IMG/VR virus record: IMGVR_UViG_3300006854_000006 | Coordinates: 1-58,798 of that record | Reading direction: 5' to 3' (one strand) | Source of the DNA: a virus | Taxonomy: Duplodnaviria; Caudoviricetes | Length of the DNA: 58,798 bases | Shown: piece after piece, positions 1-58,798 of the stretch | Layout: each line of letters begins with the position of its first letter | Position numbering within the stretch: position 1 is the first letter of the stretch | Notes under the pieces: generated by a model | Told to the model about the DNA's origin: nothing | The model's database searches: none | The model's input: the letters and a program-made list of their open reading frames with translations, nothing else | Translations under genes and position numbers: made by a program

Positions 1-50
1 AATCGACGGCTTCGTATTTCATGTCTTCGACGGGGGAAGTGCCGAGGATT
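1..50. repeat. 50-bp direct terminal repeat (copy 1; circular-assembly overlap)
   Basis: Bases 1-50 are identical to 58749-58798. Confidence 0.97.
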
Positions 51-59
51 CTTTTTGAC

Positions 60-134
60 CTTCCAGCGCGAGCGAGCTGAAGACGGACCCCTTGAGCGGG
101 CGTTCATCGAACTGCGATGACCTCGCGCTGGAAG
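60..134. other. intergenic inverted repeat enclosing two hairpins (candidate structured RNA)
   Basis: CTTCCAGCGCGAG (60-72) pairs perfectly with CTCGCGCTGGAAG (122-134); inner hairpin TCATCG/CGATGA. Confidence 0.5.
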
Positions 135-157
135 ATTTCTAAACGGAGGCAGTAGCG

Positions 158-376
158 ATGCCAAAAAAACTGGCGACCGACACCATCTGCGCGACGTGCG
201 GCAGCGAGAAGCTCGAGCGTGAATGCTACAACTGCGACGAAGACGGCATGGTCGATCACGATTGCGGCGAGGATGTCTGTTGCTGTCTCGATCCGTATCC
301 GAACGTGCGCTGCGATATCTGCAACGGCAGGGGCGGATGGCTGCAGTGCCCGTCCTGCGCGCCTTGGGGCGATTGA
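158..376 (+). CDS. small Cys-rich (CxxC) zinc-finger-like protein
   Basis: GGAGG RBS upstream; CATC, CYNC, CDICNGRG, CPSC motifs. Confidence 0.7.
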   Translation: MPKKLATDTICATCGSEKLERECYNCDEDGMVDHDCGEDVCCCLDPYPNVRCDICNGRGGWLQCPSCAPWGD

Positions 377-377
377 A

Positions 378-560
378 ATGAACCGTTCTATCTATAGCGC
401 CGAGTGTATTGGCCCGACGAAGTTCTGCTCTCGATGCACCTATGAAGATTGCGCGTGTCGATGTCATCTGATCGCGATGCTCGAGGTCGATGAGTCACGG
501 CCCTGGGAGTGTGGATGCGGGTCGGGTCGACTGATGGAGCGTTGTTGTGGTTACGACTAA
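378..560 (+). CDS. small Cys-rich protein with SEC-C-like C-terminus
   Basis: C-terminal CGCGSGRLMERCC resembles CPCGSGKKYKxCC; starts 2 nt after previous stop. Confidence 0.55.
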   Translation: MNRSIYSAECIGPTKFCSRCTYEDCACRCHLIAMLEVDESRPWECGCGSGRLMERCCGYD

Positions 561-577
561 CAGGAGAACTGAAGACG

Positions 578-949
578 ATGAAAATTACCGAAGTGAACGT
601 TTCCGCTGGCCGCGTCATCCCGCATCCAACCGAATCCTATTCGAATCTCCGCGCCGGCGTGGTCGTCAAAGCCACGATTGAGGACGGCGAAGATATGGAA
701 GCCGTGGTCAAGGCGCTGCAGGCGAAAGCGGAAAAGCTGATCGAGGACCACAAGAATCATCTGCTCGAGAGCATCCGGAATCTCGAACGCCTCTCGCAAG
801 AAGAAGCGGAGTTGTCGACTCTGGAGCAACGGATCAAGAGCGCTCAGGAGCGGATCGCCGACATTCGGGCCCACCGGCCGGCAGAGCTTTCCACGAGCGC
901 CAGTGAAGAGAATCCGTATCCCTATGACGAACAGGAGCCCGGTTCATGA
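578..949 (+). CDS. hypothetical coiled-coil protein
   Basis: AGGAG RBS, ATG at 578, heptad-rich C-half. Confidence 0.75.
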   Translation: MKITEVNVSAGRVIPHPTESYSNLRAGVVVKATIEDGEDMEAVVKALQAKAEKLIEDHKNHLLESIRNLERLSQEEAELSTLEQRIKSAQERIADIRAHRPAELSTSASEENPYPYDEQEPGS

Positions 950-1098
950 GCCCGACCCACAACGGCGCTATCGAGAACGATCTCGGCAGTAACGACTACA
1001 TCGCCACCTGTGACTGCGGCTGGGAGGGCCCGGCGTGCGACTCGTGGAAAGCCGCGGAGGCGCTTCTGGTCAAACACTACGACGAGGTGAGCTTGTGA
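946..1098 (+). CDS. small hypothetical protein (not in ORF track)
   Basis: Hand translation MSPTHNGAIENDLGSNDYIATCDCGWEG...KHYDEVSL; ATGA and GTGA overlaps with both neighbours. Confidence 0.65.
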   Translation: MSPTHNGAIENDLGSNDYIATCDCGWEGPACDSWKAAEALLVKHYDEVSL

Positions 1099-1463
1099 GC
1101 GCAAAACTAGAATTCGATGATGCGATGGCAAAGGATGTTCTGGCAACTACGCTATTGACACTGCTCACACCTGAGCGCAAAGAAACGCTACTCCGGGAAG
1201 CCATCATTACTGTCCTCGTCGAAAAAGATAAGTCCTCCTACGGAAGCGGGGCCGAAACGCGGCTGCAGCACATCTTCAAACAAGTCGTCTACGATCACGC
1301 CAAGGCGGAGATTGAACGCTTACTTGCCGACGACCCGGATCTGAAACAACAGCTCGACGTCATTACCAAAGAAACGGTCCTGGCCGCTTTCGCCACTGTC
1401 CGCGATCACATGAAGGAGACCGTTACCCGCATTTTGGAACAAGCCATGAAGCGAGGATATTGA
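1095..1463 (+). CDS. hypothetical protein
   Basis: GTG start with GAGGT RBS, coupled to upstream stop. Confidence 0.7.
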   Translation: MSAKLEFDDAMAKDVLATTLLTLLTPERKETLLREAIITVLVEKDKSSYGSGAETRLQHIFKQVVYDHAKAEIERLLADDPDLKQQLDVITKETVLAAFATVRDHMKETVTRILEQAMKRGY

Positions 1464-1467
1464 ACCG

Positions 1468-1689
1468 ATGAGCACGACGGAAAACAACACCAAAGTGCGC
1501 TACGAAACTGTACTGAATGGTATCCGCCGCGAAGCGACAAAGATCCGGGAAGCGAACGATCGGCTGCGCGAATATCAGGAGCAACTGCAGGCCTCGGGAC
1601 ATCCCGCGCCGGCATCCGTGCTGACGGAAACCACAACCACGATCGACGTCGCCCTCGCCCATGTGCGCGGCGTGTTCACTGGATTTTGA
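1468..1689 (+). CDS. hypothetical protein
   Basis: GAGGA RBS; tight packing in operon. Confidence 0.65.
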   Translation: MSTTENNTKVRYETVLNGIRREATKIREANDRLREYQEQLQASGHPAPASVLTETTTTIDVALAHVRGVFTGF

Positions 1690-1958
1690 CGATGCCTTGC
1701 GACGTCCTTCACGACGAGAACGGCAAAGCGACAAGGATCGTCTGCACGCGGAACCAGCGCCAGCGCTGTAAATGGTGCAGTCGTCCATCGTCGAAGCTCT
1801 GTGACTTCCCTGTGCGGCGGACCGGCGCTCAATACGAAACGCATCCCTCGCACACCTGCGACGCGCCGATGTGTGTGACCCATGCGAAAGCGGTCGGACC
1901 GAATCGGGACTATTGTCCGCCGCATTTTCGGCTGGCGATGCGCGAGACCGAGGGCTGA
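1686..1958 (+). CDS. small Cys/His-rich protein
   Basis: CKWC, LCD, TCDAPMCxxH, YCPPH pattern common in phage zinc-binding proteins. Confidence 0.7.
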   Translation: MTMPCDVLHDENGKATRIVCTRNQRQRCKWCSRPSSKLCDFPVRRTGAQYETHPSHTCDAPMCVTHAKAVGPNRDYCPPHFRLAMRETEG

Positions 1959-1960
1959 CC

Positions 1961-2398
1961 ATGGACGAACAGAAACTCCGAGAGCAATTCATCCAATCCG
2001 AACTCGATGACTGCCGCCACTTCAACGGCATTCAACACAAAATCTGCAAGGCGGGCGTGAGTTATCCGGCGGGAAGTCCCGGTACGGCAATGCCGTGCAT
2101 TCCCAGGCTGGCGAATGGCCGCCCGGTGTGGGCTTGCGAGAAATTCGAAATCATGAGTCGCGACGAGGCGGAGAAGGAAGCCGACGAACGGATTGCCGCG
2201 ATGCGGCGGACCATGAACGCGCGACTCGCGGCCAAAGACGACGCGAAGGCGAAAGGTTTCGGCCGTGGTCATGGCGGCGTTAGTTCGATTCCGTGTCCGG
2301 TTTGTGATGGCGGGATTCTGCATTATTCGGTGGCGTATGTGAACGGTCACATGCACGCAGCTTGTTCGACTCAGGGCTGTGTGTCCTGGATGGAATGA
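1961..2398 (+). CDS. hypothetical Cys-rich protein
   Basis: CRHFNG...CPVCDGG...NGHMHAACSTQGCVSWME; operon packing. Confidence 0.75.
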   Translation: MDEQKLREQFIQSELDDCRHFNGIQHKICKAGVSYPAGSPGTAMPCIPRLANGRPVWACEKFEIMSRDEAEKEADERIAAMRRTMNARLAAKDDAKAKGFGRGHGGVSSIPCPVCDGGILHYSVAYVNGHMHAACSTQGCVSWME

Positions 2399-2659
2399 AC
2401 ATCATGAGCTCCGGATTCGAAGCCGCCTTCCGCCGGATCGTCAAGGGACGCGAGAAACCCAAGGCGTCGAAGGTGGAGCGTCGTAAGCGAGCAGCTTCTC
2501 CACGGAAGCACGCTGCGCAACAGAAACGAACTAGGGGGGGCAGGATCTTGAAACGCTACAGGGCGTGGCCGGCCTGCTCCGTTCTCCGGATAGTCAGTTC
2601 ACTCGCGGAAAACACGTCGGGCGTGATGCGAAATCGAGTGCGGCGATGAGAAGAGTCCG

Positions 2660-2890
2660 GTGATCTGCAAATACAACGGCACCTGTTCGATTTGCGGCAA
2701 ACCCACCAAGGCCGGCAAAGATATTTATGATCTCGAGACTAAAGAGTCGTACCACGAAGACTGCCGATCCAGACGTGACCTCTTCAGCGCCTCCGAAGCC
2801 GAGGAGCTCGCCGACCAGTTGGGTTTTATCCGACGCGATGAGCCAATACGAACGGACTGGTTTCTGTGGAAAGTGCCTCATGCCGATTGA
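2660..2890 (+). CDS. small zinc-finger-like protein
   Basis: KYNGTCSICGKP...YHEDC motif. Confidence 0.65.
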   Translation: MICKYNGTCSICGKPTKAGKDIYDLETKESYHEDCRSRRDLFSASEAEELADQLGFIRRDEPIRTDWFLWKVPHAD

Positions 2891-2958
2891 GGCCTTACAG
2901 CCAGGCGGCCGACATCCGCGCCACGTGGACAGCCATATTCCATACGGAGAATGCAGAA

Positions 2959-3606
2959 ATGGGACTCACTGGAACGTCAGGTCTTAATATCCGGCCAACG
3001 CCACTCAATACGCCTGAACGTTTCTGGAGTCGCGTCGAGGTTACGGATCATTGCTGGCCTTGGACTCTCGGCAAAGACAAGGATGGCTATGGATTGATCC
3101 GGTACCAGAACCGGAGAATGCGGGCGCATCGACTGGCGTGGGAACTCACCCATGGACCCATACCGAAGGATATGCATGTCCTGCATCATTGCGACAATCC
3201 GCCCTGCTGTAATCCAGAACATCTATTTCTCGGAACGGAACTGGATAATCGGCGGGATTGCATTGCGAAAGGACGCTCGTCTTCGGGCGAGAAGCATCCG
3301 GCGCATCTTCACCCCGAATATTTTCCATATGGTGAGCGGACTTTTGGCGCGAAGTTGACCGACGCGGCTGTGCGGACAATCCTCTCAATCTACGAACCTG
3401 GTCGAACGAGAATATCCGAGATCGCCACAGAGTACGGAGTGACGGTCCCCGCAATCATTCAGATACTGTCCGGCAAGAGCTGGAAGCACATCACCAAAGG
3501 CGTCTCTCGGTACATTCCGCTGATCAGGAATCGCAATTCGGTCGGGCAATTTGTTTCATCGGGGATTAATCCGCGACCTGTAAATAACGAGGAGGTCAAC
3601 AGGTGA
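2959..3606 (+). CDS. HNH endonuclease (HNH_3 type) with C-terminal HTH
   Basis: RFWSRV..CWPW..GYG..RAHRLAW..VLHHCDNPPCCNPEHLFLGT..DN; C-terminal IATEYGVT..IIQILSGKSW. Confidence 0.9.
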   Translation: MGLTGTSGLNIRPTPLNTPERFWSRVEVTDHCWPWTLGKDKDGYGLIRYQNRRMRAHRLAWELTHGPIPKDMHVLHHCDNPPCCNPEHLFLGTELDNRRDCIAKGRSSSGEKHPAHLHPEYFPYGERTFGAKLTDAAVRTILSIYEPGRTRISEIATEYGVTVPAIIQILSGKSWKHITKGVSRYIPLIRNRNSVGQFVSSGINPRPVNNEEVNR

Positions 3607-4016
3607 CGAAGACGGGACTGGCACGACGGCCGGGCGATCCGCCGGCATCCGAGGTCCGACCGACCGGCATCATCCGGACACTGCCCAGCTTGTACGCGAG
3701 CTTTGAAGGTCCAGGCACCGTGCGCTACAAGGCGTCACTCAAAGCCCTGGAACGCGGCCGCCTCGACGCCATCTACATCGCGCTGCAGTGCATTCCCAAA
3801 TTCGACGTCATCCACATGTATCTGATCATTGAAGGCCGGATCGATGTGCGGTTGAACATTGCCGAATACCTTCCCGGCGACGAGCGGGAGTGCTGGGATC
3901 GGACGATCCGCAAGCCGAAGTTCTGGGCGGTTTGCACTGCGCCAGTATCGCGTCCGCCGGAAACCATCTTACGGCGCGGGTTTCAGGGCATCCGCTACAC
4001 GGAGGCGCTGTGGTGA
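3603..4016 (+). CDS. hypothetical protein
   Basis: GGAGG RBS, GTGA coupling; C-terminal RGFQGIRY. Confidence 0.7.
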   Translation: MTKTGLARRPGDPPASEVRPTGIIRTLPSLYASFEGPGTVRYKASLKALERGRLDAIYIALQCIPKFDVIHMYLIIEGRIDVRLNIAEYLPGDERECWDRTIRKPKFWAVCTAPVSRPPETILRRGFQGIRYTEALW

Positions 4017-4222
4017 GCCATACCTGCAAGCGCTTCAAGCAAACGGGCTCGATGAAAGTGTTCGCCGGCAACTACCGGGTTTCGGTTAACGGACTGGTGC
4101 GGGGCGGTTCGATAAAGGTCGATCAACTCGAAGTGCAATGTGTCGACTGCGGCGGCACGCAGATGGTGGATCGGCAGCAGCTCGAGAAGAAAGGCCGCTT
4201 TCTCGTGAGGAAAACACCATGA
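4013..4222 (+). CDS. small hypothetical protein
   Basis: GGAGG RBS, GTG start, CVDCGG motif, ATGA overlap with next gene. Confidence 0.6.
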   Translation: MSHTCKRFKQTGSMKVFAGNYRVSVNGLVRGGSIKVDQLEVQCVDCGGTQMVDRQQLEKKGRFLVRKTP

Positions 4223-5526
4223 AGCGCGATTCCGTCTGGCTCGATCTTTTTGCCGGAGCTGGTGGTACGAGTACAGGCCTCGCCCTCGCATTCGAGCGAC
4301 TCGGACAGCGAGGACGCGTCCGCTTGACGGCGATTAACCACTGGCCGACGGCGATCGAGACCCACGCCCAGAATCACCCATGGGCGGAACACATTGAAGC
4401 CGAGCTTGAGGAAAACACCAATCCGCGGACCCTGATCCCGAAAGGCTCGATCGATGGGTTGGTGGCCGCGCCGGAGTGTACCGAGCATTCGATAGCGAAG
4501 GGCAATAAAGAAATCAATGATCAACGCCGTGCGTCCGCAATGTCGGTTCTTCGATTCGTCGAATGCCTACGGCCGAAGCTTCTATTGATTGAAAACGTCA
4601 AGCAGTTCCGAGACTGGGGTCCGGTTCATCCCGTCACGAAGCGGAAAATCAAGAGCCGCAGCGGGGAAATCTATCGCAGTTATCTCGGGATGTTGCGCGC
4701 ATTCGGCTACACGATCGAGGAACGCATTCTGAATTGCGCCAATTACGGCGACGCGACGACGCGCAGCAGGCTTTTCATCATGGGCAGACTGGGCAAGCGG
4801 CAGCCCCTCTGGCCGGCGCCGACGCATGACGAGGCCGGCCATTCTCTGTTCGGTGAACGCTTGCCGTGGCGCACCGCCGAAGAAATCGTCACTCTGAGCG
4901 ATATCGGAGAAAGCATTTTCGCGCCGAACCGTGAACTGTGCGCGCGCACGATCGAACGCATCCTGGCTGGCATTGAGAAGTTTTGCACGGCGGAATTCAA
5001 GCCGTTTATCGTCATGCTCCGTAATCACGGCTCCGCGCTCGCCTTGACTTCGCCCATCCCTGCCATAACGGCGGCTGGAATGCATCACATGCTATGCCAG
5101 CCGCTGATCATTCCGCAGCACGCTCCCGGGCGGGTCCGACCGATTCAGGAACCGATGCCCACCATCACCGCGACCAGTCGCGGAATCGGCCTCGCTCAAT
5201 ATGTTTTCAAGTACTACAGCACTGGCGGCGTGCGCTCACTCCAACGACCCGTGGACACCATCACGACGAAAGACCGCTTCGGCTTAGTGACGGCGGGCGG
5301 CATCCAGGGCGAGATCGATATCCGCTATCGGATGTTTCGACCAAGAGAGCTGGCACGCGCCCACTCCTTTCCAGAGGACTACCGATTTTCCGGAACAAAA
5401 ACCGATCAGGTGCGCCAGATCGGTAATTCTGTGCCGGTATCGACGGCCACCGAATTGACCGCAGCCATGCTGGCGGATTGGATGGGATACAGCCAGCCGG
5501 ATATTCGCGAGGCGGTGCTCGGATGA
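4219..5526 (+). CDS. DNA cytosine-C5 methyltransferase
   Basis: Motif I DLFAGAGG, motif IV PEC, motif VI ENV, motif VIII RSRLF, motif X QIGNSVP. Confidence 0.95.
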   Translation: MKRDSVWLDLFAGAGGTSTGLALAFERLGQRGRVRLTAINHWPTAIETHAQNHPWAEHIEAELEENTNPRTLIPKGSIDGLVAAPECTEHSIAKGNKEINDQRRASAMSVLRFVECLRPKLLLIENVKQFRDWGPVHPVTKRKIKSRSGEIYRSYLGMLRAFGYTIEERILNCANYGDATTRSRLFIMGRLGKRQPLWPAPTHDEAGHSLFGERLPWRTAEEIVTLSDIGESIFAPNRELCARTIERILAGIEKFCTAEFKPFIVMLRNHGSALALTSPIPAITAAGMHHMLCQPLIIPQHAPGRVRPIQEPMPTITATSRGIGLAQYVFKYYSTGGVRSLQRPVDTITTKDRFGLVTAGGIQGEIDIRYRMFRPRELARAHSFPEDYRFSGTKTDQVRQIGNSVPVSTATELTAAMLADWMGYSQPDIREAVLG

Positions 5527-5966
5527 AAGCCCTCTCGCTCACTCAGCCGTGGGCCACACTGATTATCATCGGCGCCAAATCCGTGGAAACGCGCAGCTGG
5601 ATGACGCAGTACAGCGGACCGATCGCGATTCACGCTTCGAAGAAATTCCCGGACGAAGACAAGGACCTCTGCATGGAGCCGCCGTTCCGACAAGCGTTGC
5701 GTGCCGGCGGGATTCTCGGGCCAGCCGATCTCCCGACCGGCGCCATTCTCGGAACCGCAGTCTTACGCGGCTGCCGCTTTACCGAAGATGTCGCGCACCA
5801 GCTCAGCGCCGAGGAACAGGCTTTCGGCAATTATGAACCCGGTCGGTTTGCCTGGTTCTTGCAAGACGCGCGCCGCATCGCGATTCCGATTCCCTGTCGG
5901 GGGAAGCTTGGACTCTGGACGGTTCCTCCGGAAATTGCGGAGCAGTTGAAGGCGGTGCTGGCATGA
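5523..5966 (+). CDS. ASCH domain protein
   Basis: KALSLTQPWATLI..GAKSVETRSW..GPIAIHA..RGKLGLW signature. Confidence 0.92.
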   Translation: MKALSLTQPWATLIIIGAKSVETRSWMTQYSGPIAIHASKKFPDEDKDLCMEPPFRQALRAGGILGPADLPTGAILGTAVLRGCRFTEDVAHQLSAEEQAFGNYEPGRFAWFLQDARRIAIPIPCRGKLGLWTVPPEIAEQLKAVLA

Positions 5967-6793
5967 GACTCATCCGTGTGTTCCCGCGAAAAACCAAAGC
6001 CACGCCGGATGATCATCTCGCCTATGTGGGCCCGCCGGATCTCTTCGCCGAAGCCGATGAAGTCCATATCTCCGTCGCCTTCACTTACGACAAGCCCGAA
6101 GCCGAGCGCCTGGCCGAGCAATGGAAACACGTCGCGCGGGTGAAAGTCGGAGGCGTCGCGTATGGAGATCCCGGCCTTGATTTCGAACCTGGCAAATACA
6201 TCAAACGCGGTTACGTCCTGACCTCGCGCGGCTGTCCGCGGCGCTGCTGGTTTTGCAGCGTGTGGAAACGCGACCCGGTGCCGCGGTTGCTCGACATCCA
6301 CGACGGGTGGAACATTCTCGACGATAACCTGCTGGCGTGTCCCGAGGCGCATGTTCGTGCTGTCTTTCAAATGCTCTCACGGCAGCGGCGGCGCGTGGAA
6401 TTCACTGGCGGCCTCGAGGCGCTCTCGCTTCAGCACTATCACGTCGAGCTGCTCGCGAATTTGAAGCCGCGTCCGAACATGTTCTTCGCCTACGATCCGG
6501 GCGATGCGTTCGAGACGCTGGCGCTCGCCGCGCGGCGACTCCTCGCCGCCGGATTTACGTCCCGGTCGCATCGGCTCCGCTGTTATGTCCTGATCGGCTA
6601 TCCGCATGACACCTTCGATAAGGCCGAGACGCGCCTGCGGGACATCCTAAGAATCGGATTCACGCCGATGGCGATGCTGTGGCAGCCGGAAACGCCGTCG
6701 GCGATGAAGTGGAAACCCGCAGTTGAGTGGAGGGCGTTTCAACGCCGCTGGGTACGCCCGGCCATCATTCACAGCCAGGAGGTTGTCGCGTGA
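5963..6793 (+). CDS. radical SAM-like protein
   Basis: TSRGCPRRCWFC (CxxxCxxC), DDN, YVLIGY. Confidence 0.85.
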   Translation: MRLIRVFPRKTKATPDDHLAYVGPPDLFAEADEVHISVAFTYDKPEAERLAEQWKHVARVKVGGVAYGDPGLDFEPGKYIKRGYVLTSRGCPRRCWFCSVWKRDPVPRLLDIHDGWNILDDNLLACPEAHVRAVFQMLSRQRRRVEFTGGLEALSLQHYHVELLANLKPRPNMFFAYDPGDAFETLALAARRLLAAGFTSRSHRLRCYVLIGYPHDTFDKAETRLRDILRIGFTPMAMLWQPETPSAMKWKPAVEWRAFQRRWVRPAIIHSQEVVA

Positions 6794-6929
6794 AATACGT
6801 TCTGCGCTTGTGGAAAGTCGAGGGCAAGAAGAAAACCCTAGTCCTCGAAACCGACTTCAATTCCGAAGAAGTGCACGAGATTGCCGAACAGGCCGGAAGC
6901 CTGATTGAGGAAGCGGTGGAGGTGAACGG

Positions 6930-8660
6930 ATGAAATCCCTTCACATCTCCAACACCTTCACGCTTCCCCTCGAGGCGGTCACGGAAACGTTCCTCGATCT
7001 CGGCCAGCGCGGCGCCGGCAAAACCAATACAGCCGCCGTCATTGCGGAGGAGCTCTTCGCTCACGGCGCACCGTTCGCCGTTCTCACGCCAATCGATGTC
7101 TGGTGGGGTCTGAAATCCTCCGCGGATGGCAAGGGCCCAGGCCTGCCGGTCTATATCTTCGGCGGACAACATGCCGATCTGCCGCTCGCACCGACGGCCG
7201 GGCGCTTGATGGCGGACGTCCTGATCGAGCAGCGCATCTCGTGTGTGATCTGCACGCAGGGCTTCAGCGGGAAAGAGCGCGCGGCCTTCACGACGGATTT
7301 TGCCGAACGACTCCTCGACAAGAATCGCGAGCCGCTCCACCTGATCGTGGAGGAAGCCGATGCCTTTATCCCGCAACGGCCTTTTCCCGGCGAAGAACGG
7401 ATGCTCGGCGCGATGGACCGGTTGATCCGCTGGGGCCGCTCGCCGAGCGCGATCGGCGGCACCTTCATCTCGCAGCGGTCTGCCAAGATCAACAAGGACA
7501 TCACCACCCAGTGCAGCGTGCTCGTGGCACACCGGACGATGGCGCCGCAGGACGTCGAAGCGATCAAAGAGTGGTTCAAGTATCACCCGGATACCGAGAA
7601 GCAGAAGCAGCTCCTCGCGGAGATCGCTTCCCTGCCGAAAGGCATGGTCTTCCTCTACTCGCCCGCCTGGCTGGAATATTTCGGAAAGTGCCAGATCCGC
7701 CGGCGGCACACCTTCGACTCGGCCGCCACTCCAAAGCTCGGCGCCCGCCTGATCGAACCGAAGACGGCGGTCGTCGACCTGAAGCTTCTCGAAGAGAAGA
7801 TGGCCGCCACGATCGAGAAGGTGAAGGCCGACGATCCGAAGGAGTTACGGAAGCAGATCCTTGCATTAAAGCAAGAGATCGTTGCATTAAAGCAAGCCGC
7901 GCCGGCCCCCGCGGCGAAACCGGAGCGCGTTGAAGTTCCGATCCTGACCGATGATGATCGCAAGCTGCTCAGGGCATCTCTCGCGGTCTTCGAACAAGCC
8001 CTCGGCGCAACTGAAGCCGTGCGCAGTCACGCCGTGAACCTGCAGGGACTGGTCGAATCGGTTACGGCGCGGGTCGACGGCCTGACGGCTCGTTCAGTGA
8101 AGCCCGTGAACCAGCCGGCGGCGAGACCGTTGACATCGCCGCCCGTGAAGGCAACGTCGCAATCGGCAACATCGAATGGCGACCTCTCTGGCCCTGAACA
8201 CCGCATTATTGACGCCATTGCGTGGATGGAAAGCATAGGGATCGATGCTCCGGAACAAACAGCAGTCGCTTTCCTGGCGGGCTACACCTATGGCGGAGGG
8301 GCATTTAATAACCCGCGAGGCTCCTTGCGCACAAAGGGTCTCGTGGAGTACTCCGGCGACAGGCTACGACTCACGGAAGCAGGACGCAGTCTTGCAACTG
8401 CGCCTGACACGCCGCTGACCACGGCAGAATTGCACCGAATGATCCTTGGCCGACTCCCGGGACCGGAACAGCGAATTCTGACCGTTCTCCTTCAGCGATA
8501 CCCGGACAGCATCTCGAACGAAGACTGCGCCCGGGAATCCGGATATGAGCCCTATGGCGGCGCTTATAACAATCCACGCGGACGGCTCCGGAAGCTGGGT
8601 TTAATTGATTACCCGGAACGCGGCACAGTTCGCGCTCGGGACATTCTATTTATCGATTAA
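6930..8660 (+). CDS. HerA/FtsK-like P-loop ATPase with tandem C-terminal winged-helix repeats
   Basis: Walker A GQRGAGKT, Walker B LIVEEAD, GRS and SQR motifs; duplicated C-terminal GG(A)xNNPRGxLR..GL. Confidence 0.85.
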   Translation: MKSLHISNTFTLPLEAVTETFLDLGQRGAGKTNTAAVIAEELFAHGAPFAVLTPIDVWWGLKSSADGKGPGLPVYIFGGQHADLPLAPTAGRLMADVLIEQRISCVICTQGFSGKERAAFTTDFAERLLDKNREPLHLIVEEADAFIPQRPFPGEERMLGAMDRLIRWGRSPSAIGGTFISQRSAKINKDITTQCSVLVAHRTMAPQDVEAIKEWFKYHPDTEKQKQLLAEIASLPKGMVFLYSPAWLEYFGKCQIRRRHTFDSAATPKLGARLIEPKTAVVDLKLLEEKMAATIEKVKADDPKELRKQILALKQEIVALKQAAPAPAAKPERVEVPILTDDDRKLLRASLAVFEQALGATEAVRSHAVNLQGLVESVTARVDGLTARSVKPVNQPAARPLTSPPVKATSQSATSNGDLSGPEHRIIDAIAWMESIGIDAPEQTAVAFLAGYTYGGGAFNNPRGSLRTKGLVEYSGDRLRLTEAGRSLATAPDTPLTTAELHRMILGRLPGPEQRILTVLLQRYPDSISNEDCARESGYEPYGGAYNNPRGRLRKLGLIDYPERGTVRARDILFID

Positions 8661-8699
8661 GACTGGAAGGTATTTACGCAACTAAGTCTGAGCAAGCCC

Positions 8700-9032
8700 A
8701 TGGCCGGTTCAACGACTGAAGGCTTCACGCCAATTTGCATCGATGGAATATTTCGCTTTCGTGGTCGTACAAGGCTGGCGGAACTGAAGCAATACAGCGA
8801 TAGACAGATACGCAGCAGTATCGTCCTGACGCGAAACGAAGTCAGGACCTGTCTTCTGCTCAGGCATCGCTACGCGCTGATCGTTGTCAACACAACGACC
8901 GGCGCGCAAACGGTAATTCCAGGAGAACGGCTCGCCGCGTTCCTCGAAGCCCAGCCGAGAACATTCGGACGGTCCATGCCTGCAACGTATCGACTGTTTT
9001 CCGCTAACGGCAAATTACGAATAGAAATATGA
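8700..9032 (+). CDS. hypothetical protein
   Basis: Only ORF filling the gap between the ATPase and the MTase. Confidence 0.5.
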   Translation: MAGSTTEGFTPICIDGIFRFRGRTRLAELKQYSDRQIRSSIVLTRNEVRTCLLLRHRYALIVVNTTTGAQTVIPGERLAAFLEAQPRTFGRSMPATYRLFSANGKLRIEI

Positions 9033-9048
9033 AGCAGAGGCGGCGCCA

Positions 9049-9800
9049 GTGAAGCCCTACTTCAGCCGGAACGGCATCACGATCTACCACGGAGACTGCC
9101 GGAAGGTTCTCCTCGAGATCCCCAGGTGTGACCTGGTGTATCAGGCCGACTCGATGATCACCGATCCGGTTTGGCCGAATGCCAGCGTTCCACTCGCCGG
9201 CGCCGACGCCCCCTTTACTCTCCTCGAGGAGGCGCTTCGCCTTGCCACCTTCAGGAGACTCGTCCTTCACCTCGGATGTGATACCGATCCGCGCTTCACA
9301 CTGGCCGTCCCTGAGCAGCTTCCATTTCTGCGCGTTTGTTGGCTGCGGTATGCGCGGCCGTCGTACAAAGGTCGGCTGCTGAATGGCTCTGAAGTCGCCT
9401 ACGTCTTCGGTGAAGCGCCGCCCGCGCACGAAACCAGCATGCTGATGTCCGGCGAGTCAACGAACACCGAAGCGACGCTGAATGGCGGCTGGCGCGTGAG
9501 TGATCGGACGGAAGGCGAAGTCTGTAACACCGACAATTGGAGGCGCACGGAAGGCCATCCTTGTCCACGCCGCATCCAGCATGTCGAGTGGCTGGTCCGC
9601 TGGTATGGGGGGGGGGGATGGTGATTGATCCTTTTGCTGGATCCGGAACGACGCTCGTTGCTGCGGCAAATCTCAACCGTCGCGCGATCGGCATCGAGAT
9701 CGAAGAGCGCTATTGCGAAATCGCCGCCAAACGACTGGATTCGCTTTCAGCTGACCGCCCAATGCAACCGTTTCCCGTCGGAATGAGGAATCAGAGTTGA
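9049..9800 (+). pseudogene. N4/N6 DNA methyltransferase split by a G11 tract (phase-variable or assembly error)
   Basis: N-part: IYHGDC, DPVW, HPCPR. C-part in another frame: [29 protein letters not shown]. Junction TAT-G11-ATG at 9607-9617. Confidence 0.85.
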
Positions 9801-10471
9801 CCAACTTTGACTGGGCCTATGTCGAGCATCAGCGTCGCGGGCAGAAGCCCACGGACGACTGGCAGACGCCCCCGCACATTTTGAAAGCACTCGGCCGCTT
9901 CGATTTGGATCCGTGCGCTTCTACTGAACAGCAGCACCGAACAGCCGACACCATGTGGACGGTTCTTGACGGTGGTTTCATGAAACCCTGGCGCGGGCGC
10001 GTCTGGCTCAATCCGCCATACGGTAGCAAGACGACTGAGTGGGTCCGCCGGCTCGGGGATCACGGTAACGGCATCGCACTCGTCTTTGCCCGCGTCGATA
10101 CAGCGCTTTTCCAGGATGAGATCTTCGTTCGCGCTACCGGTCTCTTGTTCCTTCGAAAGCGATTGTTCTTCATCCAGCGCGACGGATCCCGCGCGAAGAG
10201 CTCCGGCGGCGCTCCTTCGGTACTCGTCGCCTACGGCGAAGCGAACATGCACGCCCTTCGAATCAGCGGCCTCAAGGGCAGCCTGGTCGATTTACAGATC
10301 CCCGAAGTGATCACACGGTACGCGCGACCGCGAATAAACCACACTTTTGAAATAGGAGAACAGCAATGTCCCAACCCCAACGTTTACCCGGCATGGAAGA
10401 CTCGGCCGTGGAGGAACTCGAAGACGCGGCGCGCGAATACGCGACCATCCGCGATGAACGTCAGAAGCTGA
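9797..10471 (+). CDS. phage DNA N6-adenine methyltransferase (Dam-like family)
   Basis: [26 protein letters not shown] motifs. Confidence 0.9.
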
Positions 10472-10971
10472 CCCTACACGAATCGGAATTGAAAGCGAAG
10501 CTCCTGCGCCTGATGAAAGACGGTAAGCGCAGTCTCTACGAGCGCGACGGCGTCAAGATCGAACTCGTCGTGGAGGAGGAGACCGTCAAAGTTCGCGTGA
10601 AAAAAGAGCGCGAGGAGGGCGACCGGCCCGCATCCTCGAGCGTCACGACCGTTCGACCGGTGACTCCCGACGAGACGCCCGAACCCCTCTGCCGGCTCTG
10701 CCAGGCGCCCAATCCGGAATTCCAAACCACGGACGGCAAATTCTTTTACTGCGAAATCCATTCCTCGAACGTCCAGGAAGGCGAGAAGGTCAAGCGGATC
10801 CGCGATCGACAGAAAGCCGAAGCGATTGCGCAGACGATGAGAGAACCGGGCGACGAGAGCGAGAACGAGGCACCACGAGAAGATCCGTTGCTCTCGCCCT
10901 CCGCTCAGGCCGAGGAGTCCGCGTTCATCAACCAGCGGAATAAGGGACGGCGGAAGCGAGCGGCGAAATGA
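10366..10971 (+). CDS. hypothetical protein (coiled coil plus zinc finger)
   Basis: AGGAG RBS; CRLC...CEIH. Confidence 0.7.
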   Translation: MSQPQRLPGMEDSAVEELEDAAREYATIRDERQKLTLHESELKAKLLRLMKDGKRSLYERDGVKIELVVEEETVKVRVKKEREEGDRPASSSVTTVRPVTPDETPEPLCRLCQAPNPEFQTTDGKFFYCEIHSSNVQEGEKVKRIRDRQKAEAIAQTMREPGDESENEAPREDPLLSPSAQAEESAFINQRNKGRRKRAAK

Positions 10972-12438
10972 AATCGAAGCGCTCCAACCTGCCCGTGCTC
11001 GGCGAATTAGTAAGCGTTGTTTTTAGCGTCGCCCATGCGTGCCCGAAGACCAAGTCGGCGCCCGACGATTGCGGCGATTGGACGAAATTCAAACTGGTCG
11101 AAGACGATGCGGATCTCTACGTCTTTGAATGCACGCGCTGCCAGCAGGCGGTCTGTGTCGAGATGGAGACGCGCGTCCAACGAGCAGCGAAGAAGCGAGT
11201 GGCACGGTGAAAGCCGACATTTGTGAGTTCTGCGGGATGGTGGTGCCGGAGAGCGATGACAAAACACTTCTTTATGAACTGGTCATCGCGCCGGCCGAGA
11301 ACTTCGAAGCCCGTGAAAAGCGCGAGCGGTTGCTCACGCTCACGATCGAGCACATCTGCTTTGGATGTACCCAACGCGTGCGTGAACTTGTCGATCGCGT
11401 TCGGGAGATGGTGCGCCCGAAAGAGGTTAAGAAAAATCATTGGATGAGGTAAAGCGACATGGCCATGAAAGTCACGCTCTGGTGCGATCAGTGCCCGACG
11501 TTGTTGGATGTCGAAGCTTTCGAACTCGATCTCAAGAGCAGGCAGATCCTGCCGCGCCAGGATCACAACTACCAGACCCAGCGGCTTCAGCTGTGCGCGG
11601 AGTGCTTCGACAAGCTCATGGCGCAGGCGAAGCCGGTCAAGCAGAACGTCTCGGTGAAGGCGACGATTGAGACGCCGGCGAATGGAAAGCGGGCGGCGAA
11701 ATCATGAACGTGAAATGTAAGACTTGCGGCACGCGTTACGACGACGCCGATCGCTCCACGCTCTGCCCGCACCTGCTCATCATGTCCGCCGAAGACCGGG
11801 AACAGAAGAAAGTCGCCCTTTCCTTACTCGGCAAAGACGTCTACTTCGCCCATCGGCCGGAGGAAATCTACCGGGTTCAGGCCGTGAGCTATAACGGTAT
11901 GGTCTCCATCTCCGGAATGGTCGGTGAATTCGCGCCGCATCTTTTCAAAGTCAAGGAGTGAATCGATGTCTGTCCATGACCTCGTGAAAGAAGTTCAAGA
12001 GTACGAACGCCGTCGCGCCGAAGGTCGACGTTGTGGGATGACGAGCGTTCAGCCACGGCAAGCCGGACACCGGTGTCACGCCGGAACCGTCACGCATGTG
12101 TGTGAGCGGCCGGCGGATCATAAAGAGATGTGCCGGTGTTGGTGTACGTACGAGTGGTTGGGAAAATGAGGCTCGGACATCGGGGGATTCTGCGACAGGC
12201 GGGGATGTAGATGCGACCGATTCCGGATCTGTGCGAATGGAATCCAGTCCTGAAAGAGCCTGCACGACACCAACCTGTCGGGGTGCCCGTAAACGACGGC
12301 AGTTGTACAAATCTCGCGGAGTTGATCGTCGGTGCGAACGGCCATTGGCGACTCTGTCGACGATGTTGGGAGCTGGACCGGAAGGAATACTTTTGGAGAT
12401 ACCGCTCAATTCAGGAGATTCGAAAGGCGGGGATGTAG
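10968..12438 (+). CDS. run of six small Cys-rich hypothetical genes (10968-11210, 11207-11452, 11459-11707, 11704-11961, 11966-12169, 12211-12438)
   Basis: Mostly start/stop-overlapped or with an RBS; each has CxxC-type motifs. Confidence 0.65.
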
Positions 12439-13491
12439 ATGGGCGAGACTTCGATCGAGTGGACGAATCGGACCTGGAATCCTGTCACCGGCTGCACGAA
12501 GGTAAGTCCCGGCTGCAAGTTCTGCTATGCCGAACGGGTGTTCCCGCGGGCGTATTCCGGGATGTGTGAGTGTGGTGACAGAATTGAAGCGCATGACCAT
12601 AACGATCCCTTCAGGCCAGGCACGCCGACCGCCTGTCTGAATGAGGACTGTAAATGCGTACTGTACCGCCAGCGTGTCTTCACCGAAGTTCTTACGCATC
12701 CGGACCGCCTAGACCAACCCCTGCACTGGCGCAAGCCGCAGCGGATCTTCGTCAACTCAATGTCGGATCTCTTTCACGAAGATGTGTCGGATGAATTCAT
12801 CGACAAGGTGTTCGCCGTGATGGGCCTGGCTCCGCAACATACTTTCCAGATCCTCACCAAGCGGCCCGAGCGGATGCGGGAATACATGAACGGCGACTAT
12901 CTTGACCGGGCATGGAAGCAGGCTCCAGATCTCGCCGGTCCGGATGCGCCATTTATCGATTGGCGCGATCCGTTGTGGCATCGAATGTACGACAACGTCT
13001 GGCTGGGCGTGTCCGCCGAAAACCAGCAGTATGCCGACGAACGGATTCCGCTCCTCTTGCAGACACCGGCCGCGGTGCGGTTTGTGAGCTATGAACCGGC
13101 GCTGGGGCCAGTCCTATTCCGTCGCCATATTGATGTGACACGAAGCGGCGTCATTGAGGGCCAGATTCTCGTGGATCACATATCCCGACTCGACTGGATC
13201 ATTGTCGGCGGCGAAAGCGGGCCCGGCGCTCGGCCGATGCATCCCGACTGGGCGCGCACCGTTCGGGATCAGTGCGAAGAAGCTGGAGTGGCGTTTTTCT
13301 TCAAGCAATGGGGCGAATGGTTCCCGCGGGATCAGTGGGAAGGCAATCCAAATCTAATTTTGCCGGATGACGAAGACTGCGTTGAAGGTCCGCGGCTCAG
13401 ACTAATGGGACCGCTTGCTTTCCATCGCGTCGGCAAGAAAGCTTCCGGCGCATTGCTCGACGGCGAATTGTGCAGGGAATTTCCGAAGTGA
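12439..13491 (+). CDS. phage Gp37/Gp68 family protein (DUF5131)
   Basis: TSIEWT..TWNPVTGCTKVSPGCKFCYA, IFVNSMSDLFHE, QILTKRP, WIIVGGESG, FFFKQWG. Confidence 0.95.
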   Translation: MGETSIEWTNRTWNPVTGCTKVSPGCKFCYAERVFPRAYSGMCECGDRIEAHDHNDPFRPGTPTACLNEDCKCVLYRQRVFTEVLTHPDRLDQPLHWRKPQRIFVNSMSDLFHEDVSDEFIDKVFAVMGLAPQHTFQILTKRPERMREYMNGDYLDRAWKQAPDLAGPDAPFIDWRDPLWHRMYDNVWLGVSAENQQYADERIPLLLQTPAAVRFVSYEPALGPVLFRRHIDVTRSGVIEGQILVDHISRLDWIIVGGESGPGARPMHPDWARTVRDQCEEAGVAFFFKQWGEWFPRDQWEGNPNLILPDDEDCVEGPRLRLMGPLAFHRVGKKASGALLDGELCREFPK

Positions 13492-13709
13492 CTCTCGATC
13501 GCAACATCAAATGCGCATACTGCCGAACAGTGATTCCGATCGGGAGTGACTTCTACGCCTGTTCGTGGGGCACGTCGAGCAATGCAGAACTGCCGATGGT
13601 GAGCATCGCCGGCATTCACTGGGATTGCACATATAAGATTCTTGACGAGTGGATTCATCAGCGGATTTACAAAGGAAAGCGGAAGTCGGATCACGGGAGG
13701 AGGCAGTGA
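13488..13709 (+). CDS. small zinc-finger-like protein
   Basis: GTGA coupling; CAYC...HWDC. Confidence 0.6.
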   Translation: MTLDRNIKCAYCRTVIPIGSDFYACSWGTSSNAELPMVSIAGIHWDCTYKILDEWIHQRIYKGKRKSDHGRRQ

Positions 13710-13914
13710 AGCGTCAGAGCAGTAAACGTCGCGGCGGCCCACAGCACGGCGCCGCCATGAGCTTCGAGGAGATCGCTCGGGAGCTGGGGATCACGCGCGC
13801 GGCGGGGCCTGGATGGCGTACAAGAATGCCATGCGTAAGCTCGCGCGCCAGCCGAATCGTCGACAGCTTGAAATGATGCGCGAGCTCGCCCGATCGAAGG
13901 AAAGGTCCGGATGA
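13706..13914 (+). pseudogene. sigma70 region-4-like HTH protein, frameshifted near 13797
   Basis: MSFEEIARELGITR continues in another frame as GGAWMAYKNAMRKL...RSG, whose stop overlaps the next ATG. Confidence 0.6.
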
Positions 13915-14324
13915 AAGCGTTCTACTTCGGTTGTGTGCGCGAGCCTGGCCATCACTTCTTTGGACCGGATGGCGAATACCGCCACTTCAAAGAATTCGCA
14001 CAGAGTCCGTGGAGGGCTTATGAGCTCGATGCGCAGCTCGCGCCGCATTTTGAAGATTGCATCCGAAAGCGATCCCGCTTCTGCAAATACTGCGATTGCG
14101 CGAGCGGCCCGGAAGGCATCGCGCTCCTGCACCATAAAGCCGGCTGGACGGCGCTGTCGTTCTGGGACCGTTCGGTGGACAATCGTGGCGCCAGCAACAG
14201 CACGTTCATCCTGGAAGGCGACTACGACTTCAACCAGGCCCTCGCGTTGGCCCGCTCACTCTTTCCGTCGATCTTCGCGCGGTTCACCTTCGAGGTGCGG
14301 GAGTTTTCGGAGACTCGGTCGTGA
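13911..14324 (+). CDS. hypothetical protein
   Basis: FYFGC..PGH..GWTALSFWDRSVDNRGASNSTF; coupled both sides. Confidence 0.75.
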   Translation: MKAFYFGCVREPGHHFFGPDGEYRHFKEFAQSPWRAYELDAQLAPHFEDCIRKRSRFCKYCDCASGPEGIALLHHKAGWTALSFWDRSVDNRGASNSTFILEGDYDFNQALALARSLFPSIFARFTFEVREFSETRS

Positions 14325-14809
14325 GTAACCTCTCGGATCGGATCGCGAGGTTTCGAGCCGAGGACTACGGAGCGCATACGCCGGAATGTCACGATGACGC
14401 TATCGGCCTGCTCGACGATTACCAGAAGCAGATTCAGGATTTGCAGCAGCAGAAAGTGTTCGAAGCGCAATGGGCCGACAAACTGAAAGAGTTCGGCACG
14501 ATTGACCGGCTCATCGAAGCCTACAGTCAGTCGAAGATGGAAGCTCGCAAGTCTGCCGCCGAGAACCGGACGCTGACGCAGGATCTTGCCGCTTGTGTGA
14601 CGGCGCGCGACATGAACCATAGCCAATGGTTTGCCATTAAGGCGGAATGGGAAAACGGGAAAGAGGAGAGCCGGAAGCTGCGGGAGGCGCTGGATACGGC
14701 GAGGGCGGCATTGCATCACTGCGACATCCGACACAAGAAATGCACATGTTCAAGAGAAGCGATCGCCGAAATCGACGCCGCCCTGGCCGACAAAGGAGAA
14801 ACCGAATGA
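14321..14809 (+). CDS. hypothetical coiled-coil protein
   Basis: GGAG RBS, GTGA and ATGA overlaps. Confidence 0.7.
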   Translation: MSNLSDRIARFRAEDYGAHTPECHDDAIGLLDDYQKQIQDLQQQKVFEAQWADKLKEFGTIDRLIEAYSQSKMEARKSAAENRTLTQDLAACVTARDMNHSQWFAIKAEWENGKEESRKLREALDTARAALHHCDIRHKKCTCSREAIAEIDAALADKGETE

Positions 14810-15893
14810 AGTCGATCATCACCACTAAGCAACGCAGAGCGATGAAAGCAGTAGAAGATGAAAAATGTGGCGCTAAATACAATGGCGTTCTGATGATCAG
14901 GTGCATGCTGCCAAAGGGTCATCGGGGTCGTCATGCATCGGAACGCACGACTGTTCACGGTGGGCGCATATCTGCACTCTGGCCGAGGTAGCCGACAAAG
15001 TAGGATTGGATGGCGAGTAAATCGTGTAGTTGCACGGCTAAGGTTAACGACATTGTTTATGAAGTGGATATCTGCCACTGCCCCCTCCACAAAGCCGCAC
15101 CGGAGTTGTTGGAGGCGTGCAAGCGCGCATTGCCCATTGTGCAGAGCTACAACGCAACACTCTCCGGAGTCGAAGTATTGGAAGCCGCAATCGCGGCAGC
15201 CGAAGGCAAGCTCTGATGGGTTCCGCGATAGAATTGGGTTCTATGAAACTCAAATTCGACCCAGAGCAACGCGTTCGTGTCGAAAACGGCCAAAAGCAGA
15301 GCGCGAAATACAATGGCATGGAAGGAACGATCATGCCTATACGGCCAGCGACACTCAACATCGGCAATGAGTACATGGTTAAACTTGACGACGTCGATAC
15401 ACCGCTATCCTTTTCGGAGAGTGAGCTCGTAGCAATCTGAGTTGGCAAACGTGAACGGCAACTTCAACGGCGTCCAGCTTCACAAGATCACCTCGCTGAA
15501 AATCCAGAACCACACCCCCGGCTTTACCCATACCTCATTTCGGGTGATCGAAGAGAGTCGTCCCGACTTGGAGCACGTCCTCGAGCTCGGCACGCCGGCG
15601 CTGCTGATTCTTGCGGACAAGATCATTGAAGGCCGTATCGTCAGCTATAAGGCGGATCTGCATTTCGGTTATGAGATCACGATCGAGACAAAGAAATGAT
15701 GCTGCTCACCCTCGCCGACATCTTTCGTTGCACCCGTTGCGGTTTCTGGTATCCGCGCGACGAAGAAGGACCCTGGCAGAACTGCAAAAGCTGCTATTGG
15801 GGTGTGCCGCTCCAACGCGACGCCATCGTGACTCGGAAGATGGTCCTGATCATGATGGCCCGCGAACTGGAGGAGTTGCTGTCCGTGGCCTAA
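14806..15893 (+). CDS. run of five small hypothetical genes (14806-14991, 15010-15216, 15243-15440, 15442-15699, 15696-15893)
   Basis: Tight packing; 15010 ORF has the common phage AAPELLEAC motif; 15243 ORF looks SH3/KOW-like (RVRV..YNGMEGTI..YMVKLD). Confidence 0.6.
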
Positions 15894-15963
15894 TGGCGTT
15901 CGAATAGATTTGCGCGCCCTTCAACCTGCGACCGCGCCGCAAAATAATTATCTGACAAAACAC

Positions 15964-15992
15964 TTGACACTTGGGAAGAGTCGAGCTACACT
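15964..15992 (+). promoter_or_regulatory. sigma70-type promoter upstream of DUF932 gene
   Basis: TTGACA-17 nt-TACACT with AT-rich upstream element. Confidence 0.8.
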
Positions 15993-16071
15993 GTCTCTCG
16001 AAATGACAGGCGAGCCCCGCAGATGGTCGAAACATCCACGAGGCTCTAACTTCCAAAGGAGTATAGGTCCC

Positions 16072-16911
16072 ATGAAAGCTACGATCGATTCTAACCCACG
16101 TCCCGTCCGCCGAAATCAACCGTTGACCCTCGAGGAGATCCACCGCGCCGCGCCCTCGGCCTTTGCCGCGGAGCCCTACGGTGCGATGTCGTCGCGCTAC
16201 AGCTACATTCCGACGTCCACGATCATCGAGGGCATGCGCCAGGCCGGCTTTGCGCCCTTCGCGGCTTCACAGTCGGCCACGAAGATCGATGGGAAACGCG
16301 GTCACACGAAGCACATGATCCGCTTCCGTTCCCAGTCCTCGGCGGTCGCGCTCGGCGACACCTTCCCGGAGATCGTGCTGATCAACGCACACGACGGCTC
16401 GAGCGCCTATAAGCTGATGGCCGGCCTCTTCCGGCTCGTCTGCGCGAACGGTCTCGTGGTCGCGGATTCGATGATGGAGTCGATCCACGTCAAGCACACC
16501 GGCAACGTTCTCGAGCAGGTCGCGACGGGTTCCATGGAGCTCGTCGCGCGGATGCCCGAGGTGATCGATGCCGTAGCCCGCTGGAAGGCCATCCAGTTGT
16601 CCTCGGCCGAGCAGACGGCTTTCGCCGAAGCCGCACACGTCCTGCGCTTCGCGGATGCGGAGGGTTCCGTCACGACGCCCATCACGCCCGGCCAGCTGCT
16701 GACACCCCGACGGGTTGACGATTCCCGCTCGGACCTTTGGTCCACCTTTAACCGCGTCCAGGAAAATGTGCTCCGTGGCGGCCTGCGGAACTATCGGCGC
16801 AGCAATGTGCGCCGCGTGACCACACGTGCGGTGACGGGTATCGATCAGGACGTTCGGTTAAACCGGGCCCTGTGGACGCTGACCTCACGGATGGCGGACT
16901 TGAAGCGATAG
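16072..16911 (+). CDS. DUF932/DUF945 family protein
   Basis: AAGGAG RBS; SSRYSYIPT, HTKHMIRFR, INAHDGSSAY, GLFRLVCANG, DLWSTFNRVQEN, LNRALW. Confidence 0.92.
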   Translation: MKATIDSNPRPVRRNQPLTLEEIHRAAPSAFAAEPYGAMSSRYSYIPTSTIIEGMRQAGFAPFAASQSATKIDGKRGHTKHMIRFRSQSSAVALGDTFPEIVLINAHDGSSAYKLMAGLFRLVCANGLVVADSMMESIHVKHTGNVLEQVATGSMELVARMPEVIDAVARWKAIQLSSAEQTAFAEAAHVLRFADAEGSVTTPITPGQLLTPRRVDDSRSDLWSTFNRVQENVLRGGLRNYRRSNVRRVTTRAVTGIDQDVRLNRALWTLTSRMADLKR

Positions 16912-17060
16912 CTGGAAAGCGGGCGCCGGAAGCGGATCCGGCGCCTTCTCGAGGTTCCCGGAATTGGAATCGAACAAAAGGAGGAACAAAACAATGAAGA
17001 CCCGGAGGAAGAAAACGAAAGGCGTCCGGTTCGTCCTGGGGCCGGCGTGCGGGAGATGAG

Positions 17061-17261
17061 ATGACACCACAGGCGAAGCGCTGCCCCAATCACGGCAATC
17101 GTCGGGCGACCATGCGCGGGGTCTGCACGACCTGCTACAACGCCGTCGCACAGCGGGTGTCCCGCGGAGAACTAAGCTGGGCGGAGGCGGAAGCGCAAGG
17201 CCTCGTGCTTCCTCAGCAACCGCGCGGCCGTCCGCGAAAGACCTTCAAGACAGTAAAATAA
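17061..17261 (+). CDS. small zinc-finger/AT-hook-like DNA-binding protein
   Basis: RGVCTTCY and C-terminal PRGRPRK; GGAG RBS. Confidence 0.65.
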   Translation: MTPQAKRCPNHGNRRATMRGVCTTCYNAVAQRVSRGELSWAEAEAQGLVLPQQPRGRPRKTFKTVK

Positions 17262-17264
17262 TGT

Positions 17265-17293
17265 TTGACAAATACACTGACAGCGGCTATATT
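17265..17293 (+). promoter_or_regulatory. sigma70-type promoter for the tRNA
   Basis: TTGACA-17 nt-TATATT, 15 nt before the acceptor stem. Confidence 0.85.
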
Positions 17294-17308
17294 AGACGCA
17301 CGGTGGAC

Positions 17309-17404
17309 GGAGGGATGGCCGAGTGGACGAAGGCAACCGGCTCACAACCGGTACTCGGTGCTAGAACCACCGAGCGCGGGTTCGAATCCCGCTCCCTCCG
17401 CCCA
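17309..17404 (+). tRNA. class II tRNA with serine-type body and CAC (Val) anticodon
   Basis: Acceptor GGAGGGA/TCCCTCC, D arm GCC/GGC with GG, anticodon arm ACCGG-CTCACAA-CCGGT, 7-bp variable stem CTCGGTG/CACCGAG, T arm GCGGG-TTCGAAT-CCCGC, then GCCCA. Confidence 0.92.
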
Positions 17405-17549
17405 CCGGACCGAAGGGCACTGGCTCACAACCAGGGTCAGTATAACACCGTTTCGGTTTGCATCGGTCCCGGGGACTTCAATCGAATCGGGGGGGCTTTG
17501 AATGAAAAGCTGACGGCGGAGATGTTCGACAAGACGTGAGGCGCGCGAA

Positions 17550-17816
17550 TTATTTTTTGAAGTAGATGAGTAAGACACCGGCCGCCTGCACGATCAGCGT
17601 CGCCAGAAGGCCGATGACCATTTTCCAGCGGTCGTTTTTCGAGCGCTCCGTCGCCTGCTGCATGCTCACCAGCAGGTCGAACTGCTTGTTCGTGGAGGTT
17701 GTGACGTTCGCCATCTCGGCTTTCAGGGTGGCGATATCCCCGATGGTGGTTTTGATGTCCGGCGCCATCTCGCGAATCGTCTGCAGGGCCTGCAGCAGCG
17801 CTTGATCATCGCTCAC
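17550..17816 (-). CDS. coiled-coil protein with C-terminal TM helix (holin/XhlA-like)
   Basis: Hydrophobic WKMVIGLLATLIVQAAGVLLIYF then KK; last gene of the late operon. Confidence 0.65.
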   Translation of the reverse strand: MSDDQALLQALQTIREMAPDIKTTIGDIATLKAEMANVTTSTNKQFDLLVSMQQATERSKNDRWKMVIGLLATLIVQAAGVLLIYFKK

Positions 17817-18292
17817 AGTCCGCGCCGTTCCCGTTTCAGATCCGCGATGTATTGCTCGATTTGATCGATCCGCTCGTCAATACGCCGGTTTTTCAAAATG
17901 GCTTCTTTTTGTTTTTGAACCGCACTGCTTCGGATCGCGACCGCATCCCGAATGGCTAGCAGGAGTCGCTCGCGGATATCGCCTTTGTCGAGATAATCGT
18001 CGGCTTTGTTTTTCATCGCCGCGACCGCGGTTCGTGGATCGGAAAATCCGGTCAAGAGGATGAAACCGCCCTGATAGTCCTGCTCCCGCAACTGGCGGAC
18101 GCATTCGCTTCCTTGCATGCCGGCGAGTTTTTGATCCATCACAATGCAATCAATCGCTTCAGTATCGGCCAAGCGGAGGGCGTCTTCGCAGGTTTCCGCG
18201 TCGATGATGGTCAGATCGGGATCCTGGCGGACGAGGATTTCACGCACCAGGCGCGCGTCGTTCAGATCGTCGTCGACGAGGAGGATGATCAC
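17813..18292 (-). CDS. response-regulator receiver (CheY-like) domain protein
   Basis: ILLVDDD, IVMD (phosphoacceptor), LLTG, ADDYLDK; GTG start overlaps upstream TGA. Confidence 0.92.
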   Translation of the reverse strand: MIILLVDDDLNDARLVREILVRQDPDLTIIDAETCEDALRLADTEAIDCIVMDQKLAGMQGSECVRQLREQDYQGGFILLTGFSDPRTAVAAMKNKADDYLDKGDIRERLLLAIRDAVAIRSSAVQKQKEAILKNRRIDERIDQIEQYIADLKRERRGL

Positions 18293-18465
18293 GCGGAAGG
18301 AGGGGGAGACTGGAAGTCCGGATCGCCAGTATAGGCGGCGTTGATGGAATTCCGGATTTTCAACATAACTTTCTTCAGCGCGGCCCGTTTGTCGGGATTC
18401 TTGATCGTCGCCAGAATGGCCGCCGTTCCCATCGTGATCCAAAAGTCATAATCCATCCCGTTCAT
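18289..18465 (-). CDS. small putative membrane-associated protein
   Basis: AAAGGA RBS; FWITMGTAAILATI then basic amphipathic helix. Confidence 0.6.
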   Translation of the reverse strand: MNGMDYDFWITMGTAAILATIKNPDKRAALKKVMLKIRNSINAAYTGDPDFQSPPPSA

Positions 18466-18476
18466 CCTTTCTATGG

Positions 18477-20390
18477 TCAATTCCCGGTCAGCGTCCGCAT
18501 CTGGAACCAATCCGTGTTGAGCACGTTATTCGATCCCGTCGTCACGCGAATCCAGCCGGCGATGATGTATTTGGCGCCGTTGGGGCCCGTCTCTCCAGGA
18601 AGACTATTGATCACGATATCGCCTTGCGCCCAGGAACCGGCTGCGGGCATCGCCTGCGCGTGAAATATCGCACCAATCGAGCCGTGCGTGTTGCCGGACC
18701 GTATGATTTGAGTGGTTCCCCCGCCACTCAGATTGAGCCCGCCGATGAAGGTCACTTCATCGACAAAGAAGTCACCGGAACCGAGTCCCTGAAAAATGTA
18801 GGTCGCGGCGGACGTCGCATCATCCTTACCCATCGTGCTGTTGCGGATGTAGACATTACCGCTCGTCGACAGGGAGGCATAGGGCAGCGCCGACCCGCCG
18901 TAGGCGACGTTTTTGATGACCGAGTTTTGGATGGTCAGGTTCAGCGTGGATGCCGCCAAATCCACGATGCCATAGCTCGCCCCGCGATTCAGCGTGCAGT
19001 TCGAGACTTTCATCGTGCCGCTCGGTCCATGGAACGCGATCTGGATGCCAAGATCGTCAATCAGGGTCACGTCCTCGACGTCGAGTACGACCGCCCCGGA
19101 GATGTCGAATGTTCCCGTCGTGGCTCCCGCCCACCCCCCGGCTTTGACAATGCCCTTGGAGATCTTGAGGTCGGTACAGCCGTTGATCAAGAACGCCGCC
19201 ATCCGCCCGCTGGTGCGGCTCGCGATGAAGTCGATGAATGTGCTCGTGGTCATCCCGGTCAGGGCCGCGATCCCGCCCGCGGCGGTCGATGTCGACCCGG
19301 CATATTCGAGATAGATCTTCGAGATTTGCCAGTTCGCGCCATTAGTGATCCGGAAAAGATAGTCCACCTCCTGGCTGGACGCATAGAGTCCGGTCACCTG
19401 CATGATGTTCGAGGCGTTCGCGGTGCAGTTGATAAAGGATCCGACATTGCCGGTGAGGTGATTGTCGATGAAGCTGCAGCACGCAATCCCCGCCCCTGCC
19501 AGATCGAAGACGGTCCGAGTATTTTCGATATCGTTATCGACGAAGAAGGAATCGTTCAAGCCGCCATGAAAAAAGCCGGTCGAGCCGGTACCCATGGAGA
19601 TCCAGTTATCCCGGATGATCGTCGAAAAGAGGCACTGACCGCCCTGGACGGCTTCCTCGGCCCAGATCACCCAACCGGTAAACGCGATGGCGCTGGTGAA
19701 GCGGATGCGCTGGATGATCGCGTTGGTGGCGTTATTCGAATTGACGAACATGGCATTCGCGCCGCTGCCGACGTGGATATCGGTGGCAAGCGGGAGCACG
19801 TCTGTATAGACCCGCGAATCACCTTCAAGGATCCAATTCGGGACATTGATCGTCACTGGGGAGCCGATGCCCCACTCGCCTCCGGTCAAGACGATGCGGC
19901 GCGCACCGCTGTTGATCGCCTTCCCGATCGGCGGACCGTTATCCGTATTGCCCGTGCCGTAATCGGCGATACCGCCCCACCATTGCGGATAGACTTTGGC
20001 TTGGCGCGAACCGAGCGTAAAGGCGACGGCGCCCGCTCCCGTAAAGATCGTGGACCGGGGCGCCTCGATGGCCCCCTCCACGGTCAATGTCTTGCCGGAA
20101 TTGATCGAGAGGATCGAGCCTTGATTGAAACGCACGGTCACATGCGCGGGGATCGTGACATCGGTGCTGACGGTGGTCGTGCCCGCGCCGAGCTCGAGCG
20201 TGACCGGGACCGATCCCCCCGAGAAGGGATCACTCGACCAGACCTGCGCATCATAGAGTCCGACCGCGCTGATGACGGCACCGACCGATGGTGCGTCGGC
20301 AATGGCGGTCGCGATTTGCTCGCCAGCGTCAGCGCCGTTGAATTCGTGGGCCTGGGCGATGGCCGTATAGGGTCCCCGATTGATCTTCAT
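18477..20390 (-). CDS. tail spike / right-handed beta-helix (pectate lyase-like) protein
   Basis: YPQWWG.IAD..TDNGPPIGKAI entry motif followed by G/N/S/T/I-rich beta-helix repeats. Confidence 0.8.
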   Translation of the reverse strand: MKINRGPYTAIAQAHEFNGADAGEQIATAIADAPSVGAVISAVGLYDAQVWSSDPFSGGSVPVTLELGAGTTTVSTDVTIPAHVTVRFNQGSILSINSGKTLTVEGAIEAPRSTIFTGAGAVAFTLGSRQAKVYPQWWGGIADYGTGNTDNGPPIGKAINSGARRIVLTGGEWGIGSPVTINVPNWILEGDSRVYTDVLPLATDIHVGSGANAMFVNSNNATNAIIQRIRFTSAIAFTGWVIWAEEAVQGGQCLFSTIIRDNWISMGTGSTGFFHGGLNDSFFVDNDIENTRTVFDLAGAGIACCSFIDNHLTGNVGSFINCTANASNIMQVTGLYASSQEVDYLFRITNGANWQISKIYLEYAGSTSTAAGGIAALTGMTTSTFIDFIASRTSGRMAAFLINGCTDLKISKGIVKAGGWAGATTGTFDISGAVVLDVEDVTLIDDLGIQIAFHGPSGTMKVSNCTLNRGASYGIVDLAASTLNLTIQNSVIKNVAYGGSALPYASLSTSGNVYIRNSTMGKDDATSAATYIFQGLGSGDFFVDEVTFIGGLNLSGGGTTQIIRSGNTHGSIGAIFHAQAMPAAGSWAQGDIVINSLPGETGPNGAKYIIAGWIRVTTGSNNVLNTDWFQMRTLTGN

Positions 20391-20722
20391 GTCAGTTTGA
20401 TATCCGAGTAGGTGGCGTAAATATGGGCATTGACCGCGCCAGCCCGCAGCGCGCGGAAAGCCGCGATATCTTCGGCCGAATCGATCTCGATGGTATCGAC
20501 GGGTTTCACAATATGGCCATTCCGGGTGGTATTGTTCGGCGGACTTCCATCCGCGGTCACTCGGATGTTGGCGATCTCGACCGTGATCAGCGCGTACTTC
20601 GCGGCGCCATAGACGGCCGGGGTCAGGGCAATGCCGCCGACCGTATTATCGATGAGTAGTGATTCTCCAGCGGTCGACTTGAAATTCCGGGCATGAAACG
20701 CCCGGGCCGTGATGTTCGCCAT
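20387..20722 (-). CDS. small beta-rich tail/spike adaptor protein
   Basis: GAGGAG RBS; position between tail tip and spike genes. Confidence 0.6.
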   Translation of the reverse strand: MANITARAFHARNFKSTAGESLLIDNTVGGIALTPAVYGAAKYALITVEIANIRVTADGSPPNNTTRNGHIVKPVDTIEIDSAEDIAAFRALRAGAVNAHIYATYSDIKLT

Positions 20723-20734
20723 TCCGTTAACTCC

Positions 20735-22972
20735 TCAAGCCCATCCGTTATCCCCACCGACCCAGTCGTCCCACAGGATGCCGCCGGCGGAACCGGTGTA
20801 GTTCGATAATCCACCGACCAGCCCAGCGCTCAACGCGTCGTGGTGAATCGGCCCGATGACTAAAGTGTCGTTCAGGAAGATCCGCAGATTGGCTCCGCGG
20901 ACGTCAATGCGTACCTGGTCACCATAAACAAGGGTCACCGGATAGACAGCGAGTTCGGTTCCCGTCGAGGCCGTCGGATCGGTGTTCTCGTAATAGCGCA
21001 ATGTGATTTCGTGAGCGATCGTGTCATAGACGGCCGCATAGCCGGTGAGTTCGACGAGGTAGTCCGGCGGCGCGCTCGCAAAGGTGTAGTTCCCGCGCAC
21101 GGCCGGCCCAGAGAATCCACCGGAGCCGGACACGCCCTTGAACGTGAACTGACTCGACTGGTTCACGCCATAGTTCTGTGTTCGGACGGCGATCCCATGA
21201 CCGCTGCCCGATGGGATGATCTTTGTGCCACCACGGCCAAGGAAGAGCTGATTCGATTCGATCCGGATGCCCTGAAGGTCTTGTGCGTAGGAGATCCAGA
21301 GGCTGGCGGTGCCGAGCAGTGGATCGTCCGACCAGAGCACATTCGCGCGGTTGAAGTCATCCCGAGCCAGATCCGAGAAACTCGTGTGCAGGAGATCGAA
21401 ATCGACGAGCCCTTCCGAAAACCGGATATTCCGGTTCACGACTTCAAAGAGCGCCTCACTGACGCCGCGCGCCTTCGTAAACCGGTTCGGCAGCTTGTCC
21501 GATGTGAGCGTGATAATCGCGCCGGGCTCGATCAGATTGTTCTGGAGCAGCGTGCTCAACTGCACGAGCGGACAGCCGTTTTCGTAGCGGTTCAGGATGG
21601 CGAGCGCCCTGGCTTCGATCAATGTCAGCGTATTGTCGATCGTGCTGTAGAGTCCCTTCGATTCGATGAGGAGGGGTCGTAGACCGAAGCGGTCGATCGA
21701 TGCCTGCCGCGGAAATTCAAACGAGCCTTCGAACTGATTACTGATCGGATTCCAGTCAAATTTGAAGGTCACGTCATTGATCACCTGGCCGAGACTGCCG
21801 TCCCGTCCCACGCTCCAGGTCATCATCATCCGGCTGCCGTCGTGGACAATGGCATCGTGATCAAGGCCCGCAATGGCTTCATCGGCCGACGGGGCATGAA
21901 AGACGACCAGCGAATTCCGCCCGTCGCTTTTATTCACCGGGTAGCACCCGAGGGCCTGGAAGATTTCGCGCTCGGCCCACTCCATCGCGTTTTCCGGCTC
22001 CGTGATCCAGAACTCCATCTGATAAATCGTCCCGATCAACGGAATCGCGGCCGAGATGCCCGCCATGTCGATATAGGTGGGATTCAACCCGCAACCGCTC
22101 TTGTCGGTGTTCTGATAGAGGCCGAGCAGGATGGTCATCGGATGCGCAGGCCCGAGATGGAGGACTTCCCGGACTTCGGCGCCGATGGCATGCGCTGCCG
22201 CCACGGTCCCCGCTTGCGCTCGAGCGAGAATCCCAATATAGCCAATCGACGAATCGATCACGTCGCACCAGAAGATCTCGTCGTCGATTTTGACGTAGAC
22301 GCCGAGGCCTTCAATAAGACCGAGCGTGGGATCGATCGAGAAGGCCGTCTCGAAGCCGGCAGTCAATTCGGCCGTGAGTGTCGAGAGGGCGACATTGAAG
22401 ACTTGCCGGTTCAAGAGCGATTGCGTCGTGTAGATGGTGAATTCATAGCCCGCGAGATCGTCGGTCAATCGGACTTCGGCCACGATGCCGGTGAAGAACA
22501 ACCAGTAGTCCGCCTCGTCAATCTCGTCGAAGCCGGCAAACAGTTGCACGCGGTCGCCGAGCACGCCACCCATGACCATCTCGGTCACGTATTCACTGAC
22601 GTCGGTCAGGATGAACGTCACCGACCCGATAGAGGAATGCCCCTGCTCGGGAAAAACCTGGGATTGCTGGCCGCTGAATTCGGAGGCATACGGTTTGGTG
22701 GTGGCGATTGTCTGGAGATGCGAGAACGCGAACAGGTCCCCCACGACGGAATTGTTGATGTGCGGATAGTCGTCCTCGAGAACGTAGGTTTTCGTTTCAC
22801 TGATTGCGAACGTGTCCGAGACGCTGTCGGTCTCATTGATGGCGTCGATGATGATATTGACCGGCACCGTCGAATACGGCATATCCCACGAGTCGAACTT
22901 GGCCTTGTAAATCGGCGTGCGCTGCAGGTTCGCCTGGCTGGCGATGTAGGGTGCCGGCGCCGGAGTGCTCAT
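20735..22972 (-). CDS. tail tip / baseplate hub protein with C-terminal lectin-like domain
   Basis: Position after TMP and Dit; SIDRFGLRPL and IEPGAIITL motifs typical of tail hub proteins; C-domain starts DDFNRAN. Confidence 0.7.
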   Translation of the reverse strand: MSTPAPAPYIASQANLQRTPIYKAKFDSWDMPYSTVPVNIIIDAINETDSVSDTFAISETKTYVLEDDYPHINNSVVGDLFAFSHLQTIATTKPYASEFSGQQSQVFPEQGHSSIGSVTFILTDVSEYVTEMVMGGVLGDRVQLFAGFDEIDEADYWLFFTGIVAEVRLTDDLAGYEFTIYTTQSLLNRQVFNVALSTLTAELTAGFETAFSIDPTLGLIEGLGVYVKIDDEIFWCDVIDSSIGYIGILARAQAGTVAAAHAIGAEVREVLHLGPAHPMTILLGLYQNTDKSGCGLNPTYIDMAGISAAIPLIGTIYQMEFWITEPENAMEWAEREIFQALGCYPVNKSDGRNSLVVFHAPSADEAIAGLDHDAIVHDGSRMMMTWSVGRDGSLGQVINDVTFKFDWNPISNQFEGSFEFPRQASIDRFGLRPLLIESKGLYSTIDNTLTLIEARALAILNRYENGCPLVQLSTLLQNNLIEPGAIITLTSDKLPNRFTKARGVSEALFEVVNRNIRFSEGLVDFDLLHTSFSDLARDDFNRANVLWSDDPLLGTASLWISYAQDLQGIRIESNQLFLGRGGTKIIPSGSGHGIAVRTQNYGVNQSSQFTFKGVSGSGGFSGPAVRGNYTFASAPPDYLVELTGYAAVYDTIAHEITLRYYENTDPTASTGTELAVYPVTLVYGDQVRIDVRGANLRIFLNDTLVIGPIHHDALSAGLVGGLSNYTGSAGGILWDDWVGGDNGWA

Positions 22973-23151
22973 TTAATGATCTTGGCGAACCACGCCAGTA
23001 CTCGAGCCAGTCGTCTTGCGCTACGACCGGCACGCTTAAAACGAGCAGCGGCACGCTTAGAGGCTTCGACTGAACGCTGAAGCGCATATAGGGATGGAAC
23101 AAGCAATCGCGCCATTTCCCGACCATCAATCTCGCATCGAATGTATTTCAT
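22969..23151 (-). CDS. small basic protein with N-terminus similar to TMP C-terminus
   Basis: GGAGG RBS; 4-nt overlaps both sides; IDGREMARLLVPSLYALQR. Confidence 0.7.
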   Translation of the reverse strand: MKYIRCEIDGREMARLLVPSLYALQRSVEASKRAAARFKRAGRSARRLARVLAWFAKIIK

Positions 23152-23756
23152 AGCGAATTCACATCCTCCGTAAACCCAAACTCGAGATCGAAGAAGAGCG
23201 GCTCGTGCTCCACGATCGGATAGCGGTCCGGCACCAGACGGCCGGGCCAGTAGCGTTCCGATCGGAATCGGGCGCCGGAGGGATAGGCAAAATTGACGGT
23301 CTCGGCGAGGGTCACTTGCCCCGGCGACGGTGAATTGAGCGCCGTGACTTTCACGAGCTCCAGGTGCATGGCGTCACGCAGGACGTACAGATTATTCGCC
23401 ACGATGCCGGTGAGGCTGGTTAAGGAAATGAACGGAGCCCCGGCAGTGATCGCACCGCTTGATGTCGTCAGGACGGAATCCGTGGAATCGATGGCGAACG
23501 TCCACGACTTGCCGAGGGACGCCCAGACGATCCATTGCCGCAACTGGCGCTTGAGCGTCGCATCCGTCGCATCCCGGTTCCTGAAATTCCGGCTGGCCCA
23601 ATCGATGCGCGTGTCCGTCCGGACGAGCAGCGTTTCACACCGGCCCGACGCGGAGCGGTTATTCAGGACCTGCGGCTGATCCTCGATGGAGAGCTTGTAG
23701 GGAATCTTCGAGAGGGTGATCGTCTTGCCGTTGTAAGCGATTGCCGGAAAGCCCAC
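23148..23756 (-). CDS. putative distal tail protein
   Basis: Directly after TMP; size and beta-rich composition. Confidence 0.6.
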   Translation of the reverse strand: MGFPAIAYNGKTITLSKIPYKLSIEDQPQVLNNRSASGRCETLLVRTDTRIDWASRNFRNRDATDATLKRQLRQWIVWASLGKSWTFAIDSTDSVLTTSSGAITAGAPFISLTSLTGIVANNLYVLRDAMHLELVKVTALNSPSPGQVTLAETVNFAYPSGARFRSERYWPGRLVPDRYPIVEHEPLFFDLEFGFTEDVNSL

Positions 23757-25723
23757 TACCGCGCCCCCGCCAGCTGGAATCCCTGATTCCGACTTAATGC
23801 GTACAGGCTCGGGATGACCAGCTTCGCCATCGTTTTCCCATCGATCTGCAGATACACCGTCGTCGGGCCCGAGGGTGTCACGGCCTGGATATTCGCCGCG
23901 GTCCGTCCCAGGTCGGAGCGGATATTCGCAATCAGGGGATTGAGCGTGTCGAATGCCTGCTTGACGACCAACGCTTCGTCCGAGCCGCCCCGCGCGAATT
24001 GCTGTGCCGCCTGCGAAAAATCCGTCCAGGCGCTCTCGACGTCTTTGAGCTTGTTGGCCGCGCTCTCGCTCGAATGCAGGATCCGGTCCAGATCCTGCCC
24101 AAACGGGTCCTGGAACTTCTTCACGAAGGTCGAGGCTTCGTGGTGTGCCTGGGACTTCAGCCAGGCCGTGGTGCCAATGATGCCCGCGGCGGCGGCAATC
24201 GTGAACGGGTTCGTGGCGAAGGCAGCCAAGGATTTCGCGCTGATGCCGCCGAGGATTCCTCCCGCCGCGCCGCTTGTCCCACTGCCGCCGACTCCGCCGC
24301 CGCTTACCGGACCCAATACTAATTTCCCGAGTTTCGCGGCAAACGGATCGAGGAAGCCCTTGATCATCGTCGAGAGGAACGTGTCGGCGAGTGCGGCGAT
24401 GGTGTTCTTGCCTTGATCCTTGAAGGCCTGCCAGAAGCCTTTGCCGTTTGCGATGGAGTTCGTAAACATGCGAGAGATGTCATCGGAGAACTGGTCGATG
24501 ATTTTCAGCCCAGCTTCTCGCTGTTTCTTGAAATTATCGATGATCTGCTTGGCGCGTTCTCGTCCGGCATCTTCGCCCGCCTTTACATCGTCGGGAGTTT
24601 GGTTCCGGAACTTCTGCAGCTGCTCGTCCCAGTACTGGTTGTTCTTGATCAGCTCATCGCCGGCCTGCTGCAGGAGCGCATTCATGTCCTGGTAGTCCTT
24701 GATGATCAGTTTGGCGAGACGGTCGTTTTCGGCCAGTCCGGCTTTGACTTCCTCCCCGCCGGCAAAGGTCCGGTTATTGAATTCCTGTTGGCGTTTGATG
24801 ACTTCGTCGCCGGCCTGCTGTTCGAAGGCCAGCAATTCCTCGAGATCTTTCTTTCGCCGATCGCTCTGGTTTTTCTGGAATTCGGCAGCGGCGGCATCCG
24901 TGCGGACCATCCAGTCGATCATTTCCCGACGGTCTTTGATCTCATCGAGAGCGCCCTGCTTTTGCAGGTCGTTCTTCTTCTTGGTCAGTTCGTTTTGCAG
25001 GACGATTTGGCGATTGATCGCTGCCTGAATTTCTTCGCCGGATCGTTCCGATGGGATGTTGACGACCTCGCCGCCGCCCGTGATGATGTCTGTGCCTTTC
25101 GCTTCTTCCTGGAGAGCGACAATGGTTTTCAGGACCTTGGACAATTCATCATCGACGAGCTTTAGACTATCGGCCGAATCTTTACCGAACGCCTGATTGA
25201 AGGCAAGATCGAGATCGAGAACGGCGAGGCGGGCTTTGTTGTTCGAATCGATCAGATCGTCGTAGGCTTTCCTCGCGGTCTCCGTCCATCCCGTAATCGA
25301 TCCTTTGATTTTCTCGAAAGCTTCGGGCAGCTTCATCACCGCTTCGAGCAGCGCAATCACGCCAACCGTGGTGAATGCAGCCGACAACGCTGGCCCGATC
25401 GCGGACGAATGCGCCAGGAACTGAGTGGCCGCCTGCGGGAGTTGAATCCCGACCATGTTGGCCAGGCCCTGTGCCGCATCTTTCGATTGGTTCAAATTGC
25501 CGGCCGCATGCTTGGCGGACCCGCTCATGTTCTCCAGAGCCACCGCCGCCGCGCGGGCTTCATCGACACTGAGAGAGGGATTTTGCTTCGAGAGCTTATC
25601 GAAACTCTTGTTGAGGTTCTCGGCCTGGACCTTCAGCGCCGCGAGTTGAAGTTCCGCTTTCTTCGTGGGATCAGAAAATTGGTCGGCGGCCTTGAGGAGT
25701 ATCTCAACCGAACGATTGGCCAT
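23756..25723 (-). CDS. tail tape measure protein
   Basis: 655 aa, helical Ala/Gln/Lys-rich, N-terminal VEILLKAADQFS, Gly-rich hydrophobic segment; synteny. Confidence 0.88.
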   Translation of the reverse strand: MANRSVEILLKAADQFSDPTKKAELQLAALKVQAENLNKSFDKLSKQNPSLSVDEARAAAVALENMSGSAKHAAGNLNQSKDAAQGLANMVGIQLPQAATQFLAHSSAIGPALSAAFTTVGVIALLEAVMKLPEAFEKIKGSITGWTETARKAYDDLIDSNNKARLAVLDLDLAFNQAFGKDSADSLKLVDDELSKVLKTIVALQEEAKGTDIITGGGEVVNIPSERSGEEIQAAINRQIVLQNELTKKKNDLQKQGALDEIKDRREMIDWMVRTDAAAAEFQKNQSDRRKKDLEELLAFEQQAGDEVIKRQQEFNNRTFAGGEEVKAGLAENDRLAKLIIKDYQDMNALLQQAGDELIKNNQYWDEQLQKFRNQTPDDVKAGEDAGRERAKQIIDNFKKQREAGLKIIDQFSDDISRMFTNSIANGKGFWQAFKDQGKNTIAALADTFLSTMIKGFLDPFAAKLGKLVLGPVSGGGVGGSGTSGAAGGILGGISAKSLAAFATNPFTIAAAAGIIGTTAWLKSQAHHEASTFVKKFQDPFGQDLDRILHSSESAANKLKDVESAWTDFSQAAQQFARGGSDEALVVKQAFDTLNPLIANIRSDLGRTAANIQAVTPSGPTTVYLQIDGKTMAKLVIPSLYALSRNQGFQLAGAR

Positions 25724-25724
25724 T

Positions 25725-26447
25725 TTAGTTCACCGCCTCAACTATTCCGCAATTAGGCAGAGCACCTAAAGGCATCACGCGCAATAACTCACCGGTGTGG
25801 GGATTCCGCCATTCAGTTCGATAGCGCTTGTTGCTGTTGCAGGAGAAGCACGCAGGCAGGATGTTCTCGATGAAATTGGAGCCGCCGCGCTCAAGGGGTA
25901 TTACATGGTCGACAGTGAGCCGCTTGGAAGGCTTCAGGCAGTAAGCGCAGTGATAATCAAAGATCCAGAGTAGGAGGTTCCATTCTCCAGGCGTGAACAC
26001 TCCAGGACTCCCCGACTTGGTCGCCCGAGTTTTGTGCCCCCACTGCCTTCGCAGCCCATGCGCTTTTTCTCGGTCGTAATATTCCTGAATTTTGGCTTGG
26101 TTACTGGCTCTCCACTTTGCCTGACGTTGTTTAAACCATTCCGGATTTCTGGCTCTCCAAATGGGAGCGTATTCTCCGCTCCGCTTATTTCTGGCCGCAA
26201 TCCTGCACTTCTCGCAGCGTTTCCGCTGTGCATGCCGAAGGACTGGTCCGATGCCGCAGTCAATGCACGCCACAAGTTTCGGCCGTTTCGCTTTTTCCTC
26301 TCGACGCTTGTCGTCATATTTCTGAGTCGCCGCACGATGCGACAACCGCCTGACTTGAGGACGGCATTCCGCGCAATACCGATGGTTCCCTCTGGATCTA
26401 ACGACTTCGAAAGCGCCGCCACATTCCTTACAGAGTTTGTTACTCAT
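25725..26447 (-). CDS. free-standing HNH endonuclease with N-terminal zinc fingers
   Basis: CAYC..LTVDHVIPLERGGSNFIENILPACFSCNSNK. Confidence 0.9.
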   Translation of the reverse strand: MSNKLCKECGGAFEVVRSRGNHRYCAECRPQVRRLSHRAATQKYDDKRREEKAKRPKLVACIDCGIGPVLRHAQRKRCEKCRIAARNKRSGEYAPIWRARNPEWFKQRQAKWRASNQAKIQEYYDREKAHGLRRQWGHKTRATKSGSPGVFTPGEWNLLLWIFDYHCAYCLKPSKRLTVDHVIPLERGGSNFIENILPACFSCNSNKRYRTEWRNPHTGELLRVMPLGALPNCGIVEAVN

Positions 26448-26820
26448 GTTGTTTCTGCTCTAGTGTCTGAAAAAACGTCGTGGTGTAGATATCCGCCAGT
26501 TGCGATTCAATCGCTACGAAGGCTTTGGCGAAATTCCCATGCGCTGCAATCCGACCATCCTTCGTTCCGTACTCCAAGATGTGCGCGACGAAATGCCGGT
26601 CACCGATGATCCGCACCGAGGCCGCGCGCATCTTGTTTTTCTGCCTAAAGAACCGGATGGCCACCTGACTCGCCATCCGGCCGGACTTGACGGGAATGAA
26701 CGGGCGAACACGCGAAGTGGCCTGAGCGGCCGTCACAGTCATCGCCTGGTCGTTGGCCTCAATGATTTCCTTCCGGACGTCATCGAAGGTGAAGTTGGTC
26801 TGAACGGAAATTTGGAACAT
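26440..26820 (-). CDS. HK97 gp10-like tail component
   Basis: IPVKSGRMASQV and AHILEYGT motifs. Confidence 0.8.
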   Translation of the reverse strand: MFQISVQTNFTFDDVRKEIIEANDQAMTVTAAQATSRVRPFIPVKSGRMASQVAIRFFRQKNKMRAASVRIIGDRHFVAHILEYGTKDGRIAAHGNFAKAFVAIESQLADIYTTTFFQTLEQKQHE

Positions 26821-26852
26821 GAATCTATGTCGACATGCTAGAGTCGGCCGTG

Positions 26853-27200
26853 ATGAAACGGGCAGGACTCGCCGTAGGACTGATCGGCCTCTTTATTGTT
26901 GCGGTCTGGTGGATCATCCCCAACTGGCAACACCAACGCCGCGAAGAACGGGCCAGGAAAATCCTCGAGACGCTGACACCAGAAACCGCCATTAGTCGGT
27001 GTGGGAATCCCGAGTCGGATACCGTCGACAGGACTGATGAGCTCACGATCCGGCAGATGACCTACGGTTTAGTGACCTTAAACTTCGTCACATTGAAGGG
27101 CGACACTCCATCGAATCCAGGGTTCCGATCTCGCTCGCTCGACGATGCGGCGACTAATACCGATCGACTGTACAGTCTGCCCTGTCTGGTTCCCAAATAA
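26853..27200 (+). CDS. moron-like membrane-anchored protein, antisense to tail operon
   Basis: N-terminal TM helix; TGcTAGAGT extended -10 at 26836-26844 just upstream, suggesting a leaderless mRNA. Confidence 0.7.
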   Translation: MKRAGLAVGLIGLFIVAVWWIIPNWQHQRREERARKILETLTPETAISRCGNPESDTVDRTDELTIRQMTYGLVTLNFVTLKGDTPSNPGFRSRSLDDAATNTDRLYSLPCLVPK

Positions 27201-27204
27201 GCCA

Positions 27205-27866
27205 TCAGTTCGGCTCCCCTGCCTTCTGTGCCGCCTGGAGGGCGAGAAGGATTTGCAGCTGCTCCTCTGGCGTCTGCTGGCGTGCCGGCTCCTCGTAGAA
27301 CTGCGGCATGAACATCTCCAAGGGATACGGTTTCTGCTTGGGGTCGCGATGGATGTCCGCGAGGGTCTTTTGAATCATGCCGGCCTGGATGTCGCCGCGC
27401 CGATCGCCAAAGGGTTCAATGCTGTCGTAGAGCATGAACGCATAGAAATCGGACATCGGCATCTCGTCAATTTCGTGGGGAAACTTGCCGAGATATCCCG
27501 CTAGGCGGAAGCGGAATCGGACATCCGGCCGGCTTCGGATTTTTTTTCGAGCTGCTCCGCCGATGCGGCATCGGTTCCGTGCAGTTGCACAAAAGCGTCG
27601 GTGATCCGCTGCGCCGCAGGATACGGAAACTCCAGCAGGGCAGCCCCATCCGGGAAGACCGGTTGGCCGTCCTCATCAATGATCGAGAGGGCCAGCAATG
27701 TCCGCAGTCGATCGGCCGGGTTCTGGGATTCCGGCGCGTCGCGGAATTGTCCGGCCGTCAGCTCCCGTAAGGTGACGCTGAGTTCCATCTCCGGCAGATC
27801 GACCGTCACTGTTCGAAGCTTCGACCGGAGATCGGTGCCGCGTTGCAATCGGGGATAGGTACTCAT
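27205..27866 (-). CDS. tail assembly chaperones gpG (27501-27866) and gpGT via -1 frameshift
   Basis: Slippery GAAAAAAAA at 27540-27548; the -1 frame is open into RFRFRLAGYLG...IEPFGDRRGDIQAG. Confidence 0.88.
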
Positions 27867-27868
27867 GA

Positions 27869-28297
27869 TTAAACCGGTCCCGTGATCGCACCCGTCAGCT
27901 TCAGGGTGAACGAGGCGTGCACAACTTCGTTCGGCGCGATCGGCCCGGCACGCCAGCCCTTGACAATGCCGGAGAACGAGAAGGTCAAGCTCCCGCCGCC
28001 GGAAGGCAGTGTCAGCTTGAAGTTCTTTGCCGTTCCGGCCACCGTGGCGGCGATCAGTGCGGCATGCGTGGTATCGGTCGGCTTGTAGTTCACGACGACC
28101 GGCACTTCAATCCCGTCCGGCAAACCGCCGATGTATTCCTTGGCGGTCGATTGCAGGTGCGTCGCTTCGATGAGATCGTTGTCCTGCCCGAGCTCGCCGA
28201 AGGACACGACTTCATAAACAGTCGAGAAGACTTCCGGCGATGCGCCATCGCCGATTTTGAATTGGGACAGGCTCCCCTTGAATGCAGTCGTGGTCAT
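27869..28297 (-). CDS. major tail (tube) protein
   Basis: AGGAGGAG RBS; IGDGASPEVF..IEATHLQS..KEYIGGLPDG..FSGIV..LKLTG. Confidence 0.9.
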   Translation of the reverse strand: MTTTAFKGSLSQFKIGDGASPEVFSTVYEVVSFGELGQDNDLIEATHLQSTAKEYIGGLPDGIEVPVVVNYKPTDTTHAALIAATVAGTAKNFKLTLPSGGGSLTFSFSGIVKGWRAGPIAPNEVVHASFTLKLTGAITGPV

Positions 28298-28316
28298 GGA
28301 CTCCTCCTAAAATCGG

Positions 28317-28688
28317 TCAGGCTTCGGGTGGTTCGACAATGGGCACGCCTTCCATAAATTCCCGCTCCGTCGATTCGAGATGCGTGACTTCGATCATGTT
28401 CGTCAGATCACAGGTGATGGTCAGCATCGTCCGTTTCCGATCGTGGACAGCGCTCGCGATGTACCAGAGAGCTCCGTCCCAGATAATGCGATGCGACAGC
28501 GCATTGATTTCGGTACCATCGCCTGTCTTGCGGTAGCGGATGATGAACTGCGCCGCCGTCTCGCTGAGACGTTCGGCTTCGGCCGAAATCGGTCCGCCGA
28601 AATCGGCTGTCCAGCTTTCCGGCGTCACGCCGGCCGCGGGAATGCGCTTCTCGAAAGTCACGTAGTCGGACAATCGACCGGCTCTCAC
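28317..28688 (-). CDS. head-closure / head-tail adaptor (SPP1 gp16-like)
   Basis: MRAGRLSDYVTFE, FIIRYR, HRIIWDG..WYI, LTITC. Confidence 0.85.
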   Translation of the reverse strand: MRAGRLSDYVTFEKRIPAAGVTPESWTADFGGPISAEAERLSETAAQFIIRYRKTGDGTEINALSHRIIWDGALWYIASAVHDRKRTMLTITCDLTNMIEVTHLESTEREFMEGVPIVEPPEA

Positions 28689-29365
28689 CGAAACCCAGAT
28701 GGGACCGCATCCCTCAAGACCGGCCGGTATTGCAGATTGTTATCGAACCGTTTCACGCTCGTGTTCTGGTCATGGATCCGAGCCCACATCATCGCGCCGG
28801 CTGGAACGCTGATCAGTTCGCCGGCTTGCCGCGCGTCCTTCACGAATTCGTTGTCCTCGCCGACGTTCGGATGCTCCGGGCCGGATCGGAAATAGTGATC
28901 TTTCCAGAACGACCGGCGATAACAGAGTGAGGTGCCCAGGGCATAACTGGAATCGCCGACATACTGGATCCATTGTCCGGACGGTTCGATTTTGAAGAGC
29001 ATCGAGTGATAGCCCGTCACCGCTTTACCGGAGACTTCGAGGCGCTCGACCTGGTCGGCCATACGTTCCGGCGAAGACCAGTCGTCACTATCGAAGTGCA
29101 TGATGATGTCGCCGCTACTCAATTCGATCGCCCTGTTGCGCTTGCATGGGATCGGCTTCGAAGATTCCCAGAAATATCGGACATTGGAATACCGCCGCGG
29201 CTCCGGGAAAGAGCGCTCCTCATCGTCATCCAGGATGATCAGTTCCTTCTCCGGATACGTCTGCGCGAGGAAGCATTCGAGCGCCTGGTGCGCCCACGCC
29301 TGCCGCCCGCGCGTCGGCATAATCGCGGACACGAGAATCACGCCGCGATCGGCCTCAGCGACCAA
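28685..29365 (-). CDS. glycosyltransferase family 2
   Basis: VSAIMPT, QTYPEKELIILDD, KRNRAI, HFDSDD (DxD). Confidence 0.92.
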   Translation of the reverse strand: MVAEADRGVILVSAIMPTRGRQAWAHQALECFLAQTYPEKELIILDDDEERSFPEPRRYSNVRYFWESSKPIPCKRNRAIELSSGDIIMHFDSDDWSSPERMADQVERLEVSGKAVTGYHSMLFKIEPSGQWIQYVGDSSYALGTSLCYRRSFWKDHYFRSGPEHPNVGEDNEFVKDARQAGELISVPAGAMMWARIHDQNTSVKRFDNNLQYRPVLRDAVPSGFR

Positions 29366-29979
29366 TCGACGGCAATGCCGAGCTGGTCACATAAACGCTT
29401 GGCATCCGGGTTCCAGTATCCCCGATCGATGCCGCTCACCAGATACTCCAACGGCCAGGGCTGGGCCTCGCGCTTGAAAGAGAGCACCGGCACCGGCAGC
29501 GTGTCGCTGAAGGGCGTCCCGCGATTCTCGAAGTCGCCGGCTTCGCCCGTCGTTGTGTTCAGGCAGTAGCGGGCGATCTCGGCCAGATAGTCCGGTTGCC
29601 AGATGGCGACCTGACAGGAGATACGAGCGGCGGTCCCGCGCGGGATTCGACCGAAGTGAGGATCGCCGAAATCTTCAACGGCTCCCGGGCACGGATAGAG
29701 CCGCACACATCCGGCGCCTCGGGATTCGAGCAGCTCCCAGCCGCGCGCCACGAGATCGGATTGCACGGGCGCGGTCAAAAAGAAATCCTCCTGAAACACC
29801 ATAAGCGGCTCGTCGCTCTCGAGAGCCGAACGCAGGAGCACCCCGCACCACGGCTCACCGGCCCGGTCACTGTGAAACGTGATCGGATACGGGCAGTCAG
29901 GCCAGAAATGCTTCACGAGCGCAAGGAACGGATCCCAGGCATCCCGGTAGGCCGCGCAGGTGATGACGGCTACGCGCAC
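29338..29979 (-). CDS. putative GT-A fold glycosyltransferase
   Basis: YRDAWDPF..FWPDCPY, FQEDFFL, SCQVAIW; cluster context. Confidence 0.65.
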   Translation of the reverse strand: MRVAVITCAAYRDAWDPFLALVKHFWPDCPYPITFHSDRAGEPWCGVLLRSALESDEPLMVFQEDFFLTAPVQSDLVARGWELLESRGAGCVRLYPCPGAVEDFGDPHFGRIPRGTAARISCQVAIWQPDYLAEIARYCLNTTTGEAGDFENRGTPFSDTLPVPVLSFKREAQPWPLEYLVSGIDRGYWNPDAKRLCDQLGIAVDWSLRPIAA

Positions 29980-30887
29980 GAGACGAGTCCCATCGTCTGC
30001 AATTGTTTTTCGACGGCATAGGCCATCGTCTTCGGCCAGTCCGCGGCGTTCAGCCAGCGCAACCAGGATGCCCGCGCCTCGAGGCCCATCGTGATCAATT
30101 CCACGTCGCTCGTGTTCCGGAGAAACTCGGCGATGATCTCGCCCGCCGATCCCGCCTGTTGCCGTTCGATGTGCAGCATGAAGGCGTCGTAAGGGATTTC
30201 CTCGTCGAAAGGAAAGACGACATCCGAAGCAATCAGTATGGGGACGCGTCCGGCGGACATCGCTTCAAAGAACCGGTAAGGGAAAACCCCGGGTATCGAT
30301 TCCGGGCAGAGGCAGACGCGCGATTCGCGCATGCTCCGACGGAACTCGGCACGCCGGCGAACGCCTTCCGGTTCGTGATAGATGTAGCCGGTAAAATCCT
30401 CGTAGCGCGCCATGTCGCAGCGCAGGCCTAGATGGTCGAGGCACGATTGCGACGAGATCCGGCGAGTGTCGGTCGAGAGCCATGCGTGGAAACTGACATC
30501 GTAGGTGAAGCCCGCTTCCGGCAGATCCACGCATTCGGCGAAATCCTCCACGGGCCAGGCCACGTTGATGGAGTGTGGATCGTCATCCCACATCCAGGTC
30601 CGGAGATCGCATCGAATGAAGAGGCACGGCAGTCCGATCGCCCGAGTGAAGTTATCGCTGACATCGAGAAAGGCATGGCGCGCTTCATTGCCGGCCCAAT
30701 GAGGCAGGTGCGACAACCGCTCTTTCCGAAGCACGCCATTCTCAAGAAAGCCACTCAATGATCCGGGGCAGACGAAAACATCGGCAACATTCGGGTCTTC
30801 TGTTACTGGGATGCCGTCCAGGCGCAGTTCGCCCGGCGGCCACCGATCGAGTCCCGCCTCAGCGGGTTTGTAGATGTACTGATGCAA
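29970..30887 (-). CDS. exostosin-like (GT47) glycosyltransferase
   Basis: MRESRVCLCP..YRFFEAMSAGRVPILIASDVVFPF. Confidence 0.85.
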   Translation of the reverse strand: MHQYIYKPAEAGLDRWPPGELRLDGIPVTEDPNVADVFVCPGSLSGFLENGVLRKERLSHLPHWAGNEARHAFLDVSDNFTRAIGLPCLFIRCDLRTWMWDDDPHSINVAWPVEDFAECVDLPEAGFTYDVSFHAWLSTDTRRISSQSCLDHLGLRCDMARYEDFTGYIYHEPEGVRRRAEFRRSMRESRVCLCPESIPGVFPYRFFEAMSAGRVPILIASDVVFPFDEEIPYDAFMLHIERQQAGSAGEIIAEFLRNTSDVELITMGLEARASWLRWLNAADWPKTMAYAVEKQLQTMGLVSCA

Positions 30888-31695
30888 TGCGATCTTGGGC
30901 TTGTTTGTAGGCCAGCAGATAGGGTTCGTAAATAGACTCTCGATCTTCCGGTCGCAGCGCGTAGTGGGTCAGGCGTCCTTGCTGGGCATCGAACTCGTGG
31001 GCGTGATAGCAAATCAGGGACGCGCCATCGAGTCGCGGCCCGGCGGTGACGCGCCAGTTCGCAATCGACCATGGCCCCGCATTCACGCCGATGTTTTCGA
31101 TGACACAGCATTCCGGACCGTAAGCCTCCGGCCAGACGTCGAGATATTTTTGATCGCCGCAGCCATCGGTTGCGGAGCATTTGGTCCGGCACTGCGCCGC
31201 CCACGTCGCGACGCACCGGTGGCCGACTCGCGTGTTTTTGAAATGCACGAAACCGACGTTGAAGAGGCCGTTCACCTCAAGATATTTTTTCGAGGGGATC
31301 AGCCGATGCGGTGTGATCGCGATCGAGCGCATGCCGATTTCCGCAAAGACAGGGGCCGGATCCGCAAAGAAAAACGTGTCCGCGTCGAGATACGTCACTT
31401 CGAAAAGGCCGCTCACGAAGAGAAACTCGCAAAGCTGGGAGGCCAGCATCCAGCACCACTCTTGATGCGTGCGGGCCTGGTGGATCGCCTCGAGTCCGCA
31501 GTCGGCTTCGAACGCCTCGCCAGCGATCATCGTCACTTCCGGCAGCGATAGACCACTGAGTACATCCTGCGTTGGATCATCCAGAGCGAGGATGTGCAAC
31601 ATGAAGGGCTCGCTGGAATGCCGCTTCAACGAATCGTAGAGGGCGAGGCCTTGCGGCAGATATTTCTGATCGAAGAGCGTGCAGTAGTGCCTCAT
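30859..31695 (-). CDS. putative GT-A fold glycosyltransferase
   Basis: YCTLFD..YL, TYLDAD (DxD), FNVGFV, GDQKYLD.W. Confidence 0.82.
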   Translation of the reverse strand: MRHYCTLFDQKYLPQGLALYDSLKRHSSEPFMLHILALDDPTQDVLSGLSLPEVTMIAGEAFEADCGLEAIHQARTHQEWCWMLASQLCEFLFVSGLFEVTYLDADTFFFADPAPVFAEIGMRSIAITPHRLIPSKKYLEVNGLFNVGFVHFKNTRVGHRCVATWAAQCRTKCSATDGCGDQKYLDVWPEAYGPECCVIENIGVNAGPWSIANWRVTAGPRLDGASLICYHAHEFDAQQGRLTHYALRPEDRESIYEPYLLAYKQAQDRIASVHLQTR

Positions 31696-32441
31696 ACGCT
31701 TTTGATGCTGGCGTACGGTTCGATTTCCGTTTTCTTCAACAGGTAATCGCGATGGCCCGATTCGGTCCGCGGATCCCAGAAGACGTTACAGTCGTAGACC
31801 GGTTCCAGGCCGAAACTCCGGAAGAGTCCGAGCAATTCCGCCTCGTTAAAATGGATCTCGAGGCATTCCACGCCATAGGCCTCTTTCACAAAAAACGTGG
31901 TCGGCTTAGCGCGGAGAATGGGACTCCGATGAAACAACACGTAACGCCGGGCGACGCGGGCGGCTTCGGCAATCAGGCGGGGATAGTCCCGCACGTGCAT
32001 GATGCAGGCGCCGTGCAGCACGATGTCGAACGCGTCCGTCAGATAGGGCAGGGCGCGCGCCTCCCCGATATCGAAAACGATGCCCGGATAAAGTTGTTCG
32101 GCGAACGCTTGGAACGCTGCGGAATAATCGAATCCCGTATAGCCCACGTTGAAGCCGGCGATTGCCAGGACTTCCCGGTAATAACCTGCGGAAGCTCCCA
32201 CGTCGAGCAATGTCGGTTGCTCGGCCAACAGTTCGATGGGAAGCCGGCGCATGCACTCCAGAAATGCGGCAAAGGGCGCACAGGCCTCCCCTAACCGCAG
32301 GAGGCGTAATTCGTTCCGGACCGCGGATTCATATTGACGGCGAGGGATCTCCGGACACTGCCAGGCTGCGGCGCAACGCTCGGCCACCTCGGCCACTTCA
32401 TCCGGAGACAGTTCGCGATAGTTGGTGGAAATAGCGTTCAT
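31692..32441 (-). CDS. class I SAM-dependent methyltransferase
   Basis: LLDVGASAG, YTGFDYS, FDIVL..IMH, EAARVAR. Confidence 0.88.
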   Translation of the reverse strand: MNAISTNYRELSPDEVAEVAERCAAAWQCPEIPRRQYESAVRNELRLLRLGEACAPFAAFLECMRRLPIELLAEQPTLLDVGASAGYYREVLAIAGFNVGYTGFDYSAAFQAFAEQLYPGIVFDIGEARALPYLTDAFDIVLHGACIMHVRDYPRLIAEAARVARRYVLFHRSPILRAKPTTFFVKEAYGVECLEIHFNEAELLGLFRSFGLEPVYDCNVFWDPRTESGHRDYLLKKTEIEPYASIKSV

Positions 32442-32587
32442 CGTTTCAGTGGTGGCGGAGGCGGCGGTAAAGGCTTCATCTTTGGCATTGGGTGCGGATT
32501 TTTGACTTGCACGCTGCGAGATTCGACCTTTCCGCGGCATAAAACGGCGATGGCAAACAGTAAGACTACGAGGACTAAGTCGGACAC
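32438..32587 (-). CDS. small hydrophobic, Pro-rich peptide (not in ORF track)
   Basis: Hand translation MSDLVLVVLLFAIAVLCRG...KPLPPPPPPLKR; stop overlaps the MTase ATG. Confidence 0.5.
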   Translation of the reverse strand: MSDLVLVVLLFAIAVLCRGKVESRSVQVKNPHPMPKMKPLPPPPPPLKR

Positions 32588-33642
32588 AGCGACCCCTTCA
32601 ACGTCTCACTCACCGTCGTCATGCGCTGCGCGTACGTATGATCGCGCAACGTTCGCCGCTGGCCGTTCGCCGCAATGAACCGCCGTTCGTCTTCGTTCTT
32701 CAGGTAGTACCTGATCTCTGCGACGGCCTCTTGAGGCGAGTAGTACGTCACGACTTCATCGTGACCAAAGAATTGTTGAAGGTTCGCCGCCTCCTCGGTC
32801 AACAGCAGCGCGCCACAACCCGTCGCTTCAAACAGTCGCATATTATTCGCGTAACCCTGCGCGATTTCCCCATGCCGGTTGAGGCAGATTTTGGACTGCA
32901 GCAGAATTTCGTACATGTCCAGGCCCCAGGCTTCGCCCTGGTACTTCTCGCGCAAGGCACTGTCGGGCGGCAATGCCTCGGCACCATAACCCCACCATTT
33001 GAAGGTCGGAATATGGCAGGCGACGGCTTCCAGAACTTCCATGCCATACCGCCAATGTGAAGGATTGCCGACGCCGCCGATGAAAACGACATCGTGGATG
33101 CGTCCGAAGTCCATCGCGATGGATTCCGTCGGCAGAACTGGAAACATATCCGGATGGCAGCGGTCCGCGACACCCGGCTCAAACGCTAACGGATTGTAGA
33201 CGGGTCTGACCCCGAGTTTCTGGATGCGTTCCACATAGTGCGGGAAACTCGTAAAGATCACATCGTACTTTCGGATCTTCTCGTCGCCCGGCCACGGACA
33301 CGAACATTGACCGGCGAGGAGCCTGTCTCGCTTGTCCACGTCGAGGCTCAGGTCCTGCATGAAGATGACGTCCGGGTCGTGGAACGCGATTTGCGCTTCG
33401 AGTCGGTCACCGCCGTACCAATGTGATTCCTGCGCCCAGAGTTCCTGCAAGTCGGCGTGATTGGCAATCACGTCATGCGCGAACCACCCGCACGCCCGAA
33501 GGTTGCGGCTGTACGCATCGAAAGTTCCGAAGCAGCGGTCGAGTAGTCGCCGTAGTTCGATGCCGTAGTTCTGCGATTCAAGCGGGACGGACTTCAGGAA
33601 GTCGGGATAGTAGGTGTCGACGATCAGGATGCTCGGAACCAT
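32575..33642 (-). CDS. CgeB-like GT-B glycosyltransferase
   Basis: SKICLNRH..ANNMRLFEATGCGALLLT..IAANGQRRTLRDHTYAQR. Confidence 0.9.
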   Translation of the reverse strand: MVPSILIVDTYYPDFLKSVPLESQNYGIELRRLLDRCFGTFDAYSRNLRACGWFAHDVIANHADLQELWAQESHWYGGDRLEAQIAFHDPDVIFMQDLSLDVDKRDRLLAGQCSCPWPGDEKIRKYDVIFTSFPHYVERIQKLGVRPVYNPLAFEPGVADRCHPDMFPVLPTESIAMDFGRIHDVVFIGGVGNPSHWRYGMEVLEAVACHIPTFKWWGYGAEALPPDSALREKYQGEAWGLDMYEILLQSKICLNRHGEIAQGYANNMRLFEATGCGALLLTEEAANLQQFFGHDEVVTYYSPQEAVAEIRYYLKNEDERRFIAANGQRRTLRDHTYAQRMTTVSETLKGSLCPT

Positions 33643-33706
33643 GTCACAGTTTCATGTCAAGCAAATAAAGTTATAAGTCCAGATAAATCCATAGCAACAG
33701 CATCGG

Positions 33707-33736
33707 CCTATGTCCACCTATGTCATCCTATGTCTA
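33707..33736. repeat. three CCTATGTC direct repeats at 10-bp period
   Basis: Copies start at 33707, 33717 and 33727 in an AT-rich gap. Confidence 0.85.
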
Positions 33737-33822
33737 CTCACTGGTTTAGCTGGCTAAGCTTCATTGCCGCTCTTAAGTCACGCCATCGCCGACCCTGATA
33801 AACCAGGGTGTATAACTTGCTC

Positions 33823-34146
33823 ATGAAAATAAAGCAGGAACAAGATTTCGCGACTTACTTTCAGCGACTCCTAAAGAATCCGGCCCATCGACGCGCTTAT
33901 TATGCGAGCCGGATTTGGCAGATGCGCAAGCAAGCTCTGGCGCTGCGGTCAAAGGGCCTTTGCGAGAATTGCGGGAATGGTAAGTTTGAAATCGCCCACC
34001 ATTTGACTTATGCCCACTTCGGCGCGGAGTACCTTTCGGAGCTACAGGCAATCTGCAGGCCCTGCCACGACTATCTTCACGGCCGATCCGATTACAATCC
34101 GGCGTGTGATACCGCGAGGCCGAAACAACTAAGTCTTTTCTCGTGA
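33823..34146 (+). CDS. small HNH endonuclease-like protein, antisense to late operon
   Basis: YYASRIW..R..CENCG..AHHLTY..ELQAICRPCH. Confidence 0.8.
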   Translation: MKIKQEQDFATYFQRLLKNPAHRRAYYASRIWQMRKQALALRSKGLCENCGNGKFEIAHHLTYAHFGAEYLSELQAICRPCHDYLHGRSDYNPACDTARPKQLSLFS

Positions 34147-34205
34147 GAACCGTCGCCCGATCACCGTCACTTTCAATTCGCCCCTGCCCGGCGGGCCGGC
34201 CAGCA

Positions 34206-34442
34206 CTATTTCTTCCGAACCGAGAAACTGAGCTGAAAATCGCCGGACGGATTCTGTCCGCTGTAGTCATGATGCCCGCTGGCATTGGCCGTCACGGCCG
34301 TTCCCTCCGGCATGGTTCCGACGGCCGCGCGAAGGGCTTCCCGGCAGGCCTCGAAATGCTGCGTGTCCCCCGAACCGGTCGCCGCATCCAACTGCTTCAG
34401 GGCTTCCTCTTTCGTACCGCTGGCTGAAATGGAAAAAGACAT
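34206..34442 (-). CDS. small hypothetical protein
   Basis: GGAGG RBS; MSFSISASG...ANASGH. Confidence 0.7.
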   Translation of the reverse strand: MSFSISASGTKEEALKQLDAATGSGDTQHFEACREALRAAVGTMPEGTAVTANASGHHDYSGQNPSGDFQLSFSVRKK

Positions 34443-34458
34443 TGGGCTGACCTCCCTC

Positions 34459-35082
34459 TTATCCGATCACGATCAATTGCAGTTCGTCCGTCCAATGGAA
34501 AATCACATCGAGATCCTTCTCGTGTGTTTGGAACCATCCCCGCAACGCCCGTTCCGCCGTGCATTCGTGATGCGTGCCGGTGCGGTACAGGAAACACGTG
34601 GCCTTTTGCACCAGGTTGTCTTTCAACTTCGACAGGTAGCCGTGATTGTGCCGCACGAAGATCGGCGGTTTGCCGTCAACGGGATTCGGCAGCACGAGCC
34701 ATCGGTGCTCCTCCTCTTCGAAGTTGAAGATCGCTTCCTTGATCGCCGACGGCATCACGATCGTCCCGCGCTTCGCAATCCGGCTGAGCGTCGCCGCCGC
34801 TTTCTGCGGATTCTCGACATGCTCGAGCACGTGCGAGCACCAGACGTAATCGAAGGCCTGATCCATAATCGCCGGCACGCCATCTTCGATGTTGCCCAGC
34901 ATCGTCTCTTTGCCTTCGAGGTCGAGCGGTTCGAGCCTTTCCGGATCCTGGTCGAGATACACATCGGCGCGCGCTAAGGGATACGCGCCTGGGCCCACAT
35001 CGAGCACTTTCCACTGATCGTGGATGAACGGCAGCTCCACGTAATCGCGTGGTCCCCAGGTGGCGAAATTGTCGACGATCAC
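34459..35082 (-). CDS. SAM-dependent methyltransferase-like protein
   Basis: VLDVGPG, FDYVWCSHVLEHVENP. Confidence 0.88.
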   Translation of the reverse strand: MIVDNFATWGPRDYVELPFIHDQWKVLDVGPGAYPLARADVYLDQDPERLEPLDLEGKETMLGNIEDGVPAIMDQAFDYVWCSHVLEHVENPQKAAATLSRIAKRGTIVMPSAIKEAIFNFEEEEHRWLVLPNPVDGKPPIFVRHNHGYLSKLKDNLVQKATCFLYRTGTHHECTAERALRGWFQTHEKDLDVIFHWTDELQLIVIG

Positions 35083-35666
35083 TGCTTGTGAAATCTCAAA
35101 CAGAATGCCGGGTAGAAGTGGATATTCGGCTCTTCGCCCCCACCACCGAAACCATAACGTTCCACGAGCGCGTGGAGCCGCTCCCGGGAATACGACATCA
35201 TGTGATATCCGTAATCGTTCCGCCGCGGGCCCAGCAGATGGCGCACATAAAACTCGTCGCCGGTCGCTTTGTAGAGCCGCAAGGTTTCTTCATGGTCGGG
35301 GACGTCGAGCCGCAGGATTCCAGTTGGCCGGAGAACACGATGGCATTCGGCCAGAGCTCGCCGCGCTTCGGTGATGGAGAGATGCTCGAACGTGTGCCGC
35401 GCGAGAATCTCTTCGACTTCAAACGACGGCGCCGGCAGATGCTCGAACGACCCAAAACGGTCGCAGACGTAATCCTGCGCCAGCGGTCCCGCCCGGAGCG
35501 TGTCGAGTGTCTTGTCCGCATGCCGGGCATAATACCGATCCTCCGTTGTCTTCCACCGCTCGACGAGATCCGGCCGGTCGCACGCCCGGAAGGTGTTCGC
35601 GTTCTCCAGATCCACATTCAGCCAACCGTCGAGATAGACCGCACCGCAGCCGATATGGAGTTTCAC
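35079..35666 (-). CDS. SAM-dependent methyltransferase-like protein
   Basis: LHIGCG..GWLNVD, HTFEHL, ECHRVLRPTGILRLDVPD. Confidence 0.88.
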   Translation of the reverse strand: MKLHIGCGAVYLDGWLNVDLENANTFRACDRPDLVERWKTTEDRYYARHADKTLDTLRAGPLAQDYVCDRFGSFEHLPAPSFEVEEILARHTFEHLSITEARRALAECHRVLRPTGILRLDVPDHEETLRLYKATGDEFYVRHLLGPRRNDYGYHMMSYSRERLHALVERYGFGGGGEEPNIHFYPAFCLRFHKQ

Positions 35667-36373
35667 GCGGCGACCATCCGATAGCGCTCGTAGACCGCGC
35701 GCATCGCCGGCAGATGCGGTCCGTACTTCGCCCGCAAGAGATCCGCCTGTTGCTGCCGGAAGTCGTAGTGATTGTTCTCGCGCCGCGATTCGTCCTGCGT
35801 CGAGTGATGAAGGACTCGCGCCTCGGGAATCCCCGCGATGCCCTTGCCCACCAGGAGCACGCGATAGGTCAGGGAATTGTCGTTCCCGTACATCGTCAGC
35901 TCGTCATCGAACCAGCCGACCTGGTTTCCGAGCTCGCGCGACACGACGCCGAAGTTCGCATACAGCATGCCCCAGTGGCAATGATTGACGTGGTAGCTCT
36001 CACCCGTCGCCCGATCCGCGTAGTAGAGCGCACCGAGGCCGATCTCGGAATGGTCCTGCATGAAGCGGATCGCCGCCGTCGCGTAGCCCGATTCGACTTC
36101 GCAGTCGTCGTTCAACCAGATCACCCAATCGCCGGACGTTTCGCGAAACGCGCGGTTGTACCCTACCGTACAGCCCAATCGCGGCCGCTCCGGCAGCACG
36201 CGGATCTTCGGCCAGGTCTCCGCCGTCGCCACCGTTTCATGCTCGATCGGGGAGTCCGACGCATCCGAGACAATCAGTTCCCAGTCCATCGGCGTGTGCC
36301 GCTCGATCGAGTCCACGAGCCGGCGGAAATCGAAAGGCCGGTTGCGGGTTCCCGTGACGAGACTGAGTTTCAA
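35663..36373 (-). CDS. glycosyltransferase family 2
   Basis: TTG start; LSLVTGTRNR, ELIVSD, YNRAF, WLNDD, GWFDD..YGNDN. Confidence 0.88.
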   Translation of the reverse strand: MKLSLVTGTRNRPFDFRRLVDSIERHTPMDWELIVSDASDSPIEHETVATAETWPKIRVLPERPRLGCTVGYNRAFRETSGDWVIWLNDDCEVESGYATAAIRFMQDHSEIGLGALYYADRATGESYHVNHCHWGMLYANFGVVSRELGNQVGWFDDELTMYGNDNSLTYRVLLVGKGIAGIPEARVLHHSTQDESRRENNHYDFRQQQADLLRAKYGPHLPAMRAVYERYRMVAA

Positions 36374-36732
36374 TTCACCCTCAATTCGAGGTCGCGGATC
36401 AGCGTTTGCGGACCCGTCGCATCCGTCCCCGCCGTCACCCGGAGCGCGTACGTGGTTCCCGCAACGCCGCCGGCGACCGTGAATTCGACCGCTCGCGCTT
36501 TCGATACCGGAAACCCATCGAGGATCCATTCGTCCGACGTGATGCCGACATTGGAGATCGTCAGATCGCTGGTGCCGACTTCGAGGACGGTCGGCGTACC
36601 GGTCAGCAATTCGTCGCTTCCGGTCAAGGGAGCGGTCATCGGCGCGCAACCCTGTATGGATGAGACGGTATGCAAGCTGTCGCTGAAATCGACAGCGAAG
36701 CGTCGGACTTCCCCGGCACGTTTGTTAAGCAA
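36370..36732 (-). CDS. putative virion fibre/collar adaptor (Ig-like beta protein)
   Basis: KRAGEVRRFAVDF..VAGGVAGTTYALRV pattern; next to head-tail connector. Confidence 0.55.
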   Translation of the reverse strand: MLNKRAGEVRRFAVDFSDSLHTVSSIQGCAPMTAPLTGSDELLTGTPTVLEVGTSDLTISNVGITSDEWILDGFPVSKARAVEFTVAGGVAGTTYALRVTAGTDATGPQTLIRDLELRVN

Positions 36733-37036
36733 GCGTCGGATCTCGTGGGATAAGGGCTTTCACGCTATCGGACAGCACGTTCGCAATACTCGCTTCGCGA
36801 TTTTCATACAGCTCACCGAGCACCAGTAGCGTCGCGGCTTCAATGTCGGCCGGCACGGTGATGGTCGCCGGCGAACTCGAGACGCCATACCATTCATCGG
36901 GAACAGCCGTTTTCTTGTAGTACTGCATGACGATCGCCGAGGCCTGCGCGATCTTCATCGCAATATCAGCGTCGCGCTCGGTGCCTTCGATGCGGAGTTG
37001 CAACTTCGCTTTCGCGAGCGAAACGAGATCGATCAA
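36725..37036 (-). CDS. head-tail connector (HK97 gp6-like)
   Basis: LVSLAKAKLQLRI..VPADIEAATLLVLGELYENRE. Confidence 0.92.
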   Translation of the reverse strand: MIDLVSLAKAKLQLRIEGTERDADIAMKIAQASAIVMQYYKKTAVPDEWYGVSSSPATITVPADIEAATLLVLGELYENREASIANVLSDSVKALIPRDPTLA

Positions 37037-38154
37037 TGCTTGCTCCCATCAAATCCCATCTGGGTGAGGTCTCGACCGTCACGCCCGTCTTTGCCTTTCG
37101 GACCTTCCGCGCCGACGGTGCCGTCTTTCCCCGCGCGGCCTTCCTTCACCATCAACTTCCAATCCGATCCCGTTCCCGGTTTCACTCTCGTCGACTCCGC
37201 ATTGCAGTGCCAAGCCGACCCGGCCCAAGTGACGACATCGCCACGGGCGTATTCGGTGCCCTCTTTGAAGATTTCGCGATAGATCATCGCCGGCATTTGA
37301 AAGCAGTAGGTTTTGGTCGATACCATCTCGCTCGTCTTCCAGATCTTTAAGACGAAGGAACGGTGATCCTCGTTCTGTTCGACTTCGATCTCGCGAATAC
37401 CATCGACGACCACGTCCCATCCCGCAATGATTCCGTTTTCATCCGCGGGAGTCGTCGTGGTCAGTGCCCGCAGTAAGCCGCCTTGATGTTTGGCAAAGGT
37501 CCCGCGCGGATAACTTTTCGCCGGATCGATCGCCGGCAGAATATCAATTTCGAGCGAATCCCGGCCGCGCTCGCCGTCGCGCCCATCTTTGCCATTAATG
37601 CCGTCGCGCCCATCGCGGCCGTCTTTACCGTCACGGCCCGGTTCTCCCTTTTCTCCCGTAATCGACAGTCCGGGCTCGCCGTGTGGGCCGCGTTCCCCGG
37701 GTTCTCCTTTTTCGCCACGCTGTCCTGTGACGCCGGGTTCGCCACGGTCGCCTTTCTCGCCCCGTTCCCCAGGCAGACCCGTGTCGCCTCGCTCTCCACG
37801 CTCGCCCGGCGCCCCTTGATCACCGCGTTCGCCCGGGTCCCCGCGCGGCCCGGACGGGCCAGGTTCACCTTTCGGTCCAGGCTCACCGCGTTCCCCCCTC
37901 TCGCCGCGCGGGCCGGGATCGCCTTTCTCGCCCTTCTCTCCAACGCTCGACGGCCCTTGTTCACCGGGCGCGCCGGGATCGCCCTTATCCCCTTTTTCGC
38001 CTTTTTCCCCGCGAGGTCCTGCCGGAATACTATTCAGCCGCCGATCGAGATCATCCAAACGCGTCGAAACCGCCACGAGCGCCGCCGAGACGTATTCGCG
38101 GACCAATCGACCGATCGACTTCGCGAGAATCGACAGGTCACTGCGTTCCATCAT
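37033..38154 (-). CDS. collagen-like (Gly-X-Y) virion protein
   Basis: About 50 Gly-X-Y triplets; C-terminal YARGDVVTWAGSAWHC..PG..DWKLMVKEGR. Confidence 0.9.
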   Translation of the reverse strand: MMERSDLSILAKSIGRLVREYVSAALVAVSTRLDDLDRRLNSIPAGPRGEKGEKGDKGDPGAPGEQGPSSVGEKGEKGDPGPRGERGERGEPGPKGEPGPSGPRGDPGERGDQGAPGERGERGDTGLPGERGEKGDRGEPGVTGQRGEKGEPGERGPHGEPGLSITGEKGEPGRDGKDGRDGRDGINGKDGRDGERGRDSLEIDILPAIDPAKSYPRGTFAKHQGGLLRALTTTTPADENGIIAGWDVVVDGIREIEVEQNEDHRSFVLKIWKTSEMVSTKTYCFQMPAMIYREIFKEGTEYARGDVVTWAGSAWHCNAESTRVKPGTGSDWKLMVKEGRAGKDGTVGAEGPKGKDGRDGRDLTQMGFDGSKH

Positions 38155-39593
38155 TGAAGAACCAGTTCTCCCTGCATTTCCGACTCAAAGAATTCGAGAT
38201 CCGCCGTGCTCAGATTTCTTGCCGGCGGCAGCGCCGGCGGAGTTGGCGCGGTCGGCAATCCGGCAAAGGGATCCTCCTTCGCATCGCGTTTCGCGAGCGC
38301 TTCGAGGGAATAGTTCTGCTGCTGGAGATATGGCGACTCGCCTCCGGCCACCGGGATGAAGTTCGCGCGGAAGCGCGCTTCGTTCGGTGCCATCCAGCCA
38401 CCGCCGACCGCTTTATTGTTCGAGTCATACAGCGCCGCCGTATCCATCCGCATCAGGTTCTCCAGATCGAGCTCGGTGCCCATACCCGGCGGCAAGGCGA
38501 GACCTTCGTCGAGCGACAGTTCGAGCGATTCGATCAAGGTCTGCAGGCAATCGGTGTAATACGACATGATCAGCGCTTCCACGTTCCCCGCATAGGGCGG
38601 CAAGGGTCCGCCCAATTTGAAGAGCGGATAATGGAAGGCGCGGGCGACATCTTCAACGGTCCACTTCAATTGTTCGATCAGTTGCGCATCGACGCCGTTC
38701 ATCGCCATGGCCTCATATTTCAGCCCATCGCCGAGGATCGCGACGCGGCCGACATTGAGGCCGCTGTAGCCGGCTTCCCAGCGCGCTTTCAACTTCTGCG
38801 CTTGTTCGTCCGAGATCGTCGAGGGCGACGTCAGAATGCCGCCGGGCCGCGCGCCATTGCCGAAGAGGTTCGTGCTGTTCTGCTGAATCCGGTTGCCCAT
38901 CGTCGCGGACATGCCACAGGCATAAATCGGGGAGATGCCGATCAGCGGATGCCATAAGGCGACCATCGTGTCGTGGATGATTTCCGAGGCGGGCACGACC
39001 GGATCATCGCTATCCTCGATATTTTTCAACTCATCGGTCCGGGCCAGGAGATCCCGCTTCAAGCGGTAATACACGTCGCCGTTCTCCGCCACGAGGGGCG
39101 TGACGCGCAGCGGATCGAGGACATAGAGCGCTGTCACGAGGCCGCGCTTATCCTGACGTTCTTTGAGAACGTAGGTATTGCCCTGGAGGAGCTTCGAGAC
39201 AATCCACTGCTCGAGGAATTTGATGCGCGTTTGAAAGTGATTCGGCTTGCGCAGGAGCGGCAGCCACGGCTGATTCGCCGTGATCTCGTTCCAGATCCCG
39301 TTATTGTTTTCCTCGAGCTTGATCCGCATCTTGCCGATATCGCCGGCGATCCCGGTGACACAGGCAAAGACCGCGGAGAAGGCGAGGATGCTCGTCTGCG
39401 GATCGAGGGTGACGTTCTGCTGCCAGGCGCCGGGATACGATTCGCGGATCGATCCGCCCCAGTAGGGCCAGGACCCGGAAAGCCACGTCGTGACCCCGTA
39501 CATGTTCTCCGGAACCTGCTTCACCTCCGGCGCGTCGAGCTTCAGCAGGATCAACGGAGGCTCGCGCTCGATATCGAAACCGAAGAGATTCAC
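38151..39593 (-). CDS. portal protein (HK97 family)
   Basis: SAVFACV..IAGDI, PNHFQT, LLQGNTY, EIIH, GISPI, NGARPGGIL, NEAR. Confidence 0.95.
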   Translation of the reverse strand: MNLFGFDIEREPPLILLKLDAPEVKQVPENMYGVTTWLSGSWPYWGGSIRESYPGAWQQNVTLDPQTSILAFSAVFACVTGIAGDIGKMRIKLEENNNGIWNEITANQPWLPLLRKPNHFQTRIKFLEQWIVSKLLQGNTYVLKERQDKRGLVTALYVLDPLRVTPLVAENGDVYYRLKRDLLARTDELKNIEDSDDPVVPASEIIHDTMVALWHPLIGISPIYACGMSATMGNRIQQNSTNLFGNGARPGGILTSPSTISDEQAQKLKARWEAGYSGLNVGRVAILGDGLKYEAMAMNGVDAQLIEQLKWTVEDVARAFHYPLFKLGGPLPPYAGNVEALIMSYYTDCLQTLIESLELSLDEGLALPPGMGTELDLENLMRMDTAALYDSNNKAVGGGWMAPNEARFRANFIPVAGGESPYLQQQNYSLEALAKRDAKEDPFAGLPTAPTPPALPPARNLSTADLEFFESEMQGELVLQ

Positions 39594-39820
39594 TCTTCAG
39601 CCTTCATATCGCGTCGGCGATAGGCGCGTCTTGCTTGCGGTTCGGGTTCCGGCCTGGCTTCGGGAGGCGTCGATGCCGGCTCGGCCACCTGCACACGGCC
39701 GAGAACGACGAGCGTGTCGACGTACTGCGGTTCGACATCGTAAATCTCGCCCGTCCGGCGGGTTTTCGAATCGTACTCGTGATCCTGCAATGCAAGTACA
39801 CGCACCATAACGATCTCCAA
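39590..39820 (-). CDS. small basic head-associated protein
   Basis: Between capsid and portal; ends RRAYRRRDMKAE. Confidence 0.7.
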   Translation of the reverse strand: MEIVMVRVLALQDHEYDSKTRRTGEIYDVEPQYVDTLVVLGRVQVAEPASTPPEARPEPEPQARRAYRRRDMKAEE

Positions 39821-39851
39821 AAAGAAGGGCTCCCGTCATCCGAGAGCCCTT
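39819..39851 (-). terminator. intrinsic terminator after capsid gene
   Basis: AAGGGCTC/GAGCCCTT stem followed by CTTTTT on the - strand. Confidence 0.7.
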
Positions 39852-39885
39852 TGAGGTTGAGAAACAACAGACTCCAGCGAGGAAC

Positions 39886-41814
39886 TTAACCGCCGTAGGC
39901 CGCGTTGGAAATGTACTGGACCGACGTCGAACGCGCCTTCTTCCAGTTAATGTACTTGTCGACCCGAAGACCGACCAAATTCCGCTGCCAGAACGACACG
40001 AGCGATGTTGTCTGCGGCGAGGCCTGCGGGTTGTCGTCCATGACGACGGAGGCTTGCTCGCTGACGTCGATTTGCGCCGGGCCGTCGTCGGCCAGAAGGA
40101 TTTCATCCGCGCGAAGAACGATGATCCGATTACCAACGGCCTGCGAAACAACGACCGGCAAACCGAGAATCGTGCCGCCCTTCATGTTGAGGTCCGGAAA
40201 CTCCGGCTGACCCAGGGGGTTCATCAAGAGGGACAAATTCAAGGCAACGGTCGCCGACATCAGGATGACCGTGTTCGTCGGGTCATCGTTCACGCCGAGA
40301 TAATTGGCGAAGACGGATTTCATGTCGGTCCGGAACGCCGCCGCAGTGGTGCCTGTGGCCGGGACCGCCGTGACACCGTTCGTGACGGAGGCCGGCGTCA
40401 CCGTGCGGTTATTGTTGATGATGGCCGCGACCGTCGGATCGACGAACTGCGTGTCGATGAATTGCGCAGTGCCCTTCACCATGTCGTCACGGATGATCGT
40501 TTCGGCCGAGGGATTCGAAAACCGCATCAGCTCCTGGGTCATGACGATGATGCCGGCGACCTTGGCCCAATCCAGACTGACCGCCGTGAAGGCGAGTTTC
40601 GTCACGGGTTTCGCCGCGCCTTCTCCTACCCATCCGTAGGTGCCGCCGCCGCTCTGTGCGGGGATCGTGATGTTGAAGGGCACACGGCGCAATCCCGGAA
40701 TCCGTCCCAACACGGAAGCCGGCCGAAGCAGTTCCAGGAATTCGCCCTGCATCTGCTGGGCGGCCGGAATCAACGGCGACGCCCACGTCGTATCCGTGGT
40801 ATTGCCGGCAGCGACGGCGGCGCGCAGAACCAATTCCAGTTCCGGCATGTCTTTGTAGTACTGCTTGGCGAGGTCCGCCGCGACATAGATATTGCCCTTC
40901 GCGTTGTAGAGGCAGATCGCATAGCGCGTGATCATCGTGCCTTTCGGCAGATTCGACTTCACCGTGATCACGTTCGAGCCGCCGCGGGTCTCGCTTGCCC
41001 GCGTCGCGTCATTGGTGTTCTGTGGGGTCACCAGCGTTGCGGTTGCGACGAGACGCTTTTCATGCGCGCGCAGGCGCACCAGGTGCTCGTCGATCGACTT
41101 CACTTCCGTCTCGAGACTGTCGTACTCCTGCTGCTCGGCTTCCTCCAATGTCCGGCCTTCCGTGCCGGCCTTATCCATGATCGCCGTCATGCGCGCACTC
41201 GAGGCGGCGCGCTTGTTTTCGAACGAGGTGATTTGCTCCTGAATCGTCATCGCTTTCCCTTTCGATCGGATGGCTCCCGAATCGCCGGGAAGGTTGAGGT
41301 TCAATCGGACCGTCGCGCGCTCACGGCCCAACGCGGCCCGCGCGAGAGTGTCCGCCGATTTCACAGCGGTGATCGTGGCTTCCGCATTCGCCGGAATAGT
41401 CACGACCGAGAGTTCGATCCATTCGGTGCGGATGAAATGGAAACCGCCCGTCTCGCGATCGTAGGAATCTTCGAGCGAGCGGAAGCCGATCGAGAATCCC
41501 GGAATGAGGCCGGCTTTGATGAGCGCCCAGGCTTCATCGATGAACGTCGCGACGCCGGCGGGCGCCACCTGAGCCTTGACCGTAATCTCGGTCTTCGAGA
41601 CTTTCGCCGCGATGACCTGGCCAATCGGCTGCCGGGAGTTGTGTTGATAGAGCAGCGGCAACGGCAGCTTGAACTCGACGCCCTCCGGTTCGATCACATC
41701 GTCCATGCGGTCCGGAGCGATCGACGTCGCCACGCCCTCGAGGAGGCGCTTCTCCTCGTCGACGGCTTTCCAGTGGACCACGGAATAGGCGCGGTTTATC
41801 ACATCGGTTTTCAT
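39886..41814 (-). CDS. fused prohead protease and HK97-fold major capsid protein
   Basis: Protease: LLYQHN..PIG, GFSIGF, ELSVVTIPAN. Capsid: WVGEGAAKP, KVAGIIVMTQEL, SFWQRNLVGLR. Confidence 0.95.
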   Translation of the reverse strand: MKTDVINRAYSVVHWKAVDEEKRLLEGVATSIAPDRMDDVIEPEGVEFKLPLPLLYQHNSRQPIGQVIAAKVSKTEITVKAQVAPAGVATFIDEAWALIKAGLIPGFSIGFRSLEDSYDRETGGFHFIRTEWIELSVVTIPANAEATITAVKSADTLARAALGRERATVRLNLNLPGDSGAIRSKGKAMTIQEQITSFENKRAASSARMTAIMDKAGTEGRTLEEAEQQEYDSLETEVKSIDEHLVRLRAHEKRLVATATLVTPQNTNDATRASETRGGSNVITVKSNLPKGTMITRYAICLYNAKGNIYVAADLAKQYYKDMPELELVLRAAVAAGNTTDTTWASPLIPAAQQMQGEFLELLRPASVLGRIPGLRRVPFNITIPAQSGGGTYGWVGEGAAKPVTKLAFTAVSLDWAKVAGIIVMTQELMRFSNPSAETIIRDDMVKGTAQFIDTQFVDPTVAAIINNNRTVTPASVTNGVTAVPATGTTAAAFRTDMKSVFANYLGVNDDPTNTVILMSATVALNLSLLMNPLGQPEFPDLNMKGGTILGLPVVVSQAVGNRIIVLRADEILLADDGPAQIDVSEQASVVMDDNPQASPQTTSLVSFWQRNLVGLRVDKYINWKKARSTSVQYISNAAYGG

Positions 41815-41822
41815 AGAATCCT

Positions 41823-43634
41823 CTATACGAAAAGCATCTGGTAGGTCGGCGCTTCCGCCTCGACCATCAAGCGGCTGATGCCGAAGATCGACGCCACGAC
41901 GCCGTCAATCCGCTTCACCGCCTTTTTCGGTTTGACCGGCTTGATCCGCCGCGCATCGTCGGTTTTGATCATCACGTTTTCAATGTTCCACCGCAGGCAC
42001 CGGTTGCCGTCATGGCTGATCCGTTTCCCTTTGAGCAGCGCTTCAAAGACGTGGGACGGTTCGTTCAGGTGGGTGTAGTTCTGCGGCATCTCGAGGATCT
42101 TGAAGCCGCCTTTGTCGCGCAATCGAATCGCAAGACTGCCCACGAAGGCCGGGTCATAGGCGATCTCGCCTTCTTTCAATTTGGGAAATCGTTCGGCGAG
42201 CTGGCAGAGGTCTTTGTAGATCCGGTCGTCGTCGATCACATCGCCCTCGGTGACGCGCAGCCAGCCTTTCTCTTTCCAGAGCGAATACGGCACGCGATCG
42301 GAGTGTTCGTGCTCGCGCATCGTGTTTTCCGGGATCCAGAAAAACGGCAGGAGATGCACGCGGTAATTGAGCGAGAGGATGACTTTTTCGATGGCGCCCT
42401 CGTCGGTCTCCCGCGGCACTTCGACCGCTTCCGGGACCGGCAGGTATTCTTTGAACGCCGCCACGAAGGAAAACAAATCCCATTTCTGCGCGCCGTCCAG
42501 GCCGCCGGCGGCGCTGAAGGTCTGGAGCACATCGTCGCCAGGTAGGGCGGATGGACAGGCATCCCACCACTCGACGGGGATCCAGGCCGTCGCCTGATTC
42601 ACCCAGCGGTTGAGCGAGTAGCGCAGGAAATCGTTTTTCTTCCGCGGCTCGTTCTGCGCGGCCTTGCATTCTCCGGCAAAGATCTCGGGATTGATCGTGA
42701 TGCCGTATCCGGGATTCGCTTTCTGGTGCACATCCTCGCGCGTCCAGTCGTCCTGGGGCGTGGCTTCGAAAATCACCGGTAGGTACGCCTCGTCATAGGC
42801 CGGGTTCTGGATCACGTTCTTCGCGTACTCGTATTCTTCATAGCAGATCGATTCGTCATCATCGCCGGCGTGCGAGAGCATGATCATCATCGGCTGCCGG
42901 CGTTTCGACATGCTCTTGCGCAGCGCCTCATAGAGATCCCGATTCCGCTGGGTATGCAGTTCATCGATGATCACGCCGTGCGGGCGCCGGCCGTGCTTGC
43001 CGGGCGCGTCCGCCGAGATGACTTTCAGAAACGATCGGGATTGCCGGAAGTAGATCGAATCGCGCGTGACGTCGCAGAGCTCGGCGAGATCGGCCGACTC
43101 CTCGACGTAGACCTTCGCCGAGTCGTGGACGACTTTCGCCTGATCTTTATCGCCGGCGAGCGCGAAGACCTCCGCCGCGGCCTCACCATCACAGCCGGCA
43201 AGAAAGAGCCCGAGTCCGGAGCCGAGCGGCGATTTCCCGTTGCCTTTCGGCACAAAGAGCAGGACGAACCGAAAACGGCGGGCGCCCGTCTTGGTGTTCT
43301 TCCACCCAAACGCCGGCATCACGACGAGCAACCGTTGCCAATCGAAGAGCGTGAAGGACTGGCCGGCAAACTCGCCGATGTAGTGCGCGAGGAACGTCGG
43401 GAAGAAATCACAGGCACGATCGGCTTCATCGCGATCAAAGTAATACTTGCCGTCCGGACTTTCCCACCGGTGCCGCTTCCCCTGCCAAACGGCCGGGATC
43501 GCCATCGTGACGCCGGGCCAACGTTCATGCGGTGCCGGCCCGTCGCCCCACCATCCCCGTCGGGACCTAGTGGACTTTCGGTTTGTCCGCGTCGTCAGCG
43601 GATCGACCACCGTCGATGACATTGAGCTTTCCAA
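41823..43634 (-). CDS. terL: terminase large subunit
   Basis: Walker A PKGNGKS, Walker B VIIDELH, ANP, YDP, RIDGVVA. Confidence 0.96.
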   Translation of the reverse strand: MESSMSSTVVDPLTTRTNRKSTRSRRGWWGDGPAPHERWPGVTMAIPAVWQGKRHRWESPDGKYYFDRDEADRACDFFPTFLAHYIGEFAGQSFTLFDWQRLLVVMPAFGWKNTKTGARRFRFVLLFVPKGNGKSPLGSGLGLFLAGCDGEAAAEVFALAGDKDQAKVVHDSAKVYVEESADLAELCDVTRDSIYFRQSRSFLKVISADAPGKHGRRPHGVIIDELHTQRNRDLYEALRKSMSKRRQPMMIMLSHAGDDDESICYEEYEYAKNVIQNPAYDEAYLPVIFEATPQDDWTREDVHQKANPGYGITINPEIFAGECKAAQNEPRKKNDFLRYSLNRWVNQATAWIPVEWWDACPSALPGDDVLQTFSAAGGLDGAQKWDLFSFVAAFKEYLPVPEAVEVPRETDEGAIEKVILSLNYRVHLLPFFWIPENTMREHEHSDRVPYSLWKEKGWLRVTEGDVIDDDRIYKDLCQLAERFPKLKEGEIAYDPAFVGSLAIRLRDKGGFKILEMPQNYTHLNEPSHVFEALLKGKRISHDGNRCLRWNIENVMIKTDDARRIKPVKPKKAVKRIDGVVASIFGISRLMVEAEAPTYQMLFV

Positions 43635-44082
43635 AGAAGCGTTGATGTTTGGGTTTTTCCACGGGGGCTTTCGTCACGGTCCGGACTTTCGAACGCGAGA
43701 CACTCGTCATGCCGAGCTCCGCAGATTCTCGCAGCGCGCGGCTCTTGAGTTGATTCAAGACGCGCTCGATCGCGAGTTTCTCCGAGCGGTCCAGGTTGCG
43801 GCGATTCTTCTCTTTTTCCCACCGCTCGATATCTGTTTCGGTCCGGCAGCGCTGGAGGAAGAGCGGCATGTCGGTCGCCCGCAGTTGGCCAGTGTCGACC
43901 ATTTTCCTCGCGTACGTTTGCCAGAGCTGCAGGCCGGCGCCTTTCAAATCGCGCGGCGGCGCCGTCGAATCCGGCGCTGGAACATCGGGCTCATTGTAGT
44001 TGACGCGCGAGGGCCGGGTTTCGCCTTTCGCGAGCTTCTCTTCGGTATCGGAGGCTTTTCGACCTTTCACGCGATTTTCCAA
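43567..44082 (-). CDS. terS: terminase small subunit (P27-like)
   Basis: GRK..KLAKG..PPRDL..W..ELGMTSVSRSKV; directly upstream of terL. Confidence 0.85.
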   Translation of the reverse strand: MENRVKGRKASDTEEKLAKGETRPSRVNYNEPDVPAPDSTAPPRDLKGAGLQLWQTYARKMVDTGQLRATDMPLFLQRCRTETDIERWEKEKNRRNLDRSEKLAIERVLNQLKSRALRESAELGMTSVSRSKVRTVTKAPVEKPKHQRFFGKLNVIDGGRSADDADKPKVH

Positions 44083-44142
44083 ACGCCCAATTCTGTCCGC
44101 GCGTGCAAACGACTGCCCAGCGGTCTAGCGGCGAAACGATTT

Positions 44143-44307
44143 CTATTTTTTCCCATCCCCCCACCGTTTCGGCTCGTCGGATTTTTGAAACTGAATCCTC
44201 GGCTTCGGATGAATCTCTGATTTCCGGTGATGACGCTCGTACCAGATGATCAAGGCGAGACCGAGACCTAGTCCCGCAACAAAGACCGCGATGCCGAAGC
44301 CTGTCAT
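44143..44307 (-). CDS. small membrane protein
   Basis: ATGA overlap with HNH; one N-terminal TM helix. Confidence 0.55.
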   Translation of the reverse strand: MTGFGIAVFVAGLGLGLALIIWYERHHRKSEIHPKPRIQFQKSDEPKRWGDGKK

Positions 44308-44672
44308 GTGAGCCGTTCCGTCTGTGCCTTGGCGTTGTGTTCGGATTCGCAGAGTGAGCGATGGTTCGCATGATCCCAGAACAAGCGTTCGTCTCCACGA
44401 TGGGGCGTAATATGATCCACGGCAAAGGCCGGCACGGCGCGTCCCTGACGGCGACACTCCCCTTCACACAGCACATGATTGCGCCTACAGCCTTCGACCG
44501 GACACTGGGCCTGGCGGATAAACCAATTCCGATATTGCTGCCAGCGGTAGTTATACCCACGCTCGGATGACGATCCACGATGGATGTCGTAGGCTTTGCG
44601 TTTGTGCGTTGGACAGGGCTGCCGTTGGGAACATCCGGCGTGACTGCATGGACGGGCCGGCGCCGACGGCAT
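44304..44672 (-). CDS. terminase-associated HNH endonuclease (HK97 gp74-like)
   Basis: RGYNYRW, VDHITPHRGD..LFWD..N..SLC..HNAK; position implies cos packaging. Confidence 0.9.
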   Translation of the reverse strand: MPSAPARPCSHAGCSQRQPCPTHKRKAYDIHRGSSSERGYNYRWQQYRNWFIRQAQCPVEGCRRNHVLCEGECRRQGRAVPAFAVDHITPHRGDERLFWDHANHRSLCESEHNAKAQTERLT

Positions 44673-44706
44673 CAGATCCACACCTCGATGTTTGTCACGC
44701 TTTCGA

Positions 44707-44887
44707 TCACCTCCACGGCAGCGGCACCCCGACGAGCAAGGCCATCAAATACAGGACGAGGATCACAATCACGATGACCCGCAGGATCTGCTTCGGCGGC
44801 GAAGGAATCGGCAACTGATCGACCAGCCAGATTGCGAGCCAACCGATGAGCGCAAGAACGAGAAGTTGAAGCAGGAGACCCGATCAT
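44707..44887 (-). CDS. small two-TM membrane protein (holin candidate), apparent 1-nt frameshift at codon 3
   Basis: Removing one G from ATG ATC GGG T gives MIGLLLQLLVLALIGWLAIWLVDQLPIPSPPKQILRVIVIVILVLYLMALLVGVPLPWR. Confidence 0.75.
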
Positions 44888-46041
44888 TTCAGCTTCCGCT
44901 CGAAAATATCCACCGCGCCATCGGGACGAGGTCGCAACACAAATTCCGATTTCCCCACATAGGGCGCGTAGTCGATCCGGACGTCATTATCGGCCGGCTT
45001 TTCGATCGGCGTCGGAATCGGCTTCGTCATCGGCGGCGCTGCCGGCGCATCGAGCTCCATCAGCCACGTGTTGACGGTTGTGCCGTCGTGCACCGAGTAG
45101 AGGGCGCGTGAACCATCACGGCTCAGTGCGGCCTTCGGTTGAGAGGTATACCCGCCGTCGCCGGCGATTTCACGGTACTTGCCACCCGTATCCGAGACGA
45201 GGATGGTCGGAGGCTCGAGCGCGAAGGGGACCTTCCAGAGTTGCATGGGCAGGAGCGGGTGCACTTTGGAGTAAGTCGACACGAGACAGAATCCCTGATT
45301 GCATGGAGAGATATGGAAGGCATAATCCCAGGGAAACTCCACAAGCTGTGTCTTCTGGAAATAGGTGCTCAGGTCCACCAAAACGAGGGCGTTCCGGTCG
45401 ATCGCTTTATCCGCGGCACTACACCAGAGGAGGACATCCTTCCTGCCGTAACGAGCGACCGTCGCGTGGCCGTTCGCCTCGGTCAGTTGACTGACCGTCG
45501 TGCCCTCACGGATAAACAGGCCGTCGGATTTGGAGATGATGGGATAGTTGGACGGTGAGATTTTGAGCCCGTCAATCGGTCCATCCAAGATCCAGGCCGG
45601 AGGATAGGAACGGGACTGGAGATCGTAGACCAACACTTCCTGGACGTTGTCTTTTCGAGTGCCCTGGAGAACCAGATGCTGGCCGTCTTCGGAGATATCC
45701 GTTTCGCCGCGGGACATCAACGTGACGCACTCCGGGAACTCCTGGATCCGAGCGGAAGTCATACTCGCAACATTGAACGTGCGCACTTGCGAAGGCGTCG
45801 AGTAACGGGAGTCCGTCAGGTAATAGAGTAGATTCGGATCGGTCCGAGACCACCGCGGTTCCTGCGCAGCCGCGATCGGAAGATCTCTCTGAAAGACGCC
45901 GTCGCCATCGCAGAGAATGAAATGATCGACGGCCACGAGAATCAATTGCGAGTTGTCGCAATTGAACGGACAGACCGACGAGTATTCATTCCCGGCCCAG
46001 TTGGGCGCCGCGGCGTGCGTGATCGGCCGTGGAATCGTCAT
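44884..46041 (-). CDS. beta-propeller (TolB/WD40-like) protein
   Basis: Blade motifs PFNCDNSQL, EPRWSRTDPNLLYY, DISEDGQHL, ALSRDGSRALY; Pro-rich linker. Confidence 0.75.
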   Translation of the reverse strand: MTIPRPITHAAAPNWAGNEYSSVCPFNCDNSQLILVAVDHFILCDGDGVFQRDLPIAAAQEPRWSRTDPNLLYYLTDSRYSTPSQVRTFNVASMTSARIQEFPECVTLMSRGETDISEDGQHLVLQGTRKDNVQEVLVYDLQSRSYPPAWILDGPIDGLKISPSNYPIISKSDGLFIREGTTVSQLTEANGHATVARYGRKDVLLWCSAADKAIDRNALVLVDLSTYFQKTQLVEFPWDYAFHISPCNQGFCLVSTYSKVHPLLPMQLWKVPFALEPPTILVSDTGGKYREIAGDGGYTSQPKAALSRDGSRALYSVHDGTTVNTWLMELDAPAAPPMTKPIPTPIEKPADNDVRIDYAPYVGKSEFVLRPRPDGAVDIFERKLK

Positions 46042-46280
46042 GTGCGCCAGACGACCCGTCCGTCTTCGTCCAACTCGATCACTTCGATTCGTTCCATTTG
46101 CACCGTTCGCAGGGAAGGCCCGAAGAGATGCGAATTCAAATCGGGATCATTGCTAGGCGTGGGCCGGGGAGGCAGGAGTTCGCCACAGCGGGCCATCCAC
46201 TGGATATCGTTCATATCCGGGGCGCGCTCTCGCCGAATTGCCCGGTGAAGCAATTGCTGTTTTGCTCGATTTGGAGACAA
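46038..46280 (-). CDS. hypothetical protein
   Basis: ATGA overlap with downstream gene; follows a putative late promoter region. Confidence 0.45.
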   Translation of the reverse strand: MSPNRAKQQLLHRAIRRERAPDMNDIQWMARCGELLPPRPTPSNDPDLNSHLFGPSLRTVQMERIEVIELDEDGRVVWRT

Positions 46281-46474
46281 GTGTTGTGTCGGGGGCTTGT
46301 TGGGAGTGATCCCGGGCCATTGGCCCTTGTGAGTTGTCAGCCTCTCGCTTAGGTTGTAGGGGTCCGATACATAGGATTCCTGTGTTCTTTTTACTCTATA
46401 TCACGGTCAATGTGTTTCGGTACTAGCACGGCTGTCAAGGGGTTTGTGGGTTCGAGCAACATCGGGACCCATAA

Positions 46475-47016
46475 TCAGCGCCCATTCGCATACGTCAAAC
46501 GCGTCATGTTCATCCGCTCCCGGACTGGCCGATCGAACAATCGCTCCTGCCAGAACCGCATTTCCTGCCTCCAGAAACGGTAATACGCGGAACGAAACAT
46601 GATGTTCTGCTCACGCTCCGAGAGTTTCTTTGCCGGCCGTCGATGCGCCGCGCGGAACTCGGAGACCTGATCGAAATTACGACCCGAGGTCCCGGAACGA
46701 CGGACGACCAGGAGTCCGGCAGACGCCGGCAACCCAGTCCGGAATTCGATCTTCCAGCGTCTCGGGAATGGCGTAGAAAAATCGCGCGATGTGCGGGCGA
46801 TCCTGCCCCCACTTCGCTTTGTAAAGATCGGCATTCCCAGTCCGCGAGGCTGATCTTGATTTCCACCTCCGTCGCATAGCCGGCGCGCGACACGAATACC
46901 AGGTCCGCGATCCCGCCGTCGATCGCAAACTGCGACATCATCCGCTGGCTCGACCAATCGAAGTAGCGGGCGAGCGCGAAGAGCATGCGCCCTTGATGCC
47001 AGTAGTTAATGCTCAT
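46475..47016 (-). pseudogene. PD-(D/E)XK (MmcB-like) nuclease with two apparent 1-nt frameshifts
   Basis: IADLV..EVEIKISLADW, then NADLYK..FFYAIPE, then AGLLVV..YYRFW in three frames; each break is an extra G in TGGG. Confidence 0.75.
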
Positions 47017-47150
47017 TCGATTGGCTCCCGAATATCGCAGGCGATCGGCTGGAGATATTTATCGACATCGATTCCGTGCTTATGACAGCTACACCCACAG
47101 ACATCTTCGTGAAGCCCGGTATCGATCATGGTTTTACAGGTCACACACAT
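47013..47150 (-). CDS. small Cys-rich protein (not in ORF track)
   Basis: MCVTCKTMIDTG..CGCSCH; stop overlaps the next ATG. Confidence 0.5.
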   Translation of the reverse strand: MCVTCKTMIDTGLHEDVCGCSCHKHGIDVDKYLQPIACDIREPIE

Positions 47151-47157
47151 GGTTTGA

Positions 47158-47688
47158 CTAAATGACCTCCCGAAGTTCCGGCGCCGCGGACTCGTCGTCG
47201 AACATACTGGGCTGTCGGCCGCTGCGGTCCCACTTCACGGGACTGACTTTCACATTCACGCGGGGATTTGCCTTATCGATTCGTTTGACCACGTACTTCG
47301 CCACAATCTGCCGGTCATTGCCGATCACCCCGTAGCGCTGCATGCAATCGAGAGTCAACGCCTCGTCGACATCCTGCAGGTTGGTGGGATAGTAAATCTC
47401 GATATCCGCACGGACCGGCATCAACAGGCGTTGTTTCGCCTCCGCGGGAAGTTGTCCCTCAAACGCCTGCTCGAACGCTTTGGCTTTCTCATTCGGGATC
47501 GTCATCATCCCGAGAGGTTTTTTACAGTGCGGGCATTTCGATCCCTTCTCGATAGGCTGGCCGTGCATGGTCTTCACGGGCAGAATAATCCGTGAATTTT
47601 TCAAACTGTAGGTTTGTCCGTGAATCGTGAATTCGATCGATTCGCGGGACTCGTCGCGGCAGCCCAGGCCGAAGGAGAGAGCACTCAT
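47158..47688 (-). CDS. RusA-like Holliday junction resolvase
   Basis: SLKNSR, DVDE..LDCMQ..VIGNDRQIV..DKANPRVNV. Confidence 0.75.
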   Translation of the reverse strand: MSALSFGLGCRDESRESIEFTIHGQTYSLKNSRIILPVKTMHGQPIEKGSKCPHCKKPLGMMTIPNEKAKAFEQAFEGQLPAEAKQRLLMPVRADIEIYYPTNLQDVDEALTLDCMQRYGVIGNDRQIVAKYVVKRIDKANPRVNVKVSPVKWDRSGRQPSMFDDESAAPELREVI

Positions 47689-48224
47689 ACCTCACCCGCT
47701 TGTTTGTTGTGCTTCCAGAACGCCTCGAGTTGGGCGATCCGCCGGCGTTCGAGTTCATCCGCGGGAACCGTCTCGCGCGTTGTTGCTGGACCGTTCACTT
47801 CGGCTTGCGCCGTCCGCTCCACCCGCTCGACCACTTGCTTGGCGCGGGCCCGCATCTTGTCGAGTTCGCCGGGTTGGAGTTGCTCCCAGCCAGGCGGTTT
47901 GTCACCGCGATCGAGGATGGCGCGAGAGGGATCCACGACCGGCGGGCGCCATTCGTACGCCCACTCTCGAATTTCCGCGGGCGTCGGGAACACCCGTCCG
48001 AATTCCGGCTTAAAAAATTTCAATGCTTTCTCGAAACCGTGAGCGAGTTGGGATTCAGTCAGGTCCGACAAGGCGCGGATGTACAGCAGGATCCGCTCGG
48101 CCGGAATCACTTGCCCCAGCGCCATCGCTAGCTGGCCGACGAAGTAGCGTATCGAATCGCTGATTTTCTTCTTGTTGTCTCCGGACGAGTTGTTCGCCTT
48201 TGGTTTCGAATTCTCTCGGGGCAT
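47685..48224 (-). CDS. putative helicase loader / replication accessory protein
   Basis: Overlaps end of initiator gene; LLYIRALSDL..FPTPAEIRE pattern. Confidence 0.6.
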   Translation of the reverse strand: MPRENSKPKANNSSGDNKKKISDSIRYFVGQLAMALGQVIPAERILLYIRALSDLTESQLAHGFEKALKFFKPEFGRVFPTPAEIREWAYEWRPPVVDPSRAILDRGDKPPGWEQLQPGELDKMRARAKQVVERVERTAQAEVNGPATTRETVPADELERRRIAQLEAFWKHNKQAGEV

Positions 48225-48912
48225 TGCCGTTTCTCCCGTTATGGCCAAAGTGTTTCGTCTTCCGCATCCATCCCCGCCACGTCGCCAGCCAGTCGTCACG
48301 GTTTTCGCCGAGGCCGCGGTAGTGGTCGAGCATGGCCGCCGTTTCCGCTTCCAGGTTTGCCGTGATCCCGTTTTCCTTCGCCCACGCGTCCATCACCGTC
48401 GTGATCTCCATTCGCGCGGGCGCGCGCGTTCCCCCGCTCTCAGGAATGACGGAATGTTCAGTATTGGAGGACTGTATGGGAACGGGATCAGGGGAAGGGG
48501 AAGGGGAGGGGAGGGGAGTTGAACGAGTGTTGAGCGTTCGCTGAACATTCGTTGATTGCTTTTTGTGTGTTTTCCGTAACTTAGCTGAAAGTTTTCCCGC
48601 GCGTCGATTCTGCACTCGAATCTTTTCTTTAAAAGCTCTTTCACTTTCTTGTTTTTTATTTACGAGTCGCGACGGATTGCCGGACATCGGAACCCACATT
48701 TTGGAGAGCTGGGGCCACGCTTTTCGGATCGTGCTGGGGCGCTCGCGGCAGAGTTGGGCTAGCTCAGTGAGATCGGCCGGAACCGAACCATTGATCCATG
48801 CTTTGCGCATCATCCGGTGAAAGATCCCTTCTTCCTGGGACGTGAGCGCTAACGCATTTTCATCAGTCTCGAAGGCGACGACGTCGTAGGGCATGCCGGA
48901 GCGTTCCTTCAT
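48055..48912 (-). CDS. replication initiator (DUF1376/YdaU-like N-terminus)
   Basis: LTSQEEGIFHRMMRKAW..GSVPAD..LAQLC; PSPSPSPDP linker; DWLATWRGW C-domain. Confidence 0.78.
   Translation of the reverse strand: MKERSGMPYDVVAFETDENALALTSQEEGIFHRMMRKAWINGSVPADLTELAQLCRERPSTIRKAWPQLSKMWVPMSGNPSRLVNKKQESERAFKEKIRVQNRRAGKLSAKLRKTHKKQSTNVQRTLNTRSTPLPSPSPSPDPVPIQSSNTEHSVIPESGGTRAPARMEITTVMDAWAKENGITANLEAETAAMLDHYRGLGENRDDWLATWRGWMRKTKHFGHNGRNGNAPREFETKGEQLVRRQQEENQRFDTLLRRPASDGAGASDSGRADPAVHPRLVGPD
48518..48558. repeat. four iteron-like repeats at 11-bp period inside initiator gene (putative origin)
   Basis: GTTGAACG 48518, GTTGAGCG 48529, GCTGAACA 48540, GTTGATTG 48551, beside a T-rich stretch. 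Confidence 0.6.
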
Positions 48913-48976
48913 GACAGATCATGAAATTGGATGGATCACGTTCACCCCATCACCGGCGGCACCAACCGTCGGCCAC

Positions 48977-49017
48977 AAAAAACGGGCGACGGGAAAGGTC
49001 CATGAACCCCGTCGCCC
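48977..49017 (-). terminator. intrinsic terminator upstream of initiator gene
   Basis: GGGCGACGGG/CCCGTCGCCC stem followed by GTTTTTT on the - strand. Confidence 0.7.
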
Positions 49018-49185
49018 AGGGACAGAGAGAAACACTCGCCCGACTGAAAAACCTGACTTACAATGCGGGCGGCCCGGATGACCATCGCACCGGTCATCCA
49101 GGCCTCGCCAAAACCATTCACGGGTAAGCGTGGACGGCCTGACTCTCTTTGATTTCGTGCCGGCGCTCACCCCATCGGAGGATCG

Positions 49186-50376
49186 ATGCCGCGGAAGCGC
49201 ACGGGGAATATTCAACAACGCACCACAACGAGTTTTCGGATCCGCTATGTCGACGTCGACGGCATCCGACAGCAGGAAACGATTACTGGAACACGCGAGG
49301 ATGCGGAACGCGAACTGGCGATCCGCCTGGGGGAACTCGCGAAGGGAATTCCGGTATCGTCGAAACCGAACACGGTCCTCTTTGGCGAGCTCGCCAACGA
49401 TGTACTGGTCGACTATGAAGTGAACGGATACAGCTCGCTGGACGACATCGAGACTCGTTTTCGGCTGCACATCGTTCCAGTGTTCGGCAACCGCAAGGCG
49501 GCGCAGATCACGACGGCCCAGATCAAACACTACATCGTGCTGCGGCAGAAGGAAGACGCCGAGAACGGCACGATCAATCGGGAACTGGAGGCGATCCGCC
49601 ATACGTTTAATCTGGCCATCCAGGGCCGCAAGTTGCTCTTCGCGCCATACGTGCCGAAACTCCGGGAGGACAACGTCCGTGAAGGCTTTGTCACGCGCGC
49701 GGAAATGGAGCGGTTGTCCGTGTTTCTCGCTCCCAAACCACGCGCCTTTGTATGGTTCCTTTTTCTGACCGGCTGGCGGGTCGGCGAAAGCCGAAAGCTG
49801 GAATGGCCCGCGGTGGATTTCGATAACAACGAAATCCGCTTGCATGCGGGCCGAACCAAAAACCGGGATGGCCGGGTGTTCCCGATGAGTGATGAGTTGC
49901 GCGTGTTGCTGCTCGAGTTGGCTCGATTGGCGACGCCCGAATCCGGCGAGGGATCCGGAGTTCGCACGCTGCCCTATGTGCCGCTGACCGGCCGCGTCTT
50001 CACGATCGGCGAGTTTCGGAAGAGCTGGGCCCGGGCCTGCTACAACGCCGGCCTCCCCTGCACGATCCACTACAAACGGGATGCCGCCGGCAATCTGGTC
50101 ATCGGAAGTCAGCGGGGAAGTAAAGGCCTGCCGGTGATCGAACGGATTGAGGCGAAGCGGACGCCTCACGATCTGCGGCGCAGTTTCGCGCGCGAGATGG
50201 ACCGTCAAGGTGTCCGGCAAAGCGCGATCATGAAGCTCGCGGGGTGGAAAACCGATAGTGTTTTCCGGCGCTACAACATCGTCAGCGAGGTCGACTTGAG
50301 AGACGCGATTGATACGATGGATGCGGAGCGCAAAAGGGCCACGAAAAGGGCCAAAGACGGAGGAGAGGCTGATTAG
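49186..50376 (+). CDS. int: tyrosine integrase
   Basis: GGAGG RBS; TGWRVGE (R), TKN (K), HDLRR (HxxR), AGWK, RRY (Y). Confidence 0.96.
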   Translation: MPRKRTGNIQQRTTTSFRIRYVDVDGIRQQETITGTREDAERELAIRLGELAKGIPVSSKPNTVLFGELANDVLVDYEVNGYSSLDDIETRFRLHIVPVFGNRKAAQITTAQIKHYIVLRQKEDAENGTINRELEAIRHTFNLAIQGRKLLFAPYVPKLREDNVREGFVTRAEMERLSVFLAPKPRAFVWFLFLTGWRVGESRKLEWPAVDFDNNEIRLHAGRTKNRDGRVFPMSDELRVLLLELARLATPESGEGSGVRTLPYVPLTGRVFTIGEFRKSWARACYNAGLPCTIHYKRDAAGNLVIGSQRGSKGLPVIERIEAKRTPHDLRRSFAREMDRQGVRQSAIMKLAGWKTDSVFRRYNIVSEVDLRDAIDTMDAERKRATKRAKDGGEAD

Positions 50377-50406
50377 ACTCGCATAACTTGCTGATTGGAC
50401 AAGTCC

Positions 50407-50448
50407 GGCCCCGTAGCTCAGAAGGATAGAGCAGCGGTTTCCTAAACC
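50407..50448 (+). other. attP core: 5' half of tRNA-Arg(CCT)
   Basis: GGCCCCG-TA-GCTC-AGAAGGATA-GAGC-A-GCGGT-TTCCTAA-ACC, truncated in the 3' anticodon stem; lies between int and xis. Confidence 0.88.
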
Positions 50449-50452
50449 TTCG

Positions 50453-50764
50453 TCATTTCTTTGCAAACCGTTCTCTCCATTGATGCGGCAGGCCGGTTGA
50501 GGTTTTTGGGCCCCGTTGGATTTGGGCCAGTTTTGGCGACTCTCGTGGAGCAATAGGGCCCGATAAAGGGCCACGATTCTCGTCGTCCTGTACCGGCATC
50601 TTGGAGGCTTCGATGAATGCCTCCAGGTCTTCTTCCCGCACTTGAATCCGGCGCCGGCCGCCGAGACGGATCCCTTGCAACTGACCGGTGAGCACGAAGT
50701 CGCGCGCCGTCGAATAATCCACCCGAAGTCGTTTCGCCACTTCATTGAGAAAAAGAATCGCCAT
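50453..50764 (-). CDS. xis: excisionase / recombination directionality factor (MerR-like HTH)
   Basis: LFLNEVAKRLRV..GQLQGIRLG..IQVREEDLEAFI; converges on attP. Confidence 0.85.
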   Translation of the reverse strand: MAILFLNEVAKRLRVDYSTARDFVLTGQLQGIRLGGRRRIQVREEDLEAFIEASKMPVQDDENRGPLSGPIAPRESPKLAQIQRGPKTSTGLPHQWRERFAKK

Positions 50765-50827
50765 GGACTTTCAGTGAGACAGAAATCTAGCGGGGAGTTG
50801 AAAGGCGGGCTTGGTAGGCCGGCACGA

Positions 50828-50857
50828 ACTCTAGTGAATCGCGAAGAGAGTCGTCAA
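50828..50857 (-). promoter_or_regulatory. putative xis promoter
   Basis: TTGACG-18 nt-TAGAGT on the - strand. Confidence 0.6.
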
Positions 50858-51002
50858 GTGGATTTTTGGATGGGCGGTTTCACGGGGATTTCACGTCTCT
50901 GTGGATCAAAGAGGGAGCACTACAAGTTTCGTAAAATTCAAAAGCAGGGCGCGCGAGTTCAATCGGTCCATCGCGTAGGTTGATGGGAGTCTATCCACTC
51001 CT

Positions 51003-51440
51003 TCAACCAGACGACACGCGCCCTGGTTTTGATTCACTAGAGGGGTGGTCGCGAGGCTTTGACCGGATGACTTTTTTCTTGTTCTCTTCTTCTTCTTTTC
51101 GGATCCGTTCCTGCAGGTAGGCCATGAAAGCTTCGAGATCTTCACTGAAGCGATCACGCCGGCGAAGCAGTTTGGCCGCCATCAACATACCGTTTCGCCA
51201 ATGCTTCTGATCCTCCAGATCTTCCAGGTCGTCGGCGAGATTGGAGTTTGTTTTGATTATGATTTTCCAAATCTCACCTTCGGGAGGCACCGTCTTTCCC
51301 TTTAAATGCTGGTTGACGCTCGCACGACCCATTTCCAAAAATGCGGCAAACTGGATCTGGGTCGGTTTATGGCCGCTCTCCTTAAATATCTTCTCTTGGT
51401 AGTCTTTGAATTGTTTGCGGAACCAACGCTGGAACGCCAT
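51003..51440 (-). CDS. XRE-family HTH regulator (second repressor-like gene)
   Basis: TQIQFAAFLEMGRASVNQHLKGKTVP. Confidence 0.8.
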   Translation of the reverse strand: MAFQRWFRKQFKDYQEKIFKESGHKPTQIQFAAFLEMGRASVNQHLKGKTVPPEGEIWKIIIKTNSNLADDLEDLEDQKHWRNGMLMAAKLLRRRDRFSEDLEAFMAYLQERIRKEEEENKKKVIRSKPRDHPSSESKPGRVSSG

Positions 51441-51768
51441 TCCCTGGAACTTCCTCCAAAGCACGCGCGGCGGAGATCCCAGAGATAATACAGAAAAAAA
51501 TTTGTTGTACTTGTTTCTCTAACACGATTAGAGTATTTACACGTTAATGTCAGTAACAACAATGTAAGCGATCTGATCAGGCTTGGAATCCTGATCCTCG
51601 CTCCCCTCTGTGGTTTCTCTCTGGTTTTAGCTGATGACGGAATGGCGCCAAGGACTGGCGGACACGCGGGCAGGAAGCTATTGAAATGAGCGGCGCGCGT
51701 GGAGGAAAGTGGGCATCACTTTGGCCGGCCATTGCGGTGGTGATTGTTTCGCCACCATACCGGATTCT

Positions 51769-52182
51769 CTAGATCGCGCGCCGCTGTTTTCGCCCCAGGC
51801 GCGGAGGCGCGCGCGTTTCTGATTCTTCGGTCTCGAAGATTTCGGGCTTGTCGCGGTTATGTTTCCAGTTGAGAAACTCCACGTACTCTTTGAGCAACTC
51901 CACGACAATTTCGTTCCGCTTGAGCAAATCCTCCACGATCGTGACGTGCGAGTTCCGTTCGGCCCGCATCTCTGGCAACTCGATGCAGTCCTCCAATTTG
52001 TAGCCTTCCGTCTTGAAGATTTGGCCGATCATTTTGCCTGTCGGGACATAGCTACCACTCAACATCTGACTCAATTCGGTCCGATGCATTTGATGGCGCC
52101 TGGCGAATTTCTCCTGCGTCAAGGTGGGATCCTGAGCCTTCGCCCGCTCATAGAGAAATCGCAAAACATCCTTGAAAGCCAT
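51769..52182 (-). CDS. XRE-family HTH repressor (CI-like)
   Basis: LTQEKFARRHQMHRTELSQMLSGSYVP; divergent from the cro-like gene across an AT-rich gap. Confidence 0.82.
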   Translation of the reverse strand: MAFKDVLRFLYERAKAQDPTLTQEKFARRHQMHRTELSQMLSGSYVPTGKMIGQIFKTEGYKLEDCIELPEMRAERNSHVTIVEDLLKRNEIVVELLKEYVEFLNWKHNRDKPEIFETEESETRAPPRLGRKQRRAI

Positions 52183-52264
52183 GGCCTGCGATACTGCCAC
52201 AAATATGTTCGGCGAGTAAAAAAAATTTCTTGATTTAGATTTTTAAACCTGTTAAAAACCCTGC

Positions 52265-52504
52265 ATGGTTATTAACGTGGTCCGAGCGGACAGCATCCAG
52301 TTCGATATCGAGCGTGCCAAAGAACTCGCTGAAGCGCGTCATTGGGACCTCCGAGAATGGGCCCGCCGTGCGGATGTGAGTGTGCCGACGTTGCGCGAAT
52401 GGCTGCGCGGCTCCGCGACCATCAAGATCCGGACGGTCGACGACATCCTTCGGCCGCTGGGTTTGACTGCGGCGGATCTGATCCGAAACGGCAAGAAAAA
52501 CTGA
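52265..52504 (+). CDS. Cro-like HTH protein
   Basis: LREWARRADVSVPTLREWLRG; divergent from the repressor. Confidence 0.85.
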   Translation: MVINVVRADSIQFDIERAKELAEARHWDLREWARRADVSVPTLREWLRGSATIKIRTVDDILRPLGLTAADLIRNGKKN

Positions 52505-52608
52505 AACAAAGGGGCGGGGAGCTTGGAAAGCGGCGCTTGGTAGGCCCGCTTCGAACGGCTCCTCATTTTCGAACAGTTTTCAAATCAGCCCGACGGTAAG
52601 GGGATTTC

Positions 52609-54056
52609 ATGTCCGTTCCGATGCTCCCCATCGAACGCTTCTATCGGCACCAGGCCCTTTTGGAAGAGGTCCAGCGCCTCGACGAGCGGATTGCGGCCAT
52701 CGCGGAAACGCTCTACCGGATCGAGGACGGGCCGGAACTGGATCACCTCAATATGGTGTCGCGATCGCTCGGCTTTGCACTGCGTTCCCTTCGCGAGGCC
52801 CAGAATGCCGCACGCCACGAATGCGCGCCTGAACTTCTCGAAGCCCAGATGAAAGCCTCACTCGAATTGATCGGCGCATCGCCCGAGCGGATGCGCCGGG
52901 AGAAATCCATATGAAGCGCGTGCGCCGGATCAGTCGCTATGGTTCGTCGTATCGACGGATCCGCGATCGTGAGGCTCTCGAAAAGGAAGCCACCATCCAG
53001 GCCGATTTCTACGGACCCGAAACCGACGAAATCGAAAACACCAACGATACCGAACCGGATTACGGCGGCGCCTCGGATGGCAATCACGTGACGTCGGATG
53101 CGGATCCTGGATTGTAACGATGCCCAATAACAACCAAGCCTTAATCGACGCCCTGCGTCAAGCCGCGGACTTTCTCGAAGCCAAGCCCGATTTTCCGGCG
53201 ATGGGCTATCAGAATCTGTGCCTGTGGGCCGACAGCAAAGAAGATCTTCGGTTCGCCGCGCGCCAGTTGGGCAGTTTCACGAAGGTGTTTACGGACAGCT
53301 GGTTTGAACTGCATCACGAAATCACACCCAAGATCTTCAGCATTGAAGTCCGCATCTGGCGCGACCGGATCTGCAAGAAGGTCGTCACGTGGGATTGCCC
53401 GGATGAAGAGTCGCTCTTGAGGCTCGTCAGCGACGAAGATGTTGAAAAGTCCACATCCGATGCCGAACGCTGCGAGGAAGTGGGGCGGGGCGAATGAAGG
53501 ATCTTCTCCAACAGGCCATCAACGAGCTGACGCCGAGCCAGCGGGCGGAATGCAATTGGTATCTCGCGTCGATCCAGAACGATCGGAATGCCCGTCACCG
53601 GGATGAGTTTTGCGATCTCCCGTCCAGTGATTTGATCTATGCGCTCTGGCAGTTCCATGAGCGGACGCTTCGGATGGCGGAGATGACTTGGGACGACGGC
53701 TATCTCGTGAAAGGACTCGCATGAGCGACGAGCAGGACCGTTGCGCCCAGGTCGGCCAGACCGGGGAGAGCCACATCATCGAGATCCGGTCAGAGGAGGA
53801 GCGCCGGCAATACGAACGGCGTGTGAATGACCGCAGTCTGGAGAGCCGCGTCGCCGCGCTCGAACGCGCGGCCTCGACGTATCAGCTCTCGATCGCCCGC
53901 TCCGAACATCACCAACGCGAGCGGCGGTATCAGATCCTGCAGGCCGCGGCGGTCCTGGTGTCCTCCGGCCGCAGCCGATTCCTCGATTGGAATGTCGCGC
54001 TCCAGACGGCCACCGAAATGTTAACCGAACTCGAAAGGCAGGATTCCGCTCAATGA
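52609..54056 (+). CDS. run of five hypothetical early genes (52609-52914, 52911-53117, 53120-53497, 53494-53724, 53721-54056)
   Basis: ATGA-coupled chain with RBSs. Confidence 0.7.
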
Positions 54057-54691
54057 ATCGCCGGACGGAGCCTTACATCTGGGTCACCTGGATCACCGGT
54101 CTCTTGGCCGGCGATAAACATTGTGAGTGGGCGGCCTGGTTCCGGGCCAACCATCAGGATTTCCCGAAGCTCCCGCGAGACACGAATCTCGCTGTCTGGA
54201 AAGCCGAGCATGGGGAGATGCTGCGCGCTCGTGTGGAAGCGCTGAAGGCCGATCCGCAATGGACCGTCTACGTCGAGAACCAAAACAAGTTCACGATCCA
54301 CGGGAAATCCGCGGTCCTCGCCGGACAGGCGGATATTGTCACGATCTCGAAAGATCAGGCGCTCGTCATCGATTGCAAGACCGGGCAACCGCGGGACTCC
54401 GATATCTTCCAGGTCCTCGTCTACATGCTCGTGCTGCCGTTCGCCCATCCCGCCTGCCTCGGCCAAACGATGACGGGAGAGTTGCAGTACAAAGGATCGT
54501 CTGTCGTGATTCCACCACAACGCTTAACGCCGGACGTGAAGGCATTGATCCGCTCCACGATCCAACGCGTCTCCGGAGAGGAACCCCGCAAAACCCCAAG
54601 CTTTGACGAATGCCAATACTGCGACCTGGCCGGCTGTCCGGAACGGATGGAGCAGGATGCGCGGATGGTCGTCGCGGAGGGATTGTTCTGA
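54053..54691 (+). CDS. PD-(D/E)XK nuclease with probable Fe-S cysteines
   Basis: GQADIV, VIDCKTG, QVLVY; Cys near N-terminus plus CQYC..C at C-terminus. Confidence 0.88.
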   Translation: MNRRTEPYIWVTWITGLLAGDKHCEWAAWFRANHQDFPKLPRDTNLAVWKAEHGEMLRARVEALKADPQWTVYVENQNKFTIHGKSAVLAGQADIVTISKDQALVIDCKTGQPRDSDIFQVLVYMLVLPFAHPACLGQTMTGELQYKGSSVVIPPQRLTPDVKALIRSTIQRVSGEEPRKTPSFDECQYCDLAGCPERMEQDARMVVAEGLF

Positions 54692-55605
54692 TGAACGCAC
54701 GTCTGGATTGGCTCAAGGAGCGGCAGTCGATTCTCGGCGTCGGCGCTTCGGAATCCGCCGCACTCTTCGGACTCCATCCCTATCTCAGTCCCTTCGCGCT
54801 CTTCGAGAAGCTCGTCAATCCACGGCCGCTGACGGAGGACGAGATCGAAGAAGAGTCGGATGTCCAAAGCTTCGGTCTCGCGATCCAGCCGTATTTGGCG
54901 AACTGGTATCAGCGGAAGACCGGCCGCCGGGTGTTCGCGCCGCTGCAGTCGGTGAACCGCTTGAAAGACCGGCCGTATGTTTTCGCCTCGCTCGACGACG
55001 AGTACGTTTCCGAGGAGCACGATCCGGAACCGATGACGGGCGCGCTCGAACTGAAGTCGGCGATCTACTTCAACGAGAGCGAACCGCTTCCGGATTATTG
55101 GCAGGTACAAGTCCAACAACAGATGCTCTGCGCCGATCTGCGGATCAGTTCCTTCGCGATCCTTGGCGGTTTCCGTCGGCGTTACCTGGTGAACGACATC
55201 CCGCGCAACGACGCCTTTTGCGAGATCCTCATCGAAACGATCGAGCGCTTCATGGCGATGGTCCAGGCCGGCGTCTTTGATCGCGCGAAGTGGGAGATTG
55301 AAGGCTCCTCCGCCACACGCGAGGCCATCACCCGGCTCTATCGGAAACCCATCGGGACCTCCGTGCCATTGACGGACGTCGATGCGCTGCGGACCGCGGA
55401 ATGGCGTTCCGTGAAAGAGCAACTCGCGGCGCTCGAGGCGCGTGAGAAGACACTCAACAACCAGCTCCGCGCCGCCGTCGGCGTGCATGCCGTCGGCCTT
55501 CTGCCGGACGGTTCTCAATTGAAGCGCATCGACGTGAAGGGCTCCCATTACGAAGTCACCAAAGAACCCACCTGGTACTTGAAATATCAGGAAGCGAAAG
55601 GATGA
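54691..55605 (+). CDS. YqaJ-like viral recombinase exonuclease
   Basis: WLKERQ..GASESAALFG..Y.SP, ASLD, LELKS, PDYWQVQVQQQM. Confidence 0.92.
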   Translation: MNARLDWLKERQSILGVGASESAALFGLHPYLSPFALFEKLVNPRPLTEDEIEEESDVQSFGLAIQPYLANWYQRKTGRRVFAPLQSVNRLKDRPYVFASLDDEYVSEEHDPEPMTGALELKSAIYFNESEPLPDYWQVQVQQQMLCADLRISSFAILGGFRRRYLVNDIPRNDAFCEILIETIERFMAMVQAGVFDRAKWEIEGSSATREAITRLYRKPIGTSVPLTDVDALRTAEWRSVKEQLAALEAREKTLNNQLRAAVGVHAVGLLPDGSQLKRIDVKGSHYEVTKEPTWYLKYQEAKG

Positions 55606-56771
55606 ATTCGTCCATGAGCACGATGACCGAAACCAAGCCTGCTCCTTCGGTGGAGTTGCAACTCCGGGCGCCCATCGGCACCGGCCCGAACCTCTCAAGC
55701 CTTCTCGGCAACTACAAAAAATCATTCGAGGCCATCGCGCCCAAAATCATGGACGTGAACCGGATGCTGCGGATTGCGATCCTGGCCATCAGCCGCAACC
55801 AGGATCTGCTCGAATGCTCGGGCACGAGCGTGCTCGGTTCGCTGATTCTCGCGACGCAGATGGGCCTGGACATCGGCGCCGGCGAGGCTCACTTGGTTCC
55901 TTTCCGGAATAAGCACAACAACCAGCGGGAATGTCAGCTCATCCCGGATTTCAAGGGCGTGGCGAAACTCATCCGCAATACCGGACTCGTCAAGAACTGC
56001 CGCGCGCACGTGGTCTATCGGCAGGACATCTTCGAATACGAAGAAGGGACGAATCCGAAGTTGATCCACAAGCCGAACCTCGATCACGAATTCAAGAACG
56101 AGGACATTATCGGCGCCTACAACATCGCGGTTTTCACCGACGGCTACATCGATGTGCACTTCATCTCCCGACGCTACCTGAATGCAGTGAAGGTGCGCTC
56201 GAAGGCGAAAACCGGTCCATGGCATGCGCAGGGGGATGAGCGCTTCGATTTCGCGGAGATGTGCCGGAAGACGGCGCTTAAGAATCACTCGAAGACCTTG
56301 CCGCGTTCCGTGGAGCTCGCCCAGGCCCTCGCCATCGATCACCGGGCCGAGATCGCGGCGCCGCAGCACATCACGCTGAGCCAGGAGCCGTTTTCCGGAT
56401 TGCTGGTGGCGGATGTTCCCGTGGACGAGCAGATCCGGGAAGAGGAACACGAAGATCTGACTCCAGCGCAGCCGAAAGCGAGTGCGATCGATCGGATCGT
56501 CGAGCAGCACAAGAAACCGGAGCCAGTGCCGAGCGCAGCCACGCCCGCTTCCACCACACCTGTAGCGGAGAGCGTCAAGCCGGCCGGTGGGCCCGAACCG
56601 TGCGACAAATCCGACATCGACAACCTGGAAATCCTGGCGACCGATTGCGGCGTGCTGCCGAAGAAATGGAAGAAGCATATCGAGTCGATGGGCTTCGCGG
56701 CGTGGGATCTCTTGACGAAAGATCGACTGGCCGAAGTGCGTCAGTGGATCGAGGCGCAGAAGAAAGCATGA
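55602..56771 (+). CDS. recT: RecT-family single-strand annealing protein
   Basis: LLECS..SVLG..GL..GEAHLVPF..QLIPDFKG..GPW..EMCRKTALK..LP.SVE. Confidence 0.92.
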   Translation: MNSSMSTMTETKPAPSVELQLRAPIGTGPNLSSLLGNYKKSFEAIAPKIMDVNRMLRIAILAISRNQDLLECSGTSVLGSLILATQMGLDIGAGEAHLVPFRNKHNNQRECQLIPDFKGVAKLIRNTGLVKNCRAHVVYRQDIFEYEEGTNPKLIHKPNLDHEFKNEDIIGAYNIAVFTDGYIDVHFISRRYLNAVKVRSKAKTGPWHAQGDERFDFAEMCRKTALKNHSKTLPRSVELAQALAIDHRAEIAAPQHITLSQEPFSGLLVADVPVDEQIREEEHEDLTPAQPKASAIDRIVEQHKKPEPVPSAATPASTTPVAESVKPAGGPEPCDKSDIDNLEILATDCGVLPKKWKKHIESMGFAAWDLLTKDRLAEVRQWIEAQKKA

Positions 56772-57007
56772 ACGACGACGACCTCAAACAGGCCCTCGAA
56801 ACCCTGATCGGCTCCCGACTGGCATTGGCCGAAGAAGAGCGGATCGAGCGGCGCCGTTACGCGCTGCTCCAGGCGGCAATCGCGATCCTGCCGACGATCG
56901 CCAGCAGGGATCAGTTCGACGGAATACAGATCAAGGTAGCCGTCGACGTCGCGGAAATGTTGCTCACTGAAATCGAGAAGCGTGAGAACGCCGAGGCCCA
57001 GCCATGA
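56768..57007 (+). CDS. hypothetical protein (paralogue of 53721-54056 C-terminus)
   Basis: Shared RRYxxLQAA...AxxxAxxxLTExE motif. Confidence 0.7.
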   Translation: MNDDDLKQALETLIGSRLALAEEERIERRRYALLQAAIAILPTIASRDQFDGIQIKVAVDVAEMLLTEIEKRENAEAQP

Positions 57008-57159
57008 AATGCCAATGCATTCACGAGGCCTGTCAGATCAACGAAGTTCACCTGCCGCATCAATGCGCGGCCGAAGCGGATCTCTGTGATGGCGAGCAAT
57101 GGCTTTGTGAGTATTGCGCCCAGGTGCAGGAGATCGAGAAAGCCGAGGCGGAGCCGTGA
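57004..57159 (+). CDS. small Cys-rich protein (not in ORF track)
   Basis: MKCQCIHEAC...LCEYCA; overlaps both neighbours by 4 nt. Confidence 0.6.
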   Translation: MKCQCIHEACQINEVHLPHQCAAEADLCDGEQWLCEYCAQVQEIEKAEAEP

Positions 57160-57401
57160 TCTGCTGCTACTGCAAGCTGCGCGGAGTTCTTGTCGTCTTT
57201 AACGACGGCACCGAATTACTTCAGCACAAAACCAGCGAGCACGATTATCAGCGGAAGCCGCGGTATCGGCCGAAGCGCCGAGATGTGACGCTTAACGAGG
57301 TGCGACGGTTACAGGAACGTCGGCTATCACTACGGTCGATTGCCCGGATTCTCCACACCACGCATCAAACGATACGACAGCGCCTGAGGGGGGGGGCATG
57401 A
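57156..57401 (+). CDS. zinc finger plus HTH DNA-binding protein
   Basis: CCYC..H...H, then LSLRSIARILHTTHQTIRQRL. Confidence 0.75.
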   Translation: MICCYCKLRGVLVVFNDGTELLQHKTSEHDYQRKPRYRPKRRDVTLNEVRRLQERRLSLRSIARILHTTHQTIRQRLRGGA

Positions 57402-57404
57402 CGG

Positions 57405-57803
57405 ATGGATAAGAATATCTATCCCACGCATACCTGCTTCGACGACGCGCTCGAGCTCATCGGCATCTGGAATTCGCCGGAACGGCAGCCGGACTTGCGC
57501 CTGGTGCACGCGATCTGCGAAGCCCCGACGGGCGAGCGTTACGCCCATGCCTGGGTCGAAGATGTGCGGATCGGATCCGCCTACTTTGGCGGAATCTATC
57601 AAGGCGAGAAAGTGACCGTCGTGGCGAAAGCCGATGAATACCGCGCGGGCCTGAACATTCAGGAAGTGAAGGTCTATTCCGTTTCGGAAGCCATCCGCCT
57701 CAATCACGAGACGAACCATTTCGGTCCGTGGGAAGAACGCTTCCGGGCGCTCTGCGGACGCGATCGGAAACTCTATGGGGAAGTCCTGGGATCCGATGAT
57801 TAG
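57405..57803 (+). CDS. hypothetical protein, possible transglutaminase/papain-like fold
   Basis: TCFDDA..LVHA..HAWVE (Cys-His-acid spacing). Confidence 0.6.
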   Translation: MDKNIYPTHTCFDDALELIGIWNSPERQPDLRLVHAICEAPTGERYAHAWVEDVRIGSAYFGGIYQGEKVTVVAKADEYRAGLNIQEVKVYSVSEAIRLNHETNHFGPWEERFRALCGRDRKLYGEVLGSDD

Positions 57804-58507
57804 CATTGCTGAACTTCGAGACTCCGACAAAGGCCGCGAAGTGCGCTACCAGACGCACGGTCGTATCGAATACGGCAAGATCACATCCTGGAACGGGCAA
57901 TTCATCTTCGTCCGGTATTACTCGATCGTTGAAGGCGACACCGTTCGTTCGCGGACTGGGACGACGAGCGAAGCCACCTCGCCGGAAGATTTGGAGTTCG
58001 TGTGATCGAGCGACGTTTCTATAAAGCCCAAGGCACCCACACGGAACCCGTCTCTTCGGTGACGCTGATCTTCGATGAGGAGATTCCGTCGCGCGTTTAC
58101 GCCAACCGGCCAGTACCGGAAGTGTTGAGCGAGGCGCGATCGGTTTATGAGGAACAAGCGAAGGTACTCGCACAGACGCTGCTGAAAGTCTTGCCGGGCG
58201 GGACCTTTGATCAGTTGTTGTGCGAGATGTTCCAGATCAAGGCGAGTCACTTCCGGGTGACGTTTTAGTTCTGCCGCCAGCGGGAGCGACAGACGGACCT
58301 ATGCGGGAGACAGCAATGAAATACGAATTCGTAGAAGTGGCGGGCGCGGCCTTGGAAGAAGCACGCGACAAGTTCGCGCGGTACTTTCGGGATGCGTCAG
58401 CGCACCAGCACGCCGTGGATTTCGCGCTGGGATTGTTTACGGGGATCGCTACGCGTCGCATGCGCGGTGAACCCGATCCCGATCCGGTGGAGCCGAGCGA
58501 GCCATGA
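57796..58507 (+). CDS. three hypothetical genes (57796-58005, 58002-58268, 58316-58507)
   Basis: Operon packing with RBSs and overlaps. Confidence 0.65.
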
Positions 58508-58530
58508 GCGTTTCGCGGCACGGAGGACCG

Positions 58531-58798
58531 ATGACGATTTGGAAGTTCCCACTTCAGCTCAATGATGAAACGGTGATCCCGATGCCAGCCGGCGCGAAGG
58601 TGCTCTGTGTCCAAATGCAAGGTCGAACCATATGCGCATGGGCCGTCGTGGACGAACAGGCGCCGAAGGAACGGCGTCGGTTCTATATTCGCGGAACGGG
58701 TCACCCCTTGGGACAAGCGCCGATCGCCAACTATGTGGGCACGGTCCAAATCGACGGCTTCGTATTTCATGTCTTCGACGGGGGAAGTGCCGAGGATT
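58531..58798 (+). CDS. hypothetical protein crossing the circular junction (stop TGA at 56-58)
   Basis: GGAGGA RBS; MTIWKFPL..MPAGAKVLCVQMQ..WAVVD..GTGH..YVGTVQ..VFHVF stays in frame across the repeat. Confidence 0.8.
   Translation, partial: MTIWKFPLQLNDETVIPMPAGAKVLCVQMQGRTICAWAVVDEQAPKERRRFYIRGTGHPLGQAPIANYVGTVQIDGFVFHVFDGGSAED
58749..58798. repeat. 50-bp direct terminal repeat (copy 2)
   Basis: Identical to 1-50. Confidence 0.97.

What the first reader, a model, noticed from the sequence alone, without database searches (positions are those of the whole stretch)
17265..17404. Independently promoted tRNA with serine identity elements and a valine (CAC) anticodon
Seen: a perfect class II cloverleaf with G1:C72, G2:C71, A3:U70, C11:G24, G73, two extra D-loop bases after GG, and a 7-bp variable stem stacked directly on C48. 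The anticodon at 17343-17345 is CAC, and a near-consensus promoter (TTGACA-17-TATATT) sits just upstream. Established: these are the bacterial tRNA-Ser determinants; SerRS ignores the anticodon; tRNA-Val is class I with A73. Inference: the RNA would be serylated and insert Ser at GUG, making it a phage-encoded mistranslating tRNA, or it is a decoy/regulator. An alternative fold (C17308:G17400) gives an 8-bp acceptor stem, C discriminator and encoded CCA. The loop CTCACAA is one base from the Met-type CTCATAA and three from Ser loops such as CTTGAAA, so a single sequencing error does not explain it.
Basis: partly seen in the sequence, partly recalled or inferred. Interest (0 to 1): 0.92.

Follow-up and report, generated by a model that had tools for sequence, protein, structure and literature searches.

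The report
Serine-type phage tRNA reading valine codon
A soil phage carries an intact, strongly promoted tRNA gene built like a serine tRNA but with the anticodon for the valine codon GUG, so it may put serine where valine belongs, although the phage's own genes still use GUG for valine.

Summary
Window 17309-17400 (+) is a perfect class II tRNA with anticodon CAC (17343-17345). It lies 15 nt behind the only 11-of-12 sigma-70-type promoter match in this complete 58.8-kb temperate phage genome.

The body is serine-type, not valine-type:
- A covariance model built from it retrieved tRNA-Ser as its 17 best hits in five bacterial genomes.
- Its last 23 nt recur in seven other full viral tRNAs, all with serine anticodons.

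The anticodon is not an error. It is identical in a related phage that differs by about 6% in the surrounding 1.5-kb block, and in contigs of four sequencing runs. A second lineage on bacterial metagenome contigs keeps the same loop CUCACAA despite 11 compensatory stem changes.

The phage has not recoded GUG. Its 24 tested GTG codons sit in valine or hydrophobic columns. GTG is 39% of its valine codons.

Best reading (about 0.4): a seryl-tRNA synthetase substrate that decodes GUG, that is, a Val-to-Ser missense tRNA. It works like the allo-tRNAs of Acidobacteria but has canonical 7/5 shape. Charging and decoding are inferred, not shown.

Rivals: a decoy or regulator, valine or dual charging, or a relic.

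This scan has noted serine-type tRNAs with other non-serine anticodons on other mobile DNA, but not this one.

The parts
17265..17293 (+). Sigma-70-type promoter match, TTGACA-17-TATATT. The -10 box ends 15 nt before tRNA position 1.
   Evidence: Scores 11 of 12. It is the only site at 11 of 12 or better in the whole genome on both strands; shuffles gave a mean of 0.14. Identical in relative L010 apart from one spacer base at 17283.
17309..17400 (+). Class II tRNA gene, positions 1-73. It has a serine-type body, discriminator G73 and no CCA encoded in register.
   Evidence: tRNA call and fold; the 17 best model hits are all tRNA-Ser; 85.
17343..17345 (+). Anticodon CAC, which reads GUG, in the loop CUCACAA.
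   Evidence: Unchanged in L010 and in contigs of runs X1-X4. The same loop occurs in the second lineage, L178-L180.
17301..17308 (+). 5' leader that is complementary to the 3' trailer (17400-17408). It would extend the acceptor helix in the primary transcript.
   Evidence: Read from the sequence; part of it appears in the fold. Not conserved in the L179 lineage, so its significance is open.
17407..17434 (+). Partial direct duplicate of tRNA positions 18-42 (D loop through the anticodon stem-loop). It forms the hairpin CUGG-CUCACAA-CCAG at 17420-17434.
   Evidence: The exact 11-mer occurs twice, 83 nt apart. Local alignment is 24 of 28 identical, score 40 against 21 +/- 4 in shuffles; 0 of 1000 shuffles and 1 of 484 other genome windows reached it. 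These are the only two CUCACAA-loop hairpins in the genome.

Best explanation
The gene makes a real, expressed tRNA that descends from an ordinary bacterial-type tRNA-Ser. Its anticodon has changed at positions 35 and 36, from CGA-like to CAC.

Inferred mechanism:
1. The gene is transcribed from its own strong promoter.
2. The transcript is trimmed by RNase P and a 3' nuclease, and CCA is added, as for host tRNA-Ser genes that lack an encoded CCA.
3. The host seryl-tRNA synthetase charges it with serine, because that enzyme reads the long variable arm, G73 and the first acceptor pairs and does not read the anticodon.
4. On the ribosome it competes with Val-tRNA(CAC/UAC) at GUG and inserts Ser for Val in a fraction of cases.

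The phage reads its own GTG codons as valine. The tRNA is therefore not a recoding device. It would be a dose-dependent missense (mistranslating) tRNA: an RNA-only way to perturb or poison translation in the infected or lysogenic cell. This is the effect shown for serine-identity allo-tRNAs in E. coli.

Shown here: the gene, the fold, the serine-type body, the conserved CAC, the promoter match, and standard use of GTG by the phage.
Inferred: transcription, processing, serylation, decoding and the biological purpose.
For: Structure and isotype:
- A perfect cloverleaf in which all 27 pairs are Watson-Crick.
- Model R1, built from this tRNA, gave 19 hits at E <= 0.01 in five bacterial genomes. 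The best 17 are all tRNA-Ser (GCU, CGA, UGA, GGA), and no tRNA-Leu, -Tyr or -Val appeared.
- With the variable and anticodon arms removed, the three tRNA-Ser of genome G002 rank first of 32 tRNAs, with 40-43 of 52 bases identical against 32-35 for the three tRNA-Val.
- The last 23 nt are found exactly in 11 other viral contigs. All 7 that hold a full tRNA there are tRNA-Ser with serine anticodons, and the nearest matches 74 of 92 bases.

Conservation:
- A 133-nt run (17284-17416) is identical in a relative whose surrounding 1564-nt block has 79 mismatches and 7 gaps. By my arithmetic this is about 5e-4 under a uniform rate.
- A second lineage (L178-L180) keeps the loop CUCACAA, the D arm and the T arm, while 11 of 27 pairs changed on both sides.

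Expression signal: the best promoter match of the genome lies directly upstream.

Literature:
- Serine-identity allo-tRNAs with Leu anticodons inserted Ser at Leu codons and arrested E. coli growth (PMC5389517, section 15).

Processing: of 17 tRNA-Ser genes in the compared genomes, 16 lack an encoded CCA, as this gene does.
Against: - No charging, processing or expression data exist.
- The phage does not avoid GTG: 286 of 738 Val codons, 23.5 per 1000 codons, in 40 ORFs. Its GTG codons sit at conserved valine positions of TerL and DUF932: 24 codons, serine share 0.01-0.02. Serine insertion would therefore harm the phage itself.
- A35 and C36 are the major valine determinants (PMC9976931), so ValRS might bind, charge or edit this tRNA.
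- The leader-trailer helix might hinder maturation.
- The type is rare: two lineages in 2.9 million viral contigs and 241 million metagenome records, and 0 of 401 sampled genomes of the candidate host phylum.
- The chromosomal lineage has a damaged acceptor stem, a G2xA71 mismatch plus a bulge. This suggests such genes are not stably tolerated.
- Host assignment is weak. It rests on a 42-nt attP match to tRNA-Arg(CCT) of three Acidobacteria gp5 MAGs and on one TerL relative that its source names as Vicinamibacterales.
Confidence: 0.4

Rival explanations
1. A non-decoding tRNA-like RNA. The transcript (tRNA plus the downstream copy of its anticodon stem-loop) acts as a decoy, sponge or regulator for a factor that recognises the CUCACAA stem-loop. 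Candidates are an anticodon nuclease of a host defence, ValRS, or a modification enzyme. It would rarely or never deliver an amino acid.
For: - A second hairpin with the identical loop and a compensatory stem change lies 83 nt downstream. It falls inside the block that is conserved in the relative.
- Leader and trailer can extend the acceptor helix.
- In PMC5389517 (section 16 read), most allo-tRNA(UAU) variants tested were inactive in translation, and the authors proposed non-translational roles.
- The chromosomal lineage keeps the loop while its acceptor end is impaired.
Against: - The anticodon stem-loop is not a copy of the candidate host's tRNA-Val(CAC). The host has CCUGC-UUCACAC-GCAGG and the phage ACCGG-CUCACAA-CCGGU.
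- With the 11-mer masked, the downstream region shows no significant similarity. The hairpin may therefore be a duplication scar.
- A decoy has no need for a complete, perfect serine identity set.
- I know of no tRNA-Val-directed nuclease (recall, not searched).
Confidence: 0.2
2. A valine-accepting or dual (Ser and Val) tRNA. ValRS uses A35 and C36 and charges it despite the serine body, so it mostly supplies ordinary GUG decoding, with little or no mistranslation.
For: - A35 and C36 are strong valine determinants, and ValRS efficiently mischarges tRNAs that share them. Viral valine-accepting tRNA-like structures tolerate a non-A discriminator and large insertions (PMC9976931, passages).
- GTG is a frequent phage codon.
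- Dual charging is known for Candida tRNA-Ser(CAG) (PMC11415595, passages).
Against: - It lacks A73 (G), G20 (A) and G45 (C), and it lacks a valine-type acceptor and anticodon stem. All of these were needed for effective valine acceptance in transplantation experiments (PMC9976931; bases read).
- The body is clearly serine-type.
- The phage has no excess demand for GUG. GTG is 39% of Val codons in the phage against 37% in loci of the candidate host MAGs.
Confidence: 0.15
3. A non-adaptive relic: a captured tRNA-Ser gene whose anticodon drifted, carried along without a role or at a tolerable cost.
For: - It is restricted to this phage and one close relative among the 80 loci that hold the neighbouring DUF932 gene. 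It lies at a mosaic boundary.
- The type is very rare.
- The chromosomal lineage is decaying at its acceptor end.
Against: - Two specific anticodon changes have occurred with no other defect: all 27 pairs are intact.
- It is identical over 133 nt in a relative that is about 6% diverged around it.
- The same loop is retained across 11 compensatory stem changes in a second lineage.
- The best promoter match of the genome lies directly upstream.
Confidence: 0.2

Closest known systems
Allo-tRNAs of Acidobacteria and other bacteria (Mukai et al., Nucleic Acids Res 2017, PMC5389517; abstract and sections 13-16 read)
   Same: - Long variable arm and G73, that is, serine identity, combined with anticodons for non-serine sense codons. 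A Val anticodon was reported once.
- Found in soil metagenomes, Acidobacteria and mobile contexts.
- Tested members inserted Ser at Leu codons and were toxic in E. coli.
   Different: - Allo-tRNAs are defined by an 8/4 or 9/3 acceptor/T branch and a tRNA-Sec-like D arm with a long stem and tetraloop.
- This tRNA is canonical 7/5 with an ordinary tRNA-Ser D arm. It lies on a temperate phage behind its own promoter, and no toxin-antitoxin gene was found among the 37 ORFs I scanned.
Ordinary bacterial and phage tRNA-Ser, for example the tRNA-Ser(UGA) on viral contig L187
   Same: The acceptor stem GGAGGGA, the D stem, the T arm and the discriminator are the same. 74 of 92 bases are identical, and the architecture is the same, with one unpaired base on each side of the variable stem.
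   Different: The anticodon is CAC instead of NGA or GCU, two changes from CGA. The variable stem is 7 bp with a 7-nt loop.
Candida tRNA-Ser(CAG) and Streptomyces tRNA-ProX (review PMC11415595, passages read)
   Same: They are natural tRNAs whose body identity and anticodon disagree, arising by anticodon change in a tRNA whose synthetase tolerates it. They give ambiguous or mistranslated sense codons.
   Different: - Those are chromosomal genes of cellular organisms. In Candida the codon was reassigned, and tRNA-ProX comes with a dedicated ProRSx.
- Here the carrier is a phage, no synthetase gene was found, and GTG is not reassigned.
Host-type tRNA-Val(CAC), for example in genome G002
   Same: The anticodon CAC, together with U33 and A37.
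   Different: Host tRNA-Val is class I (73 nt) with A73, loop UUCACAC, and different acceptor, D and anticodon stems. Body identity to the phage tRNA is 32-35 of 52 bases, against 40-43 for tRNA-Ser.

Membership tests
Bacterial tRNA-Ser (canonical class II, 7/5) | Long variable arm with a stem, and one unpaired base on each side of it | tested here: met
   A 7-bp stem with a 7-nt loop. The layout is the same as in 16 tRNA-Ser genes of the compared genomes.
Bacterial tRNA-Ser (canonical class II, 7/5) | Discriminator G73 with G1:C72 and G2:C71 (identity set as given in PMC9976931) | tested here: met
   Read. A3:U70 and G30:C40 are also present.
Bacterial tRNA-Ser (canonical class II, 7/5) | Serine-type D arm and overall sequence and structure likeness to tRNA-Ser | tested here: met
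   The best 17 of 19 R1 hits are tRNA-Ser. tRNA-Ser ranks top 3 of 32 tRNAs when the variable and anticodon arms are left out. All 7 full tRNAs sharing the last 23 nt are tRNA-Ser.
Bacterial tRNA-Ser (canonical class II, 7/5) | Serine anticodon (NGA or GCU) | tested here: not met
   The anticodon is CAC, confirmed in a relative and in contigs of four runs.
Bacterial tRNA-Ser (canonical class II, 7/5) | Charged with serine by SerRS | not testable with these tools
   This needs an aminoacylation assay.
tRNA-Val | Anticodon NAC (A35, C36) | tested here: met
   CAC.
tRNA-Val | Class I shape, A73, minor elements G20 and G45, and a valine-type body | tested here: not met
   It is class II with G73, A20 and C45. 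The three tRNA-Val of G002 are 73-74 nt with A73 and differ throughout.
Allo-tRNA (PMC5389517) | 8/4 or 9/3 acceptor/T branch | tested here: not met
   It is 7/5. The only alternative is 8/5, using C at -1.
Allo-tRNA (PMC5389517) | tRNA-Sec-like D arm (long stem, tetraloop) | tested here: not met
   The D stem is 3-4 bp and the D loop 9-11 nt, as in tRNA-Ser.
Allo-tRNA (PMC5389517) | Long variable arm and G73/U73 together with a non-serine anticodon | tested here: met
Bacterial tRNA-Sec | 8/5 branch, 6-bp D stem and UCA anticodon | tested here: not met
   An 8th acceptor pair is possible only with C at -1, which 12 of 17 ordinary tRNA-Ser genes also have. The D arm and the anticodon do not fit.
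Phage 'long-armed' tRNAs that keep the identity of their anticodon (earlier notes of this scan, unchecked) | The body, apart from the extra arm, resembles the isotype named by the anticodon | tested here: not met
   Without the extra arm the body is still serine-type, not valine-type.

The most novel reading that the evidence does not exclude
A temperate phage carries, behind its strongest promoter and a motif shared with one other early promoter, an RNA-only effector. It is a fully canonical seryl-tRNA that reads GUG and makes about 2.4% of all codons in the cell ambiguous (Val or Ser). The phage would use this as a regulated switch or weapon: host shut-off, exclusion of other phages, or stress-type proteome diversification of the lysogen. 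The downstream copy of the anticodon stem-loop would belong to its control. This would be the first natural phage-encoded sense-codon mistranslator with a canonical tRNA shape.
Probability: 0.3. Interest if true: 0.85.

Novelty: new variant of a known kind. Interest (0 to 1): 0.62.

Why it matters
Natural tRNAs whose charging identity and anticodon disagree are the raw material of genetic-code change and of programmed mistranslation. Known bacterial cases are the oddly shaped allo-tRNAs and the Streptomyces tRNA-ProX with its own synthetase.

This is a textbook-shaped tRNA-Ser with a valine anticodon. It is carried by a complete temperate phage and kept intact in two phages, and a second lineage keeps the same anticodon loop. 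If it is charged with serine and decodes GUG, phages can manipulate translational fidelity with a 92-nt gene alone.

The claim is directly testable with standard reporters. The result also matters for annotation: pipelines call this gene tRNA-Val.

Tried and rejected
**Recoding of GUG to serine in the phage: rejected.**
- In TerL, 17 GTG codons align to columns with Val 0.53 and Ser 0.02 among 119 homologues. GTC codons give Val 0.57.
- In DUF932, 7 GTG codons give Val 0.35, Ile/Leu/Met 0.40 and Ser 0.01 among 79 homologues.
- Only these two genes were tested. A single catalytic serine written as GTG elsewhere is not excluded.

**Codon supply: not supported.** GTG is 39% of Val codons in 40 phage ORFs, against 37% in 42 ORFs from loci of the candidate host MAGs. 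Both gene sets come from my own crude ORF picking.

**A valine tRNA with an added arm: rejected**.

**A copy of a host tRNA:**
- No full-length match was found in five genomes by BLAST.
- No close match was found in 50,697 phage records. The only hit was Acidovorax phage ACP17 (listed as two records) at 71.6% identity, unannotated.

**A phage-encoded synthetase or tRNA enzyme: none found.**
- I scanned 37 of my 96 candidate ORFs: 10 against PHROGs only and the rest against Pfam.
- The other 59 ORFs, including the block 28685-36649, were not scanned.

**A long-range helix around the downstream hairpin: dropped.** The relative L010 changes one strand without compensation.

**Terminator after the tRNA:** none was found by the scan.

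**Relatives with a tRNA at this position:**
- Among 80 loci holding the DUF932 neighbour, only L018 (the same contig as L010) has this tRNA.
- L075 has tRNA-Arg(UCU) and L097 a class I tRNA-Ile(UAU).

**First pattern scan of viral contigs:** it gave 16 stretches, of which 15 were chance matches with no tRNA at the site.

**Finding capsid relatives from a single protein:** only one locus was found, and it was not used.

**Taxon of the L179 contig:** the Atlas search suggested Pseudomonadota only weakly, so it remains unresolved.

**Expression:** no RNA holder was listed for the stretch.

**Supplements:** supplementary files of PMC5389517, which list the allo-tRNA sequences including the single Val-anticodon one, could not be seen. 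I cannot exclude that a relative of this tRNA is listed there.

**Literature:** four searches found no report of a natural phage tRNA with a serine body and a valine anticodon. The 2024 review PMC11415595 gave no occurrence of the term 'phage' in my term search of its main text.

Full report
**What the window is.** The window is a complete virus record of 58,798 bp with direct terminal repeats.
- My ORF map and family scans show a temperate tailed phage.
- A plus-strand block (1-17261) holds a DNA methyltransferase, an ASCH domain, DUF5131 and DUF932.
- A minus-strand late block (17550-43634) holds a tail fibre, portal, a fused protease-capsid and TerL.
- The phage also encodes an integrase (49186-50376), RecT, a YqaJ-like protein and RusA.
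- The tRNA lies in the convergent gap between the two blocks. It is the only tRNA in the genome.

**The observation.**
- ARAGORN calls a 'tRNA-Val (cac)' at 17308-17404.
- Rfam RF00005 matches 17309-17400 at 60.6 bits.
- The minimum-energy fold is the cloverleaf with a 7-bp variable stem.
- The promoter TTGACA-17-TATATT (17265-17293) scores 11 of 12. It is the only site at that level on either strand of the genome, and only one other site reaches 10 of 12, in front of DUF932.

**Is the body serine-type?** I tested this in three ways.
1. *Covariance model.* I built model R1 from the tRNA and searched five bacterial genomes that carry the phage's attP-type tRNA-Arg. It gave 19 hits at E <= 0.01. 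The best 17 are all tRNA-Ser of all four anticodon families (16 at 61-71 bits, one at 40.8). The last two are tRNA-Ala at 37-39 bits. No tRNA-Leu, -Tyr or -Val appeared. The alignment shows the same architecture as those tRNA-Ser genes.
2. *Body without the arms.* The long arm itself could drive that result. Earlier notes of this scan also describe phage tRNAs that keep their cognate identity but carry an extra arm. I therefore compared only positions 1-26 and 48-73 with 32 tRNAs of genome G002. The three tRNA-Ser rank first (40-43 of 52 identical), and the three tRNA-Val score 32-35.
3. *Shared 3' end.* The last 23 nt occur exactly in 11 other viral contigs. Seven hold a full tRNA there, and all seven are tRNA-Ser with serine anticodons (GCU three times, UGA twice, GGA twice). 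Four hold no full tRNA and are probably attachment-site fragments. The nearest is a tRNA-Ser(UGA) on L187, which shares 74 of 92 bases including the acceptor and D stems.

The candidate host's own tRNA-Val(CAC) is class I with A73 and loop UUCACAC, and is unrelated in its stems. The gene is therefore an ordinary tRNA-Ser body in which positions 35 and 36 differ from a CGA anticodon.

**Is CAC real and conserved?**
- The relative L010/L018/L177 (one 58,503-bp contig) is mosaic. The block 15946-17507 is 94.2% identical (79 mismatches, 7 gaps in 1564 nt), while other parts are 71-85% identical or unalignable.
- Within that block, 17284-17416 is identical over 133 nt. By my arithmetic this has a probability of about 5e-4 under a uniform rate.
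- Contigs of four sequencing runs show no other letter there. Two of those runs may be the source of the window, so at most two are independent.
- A structure-aware pattern (serine-type D loop, U33-CAC-A37, class II spacing, T loop) found only L010 in 2.9 million viral contigs. In 241 million metagenome records it found four stretches: the L010 contig again and three contigs, L178-L180.
- Those three contigs are 94-99.5% identical to each other over the stretches they share, have 61-66% G+C, and carry bacterial housekeeping-type genes.
- Their 88-nt RNA has the same D arm, T arm and loop CUCACAA, but a different anticodon stem, variable arm and two acceptor pairs. Eleven of 27 pairs changed on both sides, and 98% of cells remain paired. 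That alignment was fitted to the model, which favours pairing.
- Its acceptor end is impaired: G2xA71 plus a bulged A, and Rfam matches only model positions 4-67 at 41.6 bits.
- It has a promoter-like site, which I read by eye from the sequence, and a strong terminator-like hairpin.
- The pattern was found in 0 of 401 sampled genomes of the candidate host phylum.

**How the phage reads GUG.**
- GTG is 39% of valine codons (286 of 738; 23.5 per 1000 codons) in 40 ORFs. Use is the same in the early and late blocks. It is similar in loci of the candidate host MAGs (37%).
- In TerL, the 17 GTG codons align to valine-rich columns of 119 homologues (Val 0.53, Ser 0.02), just like GTC codons. Serine codons align to serine-rich columns.
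- In DUF932, 7 GTG codons give Val 0.35, Ile/Leu/Met 0.40 and Ser 0.01 among 79 homologues.
- The phage therefore has not reassigned GUG, does not avoid it, and shows no special demand for it.

**Processing.**
- CCA is not encoded after G73. The same holds for 16 of 17 tRNA-Ser genes of the compared genomes, so addition of CCA after trimming is the local norm.
- Leader and trailer are complementary over about eight positions with one mismatch. This is not seen in the L179 lineage.

**Downstream copy.**
- Positions 17407-17434 are a partial duplicate of tRNA positions 18-42: 24 of 28 identical, score 40 against 21 +/- 4, with 0 of 1000 shuffles and 1 of 484 genome windows as high.
- Its hairpin CUGG-CUCACAA-CCAG keeps the loop and carries one compensatory stem change.
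- Beyond the 11-mer the similarity is not significant on its own. It may be a duplication scar or a functional stem-loop. The relative keeps it unchanged.

**Host.**
- The attP region carries 42 nt of tRNA-Arg(CCT).
- The 40-nt core is exact in ten genome contigs of several phyla. The full 42 nt is exact only in three Acidobacteria gp5 MAGs with 55-57% G+C.
- One TerL relative at 56% identity is named by its source as Vicinamibacterales.
- This makes an acidobacterial host plausible, not proven.

**Interpretation.**
[quoted passage not shown] Serine-identity allo-tRNAs with Leu anticodons inserted Ser at Leu codons in E. coli and stopped growth (PMC5389517, sections 13-16 read).
- On that basis the most likely mechanism is a seryl-tRNA that decodes GUG, that is, a Val-to-Ser missense tRNA. 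I put this at about 0.4. Charging and decoding are untested, ValRS may interfere through A35 and C36, and the phage would mistranslate itself.
- The rivals are a non-decoding decoy or regulator (0.2), valine or dual charging (0.15) and a relic (0.2).

**Classification.**
- It is not a member of the allo-tRNA family, because it has a 7/5 branch and a normal D arm.
- It is not a tRNA-Sec or a tRNA-Val.
- It fails the tRNA-Ser definition only at the anticodon.
- I found no paper describing such a phage tRNA.
- Earlier notes of this scan report serine-type tRNAs with Arg, Ile, Ala or Trp anticodons on other mobile DNA. The phenomenon may therefore be broader than this case.

Noticed in passing
window 17407-17434: A partial direct duplicate of the tRNA, from the D loop to the anticodon stem-loop. 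It forms a second hairpin with the identical loop CUCACAA and one compensatory stem change, and the relative phage keeps it unchanged.
   Followed up: partly
window 17301-17308 and 17400-17408: The leader and trailer of the tRNA are complementary (about 8 positions, one mismatch). The primary transcript could therefore carry a much longer acceptor helix. This is not seen in the L179 lineage.
   Followed up: partly
window 15940-15970 and 17253-17283: The DUF932 promoter and the tRNA promoter are the only two sites in the genome scoring 10 of 12 or better for a sigma-70-type promoter. They share a motif of about 30 nt (AAAATAAT..TGACAAA.ACAC.TGACA), which suggests a common regulator.
   Followed up: partly
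window 50407-50448: The attP region carries 42 nt identical to the 5' part (position 1 to the anticodon loop) of tRNA-Arg(CCT) in three Acidobacteria gp5 MAGs. The 40-nt core is also exact in MAGs of other phyla.
   Followed up: partly
L179:3791-3878 (also L178, L180): A bacterial-contig copy of a serine-type CAC tRNA. It has a G2xA71 mismatch and a bulged A in the acceptor stem, its own promoter-like site and a strong terminator hairpin. The DNA next to it has lower third-position G+C and encodes unknown proteins.
   Followed up: partly
L184, L185, L188, L191: Four viral contigs hold the exact 23-nt 3' end of this tRNA-Ser family with no full tRNA called there. They are probably attachment-site fragments of phages that integrate into tRNA-Ser genes.
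   Followed up: no
window 17813-18442 (-): A stand-alone response-regulator receiver domain (Pfam PF00072, 67.7 bits) at the end of the late operon, beside an 88-aa protein whose C-terminal segment I read by eye as hydrophobic (no membrane prediction was run).
   Followed up: no
window 4138-6793 and 12439-13491 (+): A DNA methyltransferase, an ASCH-domain protein and a weak radical-SAM-like ORF lie in a row. A DUF5131 (Gp37/Gp68-type) protein lies further on. Together they may form a DNA or RNA modification module.
   Followed up: no
L097:152-227 (-): A distant relative that carries the DUF932 gene holds a class I tRNA-Ile with the rare anticodon UAU, A73 and an encoded CCA.
   Followed up: no

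Follow-up and report, generated by a model that had tools for sequence, protein, structure and literature searches.

A serine-type phage tRNA with a valine anticodon and a partial copy of its own gene in the 3' trailer

Sequences that flank a mature stable RNA can pair with each other in the precursor, as in the processing stems of rRNA and in the tRNA precursors of phage T4, where this pairing leads to an ordered maturation (in T4, the 3' end and then the 5' end). Repeats of tRNA sequence are also known from the att sites of tyrosine integrases, where they extend from the crossover point as far as the tRNA's 3' end and bracket the whole element. More generally, tRNA genes are known that have a partial tRNA copy or a folded trailer behind them, and such arrangements are poorly understood. 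The TLRs of E. coli (rtT of tyrT-tyrV, and rrA, rrB and rrF behind 5S rRNA) are short elements directly behind a tRNA or rRNA gene that are co-transcribed with this gene and contain a copy of part of it, their hallmark being that the last 18-19 bp of the element repeat exactly the 3' terminus of the gene upstream. Most have no known function, and their function has stood unassigned since 1978 (PMC8144298). Irregular Ser-type tRNAs with non-serine anticodons, the allo-tRNAs among them, have been described from phages and soil metagenomes, and some of them may be non-translational (Mukai et al., PMC5389517). Allo-tRNAs are described as having a 12-bp acceptor branch (8/4 or 9/3) and a long, Sec-like D stem with a tetraloop, and one allo-tRNA with a Val anticodon is among the irregular tRNAs reported (PMC5389517).

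The phage locus presented here resembles each of these systems in part. As in TLRs, a short element directly behind the gene contains a copy of part of it, but the copied part is an internal segment that lies at the 5' start of the trailer, and the 3' parts of gene and element are unlike. As with att copies, a direct repeat of tRNA sequence that includes the anticodon arm is found in a phage encoding a tyrosine integrase, but the repeat runs 5' from the anticodon loop, and the two copies lie 83 nt apart with only the rest of the tRNA between them. As in other stable-RNA precursors, the two flanks of the mature RNA can pair, although the predicted phage helix extends just 6 bp past the acceptor stem and has one A/C mismatch. 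Finally, like allo-tRNAs, the phage tRNA combines G73 and a long variable arm with the anticodon of another amino acid, but its T stem has 5 bp, its acceptor stem 7 bp, and its D arm is that of an ordinary tRNA-Ser. The sections of the allo-tRNA paper considered here make no mention of a copied anticodon arm in a trailer (PMC5389517).

The locus differs from TLRs in that an internal part of the gene, anticodon loop included, has been copied, that the precursor is predicted to be closed, and that body and anticodon of the phage tRNA disagree. The reading that we prefer, to which we give a probability of about one half, is that the duplication gave rise to a trailer stem-loop that acts in cis on the tRNA precursor, and not to a second display of the loop. 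Should trailer and leader govern maturation, the locus would offer a compact model of the tuning, by a phage, of a tRNA that potentially mistranslates or is non-translational; should the copy be a scar only, the finding is an ordinary one, and the tRNA is still worth an experiment. Table 1 lists the features discussed below.

Table 1. Features of the tRNA locus and divergence between the window and the sister phage L002
Feature	Position	Strand	Basis or remark	Window versus L002
Sigma-70-type promoter of the tRNA gene, TTGACA-17 nt-TATATT	17265-17293	+	11/12 hexamer matches	
Leader strand CGGTGG, nearly the whole putative leader	17301-17306	+	Complementarity, fold	
Type II tRNA, tRNA-Ser body, G73, anticodon CAC	17309-17400	+	Rfam, 60.6 bits	
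Repeat copy 1: 3' part of D-loop, 3' strand of D-stem, 5' strand of anticodon stem, anticodon loop and 2 nt	17324-17349	+	Alignment	
Trailer strand CCACCG, over CCA-like bases	17402-17407	+	Complementarity, fold	
Trailer stem-loop within the conserved block (predicted)	17406-17460	+	Outer pairs 17406-17415/17451-17460 and 17416-17417/17448-17449	
Repeat copy 2, 22/26 identical to copy 1	17407-17432	+	Alignment; exact 11-mer at 17422-17432	
Hairpin CTGG-CTCACAA-CCAG, alternative register	17420-17434	+	Allowed by the sequence; pair probability 0.005	
Extended -10-like motif TGTTATACT, without a -35 element	17439-17447	-	5/6 hexamer matches	Identical
Closing-helix 3' arm TCGGTCC, outside the conserved block	17463-17469	+		T17463C and T17467C in L002 and in the X3/X4 contigs
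DUF932 gene, fourfold sites				23/181 differ
66-aa gene, fourfold sites				10/41 differ
Upstream spacer	16912-17060			22/149 columns differ
Promoter and leader				1/46 differ
tRNA				0/97 differ
Trailer	17405-17461			1/57 differ
Segment after the trailer	17462-17510			16/49 columns differ

The tRNA and its genomic setting

The window, i.e. the whole stretch of DNA that was analysed, comprises the full genome of a soil virus, 58,798 bp long and bounded by direct terminal repeats. Judged by its gene content (portal, terminase, integrase and others), it is the genome of a tailed, temperate phage. Tailed-phage genes encode a portal protein, a capsid-protease fusion, a terminase and a collagen-like fibre protein, and the genome also encodes a tail-fibre-like protein, two DNA methylases and two HNH endonucleases. 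The tyrosine integrase gene (49186-50376, plus strand) is located 32 kb from the tRNA locus and is wholly overlapped by a 608-aa open reading frame on the minus strand (48919-50745), which has no Pfam match and is probably spurious. No serine recombinase is encoded in the genome, and a Pfam scan of 30 larger open reading frames found neither an aminoacyl-tRNA synthetase nor a tRNA-dependent enzyme among them.

The tRNA gene is the only one in the 58.8-kb genome. It has its own strong promoter in front, whose spacing (the -10 hexamer ends at 17293) implies a transcript start at about 17299-17301; the promoter of the sister phage differs by one substitution, within the spacer. The gene sits in the convergent gap between a plus-strand module, which includes DUF5131, DUF932 and a 66-aa zinc-ribbon-like open reading frame and ends at 17261, and minus-strand genes that begin at 17550. 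A receiver-domain (response-regulator) protein, in which no output domain was recognised, is encoded close by on the minus strand (17813-18442).

ARAGORN calls the tRNA at 17308-17404 as 'Val CAC' and adds an eighth acceptor pair, C-1:G73. Because the same pairing is possible in 29 of 47 cellular tRNA-Ser homologues, we read the acceptor and T stems as 7/5. The predicted fold is a type II cloverleaf with a 7-bp acceptor stem, a 3-bp D stem with an 11-nt loop, a 5-bp anticodon stem with the loop CUCACAA, a variable arm of 7 bp and 7 nt, and a 5-bp T stem. Assignment to the allo-tRNAs (8/4 or 9/3) was rejected on the dimensions of the T stem, the D stem and the D-loop.

The long variable arm, the Ser-type D arm, the acceptor and T arms and G73 are those of a bacterial type II tRNA-Ser body. 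A pattern made from the acceptor, D and T arms of the phage tRNA retrieved 47 cellular tRNAs, every one of which has a Ser anticodon (GCT, TGA or GGA) and G73. The anticodon of the phage tRNA is CAC and falls outside the serine set (NGA or GCU). To our knowledge, this mismatch between a Ser body and a Val anticodon is a stranger and more unusual object than the repeat in the trailer. The combination of a Ser-type D arm with the loop CTCACAA had no match in the genomes of 185,579 species; among viral contigs it was found in the sister phage alone, and among metagenome contigs in four stretches, namely the contig of the sister phage and three near-identical contigs from another locus.

The phage might be thought to aim such a tRNA at host proteins while avoiding GUG in its own genes. 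Such avoidance, as a sign of a host-directed mistranslator, was rejected: GTG makes up 31% of the Val codons of the phage (19.7 per 1000 codons, from 42 open reading frames of at least 150 aa), so that a Ser-charged tRNA(CAC) would strike the phage's own proteins too.

Several other tRNAs with related features were encountered. A second, unrelated Ser-like CAC tRNA of 87 nt, also with the loop CTCACAA, is present in L104 (105-191), L105 (3791-3877) and L106 (1219-1305, minus strand). Its context is bacterial and chromosomal, with genes for hydrolases and an ABC permease upstream. Its acceptor stem has mismatches at two of seven pairs, and it is followed by a canonical hairpin and T-run terminator, without a second CTCACAA. 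A 197-nt contig of run X2, from the same kind of sample, matches 17359-17402, which spans the variable arm, the T arm and part of the acceptor, with 8 differences in 44 positions and has the loop CTTATAA (anticodon UAU) upstream; it may represent a further tRNA of the serine type whose anticodon is not a serine one. Further short contigs carry an ordinary tRNA-Ser(GCU) with a T arm nearly identical to that of the phage tRNA.

A partial duplication of the tRNA gene

The initial annotation had drawn attention to the 11-mer GGCTCACAACC, which is present at 17339-17349 and again at 17422-17432 and occurs nowhere else in the window, even when one mismatch is allowed. The repeat is longer than was seen at that time. 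When 17324-17349 is aligned with 17407-17432, 22 of 26 columns are identical, with one gap (19/22 for the ungapped repeat, 17328-17349 versus 17411-17432), and the score of 30 was reached by none of 2000 shuffles (15.5 +/- 2.2). Since the identity reaches 15 nt further 5', into the D-loop and D-stem, the copies share descent, and the alignment identifies the 26-nt repeat as a partial duplication of the tRNA gene. The similarity ends past the loop: the rest of the tRNA (17350-17404) and the following trailer and flank (17433-17540) align with a score of 14, which 745 of 2000 shuffles equalled. No partial tRNA copy was found behind cellular tRNA-Ser genes at the 43 of 47 loci with enough flank, where the one high score belonged to a complete second tRNA gene.

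Several familiar identities for the trailer element were considered and rejected. It is not a second tRNA or a pseudogene, as there is no tRNA match in 17395-17560 at E values up to 10 and relaxed ARAGORN searches gave none on the plus strand and a single mitochondrial-mode match on the other strand. Membership in the TLR/RtT group was rejected on the unrelated 3' parts (the score of 14 given above), and no Rfam family, RtT included, matched the trailer. An att duplication left by an integrative element was likewise rejected: the repeat is internal and extends 5' only, its copies are 83 nt apart, and the integrase gene lies at 49186-50376.

The same geometry bears on whether the copies could be DNA sites. 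Both are short inverted repeats around the same 7-bp centre, they are 83 bp apart (about eight helical turns), and the genome encodes a tyrosine integrase, so a regulator or recombinase might bind them as a pair. The integrase gene, however, is 32 kb away, no third site exists in the genome with up to one mismatch, and the shared sequence is asymmetric, extending in the 5' direction only; of all the explanations considered, we give this one the least credence.

Three stretches of the locus also look alike: GTGGACGGAGG in the leader and acceptor stem (17303-17313), GTGGACGAAGG in the D-loop (17323-17333) and CCGGACCGAAGG in the trailer (17405-17416). The leader resembles the D-loop at 10 of 11 positions, which may be due to chance or be a trace of repeated template switching.

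Predicted structure of leader and trailer

The proposal of the initial annotation that the leader sequesters the tRNA's 3' end is well borne out by the predicted structure. The leader strand CGGTGG is complementary to CCACCG in the trailer and pairs with it in the minimum-free-energy fold, forming 6 bp beyond the acceptor stem, with the A/C mismatch adjoining that stem. As the -10 hexamer ends at 17293 and the start is placed at about 17300, almost the entire leader would lie within this helix. Pairing between the flanks involves 7 of 9 positions, 6 of them contiguous, compared with 0 to 6 in the 47 cellular tRNA-Ser homologues, and the helix over the tRNA 3' end is more extensive than in any of these genes. 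The tRNA 3' end (17400-17404) reads GCCCA, which none of the 47 homologues has (28 have GCCA), and it is the extra C that allows CCACCG to pair fully with the leader. The module as a whole (17299-17461) folds with a z score of -4.2, and none of 200 shuffles folded as well.

The trailer itself is predicted to form a stem-loop that directly abuts the 6-bp leader-trailer helix. In the minimum-free-energy structure of 17405-17472 (-25.6 kcal/mol), ACUGGCUC pairs with GGGUCAGU around the loop ACAACCA, so that the CUC of the copied loop is paired. The hairpin with the stem CTGG/CCAG that had been drawn as displaying CUCACAA is therefore not the favoured fold: its pair probability is 0.005, and forcing the display in the window raises the energy by 3.9 kcal/mol, to -21.7 kcal/mol, the corresponding cost in the sister phage being 2.4 kcal/mol. 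Together with the extension of the repeat 15 nt into the D arm, this burial of CUC in the predicted fold speaks against the earlier interpretation of the two copies as the same loop shown on two scaffolds. The helix GGACCGA/TCGGTCC, which had been proposed to close the junction around this hairpin, does fold in the window, with pair probabilities of 0.41-0.999 (GGACCGA lies at 17407-17413, which corrects the 17406-17412 given previously), but does not hold in the sister phage, where its 3' arm reads CCGGCCC and two of seven pairs are broken without compensation. The sister phage is instead predicted to close the domain by CGGACCGAA and UUCGGUUUG, and the same helix forms in the window when the conserved block alone is folded. 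The result is a stem-loop of about 55 nt (17406-17460), in which copy 2 is predicted to form the 5' strand and the inner hairpin pairs 17419-17426 with 17434-17441 around ACAACCA; it folds at -21 kcal/mol with a z score of -2.0 (8 of 200 shuffles as good).

These predictions suggest how a cis-acting trailer might work. A partial duplication of the tRNA gene placed a copy of the segment from the D-loop to the anticodon loop right at the start of the 3' trailer. Transcription from the promoter of the gene itself would then yield a closed precursor with both ends paired, in which the leader-trailer helix would force 3' trimming ahead of the RNase P cut. The trailer stem-loop would act in cis to shield or define the 3' end at the place where early (plus-strand) and late (minus-strand) transcription converge. 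Since the copied loop is predicted not to be displayed, mimicry of the anticodon loop has no part in this model. The element is located at the convergence of the plus- and minus-strand gene modules, and its start is found behind other upstream sequence in the X5 contig (matching from 17299 to 17421), which is also consistent with a cis-acting trailer. Against it, no intrinsic terminator was found in 16800-18000 (0 sites), the stem-loop being followed by CAUCGG and not by a U-tract. In addition, the substitution G17417A in the sister phage breaks the pair G17417-C17448 of the predicted conserved-block fold and would improve an extended version of the hairpin drawn by the initial annotation, in which it would turn a G-U into an A-U pair.

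The initial annotation had proposed that the trailer presents a second CUCACAA loop, which might either lure away an anticodon nuclease or a modification enzyme, as a decoy, or seed pairing with another sequence. The core of the repeat is exact over 11 nt, i.e. the loop and 2 bp on each side, which is mildly unexpected in a repeat with four differences elsewhere (p ~0.09, hand estimate). The C-to-T and G-to-A differences between the copies change the third stem pair on both sides (C:G in copy 1, U:A in copy 2) and leave the 4-bp stem of the hairpin paired. Moreover, a Ser body joined to a Val anticodon would be compatible with the body mattering less than the loop. The exact core, the third stem pair and G17417A, together with the lower cost of display in the sister phage, are weak hints in favour of such mimicry. 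On the other side, the identity covers 15 nt of D-arm sequence that would have no role in display, the display register is hardly populated, the sister phage does not keep the helix that would close the proposed junction, and the unrelated Ser-like CAC tRNA of L104-L106 has a plain terminator and no second CTCACAA. We know of no anticodon nuclease specific for tRNA-Val(CAC), and a search of the literature on decoys and anticodon nucleases, at the level of titles, found no such mimic. The pairing seed fares no better. The complementary sequence TTGTGAGC is indeed present at 1093-1100, where it overlaps a GTG at 1095 that lies in frame inside the open reading frame 1035-1463, behind GAGG, and is a putative start codon; however, the genome holds 2 non-self matches against 1.39 expected for all matches, and a seed was rejected because complementary 8-mers are at chance level genome-wide. 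Overall, we regard a second displayed loop as improbable.

A more elaborate version would combine these elements into a dedicated non-translational RNA. The Ser body with the loop of tRNA-Val(CAC) and the second, switchable stem-loop copy would then jointly serve as decoys or sponges, drawing off a host factor (a modification enzyme, say, or an anticodon nuclease of a defence system) by which the anticodon loop of tRNA-Val is read, and the leader-trailer helix would bar normal maturation and aminoacylation. We consider this very unlikely.

Conservation and exchange among relatives

Conservation in relatives carrying the tRNA had been set beforehand as a test of the original proposal, and the trailer up to 17461 is indeed kept in the sister phage and in the X3/X4 contigs. 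The element is carried by one sister lineage only, L002 (the same contig as L094 and, from its equal length, probably as L103), which counts against a cis-acting trailer, and by contigs of runs X3 (58 kb) and X4 (689 nt), which have the same variants as L002; conservation is thus measured on two distinct sequences, those of the window and the sister lineage, and all structures are predictions. Contigs of runs X2-X5 were compared with 16900-17800, and among them a low-depth contig of 151 nt from run X5 matches 17299-17421 at 122 of 123 positions, has a different sequence before 17299 and ends at 17421.

Divergence in the trailer (Table 1) is lower than at the pooled fourfold sites of the neighbouring genes (33/222; Fisher p 0.003) and in the right flank (8/46; p 0.006), and marginally lower than in the upstream spacer (p 0.05). 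It is not exceptional (p ~0.17, hand estimate) when set against the whole 94%-identical block 15946-17507, which has 79 mismatches and 7 gap openings in 1564 columns. For one sister lineage, the comparison demonstrates that leader, tRNA and trailer, as far as 17461, have been passed on together with hardly any change. The low divergence of the trailer could reflect either constraint or a recently exchanged cassette, and exchange may account for it without selection, which again weighs against a cis-acting trailer.

In the latter case the copy could be a neutral scar, a functionless partial duplication that looks conserved because a cassette of about 17232-17461 was recently exchanged between mosaic phages. 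The two genomes are in fact mosaic, with blocks of 94-96% identity beside blocks of 72-79%, and a boundary lies at about 17462-17510, right after the trailer, where identity falls from ~98% to unalignable within 50 nt (17462-17560 in the window, 5450-5600 in L002). Beyond it, L002 lacks the gene for an 88-aa membrane-anchored protein (17550-17816, minus strand), and identity in the receiver-domain protein is 59%. Substitutions are also missing from the final 30 nt of the 66-aa gene, and the X5 contig has the tRNA, the leader and the start of the trailer beside a different upstream sequence. Neutrality does not readily explain, however, that the 3' strand of the inner hairpin, GGGUCAGU, lies outside the repeat and yet pairs with 8 consecutive bases of the copy, that the plus strand folds better than its shuffles and the minus strand does not (z +1.08 for the trailer block, i.e. 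unstructured), or that conservation stops only a few bases from where the predicted stem-loop does. We treat a neutral scar as a rather unlikely alternative to the cis-acting trailer.

The conserved trailer DNA might also serve the minus strand, as an extended -10 promoter and the start of an RNA that runs back across the tRNA. The motif TGTTATACT, to which the initial annotation had pointed, is present, is the sole TGNTATAMT match in 58.8 kb and is unchanged in the sister phage. A single match is within chance (0.34 expected; 25 of 100 shuffles had at least one). Furthermore, divergence sets in at 17462-17475, where a -35 element would have to lie, the minus-strand RNA of the block is unstructured, no minus-strand gene follows, and no RNA run is listed among those containing the sequence. 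We consider antisense transcription very unlikely as the reason for conservation.

Searches for further relatives led back to the same lineage. A blastn search of GenBank phages with 17250-17560 gave no match. A 15-mer scan of viral contigs returned 19 stretches, one of which is the L002 contig, while the other 18 are without a tRNA and are therefore chance matches. Two tRNA patterns, the pattern of Ser D arm plus CAC, and a 21-mer of the trailer each found the L002 contig only among viral contigs. Among the 80 loci scanned next to DUF932-protein genes, L002 alone has the tRNA; the L003 locus, whose DUF932 protein is 64% identical, is not syntenic downstream. Unrelated tRNAs do occur elsewhere in DUF932 loci, namely a tRNA-Arg in L059 and a tRNA-Ile in L081.
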